A stretch of 64,000 bases of DNA from Heterodontus francisci (taxonomy: Eukaryota): contig NC_090407.1 of NCBI RefSeq assembly GCF_036365525.1, positions 24,828,084 to 24,892,083 on the forward strand, written 5' to 3'. Below are positions 1 through 64,000 of the stretch, piece by piece; the stretch's first letter is position 1; each line of letters opens with the position of its first letter. Below the pieces are notes generated by a model. That model saw only the letters and a program-made list of their open reading frames with translations, was not told the DNA's origin and searched no databases. The position numbers and the translations under genes were made by a program.

Positions 1-2529
1 CCCATTCTTAATCACTATTGAGTGATCAGAGTTAGAAAGACATTGGGTGAGGTCAGGATCAGTCTGGTCTCACACAAAGAATGGCCACACAAGGTACTGG
101 AGGGCGTATGGGGCCAGTGGAACTGGACTCTAGCAGAGATGGAAGGGAAGAAAATTGAAAAGAAAAATGCAACTCTGCTAAATGGCAAGTTGTGTCAATT
201 GATGAACACACAATCTTGGTCACTGCCATTTCACTGAAACCTCCCTAGGTAAAGCTGATACTCAAGAAATCACACTCCAGGATCATAGCTTCATCTGTCA
301 AAAATGTATACAATAGGGAATTCAGGCATGCATTCTCCACAATTTCCCATCACTTAAGACAAAAAATACCATGGACACTGCATATATGACCTTAGTGAGT
401 GAGACTCCATGTCAGCAGTGAGATTTCATTAAATTACTCCCATTGTGTGAAACAACATTTTCTGTAACATTTAATTTAAAAAGCGAGGTGTCACGAATGT
501 AGTGTATACATAAAAAATATTCTGGCCAGTGGCAGCAACTACACAAAGGATGGGTAAAATCAGGGAAAGACTTGATAAAAGAAAACTGCAAATCCTGGAA
601 ATTTGAAAAAAAACCTAAAATGTCAGAACCACACTCGGTCAGCATCTGAGCAAAAAAAACAGGTTCGCCCAGAAATATGGGGCATGCGGGGCCGCAGGGA
701 CCAGGGAGTCCTGGGGAAACTACTTACCACTTTGGCTGGGTCTAGCAGCCTGTCCCCTTGGCATGGTTTCCCTGAGCAGAACTGGTGCTGTCATGAACTG
801 CCTCAGGGCAAACCAATCGTGGGGAGGAGGTCTCAAACAGGCAGTAGGTTCCTTATTTGCACAGGCAAAGGGCCTGCTTTACAGGTGGGTAAAGCACCTT
901 TTTTGTTCGTACCCAATATGGCAGGCGGTGCACTTCCAGCCCGAAATGAGCACACGTTTCCTAACCACCATATTGGGTCTTAGTAGTCTGACTAACATCA
1001 GGAAAAGGGGCAGTGTGCAGACTAATTTTTAGCGAGTTATTTTTTAGGTGTCTCTTCACCTATTCTTCCCTATCAGATGCTGATCGACATGCCATGCAAT
1101 AATTTTTTGCCTTTATTTCAGACTCCACTCTCTTGCTGTGACAGAATATACAGACAGCAAGCCAGCTATAAATAATTCTAAACTTGTAACATTTAATAAA
1201 TAGATTAAATACAGTTTATATTAGTTGCATTAGCTACTGGTATACAGTGACCAAACACATCAAAGTGTTGTTTCAGAAAGGTGCAGAGTACATTATTTGT
1301 TCACTGGTTAACATTTATGGTTCAAGTCTGCTAACACCTCATCTAGTCTAGTAGACACAAACTGTGTATCTGAACCTTGCTTCATTGATATTCTTCTGCA
1401 ACTTTTCACCCGGCATCCTGCAACTGAGATTACAAAAACTACAATTAGCAAAATGCTTCTCAATGCCTCAGATGAAGCCACCACAGTTTTGCACTAGGCC
1501 ACACAGATCAGCAGGTGCTGGTTCAGAAGGTTCAAATTCCTGGTCTGTCCCAATATCAGCTCTCAGCATGGACAGTGGGGGTAAGAAAGGATCACAAATG
1601 GTTTCAACACCTTACGCTGAGGAATGGGAAGGTAAAAATTCTGCCAGGTTCCCACTCCTGATCACTATCCAGTGACTGCTCCAGGGAAGTGCATGTATGT
1701 GCCTGTGGACATCAGATAAGGACAGTAACTGGCCGAGCTGTGGTGTCCCAACAACAAAAGAGGCTGCTGACATGCTGTCTAGACTCCCACATTTGGGTGA
1801 TGACTTTTAGTTTCAGTACTTCAGCAAAAGTTATCATTTTCAGGACAGGATGGAGAAAAGTGAGGCAAGGATGCAGCTGACAAGTGCATTAGGCAACAAA
1901 GTAAAGCTTCAGAATAACTAACTTGTTACACTTAATTTCTGAAAAGTCTGATGATACCTGCACTTGATTTCAACATGGGGGTGAGAGTTTCATTCTCTCT
2001 TCCCAGCAGTGTCTGTGGAGGAGAGGATTGCTACCTGCTTTTCTTCCTTTCCACCCCTCCCAATATTGTGGGAAAATACACCAGGCACAAGTCAATGAAG
2101 GATTCTCATACTGGAGGAAGACAGGGAAGGTAGGGCCAGAGGAACTAAACCTCAAAGTACAACAATTCAAGTATTTATGCAAATGCAAGAGAAAACAACG
2201 ACTCTTGCTCTTTCATATCATTACCAGTATCCCATCTGGTTTTAAATTACACTCACTCACCAACTCTCTCATCTGTTACTGTGCAAATTAAAAGAGGTTT
2301 ATGTTCTTTCTATCCAGGCAACAAAAGGTTCGTGCGGACACGGCTTTTCAACCTGTTGATTCACTTGGTCCTTTTGCTTCACTTTTCATGGTTCTTGGCA
2401 TCACAGAGCTAAACAACAAGACTGAGAAAATATTTTGGAAAAATAAAATAGAGCTGTATATTCCTGCTCTATTCAAATGTGGCTCAGATGCATTTCAGCA
2501 CAAATTTCTACCAGCAGAACTACAGAATA

Positions 2530-2956
2530 TCAATGAAGCTCAGGCCAAAAGGGCACATAGTATCGTTGTAAAATCCCTTCAAGCAGCTTGTCCATCCATA
2601 GGTGAAGTCTGTTGAGCAGCTGCTTGGTCCGTTTCACAGATGAATTGCAGCTGTGTGGAGATTGATGTGGGCTGTTTGTTTCCATTCCAGTATCTGCCCC
2701 ATTGCCACCTTGTGTTGGTTCCAAGCCATTTAGTGTGCTGCTGTTCTCGGTTCCATTATAGAGTTCAGGTTTGAACAGGCAGAAGTAGTTCCGGTGTCCA
2801 TTTAATGCCAACACATAGCCAATGTAGTTCTGGTTGTGGTTACTTTCATCTTGTGCACTGGAAATTCGAGCAGGATCCTGGGCAAACTCTAACAGATCTC
2901 CCAGCCACCTACGATGTTTCGATAAGTTTAAAAAGGAGAAGTGTAGTGATTTATTC
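2530..2956 (-). CDS. DNAJC16: DNAJC16 last coding exon
   Basis: NKSLHFSFLNLSKHRRWLGDLLEFAQD...GYVLALNGHRNYFCLFKP...LHLWMDKLLEGILQRYYVPFWPELH-TGA. Confidence 0.96.
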
Positions 2957-5900
2957 CTGTGGCAAAATTTAAAAAAAAAAATCCTTTAAAGAGTTCATCA
3001 GCAAACTATAGATATCTCCCAAAATAAAAATATTGGAAATTAAAATTAAATTAGAAATTGCTAAACATATACAGCAGGGTCTGTCAGCACCTTTAAAGAG
3101 ACTAACCAGGTTTATGTTTCACCTTCTCCCTACACAATTAATCTTCAAATGCTGACAGGTCTGCAGCTTATTTCCATCATTTTCTGTTATTATAGATCTA
3201 TAACTGAACACTTACAGTCTTTTCAATCAGTAGCAGTAGTAAACAAATAGTTCCAACTATATGGTTAATGATTCTTTTCAGAACTTAGATTTTTCCCCCT
3301 GTCTAAACAGATTAAAAATTAACATTTAAGGTTCTCGCTGAGAACTCAGCGATGCTCTCTGTGGAGTATTAGATGATCTACCTTTAGTATGGACTTCATT
3401 ATTCTTTAAATTAAGTTTTACCACTACATATCATAGAATCACAGTTTACAGCACAGGAGACTACCATATGGCCCATCATGTCTGTCCCTGTCTGGACTAG
3501 TACTTAACAGATTAGAACATCCATCATCCCATGGGGAAAATCTGCTGGGGTCATTATCCTGTCAAGAACTTTGATCCATTGTACATTGGTTCTAGTTGAA
3601 TGACCTAGTGGCCAGGTCACGTATGGTTCTTCAGGCAATTTCATCATCTCTCTGGCACAGCATCATACTAGTCAAAGCAAATTACTGCGGAAGCTGGAAA
3701 TCTGAAATAAAAACAAAGTGCTGGCAGCATCTGTGGAGAGGGAAGCAGAGTTAACGTTTCAGGTCTGTGAACTTTCATCAGAACCTGACTGACCTGAGTA
3801 TTTCCAGCACTTTGTTTTCATATAAATACTAGTCAACTGAGCTCCAGAGCTGGTGTTGGTCCAGGTTGAATAACTTTGAGTCAGAAAGTGAAGTGGCCTG
3901 CGATCAATCCATCAAGAGTAAGAGAAAGACCACAATGTCAGTGAAGGAGCCTCCTCTCAGAGGCTTCATAAAAGGGCTCCTTTAGCATTGTCTTCAGTAA
4001 CTGAAGGCTTATCCTAACATAAGCATGTTTTCTTAAGATGGTGACAACAGCTCCACCAAGCCACCAACTCCAAGAAGGGATGTCCCATAGAACCTCTCTG
4101 CCGAGGTCAGGTTCTGTCACCCAAAGTGATGAGCCGCCATAGTGTTCATTATATCGTTCAAGAACTGTGGCTATTTTTGCAGAAGTACAAAGGAACCATC
4201 TATGTGTGAGGAGGAAACATGTAGGGAAGGTTTTCATTCCAGAAGCTACTACAAACAACAGGGAGAACATCTGATGAGAAGAGGAATTTCTTAAATGGAC
4301 AGTAGCCCTGTGATTTTGCCCATCTCCTTGAAGGCAATCCTTGTAGGATATGGAGGTAGAACAGGTAAGGGTGAATTTGAATTGTGGCATAAAGGTACAG
4401 AAATATGTCATCAGTTTAACAATAGTGGAACTAATACTTTTTGTAGTAAACAAGCGGCACAGTGGTGCTGTGATTAGCACCGCAGCCTCACAGCTCCAGC
4501 GACCCGGGTTCAGTTCTGGGTACTGCCTGTGCGGAGTTTGCAAGTTCTCCCTGTGACTGCGTGGGTTTCCGCCGGGTGCTCCGGTTTCCTCCCACAGCCA
4601 AAGACTTGCAGATTGATAGGTAAATTGCCCCTAGTGTAGGTAGGTGGTAGGAGAATGATGGGGGTGTAGTAGGGAATATGGGATTAAGGTAGGGTTAGTA
4701 TAAACAGTCGGCACAGACTCGGTGGGCCGAAGGGCCTGTTTCAATGCTGTATCTCTAAATAAATAAATAAAATAAATAATGTGGCCAACGTTAACTTACA
4801 TAATGGTTCAGCTGATTAAAGCAATGAATAGCTGAGTCATACTGACCAGAAAGGTCACATATTTGATTCCTGGGCTGTGCAGAGTTGGCTGATCTCAGTG
4901 GGGGCCCAAAATTGGCCTCAGTGCCCTGGGTGAAGGGGCAAAAAAATCTGCCAGGGTTCACATTCCAGTTTACTATTCAGTTACCCCTGCTTGAAATATG
5001 GATGTGTGCACCTCAAGTGAGGATCAACTGTGTTAACTCCTGTGGTTGACTAACTTGCTGAAACTCAAAATTCAGGCTCACACTTGGGTGATGGGTGCTA
5101 TGGAACCGTATTCCAGCAAGGAGTCAAGGTCTTCAGGGCAGAAGGGAAAAAAATGTCAAAGAAAGGAAAAAGAAATTGTTGCCAATGCCAATTTAAAAGA
5201 AAATCCTGATCATTGGAATGTGATTCCTCTTGGTGTGTCTATATGGGAGGGGGGTGTGGTTGGTGCCAGACTGGGTAGAGGTAAACAATGCTAAAAGTTA
5301 TTCAACTGTAGGAGAAATCAGGCCAGTGCCCAATAATGTTCTCGTCTTACACGTACTTCACTGCAAGGGTCAGTCAATAGTGATCAGGAGCAGGAACCCT
5401 GGCTGATAATCCTCTCTCGTCAGTCCAACCAGTGCTACTACTGTGCCATCTAAACTCAGCATAGACTAAGGACTGAACCTGGGATCTTCTGATAGCTCAG
5501 TAGTGCATCTGAATTTCCCAGCAGAGTCTCCATGTGATTTCCCACCACCCGCATATTGCACTCACCAGGTAACAGGATAGACTTCATGTGCAAACTTCTG
5601 AATTAAAGCATTCTTTGTAGCATCAGTAACCACAACCAGCACATTGATGTTTCCAGGCATCAGCCGCACAAGGTTGCTACTATAGTTGATATAGGTCAGT
5701 TCAGTCACTTCCACAAAACTCTGCTCCGGGGACCTATTATAATAAAGAATTCATAACTAGTGGAGCCTTCTTCATTCTTCAGATCTGATTATATCCTTCA
5801 CATACAGCTCGAGTAACCCCTGCCTGCTAGGTAGGTTTCAAGAACAAATGCCATGAAGGATGATGTCCCTTTAAGACTTTTGACATTCACTGTCGCTGGG

Positions 5901-8900
5901 TAAACATTCTGGGGCTCCCTCCCCAACTGTACTACAAAAATACCTTTATCACACAGGCCTCAGCGGTTAAAGGCGGCGGCTCACCGCCACCTCTTCAAGG
6001 GCAATTAGGGAGGGGCAAAAATGCTGGCCTTGTCAGAGACATCCATGAATGAATAAATTTACAAAAAGAGTTGCATGTGTGATCCCCTTCCCTTCCATGT
6101 CATATACAAATTCACCCATTTAATACCCCTCATAGTACACATTCTTTGTGAAAACCCAGACAGGGCATGTCAACAGGTTCATCAACTCTGGTGGGCGTTG
6201 AGCCCAAAGCTGTTCTTGCCTGACACTCTCACTTTCCAGCAAGAGCCAACGAACAGTCTTGAGGTACACAGACAGACAATGTGTGACACTGTGCACCCTT
6301 GTACATGCATATCTCAGATTCAGGGCATCTCAGTGTGTGACCAGTACAGGGCGTGGCTTAGGAGACATTACTGAATGCATTTGATTCAGAGTGGTAGGTT
6401 AGGTATGCTGAGGCCAATAGTCCCAAGTGCTGCAAGTCAGAGACAGACAGAAAAACATGCAAGTGAATTGCTGTACCTTGAATTCTTGGAGGTGTCGATT
6501 TGCTGCTTTTTTGATGCATCCTGAACCTTGGCTGTTGCTGGTTCTTGTTCTTCCTCAGACCTACTTTCCAAGTCACTCGGTTCCCTGAAATTTTTAAATA
6601 AATTGATTCGATATGCGGAAACCTTTCTTCTCCAGATCAGAAGTGCACTTCTCCAGTTCCCAAATTGTGGTACGTTTTGCTATTTGGTCTTGACTCCCAT
6701 GTGCAACAGCACAGGTGATCAATTAGTATATATAAATAACATATACTGCGTCAAATGCACTTGTCAAACCTCAATGTGTCACACATGCACTGAACGTGTC
6801 ACAGGTTGGCTCAAAAATCATGTTCATGAAACAGCAACAAATGACACCTGCAAAACCTTAAAACAACAACTTGATTTATATAGTTCCTTTAAAGTACAAA
6901 ATGCCCCAAGGAACTTCACAGAGGTCTGATCAGATATAAATGTACACTAAGCCAACTGAGGAGATATTCGGAGGGGTGCCAAAAGCTTGTTCAAATAGGT
7001 GGGTTTTAAAGAGTCTTATAGAAGGAGACAGAGGTAGAGAAGTCCACAAAGGGAATTCTACAGCATGGGACCTTGACAGCTGAAGCTATAGCCATCAATG
7101 GAAGATGGGATGCACAAAAGACCAGATTCAGAGGAACTTAAGAATATGGCAGGCAGAAAATTTATCAGCTGGTCCATCAAGCCAGCCCCATGAAGGAAGA
7201 GTTCTAGCAAGTATGTAAGGCTAGAGGAAGTTATAGAACCTGGGAACTCAAGGCCTTGAAGGATGGAACTTTTAAACTGGAGAGGTTGGGTGGGGTGGGG
7301 TGGGGTGGGATCTGCGTCCAATGTAGTCAGCAAGGACCGGGTAAATGAGTGAACAGGACTTGATGCGGGTTAGGAAGCTGACCAGGAGACCAGTAGAGGT
7401 AGTCAAGTCTGGTGGTGACGCAGTCCTGGATGTGGATTGGCAAAAGCATGATGGAAGCAGGTGATGTAGCCGGTTTTTGTGATGGAGAGGATATGGGGTT
7501 GAAAATTAAGCTCAGAGTCAAATACAACGACGAGTTTGCAAACAATCTGGTACAATGCAAGAAGACAGTAGCTGGGGGAGGGAATCAGTGGCAAGGGTAC
7601 AGGGTTTGTGGTGGGAGTTGAACACAATATTTAACTGTTGACTCAAGACTGCATGGTGCATAAGTAGTCTGACAACACAGAGGTAGTAGAGGGTTTGAGA
7701 GTGATCGTACATACAAGTCGCCATTGCTAATAATGGGTGCGTTGGTGTTAATGCCATTTGCCTACAATGCACAATGTACAGTAAAACCAAAAATGCACTG
7801 GAACATATTTTACAAAACAGGCAAACTCCACCTAGCAACTAGCTCTACCAATTGTTAACAGTTGCATCCAGACTCTCATCACACAGGTAATCACACTTTG
7901 ACAGTTGCCTAAAACTACTTGAAGGCCCAAGTTTGCCTGAAGTCAGTAGATGCTTTTAAATCAGTAAATACAATAACAGGGCACTTGCACGCTGTGAACA
8001 GCTCATTTAAATGGTGTGTCTAGTGACACCACTGTGGTGCAAATAAAGGAATTGCTTATTCTCACCACTGGGATGTGGGAGAACAATACTCACCCAACAC
8101 TTTGTATGAAATGTCCAATTTGATCCAGTCTGCTGTAGAGTAATTCAAGCTCTCTGCAATGTGTAATTTTGATCCAATCATTGTCAGGCAGGTGAAAGAG
8201 CTCAGGGAAATCACAGCACCGACACTCCCGATTCCAGGGAAATCACAGCGCCGACACTCCCGATTCCAGGGAAATCACAGCGCCGACACTCCCGAGTTCA
8301 GAGAAGTCACAGTGTTAACAGTCCAGAGTTCAGAGCATATGCAGTGCTAACACTACCAAATTCAGACAAGAAGGGATGAGGCCATGGTGGAAGTTGAACA
8401 TGAGGATTAGAATTTTAAAAGCAAAGCGTTGCCAGATCAGGAGGCAATGTAGGTGGGTGAGCATGGTGATGATGGGCACTGAGTTAAGATATGGGCAGCA
8501 ATGCTTTGAATGAGCTCAAGTTTATGGAGGGTAGAAGATGAGGCGCCAGCCAGGAGCATTGGAATAGTCGAGTCCGGAGGTTGATACGGCTAAATGCCAA
8601 CTCACTAGTGCAATTCTGGAACACTGTTTTGACAGGGAGTTACATCTACTACATTGAAACTGCAGTTTCTGAGCAGTCTAGGCCACTTTGAGACTTCCAT
8701 CTCTGGAAGCACTGACTTACCACTATACAAGTCACAACAACTCTATACCCTACTCCTAATGTCCGGCTGGTAGCTACATTGATCTCCTGGCCTGCTCCAG
8801 TTACCAGGGTCTTCCTCACTTCATATCTTGGCTCCCTCATTGCAGTGCAAGTGAAAGTTCTGGACTCCTCCAATTATTCCATCAAAGGTACCATGAGAAA

Positions 8901-11900
8901 AGAGACACCCACCACTGCCTGCATGAGAAACCAATATTTCTGAACCATTGATCTTTAACAGCCCAAGCCCCTGAGATCATGGTCTTGGAATGCCCAGTTG
9001 AGGTCTCTTGCTTATATCACCTGGGGAGTCTGATGTCTCCTCAAAGTTGCCCGTTCCTGCTGCTCACTGCTGGGATCTAGCCAATAATATCTGCACTATG
9101 TCAGTAAAAGCACTTCCCTAAATAGGTGTATCTGAACTGTTGCTTGAGTAAACAAGATGGTACAACAGAATGGATCAATCAGCTGCAGGAAAGATCCTTC
9201 TGGAGACACCAAGCTTCTCAGATTATTTTTTCTCTGAGCATTCAGCACCTTTGAGGAATGCGAAGGAGAACCAACTGTTCATCACAAGGTTGTACTGCTT
9301 GAGTACTGCAATGTTTCCCTGCACCTCATCAAGAGCTGACTGCTGCCATTCTCACAGAATTTTGGCCCTTGCCAATCCAGAGGTGGGTGACAATTTTTGA
9401 AGCATCATGCACAAAGATACTAACAGAACTCAGCGAGGAGGCAGAAAAATGGTTCTGTGGCCAGACGGAGGAGCTGCACACCAGCTATTTCCATGGTTTA
9501 GGGATGCCCAAATGGACAAGCAGGTGAGTGAAGTAGTTATGAGGACAGGCCAAACTGGCAAGCCCATGAATGAACACTTCAATCCGATGTGGTGTGTTGT
9601 AGCCATTTCAGAGGCTGAAATGGACAAATCCACAGCATTGACCCTTTACATAATTTGTGCTGCTCGTTTGGTTTAGTGAGGTGCATTGCATTCAACTAGA
9701 GCAGGTAAGGGTGACATCATTGGAAGTGACATCACGAGCAGAGACATAGCTTTAGCACGTGTTGAGTGACCTCATCGGGTGCCTAGTGCATGCAAAGAAG
9801 GATGACATCACAGGTCAATTGAGACCCACACTAATCACTTCATCAAACTGAACTGCGATGACTGATGAGGCATCGTGCATGGGTTATGGATTTTTAAAAA
9901 TTATTTTCAGGTTTATTGGCTAGAATGTGGTTGGGAGGTGGTGGGGAGAAAGGTGTACGGAGGACGTTCTACTCCAGAAAGCCAGTTGGTGAAGGATAGA
10001 ACAGTAGTCAATCTTTACACACTTTTATATTTATTCACATTACAAACATACACCCACTAACCCAACAATCACAATTTCAGTCTCTGTCCATTTATAGGGA
10101 TTCAAGTGAATCACCAGTTAATGTCCACCACTTGCATATAATTAAGTACAATTAATATACAATTAACAGGGGACACATTTTAGTGAATAATGGCACTGCA
10201 TCCTAAATTCAGGCCATCCAATGACCTCACTTGACACGCACATGCCAGACCTTCTGATAAATCGCTTGCTGCTATTCATGATCAAAAGCATGATCCGGAT
10301 CGGGGGTGGGAAGAAAAAGAGTGGGAGAATGTGATCTAGATCTCAGGGATGTTGTGGGGGGGTGCGGGGCGGGGAAGAGAGAGGGTGGTGCCTGGGGAGA
10401 AAAAAAAGAATATGATCCATCTCCCAACTGGATTATGCTCTCCCTCTCTTCCCCTTAGAGCTATTCCCACTCGAACTGTGGTCTCCCCATGTTCTGCTTC
10501 CCACCAATTCCCACTATTTCCCCGCCACCCTGCTCTGCTTCCTACAGGCTCCTGCACTTCACCTCTCCACCCACCGAGCTCCGCTCCCTCCATGCTCTGT
10601 TCTCCCAGTGTACTGAATACGGAGGATAGATGTGAACAGATCAGACCACTTATCACTGGGCATCGCTTAACATTTGCCCACCACATACTTCACATCAACT
10701 TTTTGCATGAAGCTGCACCGCCCGCCCCCCAAAATACAGAAAGCAGACAGCAAGTCTATTGGCATCCCAAAGAGAAAAGATAGGTTCACGTTTTGGGCAA
10801 AGCCTCTTCCTCAGAACTCAGGGTTCTTCACTCAAAACACAAACCTGAATTTTTCTTTTTCAGATTCTGATGGACCCGTTAGGTACTTCCAGTTTTCAGG
10901 GTATTTTTGTACTTCTATGATATGAAACTTCATGTTTCTTACCCAAAGGCTTGAATGATGAATGCTCCAAAAAGAATGAAAACCACAGAAAAAAGCAGAG
11001 AAATCAAAGGCATCATTTCCCTCCTGAGACAGAAAAAGAAAGTTAGCAGACTGCAATCAGTTGCTGGGTAATAAAAAAACATATACTTAACAGTGGAAAC
11101 ATACTGACCAGCTGATGCACAGGAATTTTAACGTGATCAATGAGCAACAAGGAATAGTTGTAAAAATCCAAAAACACAACATCTAGCTAATAATGAGCCA
11201 AGCCCTGTAAGTCTGACAGCCAGTGAGTGTTTTGGGTAGATGGAAGCAAATTTTTTGCCGCAGTAAAGAAACATCAAACTCAAATCCATTGCTTTCAATA
11301 ATAACAGCACAAGCAACTCCAGCATGAAACAGCAGGTCTACCCCAGCAGCACTGATCCCAGCAAACATCTGCATTAAACATCTTGATGAAAACACATTTT
11401 CAGCAAACTATACTCCGGAACCTTAAACCCATTTTCTTAATTTAAAATGAAACCAGTTAGTATTTTATTTTTGTTATTGAGAGCCCCAGCTAAAGGCGAA
11501 GACTGGATAGTGAATTTGAAAAGAATAAAACAGAAAAAGTGATCAATTAAGAAATAGTGGTTATATGAAACCAAGCTTGGATTTTAAAGTTGAAGAGAAC
11601 AAATATGAGAATGAAACATAAAGGAGTGAGAGTCTGTTTGATTCTCAAGATCTACCCCCCTATTGTACCAACTTCAGATAAGTTAGTGATGGAGTGATTG
11701 GGAGACATAAAGGTTCAATTTCACAGGTTAAGGTGATTTAGGGAAAAGAAATCAGCCAGGATCCTTTTGAAGACTTTGGGACTCTTTGCTGTGGAAGAGT
11801 TCATAGGCTCCAGGTGCCCAACAATACTTTGTCTAACTGGTAATTATTCATCTGCGAACCTTGACAGTGAGTATAATCAGATTCTCCATTAAAGGCATTG

Positions 11901-14900
11901 CAGTTGAGCCTAATGCTATTCCCACTTGACTTCCACACCTTCAGCTGGGTGAGTGTAAATTACAGGAAGCAAACATGATGAAAGGTTCTATCGGAAACAT
12001 GAACCAGTTTCCTGTCTTTCAGACTCTGGCAACAACAACTACTTGTATTTATATAGTGCTTTTAATGAAACAAGATGTCCCAAGATGCTTCACAGGAGTG
12101 TTATAAAGCAGAATTTGACACTGGGGCACATAAGGAATATTAGGGCAGATGACCAAAAGCTTGATTAAACAGGTAGGTTTTAAGCAGCGTCTTAAAAGGA
12201 GAAAAGAGGAGTAAAGAAGTGGAAGGATTTAGGGAGGGAATTTCAGAGCTTAGGGCCTAGGCAGCTGAAGGCACAGCCACTAATGGTGGAGCAATTAAGA
12301 TCAGAGATGTTCAAGAGACCAGAATTAAAGAAGCACAGCTATCTTAGAGGGTTGCGAGGCCAGAGTAGATTACAGAAATAAGGAGGGACAAGGCCAAGCA
12401 GGGATGTGAAAACAAAGATGAGAATTTTAAAATGGAGGCATTGTCAGACTGGGAGCCAATGTAGTTCAGCGAGCGCAGTGGTGAAGGGTGAACAGGACTT
12501 GGTGCGAGTTAGCACATGGGGAACAGACTTTTGGATAACACCAAGTTTATGGAGGGTAGAATGTGGAGGCTGAACAGGAGTGTGTTGGAATAGGCAATTC
12601 TAGAGAGAACAAAGGCTCTAACAAAGACCTGCTGTGCACTTCCAGTATTTTCTGTTAATTCAGATTTCTAGTATTTGAGGATTTGCATTTTAGCTCTACA
12701 ATAACTTTCTCACATCTCCCTGCCATCTACACAATTTCTAGCAACTTGTGCCTCTAAGCATCAGGATACAAGAAGCCACATTAGTGATGGCTGGCATTGG
12801 CACCAGGTACATACCAGTTCTGAGTGAACCCAGATTCCCAGATTTGAAATGCATAATCTGTTATGGCATACAGCCAGCGAAAGAGGAACATCTGCAGAAA
12901 GAGCATTGGGTTCGAGTTTTATAGAACAGCTCAGTATTAACTAAAACCACAACAGCAGCTTATATTTAGAGCTTTGTCACACCTGAGCATGCACACTCCC
13001 ACCAGGTAAACTACTGTAAGATACAGTCAGTTGTGCTAAATAAAAAGTCTTAAACTGAACTCTAAGTAAATGTACTCTTATTCTGATTTTCAAACAGAAG
13101 ATTATTCTCATACATGTTCAGGTGTTTCGTGGTTTTTGTACTTCTGTTTCTCTGTGATGAGATGAACTAGTCCTAAAACTTGCACTGATAATCAGGAATG
13201 ATAGTGGTTTAATGAAAAATATTTTCTGCAGACAAGCAACAGGATAAACCTAAACTTCTCATACTTATTATAGTTCAATAATTAATTTAAAATATACTGG
13301 GTAGAACACTGTACCCCTTAAGCCAAGCAGTTTTGAAGGTTTACACTTGTTCTCTCTTTAATTATGCAGCAGTTTCTCCCATTTACATTTAACATTCCTG
13401 TTGCACAATTCTAAACTTTACAGCCCCATGTAATTATTTGGGAAATGAACAGCAACAATGGACTTGTATATTGTATCAGGAACTGAGGAGAAGCACAGGT
13501 GCTTATCAATTCTCTGTTGGATTATATGCAAACATCATCTATTTATATAAATTAATAGCTAACTAGTCCAATGATGACTAGACCATTAGTTCACATTTTC
13601 CTGAAGGATTCGGGAGAACTGAACATCTCCCCAAGATCTGCATGGAGAGCCTCTACATTCAGTGCTACAGTTAGGGTTGCCAACCCTCCTGAATTGCCTG
13701 GAAGTCTCCTACATGGACAATCAATCTCCTGGACGCTGCTGCTAGCAACTGGGGAGACAAAGTACTTTGTGCTCCAGTTCATGACTGGGTGCACCTCCGA
13801 TGGTCCAAACCTGGGCCATGTGTAATCTATTGCATGTTCATGCGACTGCACTTTCAAAAGTTAATGTGCAGCAAATCTTCTAACTTATTTGGACTTAGTA
13901 ATATAAACTCAATACTGCTAATGCATTTCTTTCAGCATATTTATTATGTTGTGTCTATTTACCATCTGAAATTTCAACATTTTAAAGTCCAGTGGGACTT
14001 TCATGAAGGAAAACTATAGCTTCTTTCAATTTCTTACTGCTGGCTCATGTCGTCATGGTCTCCTGCAGACAAAGGTTGGATGAACAGTAAAATTGGCAGA
14101 TTTTGTTAGACATGTGGCCAGGAAAACCCACTTTATTTCCCCATGATCTTCATTCCTGGCACTGGCTTATCTGTGGCCGGTAGAAGTACTACACCGGCTG
14201 CAGTGTGCTCTTCGTATATTTGAAACACAGCTCCCACCACCCCACCCCACAAATGCATTTTAAACATTCGGTTGCCTGTCTCGTTAGTTTATTCTGTCAT
14301 GGCATCATCACATCATGACAGAATTAAATTGTGCCTGCACAGCAGCCAATTTGTCAAAACCAACCTGTTTATTTGTATTCCTTGGAACAGAATTTGCTGC
14401 CAGTCTCCCTACAACTTCTGGTGCAAAATTTGAGAGATCAGTAATCAAACCATTAAATTAAATGCAAAACATCTGCAAACTGTAATTATCATGTGACTGA
14501 ATGCCTTTGACAGAAGCTCCAGGAATAGATCCAACCACAGTTGGCAATCCTAGGTACAGTTCAGTTGCTCAACATCAGGGAATGCTAGTTATCAATTTAA
14601 CTTGGCCTTCGAATTTGGCTCATTACTTCCACACTAACCCAACTTACAAACTGACAATGCAAAGATATGGTCTACTCATTTTGGTCATTTTCTTGCTCCA
14701 ACAACTTGTGATAACCACAGATAATGTAAAAGACTAACTCGAACATTCATGTGGGCAATAATTAAAACACTTACTGGTGCAAATTCATCATTTAGCTCAG
14801 GTAACACAACATCAAGCGAGAGGATGGTGTGGTCTCCCACTCCCAGTAACTGATTCAGCTCATTAAATAGATGTATTTTGTCATCCTCTCTCCCATTCCA

Positions 14901-17900
14901 TCCATTTTCAAGTAGTTTATAGAACACTTTCCCTGGAGTGCTGCTTTGCTGTAGAATCACAATCTATTCAACAGTTTTTTTTAGAAAAAAGAGAACATTT
15001 TTTTTAAACATATGGTTTCTGTAAAAGGTGAATGTGCAATGCATGGAGTACAGTGAAATACAGGTATAGGTTGCATCAATAGAATAATGCAAAAAAGATA
15101 CTTCTTTACAAATGTCATTTTCAGAGCCTGCAGCTCTATGGTTGATCGATGACAAATGAACTAAAGGTCTTTTCCTGTTCCTATAATGTATATTATTTAA
15201 TTCAGGTGCTTAGTGGATAATAACTTAATAAATCCCATATTGGGCAAGGGTTTTAGTAGAACAATAACATGATTCTACAGAACTTACAATGGTTAAGAGG
15301 GTCAAGCTTAGAAAGTTCAGAAACCTTATTAGGAAATTCAATTATGCCACCATTTTCCAACACTTGAAGAACCAGACATGGAAGCTGGAAGGGCTTCTAT
15401 GCTGAATCAGAAGATCATCTCAAACACAAGAAACAAGCAGCCAAATAGCTTCTCACATGGAAGCTGTGAACTTATGCAAGAAAGCGCAGTATATGAGTCA
15501 TCTGAACAGTCCTGTTGGGTGATTCCATTTACTGGACTAATGTGAATTAGTACATTACAACAGTGACTACATTTCAAAAGTACTTCACTGGCTGTGAAGC
15601 ACAGTGGGACATCCTGGGGATGTGAGCAAGGCTATAAAAATTCAAATTCTTTCTTTAGTCTGGACGAGAAAGGATTTCTGATTTTGTTTTGGAGTTTACA
15701 CAATAAAGGTCAGAGATGACCTGCCTAAAAAAAAAGCTCAAAAGATTGGCTCAGTATAGAAGAAGCTAAAAAGAGGTTTAAATGACCTCTATTCATTCTT
15801 TGGAGCACATTAATTTCTAACATTTTAAGTTAATTTGTTCCATTCAACAAACAAGCTTCACTTGCACCAGTGAAATGGTTCAAGCTTTCCCTCCAGTAAT
15901 AATGAAAAATATATTTTGACAAAATATCAGGGTCCACACATAAACCTACTTTCTACTTCAGATAGAAGACCCTTTATTTTCTGTAGTGAATATTAATTTT
16001 ACAATACACGCTCCAGCAAAATAATGTCTTGTGAAGATGATGTAAAGGACAACAAACTTTAAAAGGTTACTGATTTATAGGCATATACAGCTAAAATTTA
16101 GTGTCACCAATATGCATTTCTGCAACATTTCTTCATTCATTGTTTTCATGTTACCCCATCTATTTTAAACAAATCATGCCTCCGTTCAAATAGCAGACAG
16201 GGGAATGCCAGATAAATGGCCCATCTACTGCTTCACTACTAATGATTTCTCAACTATAATCAAAGATATAAAGTGTGAAAGGTTCACTCCTCAACAGACA
16301 GTTGATTTCATGACTTCAATACTTTGTAAAGACCAGTGCCCATGCAGAAGGAAATAACAAACATGGACACGTGTCAAGCAGTGAACGAAGTAAAGGCTGT
16401 TGTACTTACATTTGGTGTAGGACTGCTTCTCAGTGCTGGTGGGAGCAAGGCATTAACAAATGCGTGCTGGCGTTCTGGATAGATGTAAACAAATCTCATG
16501 GACTCTTTAGTATTCACAGAGGCGAAGGAGACAAAGGAGTGGTACGGAGTCTGCAGCCCATCTTTCTCTCGAATGATTAACAGGACACAGTACCTACAGA
16601 AATATACAAGTGTAATCAAGCATATATCACCACCCGTTATGGAGCCTGAACAGAAATACCGAATGAAAATTTAACTGACATGAGACGAGATAGTAAATAA
16701 ACTAAGTAAACAAAATGAATACACATTCCTTCAAAATTTTAAACAGATATGGCAAATCAAACATTTATCTGCATCAGTAATTCATTTCTCATCTTGGCAC
16801 CCATCAGCAGTGCTATTTAATGAAAAGGTTCTCAAAATACATACAGTGAAATCAAATAAGCAGAGTGGGTGTCGCGAAGAATGGATGATACTTGATAGCA
16901 GGTGCCCTTAAATAGCATAGCCAGTGCCATGTTGGAATGCCCTTTTCCACAAAAGTGAGGAGGATGAATTTATTACTTTTTGAATCAAACCACAAGTACC
17001 TGTTCTGCATTGGCACAGGAAGTCTATGATGCAGAGGCTCTTATTTACATGTAGTATCCCAGTGTCCCAATCAGCACCTCTGGGGGTCCCTGGACTCCCT
17101 ATTGCAGTTTATCAGATTGTGTTTTATTTCCCTATTTTCTCTTCTCCTGAAGGTGCTGATTCATGCTGGGCTAGTTCCACAGAGCTGAATTTTTTTATTC
17201 TTTCATGGGATGTGGATGTCGCTGGCAACGCCAGCATTTGTTACCCATTCAAATTGCCCTTGACAACTGAATGGCTTGCTAGGCTATTTCAGAGGACAGT
17301 TAAGCGTCAACCACATTGCTGTGCATCTGGAGTCACAAGGCCAGATGAGGTAAGGACAGCGGATTTCCTCCCTAAAGGACATTAGTGCCCAGATGGGCTT
17401 TTACAACAATCAATGATGGTGCCATGAAACTATTACTGCGACCAGCTTCCAATTCCAGATTAACCAGCTTCCATGGTGGGATTTGAACCAGTGTCCAGAG
17501 GGCATTAGCCTAGGCCTCTGGATTGCTAGTTCAGTGACATTACCACTATGCCACGATTTCTCCACTGATACCTTGTTTAAGTAGCAATTCTTCATTTGCA
17601 AGTGCTGACACTGAGTATTGGCAGGCTGGTTAACCATGTAGCACATCACAACCAACCCCAATTCTGTCTTCATCTGTTGTTCACAGATGCACTTTCCAGC
17701 TGGGAGCACATGGATGACAAATCAGCAACAGGAGCCACAGCTGATTCTTACCCTCTGTGGACCCTTACTATGGCCATGGTTGAGCTCAACTAATTCAGCA
17801 CAGATCTGGCATCAAATCTTGCCCTTCTGGTCTCTATGGCTCAGTACTATCTTCACCACCAGACAACTGGGGAGCCTGCAATACCAGAATCTAAAAGGAT

Positions 17901-20900
17901 GGCTTCTCCTTACTAGAATAGAATACATCTTGTTGTAGAGAAGATCTGGCAGATTTTTTGCATTTCATCAATGACACCCTAGGAATAAAGGTAACTACCT
18001 CCAGTCACTATAGTGCTTTTAAGCTTTTAGAACAGTTTCTGAAGCCTAATTACCCTCACCATAACAGCTGCACTTTCATCCTGCTCATCCCATCCCCTCT
18101 AGCACCACAAAAAACATACAGGATTAGTCACTTTTCCCGCAAGATCAGGGATCAGTTGTGGAGAAAGTGGGTAGCACTCTCACTTCTGAGTCAGAAGGTT
18201 GTGCGTTCAAGTCCTTCCAGTGACTTGAACACAAAATCTAGACTGACACCCCAGTTCCTTAGAGAGCAAGTTCTGCATTGTGCGAGGTGTTATCTTTCAG
18301 AGGAGACGTTAAACCGAGGCTGCATCTGCTCTCTCAGTTGGACGTAAAAGATCCCACAGAGAGCAGGGAAGTTATCCGCAGTGTCCTGCCAATATTTATC
18401 CCTTAACTAACATTACTGAATCAATATTATCATTATCACATTGTTGCTCATGGGACCTTGTTGCATGCAAAATTTGTTCCTGCATTTTCTACATTACCAC
18501 GGTGACTACACTTCAAATGGAGTACATAAATGGCTGTAAGGTGCTTTGGAACATGCCGAGGTCATGAAAGTTGCAATCTAAATACAATTATTTCATTTTT
18601 CTTTAACAGTAGGACCAACCAGCATCAGGCATATTTATGCAAATTACTTAGTGGCCAATATCAAAAGACAGAATAATCGCTGAGAGATCAGTCAGTTACC
18701 TTTTCTGACGACGGTATTGTTTCAGTGGGCACAACTGTTCGAAAAGTTTCTGGTTTGTAAGACGAGGAGCCAAAAGGAATTTGTTACCAGAAATGAATTC
18801 ATCTATTATTTGTTTCTTCATTCCTCTGGCCTGTAAGAAATCATGCAAAACCATCAAATACTTGCCCAGCACCAAGAACTTAGATGCATCTTTTTTTTTT
18901 AAAAAACAATTCCTATCCCCTACCCTTTCCTCCCCATCTCTGCTGAAGGTGCTGATTCTTGCTGGGCTGCCACTCTGTGCTACCTAGCCATTTTTCTTCC
19001 GTAAGCCAAGACAATGATAGTGAGTGTCAACAAGCTACTCAACCGTAGAAAAGGGAGCCGAGTGGTTCATACATAAAGCAACAGCCACTTGGGTGAGATT
19101 CCAGAGGCAGTCAAGACCAGTGGGGTTATATTCAAGCAAGAGTCAGCACTTCAGGAAAAAGAGAAAATGGTGAAAAAAAAAATAGGAAATTTTCTTTTGG
19201 CTACAGTGTGTTCATTAGATGTGGTGGTGGAAGCAAAAAGGTAATTCTTTTCAATTAATGTTGAGGCAAAGTTTGGGACTATTCTTAGCCCTTGCTGTAC
19301 AATCCCAGAGAAGGCTTCACCATTCTCCGTCAACATCTTTCCAAACCTTGAATAGAAATACTCACTCAAAATAAAACAGGTACAGTACATACCTGGATGA
19401 TATCAGTTGCTTTGTCTATATTCTCCTTAAAAATCATGACAGTAGAGGTGTAACTACTTATACTGTAGCGAGCCAGGATTTCTTCCGTCTTCTCTATCCC
19501 AGTCTCCACATAACCAAACTTAAGATAAGCTTTGAACTGGAAGGCAATCAACTTTGGAAAGAAAAGTGTATATCAGAAAAACAACTCAATCATTTCCCAC
19601 CATCTCTATCTGCATTAACACAATCAGTTAACTGCGATCAAAAAGAGATTTTGGCAACAGCTTGCAGATATTCACACTACATTCCTTCATCTGAATGGGA
19701 CACTGGAAATCAAGCTTTTAACACGTTACACTGAATGTCCCAGAACGCAGGATACAAATTTGAAACATGAGCGAACTAAAGATCCACCAGCCCTGTAACA
19801 GGCTCTGTAATTACAATAATTTGTATTTGAATGTTATTATATAAACAACTAAATATGATCACATTAAAAGAAACAGCTCAAACCAATTTAATTAAGAAAA
19901 AGAAGCATGTTTTAAAACTAAAATATGGCATTTAAAAAAAAAATGTGCTTTAGGAGTTAAAAGGGAAGATTTCCAGTGACAGGAGATGAGTTGTTAAATG
20001 TTTTAAATGGTCACTTACAATGGTCATTGCTTAAACACTTGTGAATTTTTTTGAGTTGTATTTACCAAAGTGGCTCTGATAACAGTACTACACAGGTTTC
20101 TTTAGTGTCAGCTGTCCTCAATTAAATGTGGAAGAGAAATTCACAGAGTGGACGCGTTTTGTGGCTTATAAGTCAAGACTTTGCAAACACTTTGATTTTT
20201 ATTAGAAGGAACATGAAAGAAAAAATAATTTCACTCAAAACGTTTCAGCATAGTGTAGATTCTGGTGAACTTTTGACACAAATCAAATGAAATGCCACAT
20301 ATGTAACAGCACAGTTTCACCATTATATGCTGCAATTCACAGTGAACGGTTTAAAATGTACTACCTTGTACAAAAGCGGGATTACAGACTTCGGGTGAAA
20401 TATTAATGCACGTGGCTTGTTGTCTTGCTCCCACGCAGACAAAAAATGTACATAATTCTTGTTGGTTACCTAAAAACGTTAATACAAATATCTAATTACA
20501 CTTTTAAATCACAGAAGACTGTAGCCTATTTTCCATTATCCTGTCATTGCATTATAGCTCAATGATTTGACTCTAAACTTCTGCATTACCTACAGGGCAA
20601 AAAGGTGAGAATCCAAACCTTTAGCTTTGGCTCAGTAGTAGCACTGTTGCCTTGGGGTCAGAAGGTCGTGGTTCAGATTCCACACTAGAGACCCAAGCAC
20701 ATAACCCAGGCTGACGCTTCTGTGCAGTACGGTCAGAGGTGTCGTTTTACAGATGAGACGTTAAAACGAAGCCCACTCGCTCACTCGCTCTCTCTCTCAG
20801 GTAGACGTAGAAGTTCCCACGGTACTATTTGAAGAGTAGGGAGTTCTCCTGGTGTCCCCTCCAGCCCATATTTATCCCTCAATCAGCACCACTAAAACAG

Positions 20901-23900
20901 ATTGCCTAGTCATTAATTCATTGCCGTTTATGGGACTTTACTGTGCTGTGTTTCCTACAATAGACTATACTTTATCAGTTGCAAAGCTTTGGGAAATCCT
21001 GAGGTCATGAAAGGCGTTATATAAATGCAAGTCTGTCTTTCTTTTCAAACACTGTGCAAACCTAACCTGAACAATCTTGGCATCTGCATCAATTAAACAA
21101 ATCCCCATTGTACCTTCAATTGGCTTCATATCAAAGTAAACTTTTTTTGGTAACGAATTTATATATCTGTTGGAGAATGTGTGTTTATATGTTACATCAA
21201 TCTTACAGTTCTAATGACCTTTTGTCAGTTTGTCAGAATTTCTTGATTGTTTCAGTACAACTTGTAACACATATCAGCTAGCTGATATTTTACTTTATTT
21301 GGGTAGGATTTTTTCCCAGATTACCCCTCCATTCTTAATTCTTTCATTTTCCCAAGACATCTTTTCTCCAAATTATCAGAATGGCTCATTATCATGTATT
21401 TTTTTATAATAAATAGGAAGTGACTATGTTGCTCAGTCTGAAAGTGTACTAACGATGCAGATGAGAAGACTAGAGAATTTTGGTTTCTTATGACCCACAA
21501 TATTCCACACACACTTGGCTAAAGCATAATAGCATACCAGACATTAACTCAAGTCAAGGCAAACCTATCACACGTGCATCAAAATAATTATTGCACTGAC
21601 ACATTTTGAATAAACTTTTACATGAAGGAGCGTAAGAAAATCTGTGAGCCCTTGCCTCTTCCGGGCTGTAATTATTTGACTACACACCTGCTCCAAAAGC
21701 TTGGCTGGCAGAAGGTTTTCTACAAACTGTCTTAAGTTTTCTCGAACCACAGCATTTTTAAAGAATGTTACTCTTCCATTGATGACTCCCACTATTGCCG
21801 GATGCTGATAAACCCCAAGGTGATTTAACAGCCGACGCTCATACCCTGAATCTATGACTCCAATCCCAAGGCCTGAAAGGAAATCAAACAACAGATCATT
21901 TATTCCCTGCCACTCTGTGATCATTGCCATGCTTCATTAGATTGCATTTTATTTCCCCTCCCTATCCCCTCTAATTTACTTTTTCCCTCCTGAAAATATT
22001 GATCCTTGCTGGGGTGCAGTCCCACAGGCTCTGGCAGTCCTCTAGCACTTTGCCCAAGTAACCATTCTTCACATGATCCTGGACAGAGTGTAATTCACCA
22101 TGGATGCATCAGAGTCAAGCCTGTTCCTGTCTCATCTAATATCTGCGTGCAACTGATTCAACCCCACTATAGCTCGGAGCCACGGAGGCCAATTGCAGTA
22201 TCCAGCTGACTCAACAGAGACCACAGATGACATACAAGCCCTTTATGATCTGTACATCAGACCACCATATCAGACGGTGCATTCACATGTTGAGGCGCCA
22301 CAAGTACTCCTCGACTCTGAAGAAGTGTTTTCCCTCTTCAAACATAAGCTTTGAGATAAGTTATACAGAAATTGACATACCCAAAGGTTCGAGCTCCTGA
22401 ACCACCTCCTTCCAGATTGGCTCAATGTGAACACAGCTGAAACACCAATCGGAAGTCACTTTGATGATATAAGGTTTCTTATAACTGTCTGGCACAACCT
22501 CAGTCATGTACTGAGAGAAATGCAGTAGGTACTTATCATCAAATGAGTCACGGGCAGAATTAAACTGGAATTGAAAAAAGGAGTCGTCGAAGAAGAAACT
22601 GTCGTATTTATGGAAACTCCGGAAGTGGTGATGTGGCTGTTGGAGGTTCCCTGACTGTCCGTCAGCGTTTCCATACTTATCAAAATTCGACCTCCTCTCC
22701 TCATTTGAAAGAATCTAAACCAAAAGAGCTAATCAGTTAGTACAGTGAAAGCCATGCTCACTGTAACTTCATATGATGCATTGGTATGATGACGATACCC
22801 AAAATACAGACTGGAGCCACTTATGCCCACCATCTTGCTATTGTGACCCTCAGAAAACCAATGTTTTTGTACAGCTGAATTCACAAGCTCCAGGAAGTTG
22901 CATAAAGATTGCAATGTAAAAAATATATATTGACGTCTTGGCTTAGACGTAATTTCTAAGTCTGCAGATGACAGGAAATTCAGAAATGTAGTAAACAATG
23001 AGGAGGATAGCAACAAACTTCAGGAGAGCACAGACAGACGATGAAATAGGCAGACGCTTGGCAGATGAAATTTAATACAGAAAAGTGTGAAGGGATACAT
23101 TTTATTAGGAAGAATGAGGAGAGGCAATACAATTTTAAAGGACGTGCAGGAACAGAGACACTTGGGAGAGTGTGCTCACAAATCTTTGAAGGCAGCAGGA
23201 CAAGTTGAGAAGTCTGTTGAAAAGGCATATGGGATCCTTGGCTTTATTTATAGAGGCATAGAGTACAAAAGCAAGAAATTATGCTAAACTTTTATAAAAC
23301 ACTGGTTAGGCCTCAAGTGGGTACCACAATTTTAGTAAGGATATCAAGGTCTTAGAGGATTGAAAATCGTTGGGTCAAAATCCTGGAACTCCCACCCTAA
23401 CAGCATTGTGGGTATACCTACACCATATGGACTGCAGAGATTCAAGAAGACAGTTCACCACCACCTTCTCAAGCACAATTAGATATGGGAAATAAATGCT
23501 GGCCTTGCCAGCGATGCTTACATCCCACGAATGAACAAAAAAAATCAAGAGATTTGATGGAAATGTTTTAAAATCATGAACAGTTTTAATAAGTGTAAAT
23601 AAAGAGAAACGGTTTCCAGTGACAGAAGTGTCAGAAATCAGTGGACACAGATTTTAAGGTGATTGACAAAAGCATCAGAAGCAATATGAGGAAACTTTTT
23701 CTATACTCAGTGAGCTGTGATCTGGAATGCATTGCCTTAAAGGATGGTGGAAGCAGATTCAATAATAAATTTCAAAAAAGGAATTAGATAAATACTTGAA
23801 GGGAAAAAAATTTGCAAGACTATGGGAAAAAAAACAGGAAAGTGGCATGAGTTGGAGAGCTCTAAAAGAGATCAGACATAGGCACAATTGACCCCCCTGC

Positions 23901-26783
23901 ATGCTGTATGATTCTATGATAGCATATGGATTTGGTATATTGGTCTGAAGCTAGAGGATTAAGGGGTAACCACAGAAGGAGTTTTGTGTGAATGGCTCAA
24001 CTGGTGGCGCACTCGCCTCTGAGTCAGAAGGTTATGGGTTCAAGTCCCACTCTAGAGCCTTGAGCACACAAAAAAATCAAGGCAGAAACTCCAGAGCAGT
24101 ACTGAGACAATGATGCACTGTCGGAGGTGCTGTCTTTTGAATGAGATGTTAAACTGAGGCCATGTCTGCCCTCTCAGGTGCACGTAAACGATCCCATAGC
24201 ACCGTTTCAAACAGCAGAGGAGTTATCCCCCATGTCCTAAAAATATTTATCTCTCAATCAACATCACATAAACATTATCTGGTCATTGTCACATTGTTGT
24301 TTATGGTAGTTTGCTGTGCGCAAATTGGCTGCTGCGTTTCCTACATTACAAGTGACCACACTTCAAAAAAGTACTGTAAAGCGCTTGGGATGTCTGGTGG
24401 TCGTAAAAGACAGTATATAAATGCACATCTTTTTAGGTTCAAAGAAAGTGAAGTACCTTACCTGAAGTAGGTAATCGAACATTAAACTGATTTATTTAAC
24501 CTTCCACATATACATAAACAAATGTCAAATAGTATAAAATGCAGAGGGGCTCAAGGGTTATCAATAATGCTTCGTAAAAACATGTATTAATCTATCTAGT
24601 TGCCTTGTAGACTATATGAAAAGGTACCTATTGTGTATGAGTCCTTGAAGTGACCACAATAGTAGAATGAACTGTAATTTCTCCTGCTTGTTCCCAAGCA
24701 GCCATGGATTAGTGATGAAAATAAACTGTACAACCCATTTGACCAATGTTTTGTGATGGGTGCACTTGAGCTTTTGTTACCAAATGATACGAAATGACTC
24801 AAAGAACTGCTTTATTTGGACAGATGTCCTTAGTTCTACCTACATAATGAATATACATTAAATTATATTTTCTTTCTTTCACCTATGCAATAGAAAAAAA
24901 TCCAGGCTTCAGAAAACCCTGACAAAACTCAAGCTAACAGCAATGGACTTTAGGCATGACCCTTTACAGAGGAAATCCATTTGTGAATTGTTAAACTATT
25001 TCCACTCAAAGATTTTTAATACCTCGTATGCTTTGCTAATCTGAATGAAGTGATCTTCTGCCTTTGGGTCCTTATTCTTGTCCGGGTGCCTGAAAAGAAA
25101 AACAAACACTAACACGATTTCCCCCACAGGGACACAAAGATTAAACAGTCGCAATTCATTCTGAGCAAGATTAAAATTCTAGCATAAAAGAATTTTCAAC
25201 TAGCCTAACCCTATACAACTGATTTGAACATTTAAAAAAAAACCATTTTCATTTCCCTGTGTACTTTCCTTTGCCACTTTTCTCCCCTTCGCTTCTAAAG
25301 ATGCTGATTTTTGGTCGGATACAATTCCACTGGGCCCCAACTACCTTGAAGACGTCAACTCAAAGTGGCCATTCATTATGTGCGACCCTAGATTAAATGT
25401 CAGCAGACTATTTCCCTGCAGGGTGCATCACAGGCGAGTCCCATTTTGACCATACACATGCATTCTTCAGCAGTACTGCGATCGGAAACAGAAACCCTGA
25501 CAGAATTTTTCCTCCATAGTTCTGGGGCACAAAGATTAATTGCAGTGTCCCGACCGTTGCCCTGATTTGAAATTAGCACAGAGAGCTCCTTGGAATCATT
25601 GAAATTTACGGCACAGGAGGCCGCCTTTTGGCCCATCATGTCTGTGCCAGCCAAAAAAAAGCTATTCAGCCTAATCCCACCTTTCAGCTCTTGGTCCGTT
25701 GCCTCATAGGTTACAGCACTTCAAGAGCATATCCACGCACTTTTTTTTTTAAGCGCTATGAGAATTTCTGCTTCTACCACCCTTTCAGACAGCGAGTTCC
25801 AGACCGCCATCACCCTCTGCGTGAAAAAGTTTCTCAACTCCCCTCTAATCCACCTAACTATTTTAAATCTGTGCCCTCTGGTTATTGACTTCTCTGCTAA
25901 GGGAACTAAATCCTTCCTATCCTCTCTATCTAGGCCGCTCAATTTTATACACCTCAATTAAATCTCCCCTCAGCCTCCTCTGTTCCAAAGAAAACAACCC
26001 CAGCCGATCTAATCTATCCTCAATTAAAATTCTCCATTCCAGGCAACATCCTCGTAAATCTCCTCTGTACCTTCTCTAGATCGATCCTTATGGCTTACTT
26101 ACAAACTTAGTGATGCGTTTATCCACTAAGCCATTAGGAAGCTTCAATGACACACAATTTGCACTAACCAAGTTAGAAATATTCACAACATTTAATACTA
26201 AATAGTACCTTAATTTAGCAGCCAGTCGTACACAGTCCATTACACAGATAAAATCAAATAACTGTGAATTGATTACAAGGGTGTTTGGAAGAAACCAAAT
26301 TAACAGTCAAACTTCACAAATGGTACAGTTTCTTAACACAACGTATTTTTGTTCATATAGTTCACAAGACTTTACTGCTTTCAAACTTTCTATCCAAATT
26401 CAGCACTGGAGTTTGTATTTGCAAGCAACCATATCTTGTGTCTTTGTACCACATCACAGTTTTGTGTTTTTTTTTAAGATCTGCCTAAGATGTCAGACTA
26501 GATTTATGAGAAGGAATGTTTCACTGAAAAAACAGCCCCCGGATGTAACATCTATATATGTGTGTCTATTCCCCACCCCAATGATAACTAAAGTACAGGC
26601 AGAAACTCACCACTCCCGAGCCAGTTGTTTGTAAGCTTTCTTTATTTCTGCCTGGGTTGCAGTTCTGCCGACTCCCAGTAATCTATAAGGATCAAACTCT
26701 ATTCCATGGTGGAGAGGGGTGTTCAGTAGAAAGACTAAAAGCACCAGTAACCTTCCAAAGGAAGCCAACTGTAAACCAGCCAT
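2530..26783 (-). CDS. DNAJC16: DnaJ homolog subfamily C member 16 (ERdj8), complete spliced CDS, 14 coding exons, 2388 nt / 795 aa
   Basis: Exons joined: 26783-26611, 25089-25023, 22714-22381, 21872-21688, 20469-20365, 19551-19393, 18830-18700, 16593-16410, 14963-14775, 12891-12815, 11023-10943, 6584-6477, 5733-5566, 2956-2530. All GT-AG, phases consistent, no internal stops. Signal peptide, J domain (HPD), thioredoxin CFSC motif, TM helix REMMPLISLLFSVVFILFGAFIIQAF, C-terminus LQRYYVPFWPELH matching vertebrate DNAJC16. Confidence 0.97.
3676..3825. mobile_element. Non-autonomous Penelope-derived palindromic mini-element
   Basis: Sequence matches the terminus of the Penelope fragment at 57983-58070; 15-bp inverted repeat 3710-3724/3804-3818; perfect 11-bp TSD ATACTAGTCAA. 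Confidence 0.8.
3749..3785 (-). ncRNA. Minimal type I hammerhead ribozyme motif within a Penelope-derived mini-element
   Basis: Minus strand GGTT-CTGATGA-aagttc-aca-gacct-GAAA-CG-TT-AACT: intact core, stem I, stem II with one mismatch, palindromic helix III, GUU triplet; activity untested. Confidence 0.7.
4454..4780 (+). mobile_element. V-SINE (HE1-like), full length
   Basis: tRNA-like head, V-domain GGAGTTTGCAAGTTCTCCCTGTGACTGCGTGGGTTTCCGCCGGGTGCTCCGGTTTCCTCCCAC, CR1-type tail and (TAAA)n end. Confidence 0.88.
4800..5165 (+). mobile_element. Old SINE-like family, representative copy
   Basis: Shared motifs (GCTGATCTCAG..AATTGGCCTCAG..GCCAGGGTT..CCAGCAAGGAGTCA..CTTCAG) recur, diverged, at about 1-160, 1490-1800, 5370-5500, 18900-19180, 21960-22280, 25250-25590, 27540-28280, 33245-33570, 34510-34820, 62120-62400. 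Confidence 0.65.
5566..5733 (-). CDS. DNAJC16: DNAJC16 coding exon 13
   Basis: SPEQSFVEVTELTYINYSSNLVRLMPGNINVLVV...QKFAHEVYPVT(W), 168 nt. Confidence 0.95.
6477..6584 (-). CDS. DNAJC16: DNAJC16 coding exon 12 (charged low-complexity linker)
   Basis: EPSDLESRSEEEQEPATAKVQDASKKQQIDTSKNS(R); 108 nt, phase 2-2 fits neighbours; poorly conserved region. Confidence 0.85.
6850..7640 (-). mobile_element. L2 LINE fragments
   Basis: L2-type 3' end and decayed ORF2 (LVVVFDSELNFQPHILSITKT; TRLDY). Confidence 0.72.
8203..8367. repeat. 32-33 bp minisatellite, 3 near-perfect plus 2 degenerate units
   Basis: CAGGGAAATCACAGCGCCGACACTCCCGATTC repeated head to tail with no spacers. Confidence 0.9.
10943..11023 (-). 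CDS. DNAJC16: DNAJC16 coding exon 11 (transmembrane helix)
   Basis: REMMPLISLLFSVVFILFGAFIIQAF(G), 81 nt. Confidence 0.96.
12030..12615 (-). mobile_element. L2 LINE 3' fragment
   Basis: (caa)n-cttgtatttatatagtgc 3' end; same family as 35430 and 47120 copies. Confidence 0.78.
12815..12891 (-). CDS. DNAJC16: DNAJC16 coding exon 10
   Basis: MFLFRWLYAITDYAFQIWESGFTQN(W), 77 nt. Confidence 0.93.
13672..14552. mobile_element. Non-autonomous hAT-family DNA transposon
   Basis: TIRs TAGGGTTGCCAAC / GTTGGCAATCCTA; 8-bp TSD GCTACAGT / GGTACAGT; no transposase ORF. Confidence 0.8.
14775..14963 (-). CDS. DNAJC16: DNAJC16 coding exon 9
   Basis: IVILQQSSTPGKVFYKLLENGWNG...VLPELNDEFAP, 189 nt, donor GTAAGT. 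Confidence 0.94.
16410..16593 (-). CDS. DNAJC16: DNAJC16 coding exon 8
   Basis: YCVLLIIREKDGLQTPYHSFVSFASVNTKESMRFVYIYPERQ...SPTPN, 184 nt. Confidence 0.94.
17190..17554 (-). mobile_element. tRNA-headed SINE sharing its 3' tail with the LINE at 29137-30652
   Basis: A box TGGCATAGTGG, B box GGTTCAAATCCC, tail ...GCCAGCGACATCCACATCCCATGAAAGAATAAAAAAA. Confidence 0.82.
18150..18600 (+). mobile_element. DeuSINE (SacSINE1-like)
   Basis: tRNA head plus Deu domain GAGACGTTAAACCGAGG...GGACGTAAAAGATCCC. Confidence 0.82.
18700..18830 (-). CDS. DNAJC16: DNAJC16 coding exon 7
   Basis: ARGMKKQIIDEFISGNKFLLAPRLTNQKLFEQLCPLKQYRRQK(R), 131 nt. Confidence 0.96.
19393..19551 (-). CDS. DNAJC16: DNAJC16 coding exon 6
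   Basis: LIAFQFKAYLKFGYVETG...VMIFKENIDKATDIIQ, 159 nt. Confidence 0.95.
20365..20469 (-). CDS. DNAJC16: DNAJC16 coding exon 5
   Basis: VTNKNYVHFLSAWEQDNKPRALIFHPKSVIPLLYK, 105 nt. Confidence 0.95.
20625..21045 (+). mobile_element. DeuSINE (SacSINE1-like)
   Basis: Same family as 18150 and 23990 copies. Confidence 0.82.
21688..21872 (-). CDS. DNAJC16: DNAJC16 coding exon 4
   Basis: LGIGVIDSGYERRLLNHLG...NAVVRENLRQFVENLLPAKLLEQ, 185 nt. Confidence 0.96.
22381..22714 (-). CDS. DNAJC16: DNAJC16 coding exon 3 (thioredoxin CFSC)
   Basis: ILSNEERRSNFDKYG...KPYIIKVTSDWCFSCVHIEPIWKEVVQELEPL(G), 334 nt. Confidence 0.96.
22920..23920 (+). mobile_element. CR1 LINE 3' fragment, interrupted by a tail fragment of another LINE (~23365-23545)
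   Basis: KAYGILGFIYRGIEYKSK-type CR1 ORF2 remnants and CR1 3' end. Confidence 0.82.
23990..24432 (+). mobile_element. DeuSINE (SacSINE1-like)
   Basis: B box GGTTCAAGTCCC, Deu domain, L2-like tail. Confidence 0.84.
25023..25089 (-). CDS. DNAJC16: DNAJC16 coding exon 2 (HPD motif)
   Basis: HPDKNKDPKAEDHFIQISKAYE, 67 nt, AG/GT. Confidence 0.96.
25590..26080 (-). mobile_element. CR1 LINE 3' fragment
   Basis: SITRGHRFKI..RNFFTQRVMAVWNSL. Confidence 0.87.
26611..26783 (-). CDS. DNAJC16: DNAJC16 coding exon 1 (start codon, signal peptide, J-domain N-half)
   Basis: MAGLQLASFGRLLVLLVFLL...FDPYRLLGVGRTATQAEIKKAYKQLARE(W); acceptor tttcAG one base before ATG; donor GTGAGT. Confidence 0.95.
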
Positions 26784-28491
26784 TCTGAAAATGTTGATAA
26801 CATGTGATTTGAAATATAATAATAGCAATGGTTTATAACAAAAAGCACACAAGAGTGAATAAAGATCCTTCCTCAGTTTCCAATCTGAGCAATGTTGAGG
26901 GAAGGCTGCAGTATCTGCCACTAGTTCAAAATTACTTGGGGCCTCAAAAAATATTTTAATTCAGATTCTGAATTACAAATCAATTTGTCCACTTTCTATT
27001 GAATACATTTATTAGAGTGACATTTGACGATAAATGATGAACAGCAGCAGACACACGATACCTTCAGGGTAACCATTGCCAGTTGAAGGAACCTGGGTAG
27101 AGCCTTTAAAGAACAAAAATGCAACAGCAGCAACCTGTTCAAAACAAACCATTAATATGAAAACTACATACAGTTCTCATTTTAAGGATTAACCACCCTT
27201 GCCAATTGCAACTTTATGTAAAAATGTTAAAATGAAAAATATTCTCCGCCATTAAAAGTGACACCTATTCACAATGTAATATAATTGGCACCCAAGACAG
27301 AGGTGCAGTGACGTTAAGTGGTCGGAGGATTAATAATTAGATCCACAGAGTAAGGTAAAAATAAGGGGATCTCTCATTTCTTCCACTCCTCTCCTGAATA
27401 TGGTTTCAAAAGCACCAGTTTTCCTATAGTTGATTTCTGCGTGATGTCTGTCAGCGACTGCCATTAGGCTATTCAACAATAGGGCCATCAGTGCCATAGT
27501 CAAACCTATTCTCAATCATACAGTGACACTTTCCAGTGTTAAAGAACCCTGGTTGATTTTCCCATTCCTAGTCCAGGGGTACCAAGCTTAACTGTAACAC
27601 CATTGCTGAGATCAGCCAAATCAAAAATTGAGTACCAAACCTGCACCTTCCTGGTACAATGGCTCAGCTACTCACTAGATAAATACAAAATCATCAGGAG
27701 AGCTGGACACAGATTTGATTTGCTCAGTTCTTCAACTGTATACCAAGTAAAGAGGCACTGAGTGGTGGCTGGATATCTTTCTACACAGGAAAATAGGGTG
27801 CGTGCGGGGTGTGGTGAGGAAATGCAATGCCTGATATTGACACTAATATGTGCCAATATTATTCTTAAATTATCCAATACATCAAAAATATTTAAAATTA
27901 CAGCTGCCCAAATGTATCAGCCAGCAGAGGTAGTGAGTAGCTGTGTTACACAGACTAGAAGATCCCAGGTTTCATTCCTGTCTGTGTTAAGTTAGGTCAG
28001 GTTGGTCATAGATTTAGCACAACTGGTACAAGTGCACTTGGGTTAGTGATGGGGACTAAATCTGCCCTTGATGATCACTACCCATTTGGGAAGTGTGTGT
28101 ATGAATGAGGACAGAGTCAGAAGGGTCAGCTGTAATACCCTCTAAAAGGTCAAATAGCCTCTGCATACTCACAGTCTGGACTCACACACAAAGAAAGGGC
28201 ACATGGACAAAGTGCCAGGGAACAACCAGCTGCCATTGATCTGTACACCAGCTACCAGCAGAGAAGGGAGGATAATCTGCAGGAAAATAAAAATATATAT
28301 TCCTGGATCACTCATTAAGTTAAAAAAAACAAGGTTAAAGTAGGTCACTTATTCTGATGAATGTGGAAGCCAATGCTCCTCACATACAGTCCTATTGAAT
28401 GCCCCGCTTCCTGCTATTTTCGGCCAGTAATTTGTCCCATTGTGTTAACATTAAGCAGCGCGGTTTTGATCTGACTGAGAAGCCGTCTTAC

Positions 28492-28645
28492 CCGGGACTC
28501 TCCTTGTACTGGTCACACGCACCCACAGTCGACACCCGAAGCAATCTTGGAATTGGTCACATTTCTCACAAACAGTCGCTCGGCCGCAAAATTGGAGAAA
28601 ATAAACACCTCGCTCCTCATTGACGTGAACTTCCGCTTTTGCGCT
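28492..28645 (-). promoter_or_regulatory. DNAJC16: Probable DNAJC16 promoter and non-coding first exon
   Basis: CpG-richer patch; donor CGG|GTAAGA at 28492/28491; TGACGTGA (CRE/UPRE-like, 28621-28628) next to ETS CGGAAG (28630-28635); TSS not determinable. Confidence 0.7.
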
Positions 28646-29136
28646 GTCGCCTCTCTCCCCACTCCCAAGGGGTTGCTATGGCTTCGAGGCCTATTTCAAA
28701 AGTGAGCACAGTCAAAGCCTGTAAACGGCATGCTGATCCAAGGAGACCTGTCAAGTATCATTTACGTGCCATTCTAATTTTAAAATGCAATCTTTCTATG
28801 TCACTTAGCTCTGTTGAACTGGGTTTACAAATTGTGTGAAGTTTTGCTGGCAATAAAATTGCTCCCAGCATTGAAAAACGCCTGCAAGATAACTGTGGGT
28901 GATGAAGGCCATTCAGCCCATCTTGATTCATCCACGAGATTATGTGTTTACGTCTCTTCAGTAGGGCTCGAACACACAAACATCTGACTCAGAGGTAAGG
29001 GTGCAACCACAGTGCTGAAGCTGACACCTAGATAATGCTACTGAGATATAGGATTCTCCCACCACTGACCCCCTCCCTCCTGTCTTCCCTACTTGCAGGC
29101 TAAGCAATTGTTAACCAGGAATTTTTTGAATTCAAA

Positions 29137-30652
29137 AATCCAGAAATCCCCAGCAACAGAGATTCCGGTCTTCAGCCAATTTGATTCTCTCCACGTGATA
29201 TCAAGAAATGACTGAATGTACTGGATACTGCAAAGACCACAGGCACTGACAACATTCCGGCAATAGTACTGAACACCTGTGCTCCAGAACTTGCCGCGCC
29301 CCTCGCCAAGCTGTTCCAGTACAGCTACAACACTGGCATCTACCTGGCAATATGGAAAATTACCCAGGTGCCTCCTGTACACAAAAAGCAGGCAAAATCC
29401 AACCCAGCCAATTACCGCCCCATCAGTCTACTCTCGATCATCAGTAAAGTGATGGAGGGTGTCATTGACAGTGCTATCAAATGGCACTTGCTTAGCACTA
29501 ACCTGCTCAGTGACGCTCAGTTTGGGTTCCGCCAGGGCCACTCAGCTCCTGACCTCATTACAGCCTTGGTTCAAACATGGACAAAAGAGCTGAACTCAAG
29601 AGGTGAGGTGACAGTGACTGCCCTTGACATCAAGGCAGCATTTGACCAAGTATGGCATCAAGGAACCCTAGCAAAACTTAAGTTAATGGGAATCGGGGGG
29701 AAAATTCTGGTTGGAATCGTACGTAGCGCTTGTGGTTGTTGGAGATTAATCATCTCAGGTCCAGAACATCACTGCAGAAGTTCCTCAGGGTAGTGTCCTA
29801 GGCCCAACCATCTTCAGCTGTTTCATCAATGACCTTCCTTCAATCATAAGGTCAGAAGTGGGGATGTTCGCTGATGATAGCACAATGTTCAGCACCATTT
29901 GTGACTCCTCAGATAATGAAGCAGTCCATGTAGAAATGCAGCAAAACCTGGACAATATCCAGGCATGGGCTGATAAGTTGTGAGTAACATTCGCACCACA
30001 CAAGTGCCAGGCAATGACCGTCCCCAACAAGAGAGAATGTAACCATCTCCTCTTGACATTCAATGGCATTACGGTCCCCCACTATCAATATCCTGGGGGT
30101 TACCATTGACCAGAAACTGAACTGGAATAGCCATATAAATACCATGGTTACAAGAGCAGGTCAGGGGCTCGGAATCCTGCGGTGAGTAACTCACCTGACT
30201 CCCCAAAGCCTGTCCACCATCTACAAGGCACAAATCAGGAGTGTGATGGAATACATCCACAAACATTCACTCCCTCCACCACCGATGCACAGTGGCAGCA
30301 GTGTGTACAAGATGCACTGCAGCAAAGCACCAAGGCTACTCAGACAGCACCTTCCAAACCCGTGACCTCTACCACCTAGAAGGACAAGGGCAACAGATGT
30401 GTGGGAACACCATCACCTGCAAATTCCCCTCCAAGCTACACACCACCCTGACTTGAAACTATATCGCCATTCCTTCACTGTTGCTGGGTCAAAATCCTGG
30501 AACTCACTTCCTAACAGCATTGTGGGTGTACCTACCCCACATGGACAGCAGCGGTTCAAGAAGGCCACCACCTTCTCATGGGCAATTCGGGAAGGGCAAT
30601 AAATGCTGGCCTGGCCAGCGACGCCCACATCCAATTAAACCAATAAAAAAAG
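29137..30652 (+). mobile_element. CR1/L2-group LINE, 5'-truncated RT region and 3' tail
   Basis: NYRPISLLSIISKVME..QFGFRQGHS..LDIKAAFDQVWH, QGSVLGP, FADD; poly(A) end at 30652. Confidence 0.92.
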
Positions 30653-31849
30653 TATTCTAGGGGAACCCCTCCTCCAGAAAAAGATGAATCTTTACCTGAA
30701 ATGTGATGCATTCTGGTTAATTTGAAACAATTTTATACTTTACAATTAATAGATTTTTAATCTAAAAGTGCAAAACACAAACTGAGATTTGGATTTCCAA
30801 TAGACCAACCAGTCCATCACTTCTCAAAAGGTTATTTCAAAGATCACTTTCCCCACAAAGAACCCTATCTCAATTCACACAGACACCATACCTCATCCAA
30901 GCTCTCCACCATTTCAACAGAGAAATTCTCCCTTTCTTCAACCACTCTGCCACTAATTCTTTTCCCTCGACTGTCATTTCAACCCATAATTTTCTCCCTA
31001 ACGCCATATTCAAATTGCTATTTTTCAACTTGCCCTGCTTCCACATTAAAGCTGGTGCTTTTATCCTCCTCCAACTCACTTCAAGTTGGTAAGCCCAGAA
31101 GTTGGAACTATTCTATCACCCATCCCACTGCTCACCTCTCCTCCCTGCCCCCTCACCCCAGCCCTCACTAAAGTTGGCACTTTCCACTTCTCTGGTTAAT
31201 ACTGGTAATCTTTTCCACCCTAATCCGAAACCAGTGCTCCCAGCTTCACCTCTCAGCCCCTACACCCAAAACCACTCCCTGCTGCTGTCTCCTTCCCCCT
31301 CCTTTCATTGTGGTACATTTCCCCTCTACCATCAATACAAATCCTACCAGTCTTGCTGGTTAATGATTCCAGTCTCTGCATACACGAGGCAGGAATTCTT
31401 GTTCGTGCAATTATGGCTGCCACAAAATGTTGACTGTTGGCATAGATGTCTTTGCAATGTGAAACCAGCATATTCTCCGTTCTAAGAATACATTGGTTTT
31501 ACAGAAGAGGCGAAAATAGCCCTGGTTTTAGTCATGTTCCCTGACAAACAGATCATCTTTCTCAGTTTAAAAGTGAAGGAAATTGCAGTCTTTCCAGGGA
31601 ACAGGAGACAAGATAGTTACATCAGGAAAGGGGCAGGTTTATTCTTTTTATGTTGTACTCCGTATGAGTGCATCCAGAAGTAAAAGAGGCAGTTCACTCA
31701 AACAGATGACATCCAACTCTACCTCTCCACCAATTCTCTCAACCTGACCGAGGTTTGTCCAATATTCAATTGTGGATGAGTGGTAACTTCCTGCAACTCA
31801 ACATCAGGAATCCATCATCTTTGGCCTCGTCCACAAATCCTCACACGAT

Positions 31850-32539
31850 GAGGGGACTTTCAACCCCAAAAATGGGTGGGCTGTGGAAGTTTTTAAAATG
31901 TCAAACCCAAATCCAACCCGGCTCAACAATGCCCACTTACAGTTTTAACAGAGGCAGGACACAGTGGATGGTGAGGGGAGGCAGTCAACCCACTTCCAAG
32001 AGGTGGGTTGGTCATTTAAATATTATAATGAGGCTGCTTGCCTCACATTTTATCTGTCTTCCAGGTTTAACTGTGGCCAGCTTGTCTCCTGGGCCTCAAG
32101 AAACACAGCAGCTGAAGGGAGGTGAAGACTGCTGTGTGGAAGAGGTAAGAGCTTTTCCAGCACTGCTTGAGGGCCAGGCAGAGCAAAAGTGCTTCCCTCC
32201 GGGCCACCAAGCAAACCGGCATATCCCTCTCAGATCACGAACCCCTCCCTGGCCCCCACCCCCAGGATTGCCAATCTCTCCCCCTCCCCCCACCGCCAGG
32301 ATTGCTGACTCCCTCTTTCAGGATTGCCCTCTCATCACCCTACTTTCCCCAACCTATCACTATCTCAACAGCAGGTTCCCTACCTGTTCTTGGGCTGCAG
32401 CCTCCTCTGGAATGTTCCCCGCCTAATGGGGAGCCAAGCCTGTCAATCAAACTGGCCTCTGGGCAGGGAACCTGCTAGAAAGAAGGAATGCACGATGTGG
32501 ATTCAAAACACCTCGGTCGCGACACAGAAAATTCACCCC
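31850..32539. mobile_element. Probable non-autonomous DNA transposon inserted in an L2 fragment
   Basis: GC-rich block with imperfect terminal inverted repeats (GGGGACTTTC / GAAAATTCACCCC); L2 RT remnant (DDIQLYLS..WMSGNFLQLN) immediately left. Confidence 0.45.
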
Positions 32540-34251
32540 AGTCAAGATTAATGCCATGACTCCATTCCCCCCCCAGCAACTAAATCAATAAGATTGCTTA
32601 TTTCCATCTCCAAAATATTTCCTGCCTAGACCACTGATGTCCTTATGTTCTCAATTAATGAAGTGGGACCGGAACCCACAGATTTCTGGCTCAGAATGGG
32701 GCATGATTCTATGAAGAAGAAAACCTGAGGTCTCCCTGTGAGTGAAACTCCTCCCATCATTAATTCCTGTTTTATACTCCCACTAGCAGTTTCACTAAAA
32801 TTAACAAAAAGAACTTCACTGTCTCTGCATCTAAAGAGCTCAGGCTGCAACATTCTTGTAGTCAGGTTAACCCTTCAGTTATGTGCTATAAACAGAACTA
32901 GTGTTGTTGTACAACAGATACACCATGAAACAAAAAGATGTCGCAGCAAGGGCTGGGCTACAGGGACATTATTTTCTGCGAGCCATGTGTTAGTGAGGGA
33001 ATCATAAAGAATGCAACCAATACCACAAATTGTCATTGAGAGAGGGCCAATGGAAATATAGCATTCTTGTATAAATCTTTAAGAAGAATTTTTATTTCAA
33101 AACAAAAAGACACCATTCGTGACTGCTTTTGTGGCTATACACTGACAAAGTTACAGGACAATGGAATATTAAATATTTTACAAATCTTCATAATTTATTC
33201 AATTCACACCATAACTAAAATATCAGACAACTGTTGCAATCACCTTTTTCCTTTGGCATCTGCCCCTTTTTCTCCTCCTCCTGAAGGCGCTAACTCCATG
33301 GTGGATTACAGTTCCATAGGTACCAATCGTATACTGGTGATTTGTCCAGCTGACCTATTTCATGCCTAAGTATAGACAGTGAGCACGGACAAGCTATTCA
33401 ACATGGAGGGCATCACAACTCAGCCCAATCATATTTTCATTCAACTTCCAGCAGTGGTCATGGATGGAGATCAGGGATAGGGAGACTGGCTAGTTTTTAT
33501 CTTCCTATCCCAGAAGGTTGAGACCAATTGTAGCACCCCTACTGCCACTCCAGCTAAGATTAGCTAACTCGATACGAAGATCTAAGTTGTTTCCTTACCA
33601 TTCTCACGTCTTGATGGGGCACAGAAGACAAAGGTGCTAATTAAATACGAATCTCTTATTTCACAATCAAACTCAAGAGTAGGGCAGGGCAAGATTAACT
33701 GAACATAATTGCCTCATGTCACCATCGACTGATCTTCAGTGGTCCCCTGTGTGTTTGAAGAAGCACTATTATGTCGTATTGTGAACTCAACTGTTCTTTC
33801 ATCAATATAAGTGTCCAATAGAGGCAGGTAAAATTCTGGTGCTGAAACCAAACCTTGCTTTCTGTGACCGCTCAACTGAACAATTGAAGTGTCTTGAAGA
33901 ACAATTTAAATATTCTTCCTCCCCAAAAAGATAAGTTTTATTTTGTTTGTATGCACAATGAACTGAATTGTGGCAATGCTGGTTAGTACACTAATTATGC
34001 AATAAACTGTCACCCGCACGTTAAAATACATTCAATGATTAATTTGCATCTGTCACACTCCATTGCATTACACAAATCTGATACAAATTTCTATGAGGTG
34101 CAATAAAAATATACAACCAGGAACAGCAGCTGATCAGCACTCAGTGATAATTAATTCCTTTTAAAACCAGAGCACTGAGATGTTTGAGATTTTTCAAAGT
34201 AAATTTCACCAAGATGACAACACATACTCGTCAGTCCATAATCCGAAAAAG

Positions 34252-34365
34252 TCATTTCTTCTCCTTGTTAAAGAAGTAAAAATGTTTGCGAAGGAAGTTG
34301 AAAGAACCAGGTATCTGCTTGTACACTCCTTTAGCTTCCTCATTTTCTGAAATGGTTCTTGTCAC
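34252..34365 (-). CDS. CASP9: CASP9 exon 9 (stop)
   Basis: [40 protein letters not shown]. Confidence 0.95.
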   Translation of the reverse strand: MTRTISENEEAKGVYKQIPGSFNFLRKHFYFFNKEKK

Positions 34366-37300
34366 CTGAAAAATAGATATATTCTGAACAACCTGCTCAA
34401 AATTCTCAACAAGAGGATGCACAGGCCCAACTGCTTATACTGTTCCATATTTTTTTTTTAAACTGTAAAACAGACTTTTGAAAAGCCAAGATGCATGCAG
34501 CCTGTCCTGAAACTGAGCGATAGGAAGTTCTCAAATTTGATCCCCAGGCTGTGATTGCAACCCTGGTGACAGCTACAGAATTGCAATTCAACTGGATTAA
34601 CAGAGGGTCAGCTGGTCAAGGGCCTCTCTCCTGATCGCTTTTAGTGACCTGCACCTAAAGTGCATGTATGAGGATAGGATCAGGCTTGACTGTAAAGGAA
34701 ACAGCCTAATAACACTCACCAAGACAACATACATGATGAATGGCTGCCCAGGGAGGTTGCTGAATGCCTCAACCATATTACAACAAGATTAGTACCTTCA
34801 GAAAAAAAACTAGTGAGAAAATAAGGAAAAGCAAAATCAGCCCACTGAATCTGTTCTTGTTGATATTCCAGATACAGTCTACATTTCAAGTAATCGGTGT
34901 TGTCTATAAAATTTCAGCAAAACTTAACAGTCGGTGCATCAAATTTCCACACCATGTCCACTTCAACTATGAAAACATCTAGCAGGACAATTATAGATTT
35001 GTCCTTCCAAACTTGGACTGTATCTGGAGAGGCCAATTTGAGCTGAATAATACTGAACTATGGGTGCATAAAGGTCTATCTTTAGTGATGGTAGCGATGG
35101 AGCATTTTGAGGGAATGAAGTATTGCATTAGAGGAGTACACGTATAAAGAACAACTGCTTCCTCTAACATATTGATATCAATACACTAAGTGCATCTGCT
35201 GAGAAAAATGTATACTGATTAATTTAGATACAGCTGTCCAGATTTGCAAGATCCACAAATTTCCAGCATTACCAGTGCCAGTAAAGATTTTCCCTCTTTC
35301 CAAATTGTTGCTTTGCTTCAGAAGAAAAAATAGTTTGTAAAGCCAATTCCAATTAATCAAGGTCTGACACAAGGCTGAGGTGTTGTCACTTGTGGCAGAT
35401 AAATGAGAGATTTTAAGCAGGTGAATCAAACTACAACAACTTTCATTTATATAGCACCTCTAATCTAGAAAACATCCCAAGGCACCTAAATAACAGCATC
35501 ATCAATAAAACAATTTTTGACACTGTGGCACAGAAGGAGAAATCGGAAAGGATTTGAGCAAAGAGATAGGTTTTAAGGAGCATCTTAACGGAGGAGAGAG
35601 GGGTAGGGAGGGAATTCCAGAGCTGAGGGCCAAAGCAGCTGAAAGGATGGCTGCCAATGGTGGAGTGATTAAAAAAGATGTGCAAGAGACCAGAATTGGA
35701 GGCTTGTAGGGGTGGAGGAAGTTACACAGATAGGAAGGGGCAAGGCCAAGTAGGGATTTGAAAACAAGGATGAGGATTTAAAATGGTCAGATCTGGAGCC
35801 AGTGCAGGTCAGCAAGCACTGGGGTAATGGGTGAATTAAGATAGTGCAGAATTTTGGATGAGCACGTTTACATAGGGTGGAAGGTGGAAGATTGGACTGG
35901 AGAGAATTGGAATCACCAGAATCTGTACCAAATAAACACAATGCAGTTTTGGAGTGTTGACCCCAAATGTTAAGACTCAACCAGCAGTATTGTGTTCAGA
36001 GTAAAAATAAAACAACTCACCCTTGTTAGGAGTGTTTGTAGATCATCTGAGTGAGCATAGTTACTGAATACATGCACTAGCGCCTTCATGTACCAAGACC
36101 CCTCTTTTTTATCTCGCCAGGACACATAGCCTAAAGGAAGGGTTCAAAAATATCCGAATAACCCATTTTGACAAGTAACAATCAGAGAAAAAAAATCTTA
36201 GGCACTAATTTGTTTATGCAGCCCCAGCATCCTGTCAAGCTGCACTCCCATCACAGCCCACAACTGTCACTGCGTAACTCTCAAAGCTGTGACCGCACTT
36301 CAAAAACTCATTAGGTACTGGCCCAATAGCTGAGTGCTGTTCTCCAGAGTCTCTGCAATTGCAATCCACTAAATAAGGTTCACTATTACACATATTATAT
36401 ATTATGAATATAACAACAATATATTGCAAGCAAAAACAAGTGCAATAAGAAAACTGCAATAAATATATTTACAACACTTTAATTAAATTACCTGGTAAAA
36501 ATCAGGAAAGGACTTGGTACTTTAAGGATCATTACTGGGAATACAAGTTACTCAGACTGGCAACAGATGGGAGGTGGTGTTCCACAGGAATTGTTGCTGG
36601 GACCACTATTGTTCACCATTTACATAAACAATTGGAATTCTAGAATCGGAAGTACAGTTTCAAAATTTGAAAATGACACTAAATTGGGGGTATAGTTAAT
36701 ACTTAGGATGACTGTGACAAAATACAAGACATTAATAAACTTGCAAAACGGGTGTGTAATTGGCAAATGAATTTCAATATAAATAAGTGTGAGGTGGTGC
36801 ATTTTAGTAGGAAGAATAAAGAAGCCGCATTGTCCTTGGAAAATAAGTCTAAATGGGATAGAGGAGCAAAGGGATCTAGATGTACAGATAAACGCAACAC
36901 TAAAAATAGCGACACGTGTTAATAAGGCCATAAAGTAAGTAAACAAAGCACTGGGGATTATTTCTAGAGGAAAAGAATTTAAAAGCAGAGAAGTTACTTT
37001 AAACTTGTATAGAGCCTTGGTTAGACCACACTTGGAGTACATTGAACATTTTTGGTCTCAACACGATAAAAAAAAGATATAGAGGCACTGGTGAAGGTAC
37101 AAGAAAGATTTATAAGGATTATACCAGAACTGAGAAGTTATACCTATCAAGAAAGATTGAACAGGCTGGGGCTTTCTTCTCGAGATTAGATTAGATCTAC
37201 AAGGTCTTTTAAGATTATGAAAAGGTTTGATTGAGTAGTTGTATAGAAGATATTTCCAATTGTGGGGGAGACCAAAACCAGGGATCATAAATATAGTCAC

Positions 37301-40300
37301 CAAGAAATCCAATAGAAATTTTTTTTTTACCCAGAATGGTGAGAATGTACAATTCACTACCACAAGGAGCGATTGAGATGAATAGCATAGATGCATTTAA
37401 GGGTAAGCTGAATAAACACATGAAGGAAGGAGGAACAGAAGGTTATGGCTGGTAGGGTTAGCTGAAAAGGAGTGGGATTAAAGTCGTGTGGAGTGTAAAC
37501 ATTGGCATGGACCAGGTGGCCCAAATGGCCTGTTTCTCTCCTGTACATTCTATGCAAAAATGTAAACTAGCATTCAACATTTAGGTTTCTCACCATCAGG
37601 GACACCCAGCTGAGTAATATTGTGTTCTCTTCAATGTCTGTAACTTCATTTCAAAACCATAATTTCTTTACAAACTTTTTTTGGAAACTTAAGTTTTTTT
37701 TCCAATAATACTATTTTTTCTTACAAGGTGGGAGTACAGCATAAAACTCTGCAGCTAATTGGTAAGAGCTAGTTATCTCAATGAATGAAGCCCACGATGT
37801 TGACTGATGTTGGGAATGAAAAATATCACAGTGCTGTAGTTGGTGTGTCAGAAATGGAAAGTGCTTCATTTTTCAGCATTAATATTCATCATTTTGATAA
37901 GCTCGAAAATCACAAGGAAGGAATTAATATAGGTCAGCAAAAATGTTAAAAACTGACTGATGCTAGCTGCTTGAACCCAAAAATGCAACAGTGTTGACAT
38001 TCACTTGGATCGAAACAAAACATGGATCACATCACTCCCGAGGCACTAACTGGGCAAGTAAAGGTACCTGGGAATGTAGAATATGAAACCAAAATGTCAC
38101 TGGAGGTTGGTAAGCTCGATACTGCATCTGGCTCATCTGCTCGACATGGAGTTGCGTCGGTCTGCAAACTAACAGTGTCATTGGGTATTTCAAGAGCACT
38201 GTCCACCTCCTCAGCTGTCTTGAATCCTGTATCCTTCAGATCTGAAAGAATGAAAAAGTTTCACTGTAATGCTGTGAAAGTACATGCCCGTTGGACTGTG
38301 TCCTTCAGATAATTTGGATGCTCAGAGATAGTGCACAAAGGTGTTCTCTGTCTGCAGTGCTGGTCTTTCTCACTCGTGCTTTCTTTTGCCCTCTCTCTTT
38401 CAATGCTGCACTGACCACTGATAAAAAGCAGTTAGAGATGAAGCACATAAGAGGAGACGATGAGATAGTACATGACCAAAGAGGCTGGGAGTAAAGAGTA
38501 GTAAAGAATTTCAAAGAAAATTGGATAAATATTTGAGAATGGAATATAAAAACATGTAGGAAAAGGGCAGAGTAATGGGATTAGTGTAGATAGCTCAGTT
38601 TGAAGAGCTACCACCTGCACAGCGGTGATGGCCTCTACCTATACTAACTTTCTATGATTCTATGAAAAAAGGCAAATGGTAATACAAATGCTAAAAATTC
38701 AAAGTAATATTTTTCCCTGAATGCAAACAATAGAATAAACCAAATGTGGAAATAGGGTAGCTTTTCCTTAATTGTTCAGTTCTTGTGCTCATATTTCTTC
38801 CCCTCTTAGTGTGCTTGCAATGTGGAAGATGCACCAATAAGAGATAAAGGAAGTGCCTGAATGTAATACAAGAGGGGAGCACTAACCCAATTACTTCACC
38901 AAGTAAGTAATGCTGGAGGTACAACAAAAAATTCTGTAAAGTCATAATATGTCCTGAGTTATGCCTTTGAAGAGAGGAAGGGTGTGTGTCTGTGTGTGGC
39001 AGCTACATTCCTCAGGGCTTAGGCAGCACTGTCAGTGGCAGTACTCCCATGCAGAGTAAAATCTATGGAGGAGGACTGATTCATCAGCTGAGGGAGAACT
39101 GGAGGTGGTAATCAGCAGAAGGTTTTCTTGCCCTGCAGCACGAGGCTTCATGGGGTTTGGACTCACTATTGAGGACACCAAGTGCCACTCCTGACTGTAT
39201 ACCAAAGTTTTCCCATCTCTGGTTGATCTGTCCAGCCAGTGGGATAGACATACCCAGAGATGGTGATAAAGGAATCTGGGATGTTGGCTAATGATGACTA
39301 TGTCGGGTTGACTGGTTTGCGGGACAACCCTTCCAACATTGGCACCAGTCCTCAGATGTTACTGAGGAGGACTTTGCAGGACCGATTGGGCTGAGTGTGC
39401 CTTTCTTGCATCCTAATTTCTTGTCCAGGTTGCAGTCAAGTGGTACCTCTAATTTTATTCTTGTTATTCTTTGTAGTGGTTTGATATAACTGAGGGTCTT
39501 GCTAGGCCACTTCAGAGGGCAGTTAAGAGGGAACCGCATTGCTGTGGGTCTGGAGTCACATATAGGCCAGACTGGGTAAAGGTGGCACGAAATATACAGT
39601 TGGGTTTTTACAGCGATCCAAAAGCTTCATGGTCACATTTACCAATACCTTTAACTCCAATACTTTTATTCCCAGATTTTATTTTAAAACAGAATTTAAA
39701 TTCTCAAACTGCCATCCTCTTCCTGAACTAAATTTGAAAACAGATTCTCTTGATTATTAGTCCAGGCCACTGGATTACTAGTCCAGCAACATAACCACTA
39801 CACTACCATATCTTGACAGTAAATATTTTAGTGCTGATTTGAACATGGTTTCTAAGGCTGAGTTAAAGTACTAATCCATCCAAGCTTGGCAATACAATGA
39901 GAATAATAGTGCCGCTAGAGACCCAGGCACAAGACTGGAAGGACTCTGATTACAGTTATATAACTATTTTGGACTAACTCTTGAATATGTTCACTGACTG
40001 CTTAATTAAACACCAATAGTAACTACACTGATTTTTTTAATGCCTCCAATAGATGAGCTATTTCTGTAACTCAGCAACAATTATGGCACCTACCTCCGCC
40101 ACAGGCCTGAACGAAGAATAATTTGGGCTTTTCACGCAGTGTTGGGCTGTGTGAACCATCAAAGTAGCTGACAATATGCTGAACTGGCACTGGTTGACCC
40201 CCATCCACTCCGAAAATTGCACCAGGAAATTGTCTGTGCTGAGCCTGAGTAAAGAAACACATGTATAACTTTCAACATTACAACAGTAGAGTATGCACCT

Positions 40301-43300
40301 ATGCCCAGGAAATGTGGCTAATGTAGTTGCAACTGCAGTGTGCACCCATACCCAGCTAATGTCAGTTACCGTAAAAAGGATAATTTACACACTAATACTT
40401 GTTCTATACTGACTTGTGTTTAGTATACGTAATGATGGGATGAAAATCTTTGGTCCGATAGCTGTCCTGTAAACTGTCATTCTCAGAGAACAGACAAGGA
40501 AGGCTGATATGACAGATGTAGAATATCACAGTATTGCAGTAAGGGGTGCCGTCTGGGATAAAAACAGAAAGTGCTGGAAATACTCAGCAGGTCTGGCAAC
40601 ATCTGTGGAGAGAGATGCTGCCAGACCTGCTGAGTATTTCCAGTACTTTCTATTTTCATTTCAGATTTCCAGCATCCGTAGTATTTTGCTTTTATTTTAG
40701 GGTGCCATCTGAGGATGGGACTGAGGTACATTATTGGAATGAGGCAGAGAATCGCTTTACTCTGTAGTTAAGCCATGCTGTACCTGACCTGGCAGTGCTT
40801 GATGCTTCCAGTAAGTGCCTGAAATCGGAAATTATTCCATTCCCAAGTAGAAATACTCTTCAGTTAAATGAGTACAAAGTTTCACTCGAGCATGAAAGGA
40901 AAAAAAAAAGGTTCCATATTGAGAAGTAGTCGCCCTTATTCATCAAATAAAGGGATACGCCACACACTACAAATAGTTTATTTCCCCTACCTACTTCTCA
41001 GCTAATGCATTTGATTTCTCTGTTTGTAAGCACTCCCACACCATGCACCATTTACCAGTTATGGGAACAAAGCCAGCTCCTTGACAAATGTACATAGGGA
41101 CATACCATGATGAACTGACCTCTGATTTTTTTTGTACCATCTTAGGCTGGAAGTTTTGACCAGGACAAAGGTCCCCTTCATTCTCTCGACTTAAGCAGAA
41201 ATTCAGTAACAAGTAGGCAAAAAGCAGCATGCTTTTCCAAAACAGTTATTTGCTATCCATAGCTGCTACAAGTTCAAGGGTGGCGCAGTGGTTAGCATTG
41301 CAGCCTCACAGCTCCAGAGACCCGGGTTCAATTCTGGGTAATGCCTGTGCGGAGTTTGCAAGTTCTCCCTGTGACCGCGTGGGTTTTCGCCGGGTGCTCC
41401 GGTTTCCTCCCACCGCCAAAGACTTGCAGGTGATAGGTAAATTGGCCATTGTAAATTGCCCCTAGTGTAGGTAGGTGGTAGGAAATATGGGATTACTGTA
41501 GGGTTCTTGGTCCCTAGTTGCTATTTAACAACCCAAATTGGCCAAAAGCATTTTGCAACTTTATTTCAGTTTAACAACAATAATATCCCTCATGTCAAGA
41601 TATTAAACTGCTCTTTCCGTATAACACTGTTTGATTTTTAATTCAAACTCTATCTGTCTGTACATCTATTTTCAGTCATTCCAGAAGTTGAAGTCTAACA
41701 AATGTCACTGCCAAGCATTTTGCATCAATGAGAAAAATAAGCACAAAAAACCCAACAAATAGTGGAAATCTGAAATGTAATAATGCTGGAAACACAGATC
41801 TAGTCAGCATCTGAAGAGAGAAAAGAACAATTTTCCCCAAACGTTTACTTGTCCTTACTCTTTGATAGACACTGATGAACCTGCTGTATTTCCAGCATTT
41901 TCAGTCTTTGATTCAATTCTCCCAAAAGGCTTGTGTTAGAGTGCACTCTATTGGACCTCGCTTGCATGTCTGTCCTTTGCAGGAATACTAAAGGAACTGT
42001 GACCTGCAGGTCTTTAGAAGATGGTGGCATAGTGGTAATGTCACTGAACTAGTAATCCAGAAACCCAGACTAATGCCCAGGGGACACAGATTCAGATCCC
42101 ACCACAGCAGCTGGTGGAAATTAAATTCAGTTAATTAATCAAAAAAGCTGGAATTGAAAACTAATCTCAGTAATGGTGTCATGAAACTATCATCGATTGT
42201 AAAAAAAAAACACATCTGGTTCACTAATGCCCTTTAGGGAAGGAAATCTGCTGTCCTTATCTGGTCTGGCCTATATGTGACTCCAGACCCACAGCACTGT
42301 GGTTGACTCTCAACTGCCCTCTGAAATGGCCTCACAAGCCATTCAGTTGTCAAAGGCAATTAGGGATGGGCAACAAATGTTGGCCTTGCCAGCAATGCCC
42401 ACATCCCATGAAGGAATATTAAAAAAACACACCACTTCCTCACCAGTGTAGCAGCTCAAAGATCGTGCACAAATTTGTATAATCCACCAAAGGGCAGTAC
42501 ATCATAGGTAGTGGTACAATTATACATTTAGTAAGGTCATTGTTATTATGCAAAAGAAATGTTTCTAAGTCAGGTTCAGCAGGAAACAGAACAGGAAAAA
42601 CTAGAGCAGAAAAAGAAGTAGAAAGCAAATGGTTGCTAGGTGGCAGTAGAAGTTAAAACCAAAGAGAAAAACACCAAAACACACAAACAGAAGTCAAACA
42701 AGAAAATTGCACCCTTATTGTTTCAGTATTACTGACCCACCAGACTAAATTATGCCATGCAGCTACTGTATCTATTGTTAAGTCAGCATTGTGACTCACC
42801 TGACTGCCATGTGAAAGAATAACTACAACACAACAGTCGAAATTCTTATGGTCCTTGTGAGCAAGACTCTTCAGCTCCTCCACCATTACCTGTCAGAGAG
42901 AAACATAGAACAGAATGAGGAAACACCAACAATCCATGATGCAACATTTGTTAAAACTAAGACTTTCACAAATCAAGTCACCATGGGGAACATGTAATCA
43001 TAGTATTGTCATTCAGTTTCGCCTGAGCAAGTGTAAAGTGGTTGGGAGTTAGAGGAGAAAGAAAATCATAAGGCAGCAGGTATCTCTAAGGGCTTGTACC
43101 ACATACAGTTTCAGGGATGGATAAAGTCATTATATAAAGATTAAACCTTCTGCTATGTCCAACTCCAACTGCTGGTTGGAGAAACTAGGACTAGGGTGTA
43201 TAGTCTAAAAATTAGAGCCAGACATTTCATGAGTGAAATTAGGAAACATAGGATATATGACACAGAAACAGGCCATTCAGCCCAACCAGTCCCTGCTGGC

Positions 43301-46300
43301 ATATATGCTCCACTCAAGCCCCCTCCCATCTTTTCTCATCTAAATCTACCATTGTAACTCTCTATTCCCTTCTCCCTCACATGCTTGTCTAGCTTCCTCT
43401 TAAATGCATCTATGCTATTTTCTTCAACCACTCCCTGTGGTAGCAAGTTGCACATTCTCACCACTCTTTGGGTAAAGAACTTTCTTCTGCATTCTCTATT
43501 GGATTTCTTGGTGACTATCATATTAATAGCTTCTAGTTATGCTCTTCCCCACAAGTGGAAACATTTTCTCTGTATCCACTCTATCAAAACCTTCCATAAT
43601 TTTAAAGTCCTCTATCACATCACTCCCTTAGCCTTCTTTTTCAAAAGACCCAGCCTGTTCATCCTTTCCTGATATGTACATCCATGCATTTCGGGTATCA
43701 TCCATGTAAATCTTCTCTGCACCCTCTCCAGTACCTCTATATCTTTTTTATAATATGGTGACCAGAACTGCATGCAGTACTCTAAGTGTAGTCTAACCAA
43801 GGTTCGATACAGGTTTAGCATAATTTCCCCACTTTTAAATTCTATCCCTCTAGAAATAAAGTCTAATGCTTGGTTTGCTTTTTTACGACTTTGCTAACCT
43901 GTGACGTGACTTTTGTACCCCAAGATCCCTTTGTTCCTCTACCCCACTCGCACCTTCCAAGTAATAAGTGACTCCCTATACTTCCTACAAAAATCTATTA
44001 CCTTAAATTATCTGTGTTGAAGGCTGGTAGAAGTTTGAAACTTCTCTTCCACAAATGACAATTGATACTAGATCAGTTATTAATTTTAAATCTGAGATTG
44101 ATAATTTTTGTTAATCAAAGGTATTAAGGAATATGGGGAAAAGGCATGTATACGGAGACAGGTCGCAGATCAGCCATGATCTCGTTGAATAGTGGGACTG
44201 GTTTGAGGGGCTAAATGGCCTACTCCTGTTCCTATGTTCGTATTATGCAGAAGGCTCTGCCATAGGTGTACCTACCTGCTTTTCATAAAAGCCTGGATAA
44301 ATTCTGGAAGTTAACTGCTAAATTCTAGGAATAGAAATTTTGCATAGTGCATAGGCTGAAGTTAACTCCAATGAAAATATGAGGGATTGTGCAAAGCTCC
44401 TGGTGAATTTGGATGGGTAGCTGTAACACTGTGTGCTGTTCATACAGTGGGGGCAATCAGTGCTTCGGTGGCCATGCTTTGAGCACAGTCAATAGTTCTC
44501 TTTTTCTGGCTCTTTGGAACAATCATGGTTGGTTCTGAAGTTACAGGTTGCTTGTAATAGACAGAGATACCCTTACACTGTGTTTGATGCAAGGCTGTGA
44601 TCTGCTTTACAGGCACATTGTGTGCTCTATGACTATAATGACTAGTCAAAGGTTAATAGTTATGTGTGGAAATACTCACTTGTTTGGTCAGATTTCTTTT
44701 AACAATAACCTCAAAGTGCAACTCCTGAAAGAGTTTCTGCACATTTTCACAATCGATGTCAGAGCCTGAACGACAATTTAAACCACTGCTTGGATAGAAA
44801 TCCACATTGTTGATGATCAAACAACAGCCACAAGGATTAGCGTCCATTTTATAAATCTAGAAGTAGGCAAAGTGAAAGGTGAAATCTACAGAAACTGAAC
44901 ACTTGCTGAAAATGGAAATACAATTTTCACTCAATACAGTCTCTTCTTGATAATTCAATGTCCTTTTCTTTGCACTAAAAATGTAAACAATCTAATAACT
45001 TGAACAGGATGACCTGTTTCTGTCATGTAAGTTCTATGTAAATAACACAGTGAAATTTGGTGATTAAAAACAGAATTATGAGATAAATTAAGCACTTTTG
45101 AATTAACTGCATCAGTGCACAATTTTATTGTTTTAATAATGTCTTTCTCTGGGAGTGGTAAATCAAAGTGATGGATATCAGTGATAAAGAATGGAACACT
45201 CTGTTAGTCAAGATCTCTCAGCAGATACATGGAAATGCTTCTCTGCTCTAACAATGTACTCTAACTTTAGCATCAGACAATCAGCACTTACTGTATCAGT
45301 GGTAATTTTTCAACTTTCAACAAACTATATCCATTTAACTACTCTAAGGAGAAGCACTAATTCATAACCAAATAGCAGAAACTTGTACTGTAAACCTATG
45401 TACACTACGTGCTGCATTAAGAATAACTAATTTATTCCATACATGAACCTTAAGAGCAGACAGACTGGTTCCATGAAATTAAAATCAATAGAATCTCATG
45501 TCCCAGGCTAAAAGACTAATGTAGTTATCAACCAGTCCTCATTTTAAATCTTAATAAAGTATCAATTCCATCCATGTATGGTCACTATGTTGGTATGGGT
45601 TTATACATACAAACATCTGCAAAACTAGCACAAATTGAATTTGGGACTGAATTATCCCCCGTACCAATCATTATCCTAAACTGAACAAGCAAACAGCTTG
45701 TACAGGTACTGTGTTACAAACACTCACCATGTCATCATGTTGTCTTTCTGTAATTGTTTTTCTTGGAACTATGAAATCAGTATCCGAACCTGAAACACAA
45801 GGACACAAAATCGTAATGCATCTTCCTCCATATAAAAAATTTCATCTAAGTCACTTACAGCTGCATTTTCAAACTCCTAACTGCCCAACACTTTGGCCTT
45901 CCAATCGCCACAATACTTCTACAGTGTCAACCTGCTTGATACTCTCTCCCCTTTACCTTTTGATGTCCTTATTCCAAGTAAAATCTTTACTTTCTTATCC
46001 TGATCACTCCTCCAGTTCAGCCCCATCTTTGTTCTCTCAAGTCCAAGGGATACAGACGAGAGCAAATCTGATGCACAACTAGTTTATGCATCCATCACCA
46101 GATCTGGCTGCAAGTACAATCAGGCTTCATTCTCCTCTGAAAAATATGCCCACTACTTCAGGATGATCCTGGAGAGCCAAGATAACCTCCAGTTATGTTT
46201 CTTAACCATCTTCTTAAACCTCATTCCCCCATCCCTTCCAGCCACACCTCCACGTTTATGGAGCGTATAGATTTTGCCACTATGTTCAGCTACCTCCCTT

Positions 46301-49300
46301 ACCTTCACCCACCAAGCAAAATCTCTCCCCTCAGGCTCTCCTTCCCTGACCTTGATCATGTTTCATTCTCCAGTTTGTGTCCTATTTCCCCTCATGCACT
46401 ATCCAAGCTCACCTGGTCCATGAAACCCATCTTCTACTCTCTTGACCACATTCCCGCTAAATAGCTGACCATTCAACTGCCCTTCCTCTCCACGGGTACC
46501 ACATCCCTCCCTTTCAAAACTGGCTCAAAAAATACCCCTCAATCCTTAGGTCCTCAAACAACCACCCAGCCTCCAAATTCCCATTTCCTCTCCCAAGTCC
46601 TTGAATTTGTTGCTTCTGAAATTTGTGCTCATCTTTCCTGCAAATTTGAATCTCTCCAATCAGGTTTCCACCCTGAAACAGCCCAAACCAGAGTCACAAG
46701 AGACATCCTCTGTGACTGCAACCCTGGTGCATTTTTCTTCTCAACCACATCAGCCCTCGAGACGGTCCTCATACTATCCTCTTCCAAACCCTCTCCTCTC
46801 TTGTGCAACTCAGTAGAATTGCCCTCTTTTGGCTTCATTCTTACCTGTTTGATGGGAGCCAGAGCATCTTTCTCAATGTATTTTCTTTGCACCTACCCAT
46901 CACCATTGTCTCTGGGTCTATCCTTGACCCACTCCTTTTCCTCATCTACAGCTACATGTTGTCCCTTAGAGACACAATTTGGACATTAGCTTCCATATGT
47001 ACATTAACAGCACCCAGCTCTACCTCTTAACCACCTCTCTCGACCCTTTCATTGCCTCTGTACTGTCAGACTGCTTTACTGACATCCAGTCTTTGTTGAA
47101 TTTTCCTCATTAAATATTGGGAAAATATTTGCTCCCTGTGCTCAGTGACCTACATTGGCTCTCAGTCAAGCAACATCTCGATTTTAAAATTCTCACCCTT
47201 GTTTTCAAATCCTTCCAAGGCCTCAACTCTCCCTATCTCTGTAATCTCCTCCATGCCCACAACCCTCCCAAGATACCTGCACTCATCTATTCTGGCCTCA
47301 AGTATCCTGATTTTAATTGCTCCACCATTGGTGGCCGTGCCTTTAGCTGCCTAGGCCCTAAGCTCCGGAATTACCTCTCTACCTCGCTTTCCTCCTTCAA
47401 GACACACCTACTTTTTTAACCAAGCTTTTGGTCATCTGACTTGATATCTCCTTATCTGGCTCAGTGTCACAATGCTCCTGTGAAGCACCTTGGGATGTTT
47501 TGTTACATTAAAAGTGCTATATAAACGTGTTGTTGTTGAAAAACAAAGCCATTGTTTTGATCACAACCACAAACTCCAGACCCTTGCCAATGATTCCATT
47601 CCCTAATCTGGCTAGTATCCCAGGCTAAGCTATACTGTTCACAACCTCGGCATCCTATTTGATCCCAAGTTGAGTTTCCGATATATCCTCTCTGTCGCAA
47701 AGACTGCCTACTTCCACCTCTGAAAGATTGCCCATCTCTGCCCCTGTTGAAGTCCATCTGCTGAAGAAATTTACATCCATCCCTTTGTCTAGAATTGTCT
47801 GTTCTAATTCTGTCCTGGACAGCCCTTCCATCTTCCACACTCTGTAAACATCAGCTCATCCAAATCTCTGCTTATCCTATTCTATCCCACACCATGTCCT
47901 GCTGACTTATCACCATTGTTCTTACTATCCTGCTTTGGCTCCCAGTCCCTTAAATCCTAAAATCTTAACATTCTCATGTTTAAATTCTTTCATAGCCTGG
48001 ACCCTCCCTACCCATTTAAACTTCTTCAGTCCTAGAAGCCTCACCCCCAGAACTCCGTTCCTCCAACTCCAGCAGCTTGAGCATCCCTCCTCCCAACCCC
48101 CTCACTGCCCTACCATTGGCGGCCCCACACTCTGGAATCCCCTCTGCCTCTCCATCCCACCCAAGGCTTTCCTTAAAAGTCACTTCTTTAACCAAGCTTT
48201 TTCTCATTCCTCCTAATAGCACCTCTTCTGGTTCAATGTCCATTTTTGCCTAATTACACCTCTGTGAAACACTGGGATGTTTTTCTATGTTATATATTTC
48301 TATATTGCAGGTTGTTGTTGCAGTCACTAGACACAAATCTTTCATCAGATCCTGCTTGTACCGACCCTGGATTTCTATAAATGAAGCTGATTTACACTTT
48401 ACTCCTCAGGCCACTTTTTATAAAGCGTAAGTTTAAAATAAAGTAGTTTCAAAGATGAGAAATATTAAACACAAATATCCAGGCTGTAGAGTGCTTTGGA
48501 ACACCCTTAGGTTGTCAAAGGTGCTAAAAAAAAATGCAAGTCTTTCTTTATGTCAGATCTCACAGTGCCATGTATTGAAAAACAAACCAGTTTGAAAGTG
48601 TACACTTCATAGCCCGAATGAACTGATTTATTTAACATTCGCGCCACACAAGTACCAGGCAATGACCATCTTCAACAAGAGAGAATCTAACCATCTCCCC
48701 TTGACATTCAATGGTGTTACAATCACTGAATCCCCCTCTAACATCCTGGGGGGTTACCATTGACCAGAAAATGAACTGGAGTAGCCATATAAATACCGCA
48801 GCTGCAAGAGCAGGTCAGAGGCTAGGAATCCTGCGGTAACTCACCTCCTGACTCCCCAAACCCTGTCCACCATCTACAAAGCACAAGTCAGGAGTGTGAT
48901 GGAATACTCGCCACTTGCCTGGATGGGTGCATCTCCAACAACACTCAAGAAGATCAACACCATCCAGGACAAAGCAGCCCACTTGATTGGCACCCCATCC
49001 ACAAATATTCGCTCCCTCCACCACTGACGCACAGTGGCAGCAGTGTGTACCATCTACAAGATGTACTGCAGCCACGAACCAAGGCTTCTTCGACAGCACC
49101 TTCCAAACCCACGACCTCTACCACCTGGAAGGACAAGGGCAGCAGATGCATGAGAACACCACCACCTACAAGTTGCCCTCCAAGCCACACACCGTCCTGA
49201 CTTAGAACTATAATTGCTGTTCCTTCACTGTCGCTGGGTTAAAATTCTGGAACTCCCTTCCTAACAGCACTGTGAGTGTACCTACCCCACATGGACTGCA

Positions 49301-51629
49301 GTGGTTCAAGAAGGCAGCTCACCACCGCCTTCTCACGAGCAATTAGGGATGGACAATAAATGCTGGCCTGGCCAGCGACGCACACATCCCATGAACAAAT
49401 AAAAAAAAATTATAGCAAAAAACAATGCTCACGTTCAATTACAGGGAATCGGGAACAAAACCAGTGTAGTCCCACTCTTCCTCATCTTTCATTCCCAGTG
49501 TTTCTTTGATATATCCCAGTTTCACTGCCTTATCTGTTCCTCAGTGTCTGAACCACTTGCTAAATCAGAACCTCCCTTGGGTTTGCTGTACCATTTTGCG
49601 CACCATTCGAGCCTGTTAACCATTAGTCACCATTTTAATTCTTTCTATATGCTTCCCAATGGGAGGAAAGGCCAACTGTTCAACACCTGCCTAAACATAA
49701 TGGCTGAGATTCTTAGTGACACCTCAGTACTTACAAACTGGTCCTGAATTAGCCACTAAATAGTAGCCAGAACAGAGTTAAAGTAAATCCATATTGCAAG
49801 CAGCTTCTTAACAAACACAACTAGATTCTCATAGATTCCTTACGTACATTGGACTGGTTGAGAAGTCTGGGTCACCGGCTGTAAAGGTTTAACAGAGGTG
49901 GAAGAGCTGGCTTGGTTGGAGAGCCCCTCTCGCAGTAAGTCGACAAGCTCATGTTGCCTGGTTTTCTCCAGACTCTCCAAAAATGCAGGAAATGCTTCTG
50001 ACCCCCGAGTCTGCAAATCAGTTATCAATTGACGGGCTTGGTCCCTGCGTGTGCCCGAATTCTACAGTCAAAGAAAATGCTGTGAACTACATTTTGACTA
50101 TCATTTAAATACTGTAATATCAAACTAAGCAATATTTGTACATAGTCACAATGTTAGCTAGCATTTGGTTTATTTAAATGCCTAATCTTCCAGAATTCCA
50201 TCATGAGATGGCCAAACAGAGACCAAAGACAGATTTCAGACAGAAATAAGGAATAGTTAAATCTCACGCAAATCTTCAACGCATGCACAGTCCAGCTTAC
50301 AACAGCCAATATAAACATTCAGATTCTACAGTTCCTATGCTGAATAGTGGCTGGCTAGGTCTCAAACATTCCCTCACTCTCCCTCTTGTTCTCCTGTTTT
50401 CTTGGACGTATCCTGTCACAATATGTCCCCACCCACAAACATGCAGTTTTGACTGTGGACACCTAATTTGCTCTTCCCCAAAGTATAGTTGTGACACCTC
50501 ATTATTGTCACAGTTGAGATTAACTGATCGCACAGAGCAGGGATTAAAAACACAAACTTTGGAGGGTTTATTTTGGCTCAGTCCCAAAACATGCAATATA
50601 TTTCCCCGTGAAATCGAGTTGAGCACTTATTTTCTACAAGAGTATAAATATGATTTGAAACCTATTTAAACATGTAGGGCTAGTTTCATTTTCAACCCTT
50701 AGGCATTTTGCATTATCAAAGATGGCACAAAAACACAAAAGGATTATACAATCGTGAGAGGCTTTAATATTGTCTCCTTGTTGGTTTCAGAGTCATGGAG
50801 TCAATTTTAAGAGATATGGAAAGTAGCTTGAGGATGGAGGGCAGGACTGTAGGCACAAGAAAACAGCTTCATCTAGTGCTTACATATAAAATAGTAAACA
50901 TAGACAAGAGAAAAGGAAAGAAACAAGGCAAGCCGACAGAAGTTATTAAAACATTTTATTCAAACTGACTTGATTTTCTTAAATTATTTTGTTGCACAGT
51001 ATCAATTGCAGTGCTTCATATTTGACACACCACAGTAGCAATTAATATGAACAGTTAATACACAAAGTATTTAACTATAAGATCCAAATAGGAATGGTTC
51101 ACCAACTATTTTAACTGTAACTGTATATCAAAACAGGTAAATCTTAAAGCAAAGTAACTCATGCTATTATGTAGTTTACACATTTGGCTAACATTTGTTA
51201 TACTTCTTACAGTTGTCATATTAATTGCAATATTATATATAAAATAAATTTCTTTTGATGACATTCTGGGATTCCACAAGTGCTAGCTGACTACAGGTAC
51301 CCCACTTGCCCAAGGACCCCAGATACGTACTGGGATATTCAACCGTGTACAGCATCACAGTCGAGCCCACTTACTCTCCCGGCCAGCGTCTGCCCTAATG
51401 CCTGTGACGCTATGAACCCCAGCGAGACCTGGAGCATTTGGCTGGAAGAAGAGACTTCAAAGAAATACTGACTGACTCCGTTTGTTCCCCATCACACCTT
51501 GACTTCCTCTATCATGTCCTCAGTGAAAATTCCTTTCTCCACCAGAAAATCATAAAGAAGTTCGGGACGCAGCTTTGTCACCAGCTTCAGGCGATATCTC
51601 TGCAGAAGTTTTCTCTGACACTCGTTCAT
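34252..51629 (-). CDS. CASP9: Caspase-9, complete spliced CDS, 9 exons, 1224 nt / 407 aa
   Basis: Exons: 51629-51498, 50061-49848, 45789-45728, 44856-44680, 42889-42800, 40244-40094, 38241-38068, 36130-36021, 34365-34252. CARD ([16 protein letters not shown]), catalytic SHG and caspase-9-diagnostic QACGG, cleavage sites LQTD/ATPC and [31 protein letters not shown]. Confidence 0.97.
35430..35910 (-). mobile_element. L2 LINE 3' fragment
   Basis: [28 protein letters not shown]. Confidence 0.78.
36021..36130 (-). CDS. CASP9: CASP9 exon 8
   Basis: [36 protein letters not shown], 110 nt. Confidence 0.96.
36530..37555 (+). mobile_element. CR1 LINE 3' fragment
   Basis: Decayed GVPQG.LLGP and [12 protein letters not shown] motifs, CR1 3' UTR. 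Confidence 0.85.
38068..38241 (-). CDS. CASP9: CASP9 exon 7 (inter-subunit linker)
   Basis: (D)LKDTGF...[34 protein letters not shown](G), 174 nt. Confidence 0.96.
39065..39810 (-). mobile_element. 5' portion of a LINE: tRNA-like head and SINE-like body continuing into decayed endonuclease coding sequence
   Basis: 39490-39810 aligns by eye with 42022-42350; 39065-39380 reads as decayed APE N-terminus (..GLVP....QPDIVII..ITISGY..). Confidence 0.68.
40094..40244 (-). CDS. CASP9: CASP9 exon 6 (catalytic Cys, QACGG)
   Basis: [16 protein letters not shown]...[17 protein letters not shown], 151 nt. Confidence 0.97.
40560..40699. mobile_element. Penelope-derived palindromic mini-element
   Basis: 39-bp inverted arms 40566-40604/40613-40651; flanking ~16-bp imperfect direct repeat. 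Confidence 0.78.
41278..41503 (+). mobile_element. V-SINE (HE1-like), 3'-truncated
   Basis: Near-identical to 4454-4690; A box TGGCGCAGTGG, B box GGTTCAATTCT. Confidence 0.88.
42022..42428 (+). mobile_element. tRNA-headed SINE, full-length copy of same family
   Basis: A box 42025-42035, B-box-like 42089-42100, LINE-type tail and poly(A). Confidence 0.84.
42800..42889 (-). CDS. CASP9: CASP9 exon 5 (catalytic His)
   Basis: [30 protein letters not shown], 90 nt. Confidence 0.96.
43170..44245. mobile_element. Minus-strand CR1 (~43250-44020) nested in a plus-strand CR1 3' end
   Basis: Minus ORFs [25 protein letters not shown] and [10 protein letters not shown]; plus-strand CR1 resumes at ~44022. 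Confidence 0.8.
44680..44856 (-). CDS. CASP9: CASP9 exon 4
   Basis: [20 protein letters not shown]...RSGSDIDC...NLTKQ, 177 nt. Confidence 0.96.
45728..45789 (-). CDS. CASP9: CASP9 exon 3 (short linker exon)
   Basis: (C)[20 protein letters not shown]; tttcAG / GTGAGT; phase 1-0 bridges exons 2 and 4. Confidence 0.82.
46050..48320 (+). mobile_element. Tandem L2 LINE fragments
   Basis: [41 protein letters not shown]; two 3' ends (~47535, ~48320). Confidence 0.8.
48634..49409 (+). mobile_element. Same LINE family as 29137-30652, 3' fragment
   Basis: Collinear similarity to 29985-30652; further tail fragments at ~5885-6056 and ~23365-23545. Confidence 0.88.
49848..50061 (-). CDS. CASP9: CASP9 exon 2 (CARD C-half and linker)
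   Basis: [32 protein letters not shown]...QPVQ; in-frame donor T|GTACGT. Confidence 0.92.
51498..51629 (-). CDS. CASP9: CASP9 exon 1 (CARD N-half)
   Basis: [44 protein letters not shown], 132 nt. Confidence 0.95.
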
Positions 51630-51669
51630 CTTGATACAGATCCACAGCAGCGAGAAACATAATTAACAA

Positions 51670-51730
51670 CTCGATCCCCGACCCACATAAGATGGTGGCC
51701 AATCGCTTCCGGGTCCCGCTTGAGTCAGGC
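51670..51730 (-). promoter_or_regulatory. CASP9: Probable CASP9 core promoter
   Basis: YY1-like AAGATGGTGG, CCAAT and ETS/GABP-like CTTCCGG clustered 60-90 bp upstream of the ATG in a CpG-containing patch. Confidence 0.6.
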
Positions 51731-52035
51731 TTTGCTGGAGCCAGTTCCCCAAAGTAGGCCTGAGAGGAGAAAGAGGGCAACATGAGGTAAACTGAGGATA
51801 TGGGGATGAGTGGAAAATAATATTGGCATACAAATCAACTTATAACAACTTACAAAGAGCTTACAACTCAATAAACAACTCTGAATATAAGCCTGACCAA
51901 GAGCATTGCTTTATAAGGGGAAAACCATTCTGCTCATTTTAACTAATTTATGCAGAACAATCCTACATTCTTCCCACTGCTGCATCTAGTTGCCTCTTAC
52001 ATTATTCCAGGGTTTCTGCCTCCAACACTCGGTTC

Positions 52036-52599
52036 TGTGAGAATAAGAAATACTGAAATGTTGTTTCTACAGCTTGTGGAAAATTACCGAGAAGTCATTT
52101 CTACACAACATAATGAAATCACTGAAAAAGAGAACTGATAAGGGTATGTAAGTAAAGACCTTGAGACAGTACAGCAGTTAAAAATTGTGCTTAGGCAGAG
52201 AAAAGAGAAACAGCAAGAGTTAGAACAAAGGATGTAGTGAATAAGAAACTGCCCCACTAAGATAAAGGCTGACAGCTGCAAGTTAAAACACACAATGGAG
52301 AGCCAAATAAGGTAAAACAACAACAAGAGTTAGGGGCTAGAAAGTTAGAGTAGGGGGAGAAGTAAACAGAGGAGGAGACTGTAGCAACTATAGGATAGGT
52401 TAGTGTCATAATATGTTATAACCAATAATGTAAACTAAAGGCGTGGAAAAATGGATTTGTATTGTATAAACATGAACTGAGTATGTTGATCGGTGTGCCT
52501 GCTTGTAGGACACCCGATCTTGCAAGAACGTTAAATAAACTTACTTCTTCAGAGTTTGACTTGGTGTAAATTATTATTAAGTGGGCTACGTTTCTCACA
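52036..52599 (+). mobile_element. Solo LTR (retrovirus/Gypsy-type)
   Basis: TG...CA ends with 8-bp inverted termini TGTGAGAA/TTCTCACA, 4-bp TSD GTTC/GCTC, CCAAT 52422, TATAAA 52465, AATAAA 52534. Confidence 0.8.
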
Positions 52600-52659
52600 G
52601 CTCCAAGTGTTGATCTCGCTCTGCATGAAGAATTACCTTCTTATATCAGTCCTAAAAAA

Positions 52660-55600
52660 GGAAAGGCTTGCATTTATAGCTTTACACCCAATGAAGTACT
52701 TTTGAAGTGTAGTCACTGTTTTAATGTAGGAAATGCAGCTGCCAATTTGCGCATAGCAAGCTCCCATAAATAGCTATGTGACAACATATGAATAAGGAGC
52801 AGAGTAGGCCACTCGGTCCCCCGAGCCTGCTCCGCCATTCAAGAAGTTCATGGCTGAACTGATTACTCCACATTCCCACCTACCCCTGATAATCTTTCAC
52901 CCCCTTGCTTATCAAGAATCTATCTACTTCCGCCTTAAAAATATTTAAAGACTGCTTCCACCGCCTTTTGAGGAAAAGAGTTCCAAAGACTCACGACCCT
53001 CTGAGAGAAAAAATTCTCATCCCTGTCTTAAATGGGCAGCCCCTTATTTTTAAACAGTGACCCCTAGTTCTAGATTCTCCCACAAGAAGAACATCCTTTC
53101 CACATCCACCCTGTCAAGACCCCTCAGGATCTTATTTGTTTCAATCAAGTCATCTCTTACTCTTCTAAATTCCAGCAGATACAAGCCTAGCCTGTCCCAT
53201 CTTTCCTCATAAGACAACCTGCCCTTTCCAGATATTAGTCTAGTAAACCTTCTCTGGACTGCTTCCAACACATTTACATCCTTCCTTAAATAAGGAGACC
53301 ATACTGTACACAGTACTCTAGATGTAGTCTCACCAATGCCCTTTATTGCTGAAGTATAACCTCCCTACTTTTGTATTCAGTTCCCCTCGCAATAAACGAT
53401 AACATTCTATTAACTTTCCTAATTACGTACTGTACCTCCATACTAACTTTTTGCGATTCATGCACGAGGACACCCAGATCCCCCTGCATATCAGAGCTCT
53501 GCAATCTCTCACCATTTAGATAATATGCTTCTTCTTTATTCTTCCTGCCAAAATGGACAATTTCACATTTTGCCACATTATACTACATTTGCAAGGTCTT
53601 TGCCCACTCACTTAACCGATCTATATCCCTTTGTAGCCTCCTTATGTCCTCTTCACAACTTACTTTCCTACCTATCTTTGTGTCATCAGCAAATTTAGCA
53701 ACCATACCTTCGGTCCCTTCATCTAACTCATTTATATAAATTGTAAAAAGTTAAGGCCTCAGCACAGATCCCTGTAGCACACCACTCGTTACATCTTGTC
53801 AACCAGAAAATGACCCATTTATACCTACTCTCTCCTGTTAGCTAGCCAATCTTCTATCCTTTCCAATATGGTACCCCCTACTCCATGAGCTTTTATTTTT
53901 TGCAATAATCTTTGATGTGGCACCTTATCAAATGCCTTCTGGAAATCTAAGTACAATACATCCACCGGTTCCCCTTCATCCACAGCACATGTAACTCCCT
54001 CAAAGTACTCCAACAAATTGGTTAAACATGATTTCCCTTTCACAAAACCATGTCAACTCTGCCTGATTACCTTGAATTTTTCGAAATGCCCTGCTATAAC
54101 GTCTTTAATAATAGCTTCTAACATTTTCCCTATGACAGATGTTAAGCTAACTGGCCTGTGGTTTCCCGCTTTCTGTCTCCCTCCCTTTTTGAATAAAGGA
54201 GTTCATTCACTATTTTCCAATCTAACGGAACCTTCCCCAAATCTAGGGAAGTTTGAAAAATTAAAACTAACGCATCAACTATCCCACTAGCCACTTCTTT
54301 TAACACCCTAGGATGAAGTCCATCAGGACCCAGCGACTTGTCAGCCCGCAGCTCCAACAATTAGGTACCACTTCCCTGGTGATTGTAATTTTCTCGAGTT
54401 CCTCCATCCCTTCCATTTCCTGACATACAGCTAATTCTGGGATGTTACTTGTATCCTCTATAGTGAAGACCGATGCAAAATACCTGTTCAATTCATCTGC
54501 CATCTCCTTATTATCCATTATTAATTCCCCAGATTCACTTTCTATAGGACCAACGCTCACTTTGTTAACTCTTTTCTTTTTTAAATATCTATAGAAACTC
54601 TTATTATCGCTCTTTGTGTTTCTAGCTAGCTTTCTCTTGTACTCTAATTTTACCTTCCTTATCATTGTTTTAGTCATATTTTGCTGTTTTTTATATTCTG
54701 TCCAATCTTCTGACCTGCCACCCATCTTTGCACAATTATATGCTTTTTCTTTAAGTTTGATACTATCTTTAACTGTTTTATTTAATCATGGATGGTGGGT
54801 CCCACCCTTGGAATTTTTCTTTCTCGTTGAAATGTATCTATTCTGTGTATTCTGAAATATCCCCTTCAATGTCTGTCACTGCATCTCTATTGACCTATCC
54901 CTTAACCTAATTTACCAGTTCACTTTAGCTAGTTCTGCTTTCATGCCCTCATAATTACCCTTATTTAAGTTTAAAATACTAGTCTTGGACCCACTCTTCT
55001 CTCCCTCAAACTGAATGTTAAATTCAATCATATTGTGATTGCTGCTACCTAGGGGCACCTTAACAATGAGGTCATTAATTAATCCTATCTCCTTGCACAA
55101 TACCAGGTCTAGTATAGCCTGCTTTCTGCTTGGCTCCAGAATGTACTGTTCCAAGAAATTATCCCGAAAACATTCTATGAACTCCTCATCTAGGCTACCT
55201 CTGCCCATCTGATTTTTCCAGCCTATATGTAGATTAAAATCCCCCATAATTATCGCCATATCTTTCTGACAAGCTGCCATTATTTCTTCGTTTATACCCC
55301 GTCCTACAGCGTGGTTAATTTTAGGTGACCTGTACACCACTTACCACAAGTGACTTCTTGCCTTTATCATTTCTCATCTTGACCCAAACCACTTCTACAT
55401 CCTGGTTTCCTGAACTTAGGTCATCCGTCACTATTGCGCTAATACCATCATTAGTTAACAGAGCCACACCTCCACCTTTTTCTAGCTTCCTGTCCTTCCT
55501 AAATGCCATGTACCCTTCAATATTCAGGTCCCTATCTACGTCATCCTGCAGCCAAGTCTTTGTAATGGCTATCAGATCGTACTTTAATAACCAGGTAATT

Positions 55601-55725
55601 TTTTTGTGATGTTGATTAATTGGCCAGGATACCGGGGATAATTCCCCTGCACTCTTCAAAATAGTGCCATGGGTTTTTCAGCTTCAGAGAGCAGATGGGG
55701 TCTTGGTTTAATGTCTCATCCAAAA
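52660..55725 (-). mobile_element. DeuSINE split in two (52660-52781 and 55585-55725) by a CR1 insertion
   Basis: The two halves are contiguous in the intact copies at 18150/20625/23990. Confidence 0.78.
52783..55582 (-). mobile_element. CR1-clade LINE, near-complete decayed ORF2 (APE endonuclease + RT)
   Basis: ORF fragments YDLIAITKTWLQ..RKDR..GGGVAL, GDFN, ILDLVL, KGKSCLTNLLEYFE..LDFQKAFDKVPH, LEAVQRRFTRLI; frameshifts and an internal deletion. Confidence 0.93.
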
Positions 55726-56269
55726 ATTCTACCCTACATTCTTCCCATTGCCGCATCTAGTTGTCTCTTAAATTATTCCAGGGTTTTGGAAGTCTGCTCC
55801 GCGTGTTGATCTCGCTTTGCATGATATCAGTCCTAAAGTTACCTTTTATTAGTTGTGTCTCCTTCCTATGGCTTAGAGTAATATTGAACATTAACCTTTC
55901 TCATACCTTATCTTATGTACAGGCTGTTTATAAAGCCTTTGTGCAATTTTAAACTTTAATAACTTCGAATGTACATATGATAGAAGCAAACTGTAAACAG
56001 CATTTGAAAGCATAATTCATAATGTTTTTAATGTATTTTGTTAATGATGCTGAAACTGATAAAAACCCTGAAAATCTGCAATTTTTCCTTTTTCTTTGCA
56101 GTACTTTACTCTTCTCTGCATTAATTTGATTTACTTTTTTGCCCCACTCACACATGTTGTTTAGCTCATTCTCTAGTTTCTGAGTTGCCTGGTTTGAACA
56201 CATTATTCCTTTTAACCAAATTGTACTGAGCCTCTGAATCCAAATTATTGCAGATTAGAAATGCCATCC

Positions 56270-57010
56270 AACATAAGATCATAAGGAGTAGGAATAGGCC
56301 GTTCGGCCCCTCGAGCCTGCTCCGCCATTCATTAAGATCATGGCTGATCTGACTGTGGCCTTAAGTCCACTTTCGTGCTATGCCCCACCCCTCCGCAATA
56401 ACCCTTGACTCCCTTGTAGATCAAAAATCTGTCTAACTCAGCCTTGAATATATTCAAAGACCCAGCTTCCACTGTTCTCTGGGGAAGAGAATTCCAAAGA
56501 TTAACCACACTCTGAGAAAAGAAATTCCTCCTCATCTCCGTCTTAAATGGGAGACCCCTTATTTTGAAACTGTGCCCCCTAGTTCTAGATTCCTCCACGA
56601 GGGGAAACATCCTCTCAGCATCTACCTTGTCAAGTTCCCTGATCACAAACTTATATGTTTCAATAAGATCGTTTCTCATTCTTCTAAACTCCAATGAGTT
56701 TCCTTATAAGACAACCCCTTCATCCAAGGAATTAGCCTAATGAACCTTCTCTGAACTGCTTCCAATGTAAGTATATCCTTCCTTAAGTAAGGAGACCAAA
56801 ACTGTACACAGTGTTCTCGGTGCAGTCTCACCAATGCCCTGTACAGTTGTAGCAAGACTTCCATACTTTTATCATTTGAGACCAGTTGCAACCATTTAAA
56901 ATTTGAACTGGATCGAACTGTTTTTCCCTTCTGGGATACTCCATCCCCCTTGCAATAAATGTTAACATTCCAATTCTTAATTACTTGCTGTACTTGCATG
57001 CTAACTTATT
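56270..57010 (-). mobile_element. CR1 LINE 3' fragment
   Basis: RRMRNDLIETYK..SRTRGHSFKIRG..RRNFFSQSVVNLWNSLP. Confidence 0.9.
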
Positions 57011-57099
57011 GTGATTCAACATGAGTTCTAGGGCATCTCCCACTCCACCCCTGGGCATTATGCTCCTAACCACCCTCGGACAATTTCTTATCCATACAC

Positions 57100-57950
57100 A
57101 AGTTTTGCCCTCTCTTCCCAGAGCTTTAAGCTCATTAGTAATCTTTCATGTGGAACTTTATCAAATGATTTTTAAAAGTTGAAGTACACAATGTCATAGG
57201 GTTTACCATGATTGAATAGAGTTGTCATTTTTCAGAAAAATCAAGGAAATTGGTCAGGCAGGATCTCCCCCATCGAAATCCTTCACAACTGCCAATAACT
57301 AGATTGATGTTGTTCAAATAACTCTCGAGTTGACTCTTAACAGTCAATTCATGTTTAATGGAATTGTAGACTAATGGGTTTGTTTTGTCTCTGTCACCCT
57401 TTTTGAACATGGGCGCCACATTAGCTTGTTTAAAATCTGCTGGTACCTCTCCATTCTGCATTGACTACCTCATAATGATTGTTGGTGTCTTAAATCTCTT
57501 CATTAGTCTCTCTCAACACTAAATAACATCTAGCTGTAGAAGTTTGATTTTGTTTTAAGACTTCTTTAGGACTTACTTCTCATTTATTGAAGATTGAATT
57601 ATGGCTTTGTACTCTTTTTGGGAGGGCATGTTGTTCATGTCTTCCTTTATGAATGCTCTGAGGAAGTAATCATTTATCCTCAATTTCAAACCAATTTGCA
57701 TATTTTAGTGTTCTCACTTCTTCTATAACAGTCCTCTTGCTATTGCTGTAATGGAAGAATTATTTTTGCATGTTATATTTTGCTTCTGTAGTCATGCTTT
57801 CTGCGTCTCTGTTAGACACTCTTATAATTCTCATAACTTATTTTTGTGTGACCCTATTTTCACTACAGCGAGTCCAATCTCCTTTTTCACTACAAGATTT
57901 ATAGAGTAATTTGCACTCTTTATTTAACTTTTAATCTGTCTCACTTGTTT
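57100..57950 (-). mobile_element. Old CR1 LINE internal fragment
   Basis: VPADFKQANVAPMFKKGDR..GFRWGRSCLTNFLDF. Confidence 0.7.
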
Positions 57951-57982
57951 AGTCTCATCTTGCTGATCTTCAGTGTATACTT

Positions 57983-59150
57983 AAATAAAAACAGAAAGTG
58001 CTGGAAATACTCAGCTGGTCTGGCAGCATCTGTGGAGAGAGAATCAGATCTATGACCTTTCATCAGAACTGGCATGGTTAGAAATGTAATAGGTTTTAAG
58101 CAAGTAAAGTGGGGGTGGGAGAAGAGAACAAAAGGGAAGGTGTGTGATAGGACAGAGGGCCAGAGAGATTAACTGACAAGGAGGTCATGGGGCAAAGCAA
58201 AGAGAGTGTGCTAATGGTGTGGTGAAAGACAAGGCATTAGTGCAGAGAGAGTGTTAATGACAGAATAATGAACAGCCTAGCCAAAGGCACAAACATGAAA
58301 AACCCAGTTTAAGGCAGGCACATGGGAAAAAGATGATAAAACAAAATAAAATAAAATAATAATTTAAAAAAGGGACCAGTCATGCTCTGAAATTATTGAA
58401 CTCAATGTTCAGTCCGGCAGGCTGTAGTGTGCCTAATCAGAAAATGAGGTGCTGTTCCTCGAGCTTGCGTTGATGTTCACTGGAGCACTGCAGCAGGCCA
58501 AGGACAGACATGTGGGCATGAGAGCAGGGGGGAGTGTTGAAATGGCAAGCAACCGGAAGCTCGGGGTCATGCTTGCGGACTGAGTGGAGGTATTCCGCAA
58601 AGCTGTCACCCAGTCTACGTTTGGTCTCTCCAATGTAGAGGAGTCCGCATTGTGAGCAGCAAATACAGTATAATAAATTGAAAGAGGTACAAGTAAATTG
58701 CTACTTCACCTGAAAGGAGTGTTTGGGACCCTGGATGGGGAGGAGAGAGGAGTTAAAAGGGCAGGTATTACACTTCCCACAATTGCATGGGAAGGTGCCA
58801 TAGGAAGGGGATGAGGTATCAGGGGTAATGGAGGAGTGGATCAGGGTGTCGCGGAGGGAATGATCCCTCCAGAATGCTGACGGGGAGGGGAGGGAAAGAT
58901 GGGCTTGGTGGTGGCATCACGCTGAAGGTGGCGGAAATGGTGGAAGATGATCCTTTGGATGTGTAGGCAGGTGGAATGGAAAGTGAGGACAAGGGGAACC
59001 CTGTCACAGTTCTGGGAGGGAGGGGTAGGGGTGAGGGCAGAAGCGCGGGAAATGGGTCAGACACGGTTGAGCGTCCTGTCAACCATAGTGGGGGGGGGGA
59101 ATCCTCGGTTGAGGAAAAAGGTAGACATATCAGAAGTGCTATTGTGGAAG
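57983..59150 (-). mobile_element. Penelope-like element, 3' fragment with GIY-YIG endonuclease remnant
   Basis: Minus-strand translation CGKCNTCPF..FTCTSFNLLYCICCSQCGLLYIGETKRRLGD..PVACHFN..RKLEEQHLIF*LGTLQPAGLNIEF; terminus carries a degenerate hammerhead core (58060-58066). Confidence 0.88.
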
Positions 59151-60584
59151 TTGACTGTATGTACTTGTCCTCATGTCAGCGTCATTCTATTAAATGAGTT
59201 CCATTTATCTTCTATTGAAATGTTGTCAAACCTCATCCTCCAATGCCTGTATTTAAATTCTTCCCACATCTCCTGGAATATATGTTTTTTTAAATTGTAA
59301 ACCTGGGTCCAATTCATGTTAACATTGATTATTCTGAGGTCACGGTCTCTCAGTGGTGTTACAATGTCCAATTCCTGGGCATTGTCAGGATCATTTACAA
59401 GTACTTTCAATTTGATGAGCACCAACTCTTACCCTTACCCATTGAATTATGAAGAAATTATGCATTATGTTTACCACCTCTGATTCTGCATTTTCCAAAT
59501 TTATAATTGTGTTGATTGACATCACACATTGAAATAAATTTGCTGTTCTTCCACACTCTTAACTCTTTTTAGAAAAAACTCTCCCTCTTCTTGTGTTGAC
59601 CTAGTGTCTGTAGCAACATCAGATATCTTTTTCAAATTATATACAAGGTACTTATTATTGTAGCATAGCCATTCCCACCGGCTCAACTTAGTTTACATCC
59701 TTGTAGTTACTGACATCTATGGCTACGTCACCTCCATTCTACTGGTCCCCTGGAAGGTGTCTCATCCTCCACAGACTGTAAACTTTCACTCACTCAAACC
59801 TCTGCTGCTCATATCCTACACATCAAATCCCACTCACACCTCATTCCTGGCCTTGCTGATTTACATTAGCACCTCCAATTTAAAATTCTCAACATTGTAT
59901 TTAAATCCCTTCATGCCCTTGGCCCTTCCTCTGTAAACAACCACCACCACCCCACCATTTTACTTTGATTCTGGCCTCTGGTGCATGCTCCCCCTTTCCT
60001 TTGTCCCATTGGTGGCCATATGCACCGGAATGTCCTTCCTAAACCCCTCTACCTCGCCAATGTCTTTCAAGACCCTCCTTAAGACTTTTTGAACAGGCTT
60101 TTGGTCACTGCTAATAACCCTTTCTTTGGCTATGCATCCTACCCCCACCCATGCATTCAGCTATACATGATTTTTAAAAATTTTGCATGTCATAAGGTAT
60201 TTTTGTTATTCCCTTTCCTTGGCTTACACAGTGAATGCATATTTGTCCTACTTCAAAGACAAATCAACCCATTATCCACTTTGTACAAATGTGCAAATGT
60301 GCAGGTGAAACTTTGGTTTCGGACCTATCTAGGAATTGCTAAATGCAAACTGGACGCTCAAAGTCTGGTTTTTAATATATATTTACTACAGTACATCTTA
60401 TGATGCAGAAACTTTAATTATTAGGATTAGTATAATTTTACATCAGTCTGGAAAAGATGACAAATTAAATCATGTCCCACCCTCTTGTCTGCTTCCTGTT
60501 TGGGATTGACAGGAAGACTAGGAACTCCAGACCACACTCAGGTTCTCCGGGGACCCCTTTCACTGATGCAATGACAAGTTGGCT

Positions 60585-60810
60585 GATGCTGATTGGTTGG
60601 CTTTGAGAAGTGGCCGTGGTTTCTTTATAAATTGAAGGATTTTCGCATTTAAAAATGCTGGGACTCGAAATCTAAAAATAAATATTAAATTCAACGATAA
60701 GAACAATTTAAAAAGGGGGAGAGCGTGAGGCTCGGAGAGCGATGAGACTGCGGTGGCTAGGAGTTTCCGGTTCCGGTCTGTGTGGTGGCGTTGGAGTTGG
60801 AGATGGCGGT
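60585..60810 (+). promoter_or_regulatory. DDOST: Probable DDOST promoter
   Basis: Reverse CCAAT (GATTGG ~60591), tandem ETS-like TTCCGGTTCCGG (~60765-60776), YY1-like AGATGGCGG over the ATG. Confidence 0.6.
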
Positions 60811-60974
60811 GGGTTGGAGTGAGAGCGGGATGGTGATGCACCGGGCAATGGGGGCTGCGGCTCTCCTGCTGTTCTCCGTCCTCTCTGTGGCGGATGGGTC
60901 CGGGAGGACGCTGGTGCTTCTGGAGAACATCAACATAAAGGAGACGCACTCCATGTTCTTCAGGAGCCTGACAG
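60803..60974 (+). CDS. DDOST: DDOST exon 1 (signal peptide)
   Basis: [57 protein letters not shown]; strong Kozak GAGATGG; donor CAG|GTGTGA; true start may be a later in-frame ATG. Confidence 0.88.
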
Positions 60975-63807
60975 GTGTGAGTTGGCTGCGGGTGGAAGGT
61001 TGACTTATTCTCAGTGCAAACACAGCTCTAAAGTGGAGGTCGGGGTGTAAGATATTGAAGAGATAGTTAAGTCCGGGTCAGATACTTGCGTGCATACGAA
61101 ATTGCTGGGCTGGAACCGACTAACTGGTCCAGCAAGCCTGCCTCACACTGATGGCCGAGTCATTGTGGCGAAACATCGCCCCCCCCCCCCCCCCTCCCCC
61201 CTGCATCCATGGGAGAAGTAGAAAAAAGACCCAGAGCCAAAAAGGGAAAAAATAACTTTGCAAAATTTCTCTGACCATTCGCTCCCCTGCCCCCCGCGAT
61301 CGAGACCAGACCACGAGATCAAATGGACCAATTGTCAACCTTTTAAAGACACTTTTTCCTTCTAATATACGATCTCTGTCCCAGTTAGGAGTTAGTCCAG
61401 CTTGCTCTTGATGCAGAAAGTCAACATCACCACATCAGCTAGAAAGTGAGTGGCTAGATACCGTCAGCACCAGAGGTCTTTGGAGTCCAGAGAGTTGGGG
61501 TTGGACAGCAATAGTGCAGGTACAGCCCAAAGTCAGTTGCAACGGTTGACCGGAATGCAGGGAGGTTGTAATGGTGAGAATTGAGGCAACAAGTGACTTA
61601 AAAGAAGCAATCTTTTATCAGCTATCATACATTCAGGGTGGGGATGATTCATACCAATACCAGCTTGTGCTAAGTCTTGTTGTAAATATCACTTGTGATG
61701 TAATACTGAATATTCCCCATCGGTTGCTGAAATGCACTAACCTGTGCCTTTGTTTGAAATCTCCAATTAGATCATGGATTTAACTTGACATTCAAGATTT
61801 CGGATGATCCTAGTTTGTCTCTGATTAAATATGGAGAATTTCTGTATGATCACCTTGTCATTTTCTCGCCATCGGTGGAAGGTAAAGATGTCTGTTTCTC
61901 CTGCAATAGTTTTTCACTTGGAAACCACAGTTTGTTTTTGAAGGCTTCTTGAACTTTCCTGATTAAAGAAAATTCACAAGTACACTACAGTGGCCTGCTT
62001 AGAATGGAGCAACCAGTGTAGTGTACTCTATCAGCAAGGGAGCTTTGAGGACTTTTTATGTGAAGTCAGTGTGGTGGTAGGCTATCCTTCAGTACCAGGA
62101 AGTGTATTTACTTCCCACTAATTTTCTCCCCTCTTTAAAATACATGCGCTGCTTTTTGATTTCACAAGTGCAGGTTCTCCAATTCTATGCCAAAGTGGTA
62201 GCTGTTCACTTATGAGCTTGGGCAACATGGCAGCAGGCTATTTAATTACCGGTGCCATCACCGCTATCTGAACTATCTGATTGTTTGATAGAGCATGTCT
62301 TGCAGGGCTTTCTCAAGAGTGGAAACCTTGGCCAAGTTTTCCCTCTTTATCAAGGGCACCGAGGCCAGTTATAAATCTCATACCTACTCAGTTGAGATCA
62401 GAATTACATAGAAATACAGCACAGAAATGGGCTATTTAGCCTGACCAGTCCATGCTTAAGCTTCACTCGAGCTTCCTCTCATATTTCCTTTCAGCATAAC
62501 CCTCTATTCCTTTCTGCCTCATGTACATTTCCAGCCTCCTCTTAAATGTATCTATGCTATTAGCCTCAACCATTCCCTGCGATAATGTGATGCACATTCT
62601 TGCCACTCTATTGGTAAGAAAGTTTCTTCTGAATTGTCCTTTATTTTTTGGTGAATATCTTATATTGATGGCATCAACTTTTACACTTCCCCACAAGTGG
62701 TAAAACTGTGTCTCGTCTATCAAAATCTTTCTTAATTTTAAAGTCCTCTATTAGGTCACCCCTCAGCCTTCTCTTTGCAAGAGAAGAGACCCAGACTGCT
62801 CATCCTTTCCTGATGGGGATAACCTTGCGTTTTTGGTATCATTCCTGTAAAGCTTTTTTTGCACCCTCTCCAGTGCCTCCATATCTTCCTTTTTATCATT
62901 TGGCAATCAGAACTGTACATGGTATTCCCAGTTGTGGTCTAACCAAGATTCGATATGAGTTTAGCATAACTTCTCAATTCTATCCCTCTGGAAATAAACC
63001 TTAAGTTGCTTTTCGTTACGGCCTTAGTTACCTTATTTTCCTTATTACCATACTTACCAAAACACTTAACTGGTGAAATTCGTTAGCTAATTATATGCTT
63101 ATTCTGCATGTTTAATATCTTGTAATTTGTTGCAGTCCTCCTCAGTATTGACTATCTTCACCCCCAAAAAAAAAATTGGTATCATCTTCAAATTTAGAAG
63201 TTGTGTTTTTGATTCCAAAGTCAGCCCATGCTACCTGTTGGAGATCTGGGAGGAGGTTTGGCATTTCTCCATTCCCCTCTCTCAACTGAAAAGCCAAATG
63301 AAGTAAGGAATTTGAATAACAGGTGAAAGCTTAGAGTGAAAATAGCCAAGGACAGGCACCACTAAAAGCAAGTCACGGAAATAGAAGTTACTTTAGTTAT
63401 TTCAGTATGTTCATTCAAATTTAATGTTACCTATTTTTTTTTAAGAGATTGCTTCCCACTGCCATTAGTGTTGTTTGGCTAATAAGAATTATGGAGTGGA
63501 CACTACACTTATGACAAGTGTATATTGTGCTGTATTGGGCAACAAGTGAGAACTTCCAAAAGAAACCACATGCTTCAATTGAGACTCTAACTCTCACCCT
63601 TGGGCTGATGGGGATTAGAGTTGTGCTCTTCCTAGAATCAACAGCTGTTCTGCTTGAGGGTGTAGAGGAGCAAGAAAGGATATGCAACTGGGATTAATGA
63701 AAATTCGCTTTTGATTTCAGATTTTGGAGGCAACATCAATGTTGACACCATTGCTGCATTCATCGATGGCGGTGGAAATGTACTGGTTGCTGCAAGCTCT
63801 GACATTG
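60803..63807 (+). CDS. DDOST: Oligosaccharyltransferase 48 kDa subunit (OST48), 5' part, exons 1-3; gene continues beyond window
   Basis: Exons 60803-60974, 61771-61881, 63721-63807; [22 protein letters not shown] / [22 protein letters not shown] / [30 protein letters not shown] are OST48 signatures. Confidence 0.96.
61771..61881 (+). CDS. DDOST: DDOST exon 2
   Basis: (D)[36 protein letters not shown], 111 nt. Confidence 0.96.
62405..63220 (-). mobile_element. CR1 LINE 3' fragment in DDOST intron 2
   Basis: [25 protein letters not shown]. Confidence 0.85.
63721..63807 (+). CDS. DDOST: DDOST exon 3
   Basis: (D)[28 protein letters not shown](G), 87 nt. Confidence 0.96.
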
Positions 63808-64000
63808 GTAAAAATAAGGAATAATTATTACATCTGAAATGTAGTGACTTTGTGAACAACATATCAAATTTTTATAAGACATTATTGTGTGTATTTTAAT
63901 CTTGGTAAAGTATGAACAAACTTGGAGATCTATTTATATAGCTCATCAATAGCTCAATGTCCCAAAGCAATTCACAATGAAGTACTTTTGAAGTGTAGTT

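Follow-up and report, generated by a model that had tools for sequence, protein, structure and literature searches.

Sequence comparison of the 150-bp insert found in the last intron of DNAJC16 revealed that it very probably consists of the 5′-truncated end of a high-copy Penelope-like element (PLE), likely of the Neptune type, to which an inverted copy of that end is joined. An 11-bp repeat flanks the insert, which was likely left by one target-primed insertion, and its hammerhead motif is predicted to be inactive. Most likely, the insert is ordinary transposon debris. All coordinates given here refer to the window, i.e. the whole 64-kb stretch of DNA that was analyzed.

The host gene was recognized by an exon on the minus strand (2955–2533) with 100% identity to DNAJC16 of Heterodontus francisci, and 13 coding exons of the gene were mapped on that strand from 26783 to 2533, while a Pfam search of two DNAJC16 exon frames gave no match. 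The last coding intron (2956..5564, minus strand, GT..AG) contains the insert, and this exon mapping agrees with the first-pass annotation, which had placed the insert in sense orientation within the last intron of DNAJC16, an orientation that has coin-toss odds. A literature search returned no paper pairing DNAJC16 with a ribozyme. A short tandem repeat with a 64-bp offset self-match is also located in a DNAJC16 intron (8203–8370).

Both copies of the exact 11-bp direct repeat that had been described around the insert were found by exact repeat search, the left one at 3665..3675 (73% AT) and the right one at 3826..3836, with 150 bp between them. The last two A's of the left copy overlap the terminus of the PLE family, which was mapped to 3674. 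Such pairs alone are not rare, with eight exact 11-mer pairs spaced 100–250 bp apart in the 64-kb window, and the chance of an exact pair lying within 10 bp of both ends of the element is approximately 1.5e-4. In X3, a sequencing run of the same species that may equal the source sample of the window and is not independent of it, two contigs match 3300–3712 and 3789–4200 with zero differences; thus, both outer junctions of the insert are present in the X3 data. In the close relative organism B, one contig (depth 3.5) matches 3397–3712 with 4 differences in 316 nt, all of them in the flank, and although it ends before reaching the ribozyme, its left junction is filled, so that the insertion is older than the split from this relative. 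No empty site was seen among the joints listed (15 of 71 joints, in contigs of sequencing runs); runs X12 and X18 (organisms C and D) are uninformative on this point, with their unique flanks uncovered beyond one bin, and X8 is uncovered at 3827–3981. We therefore infer from position only that the 11-bp repeat is a target-site duplication (TSD).

The insert is composed of the terminal ~110 nt of a PLE pseudo-LTR (pLTR) and, in inverse orientation, a second copy of ~40 nt from that end. The direct arm (3676..3784, minus strand) is the pLTR 3′ end, 5′-truncated at 3784, and it alone carries the PLE tail, approximately 31 nt past the end point of the inverted arm (3676..3706, minus strand), as delimited by alignment with 40612–40699, where the tail is present, and with 57983 and 40558, where there is none. 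The inverted arm (3785..3825, plus strand) repeats the pLTR end in the other orientation and without the tail; it is joined near a 3-nt microhomology and ends ~31 nt short of the direct arm's terminus. Among the five young arms aligned, two have the tail (3676 and 40699) and three do not (3821–3825, 40558, and 57983). Compared with its relatives in the window, the direct arm has two deletions, one of 2 nt (near 3714) and one of 19 nt (near 3724), and compared with the family majority it carries at least three substitutions (3692, 3741, and 3771). The inverted arm retains a stretch deleted from the direct arm, the 2-nt deletion being common to both arms. The 15-bp inverted repeat reported earlier was recovered in a fuller extent of 18 nt at 17/18 identity (3707–3724/3804–3821), which includes the 15 perfect bases. 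Self-comparison of the window showed a single unit and no tandem copy of the insert. The tail arms 3674–3778 (minus strand) and 40612–40699 (plus strand) hold similar open frames, possibly the start of a PLE ORF, and in the first of them an open frame of 35 codons starts at an ATG inside the hammerhead core; none of the six candidates in a protein search matched, leaving this idea unproven.

The repeat family of the insert has further members in the window, and a profile of four young arms gave 13 matches at E up to 1 (four of them training pieces and one overlapping an exon) and none in the reversed control. A 5′-truncated, broken relative with coding remains (57983..59152, minus strand) comprises the region following the reverse transcriptase (RT) core, a CX4CxxC linker, a GIY-YIG-type endonuclease, and a tail-less pLTR end. 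In this copy, the pLTR end is contiguous with the GIY-YIG ORF, on the same strand and after its stop, which upholds the earlier proposal of an independently inserted, ribozyme-bearing Penelope derivative; the hammerhead of the insert is the minimal one of its family. In this relative, the hammerhead homologue is damaged by the loss of 14 nt that span helix III and the cleavage site, and no convincing TSD was found for the copy. Among the candidate proteins, 15 of 38 match the piece, the named ones being from skate and bamboo shark, with 57–72% identity over most of the query. Pfam assigned GIY-YIG to P0001 above the cut-off (E 7.6e-5) and to P0011 just under it (E 2.5e-4, together with a weak RVT_1 match), and reached only E 0.23 with the window's own GIY-YIG piece. 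Both P0001 and P0011 align across 59152–58386, the latter running from the RT-like region to the endonuclease, and the CX4CxxC motif upstream of the GIY-YIG-type motif is found in 58880–58386 as well as in P0001, P0003, and P0011. A CX2-5CxxC linker between RT and endonuclease is reported for Neptune and Nematis PLEs in the available text of PMC8557442, and the coding relative likewise has it. The family is, by these sequence features, an endonuclease-bearing (EN+) PLE, likely of the Neptune type; the relative is without its RT core, and its probable clade is read from the linker motif, which Neptune shares with Nematis. The literature search returned no paper on this shark PLE family or on the DNAJC16 locus, nor one combining Heterodontus, genome, and Penelope; supplements could list shark motifs, and Repbase and Dfam lay outside its scope. 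Elsewhere in the window, fragments at 29212–30254, 48633–49407, 52782–55340, and 56269–56870 resemble coding regions of LINE-type retrotransposons, and tblastn with the RT-like half of P0002 matched 29690–30055, 36522–36820, and 53517–53834.

A sister fold-back insertion of the same family was identified at 40544..40717, with a tail-less arm at 40558–40612 and a tail arm at ~40612–40699. Its flanking repeat is diverged and approximately 16 bp long (15/17 columns), and no hammerhead was found in it (40558–40699); this copy served as the internal control. In the same last intron as the insert, an older inverted pair of related pLTR ends (3034–3117, plus strand; 3146–3193, minus strand) occupies 3007–3197; it is flanked by a 7-bp repeat and includes a core-like stretch, now decayed, at 3148–3113. 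Old pLTR-end fragments, some of them inverted pairs, are located at 41762–41922, 585–650 with 1067–1125, and 12625–12675, and a core-like stretch with one mismatch is found at 41811–41845 (plus strand).

The abundance of the family was assessed by aligning contigs of sequencing runs, at 80% likeness, to 3300–4200 (901 bp). In X3, 28,700 of 25.5 million contigs fell on this stretch, with nearly all depth over the insert; the counts were 2,432 of 692,910 in X8, at least 10,927 in X12 (48% of the run), and at least 7,732 in X18 (81% of the run), a small part of the matching contigs sitting on another repeat near 3440–3490, and summed depth not being equal to copy number. A total of 1,836 X3 contigs end at 3674 and continue into unrelated flanks (agreement 0.42), and 160, 1,296, and 1,292 ends were counted at the same position in the runs of three other organisms. 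The PLE family is clearly high-copy in four organisms. Past 3784, 864 X3 contigs continue, and the consensus of their loose ends resembles the longer pLTR at 58070 onward. A scan of viral contigs with a 20-nt stretch gave no match, and the sole metagenome match to that stretch, L001 (1–1420), was rejected as chance, since it matches only those 20 nt and reads as a bacterial ribosomal-protein region.

On the minus strand, the full descriptor reads a minimal type-I hammerhead at 3749..3785. Stem I (3785–3782/3752–3749) has three pairs and one G-U; the first core box (3781–3775) is followed by an extra A at 3774; stem II (3773–3769/3765–3761) is 5 bp long, closes a 3-nt loop, and contains a U-C mismatch at 3771/3763; and the second box (3760–3757) leads into a palindromic helix III of 4 nt (3757–3754), with the predicted cut site 3′ of 3753, after a GUU triplet. 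All of these parts (the boxes, stem I, the one-mismatch stem II, the palindromic helix III, and the GUU) read as the first-pass annotation had claimed, while its description of the core as intact holds for the core boxes but not for stem II, where the mismatch departs from the PLE family. The full descriptor (stem I, core, stem II, palindromic helix III, and UH) matched once in the window, at this very site, and at least once in 3 of 200 dinucleotide shuffles. The pair of core boxes by itself is not significant, with 8 matches in the window against 5.3 expected. Rfam returned no match in the window at gathering thresholds and, on 3500–4000, six chance-level matches of which none was a hammerhead; the proposed hammerhead search thus recovers the site with the descriptor but not with Rfam. 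The features of minimal PLE hammerheads are present, namely the core boxes, an extra base after A9, the palindromic helix III, and the UH site, and both the core boxes and the cleavage triplet equal the family majority. The G10.1-C11.1 pair is absent, being A-U in the 3665–3836 copy and G-U in ~25% of the X3 family depth, and the A-U appears to be a family trait and not damage to the insert's copy. The minimal PLE hammerheads described in the available sections of Cervera and de la Pena (2014, PMC4209133), which are mostly single dispersed motifs from truncated PLEs, have the same core boxes, extra base between 9 and 10.1, palindromic helix III, and short helix I, whereas the insert differs from them in its first stem II pair (A-U versus a conserved G-C) and in its 5-bp stem II with a central mismatch.

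In a relaxed scan of the window, 12 candidate cores were found, and only 3749..3785 is without a core mismatch. A core-box match at 18705 was rejected: it falls within an exon of DNAJC16, on the opposite strand, and does not satisfy the full descriptor. Two more sense cores of this gene (3148–3113 and 10814–10787) each carry a core substitution and have no sound stem II. The second of these is a decayed hammerhead-like core on the minus strand (10787–10814), ~30 nt past the donor of DNAJC16 exon 11029–10844, that has kept the palindromic helix III and a 3-bp stem I, while its second box begins with A, not G, and its position 17 is G. A hammerhead requires G12 and a non-G at position 17.

Folding predictions suggest that the insert's hammerhead is probably not active. 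At position 3771, 94% of the X3 family depth carries the base that pairs in stem II (96%, 82%, and 73% in the other runs), and, judged from these contigs, the mismatch is nearly private to the 3665–3836 copy. As secondary-structure predictions that ignore tertiary contacts and proteins, the computed energies place stem II at +1.5 kcal/mol as is and at -5.2 kcal/mol with the majority base. For the whole insert, constraining the predicted ensemble to the hammerhead costs 9.6 kcal/mol relative to the free ensemble, or 2.9 kcal/mol once the majority base is put in. The high penalty comes from a predicted pairing in which the inner end of the inverted arm covers the core, binding to the 3′ strand of stem II and to the second box. 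A double-hammerhead dimer is predicted to lie 17.7 kcal/mol above two monomers (3.9 with the majority base), and no intact dimer partner was found in the 64-kb window. The proposal that the DNAJC16 pre-mRNA carries a potentially self-cleaving motif is thus unlikely, given the near-private stem II substitution, the predicted covering of the core, and the missing partner. Neutral decay at 3–5% divergence (the basis being at least three substitutions in ~110 nt of the insert) would leave all 12 core bases untouched by chance in 54–69% of copies. Two points count against mere decay: the insert has the only intact core that the strict descriptor finds in the window, and it keeps the helix III CpG, which is lost in 6–17% of the family depth. 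Among the experiments reported in the accessible parts of earlier studies, minimal hammerheads did not cleave in vitro as single units and cleaved only weakly as dimers (PMC4209133), and eight of nine predicted Xenopus dimers did not cleave (bioRxiv 10.64898/2026.07.22.740005). A review describes PLE hammerheads as cleaving as dimers (PMC6765202), and the ribozyme of PAc, a Poseidon element of Anolis carolinensis, is reported to cleave only with protein (PMC11167929); the hammerhead of the insert may therefore still be active in vivo.

We propose that the element's GIY-YIG endonuclease would have cut an AT-rich target on both strands, with a stagger of 11 nt. The plus-strand nick would then prime a cDNA from the distal start, with the tail, which stops ~130 nt in, just past the hammerhead, and the minus-strand nick would prime a second cDNA of ~40 nt from the proximal start, without the tail, unless the first cDNA folds back. 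The two cDNAs would be joined near the 3-nt microhomology, fill-in would create the duplication, and the inserted copy would decay neutrally afterwards. The ribozyme would be carried along as a passenger, given its position only ~100 nt from the terminus at which copying begins. Both target ends run into sequence antisense to the element RNA, one at a tail terminus and one at a tail-less terminus. The 2-nt deletion shared by both arms fits two-strand priming, fold-back self-priming (discussed for PLEs in PMC3846280), or later conversion alike and does not separate them.

This fold-back layout with a one-sided tail is already described for PLEs. An inverted 5′-truncated copy with a 30–40-bp tail often at one end only is reported in PMC8557442, and 8–10-bp TSDs, microhomology junctions, and deletions are reported in PMC3846280. 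As far as the available text of these two accounts of EN+ PLE insertions goes (Arkhipova et al. 2013, PMC3846280; Craig et al. 2021, PMC8557442), the insert shares with them the 5′ truncation and adjacent inverted copy, the tail at one end (~31 nt versus 30–40 bp), a short TSD-like repeat, a microhomology-type junction, a deletion, and the pLTR hammerhead, and differs in being very short, ~110 + 40 nt with no ORF body. For PAc, the available text of Frangieh et al. (2024, PMC11167929) reports that the purified protein nicks and extends both strands and prefers AT-rich DNA, that reverse transcription begins at two sites bounding the tail, and that insertion needs no hammerhead cleavage. The insert would resemble PAc in the extension of both strands, the two tail-bounding starts, and the AT-rich target. 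The PAc starts are given as 111–118 nt into an ORF that begins at stem II (PMC11167929), and the shark terminus lies ~118 nt from the start of stem II, counting the 21 deleted bases. PAc belongs to a different clade from the shark element, which has the Neptune-type linker.

Alternatively, the insert could be a discrete non-autonomous mini-element of ~150–170 bp, either retrozyme-like or a fold-back PLE subfamily, that is itself transcribed and then moved as a whole by PLE proteins, which we consider unlikely. Its length falls at the low end of metazoan retrozyme monomers (reported as 150–450 bp in PMC7229834), animal retrozymes are reported to be pLTR-derived (bioRxiv 10.64898/2026.07.22.740005), and both arms have a deletion not found in the in-window relatives. 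Moreover, three paralogous contigs of X12 and X8 (records 8, 30, and 31) reach from the hammerhead at least 25 nt into an inverted arm through approximately the same fold-back junction, which a mobile mini-subfamily would also give. However, these three carry 3–16 other letters and gaps, none of those listed reaches the two deletions, and independent insertions could arrive at one and the same junction through a microhomology that they share. Across the junction, the summed depth in X3, which is not a copy number, is 407 at 3787 against 794,937 at 3777 (~0.05%), and the sister copy 40558–40699 has a different junction and no ribozyme. According to the accessible text on metazoan non-LTR retrozymes (PMC7229834; bioRxiv 10.64898/2026.07.22.740005), the likeness lies in the short, pLTR-derived sequence, the type-I hammerhead, a TSD-like repeat of >4 bp, and the size range, whereas the insert differs by having no head-to-tail tandem, only one ribozyme (one descriptor match in 64 kb), a fold-back build, and a minimal instead of a canonical ribozyme, with stem II at +1.5 kcal/mol. 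The insert is a fragment of an EN+ PLE, without the tandem and the canonical ribozyme that serve as criteria for non-LTR retrozymes. The label 'retrozyme-like' given in the first-pass annotation is not supported: the insert is a single copy without a tandem unit, it combines the standard PLE 5′ truncation with an inverted pLTR and a one-sided tail, and its ribozyme-free sister is built alike.

It is very improbable that the insert, which we read as PLE debris, provides an exapted intronic ribozyme cutting the DNAJC16 pre-mRNA, as a dimer or assisted by protein, and thereby tuning splicing or 3′ end formation. The agreement of the core boxes and cleavage triplet with the family majority, the position on the sense strand of DNAJC16, and the left junction common to the close relative organism B are compatible with such a role, and conserved intronic hammerheads are reported in amniotes (PMC6155905). 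As described in that review, the latter (RECK, CTCL, and DTNB) are, like the insert's motif, type-I, sense-oriented, and located in host introns, but they are conserved across whole classes, whereas the insert is a decaying copy in a high-copy repeat. Furthermore, its stem II is broken by a substitution that speaks against selection, the core is predicted to be sequestered by the inverted arm, and the dimer is predicted to be unfavourable. The nearest other sense cores, at 3148–3113 and 10814–10787, are likewise substituted in the core and have no sound stem II, and cleavage is reported as absent or weak for minimal hammerheads in vitro (PMC4209133) and as absent for eight of nine predicted Xenopus dimers (bioRxiv 10.64898/2026.07.22.740005). 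Since ~44% of X. tropicalis retrozyme copies are reported as intronic (bioRxiv 10.64898/2026.07.22.740005), the intronic location is unremarkable. Very doubtful, too, is a reading in which the fold-back arm keeps the hammerhead switched off in the last intron of DNAJC16 until a PLE protein, as with the protein-assisted PAc ribozyme, or a family transcript binds and refolds it, so that the pre-mRNA is cut; the host gene would then contain a sensor of transposon activity, brought in by a mobile mini-PLE subfamily. Least credible is a MITE-like DNA transposon, with the inverted repeats as transposase-binding TIRs and an incidental hammerhead: the insert is short and non-coding-looking, with inverted repeats and a flanking duplication, but a one-sided tail of 31 nt separates the inverted repeat from the left end, the length of the flanking repeat differs between copies (11 versus ~16), and the insert derives from the terminus of a GIY-YIG retroelement, so that the link to the PLE ORF contradicts this reading.

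As a single locus, the insert matters little: at least 1,836 X3 contigs share the terminus of its family, and its build is already described. Its modest value is that of a specimen, with the one-sided tail, the two-arm deletion, and the 11-bp duplication forming the expected residue of two-strand priming from adjacent starts. Counting such stumps across a shark genome could show whether the model, so far demonstrated in vitro with one lizard Poseidon element, also holds for a Neptune-type family, and could reveal whether intact sense-strand hammerheads are depleted from introns.
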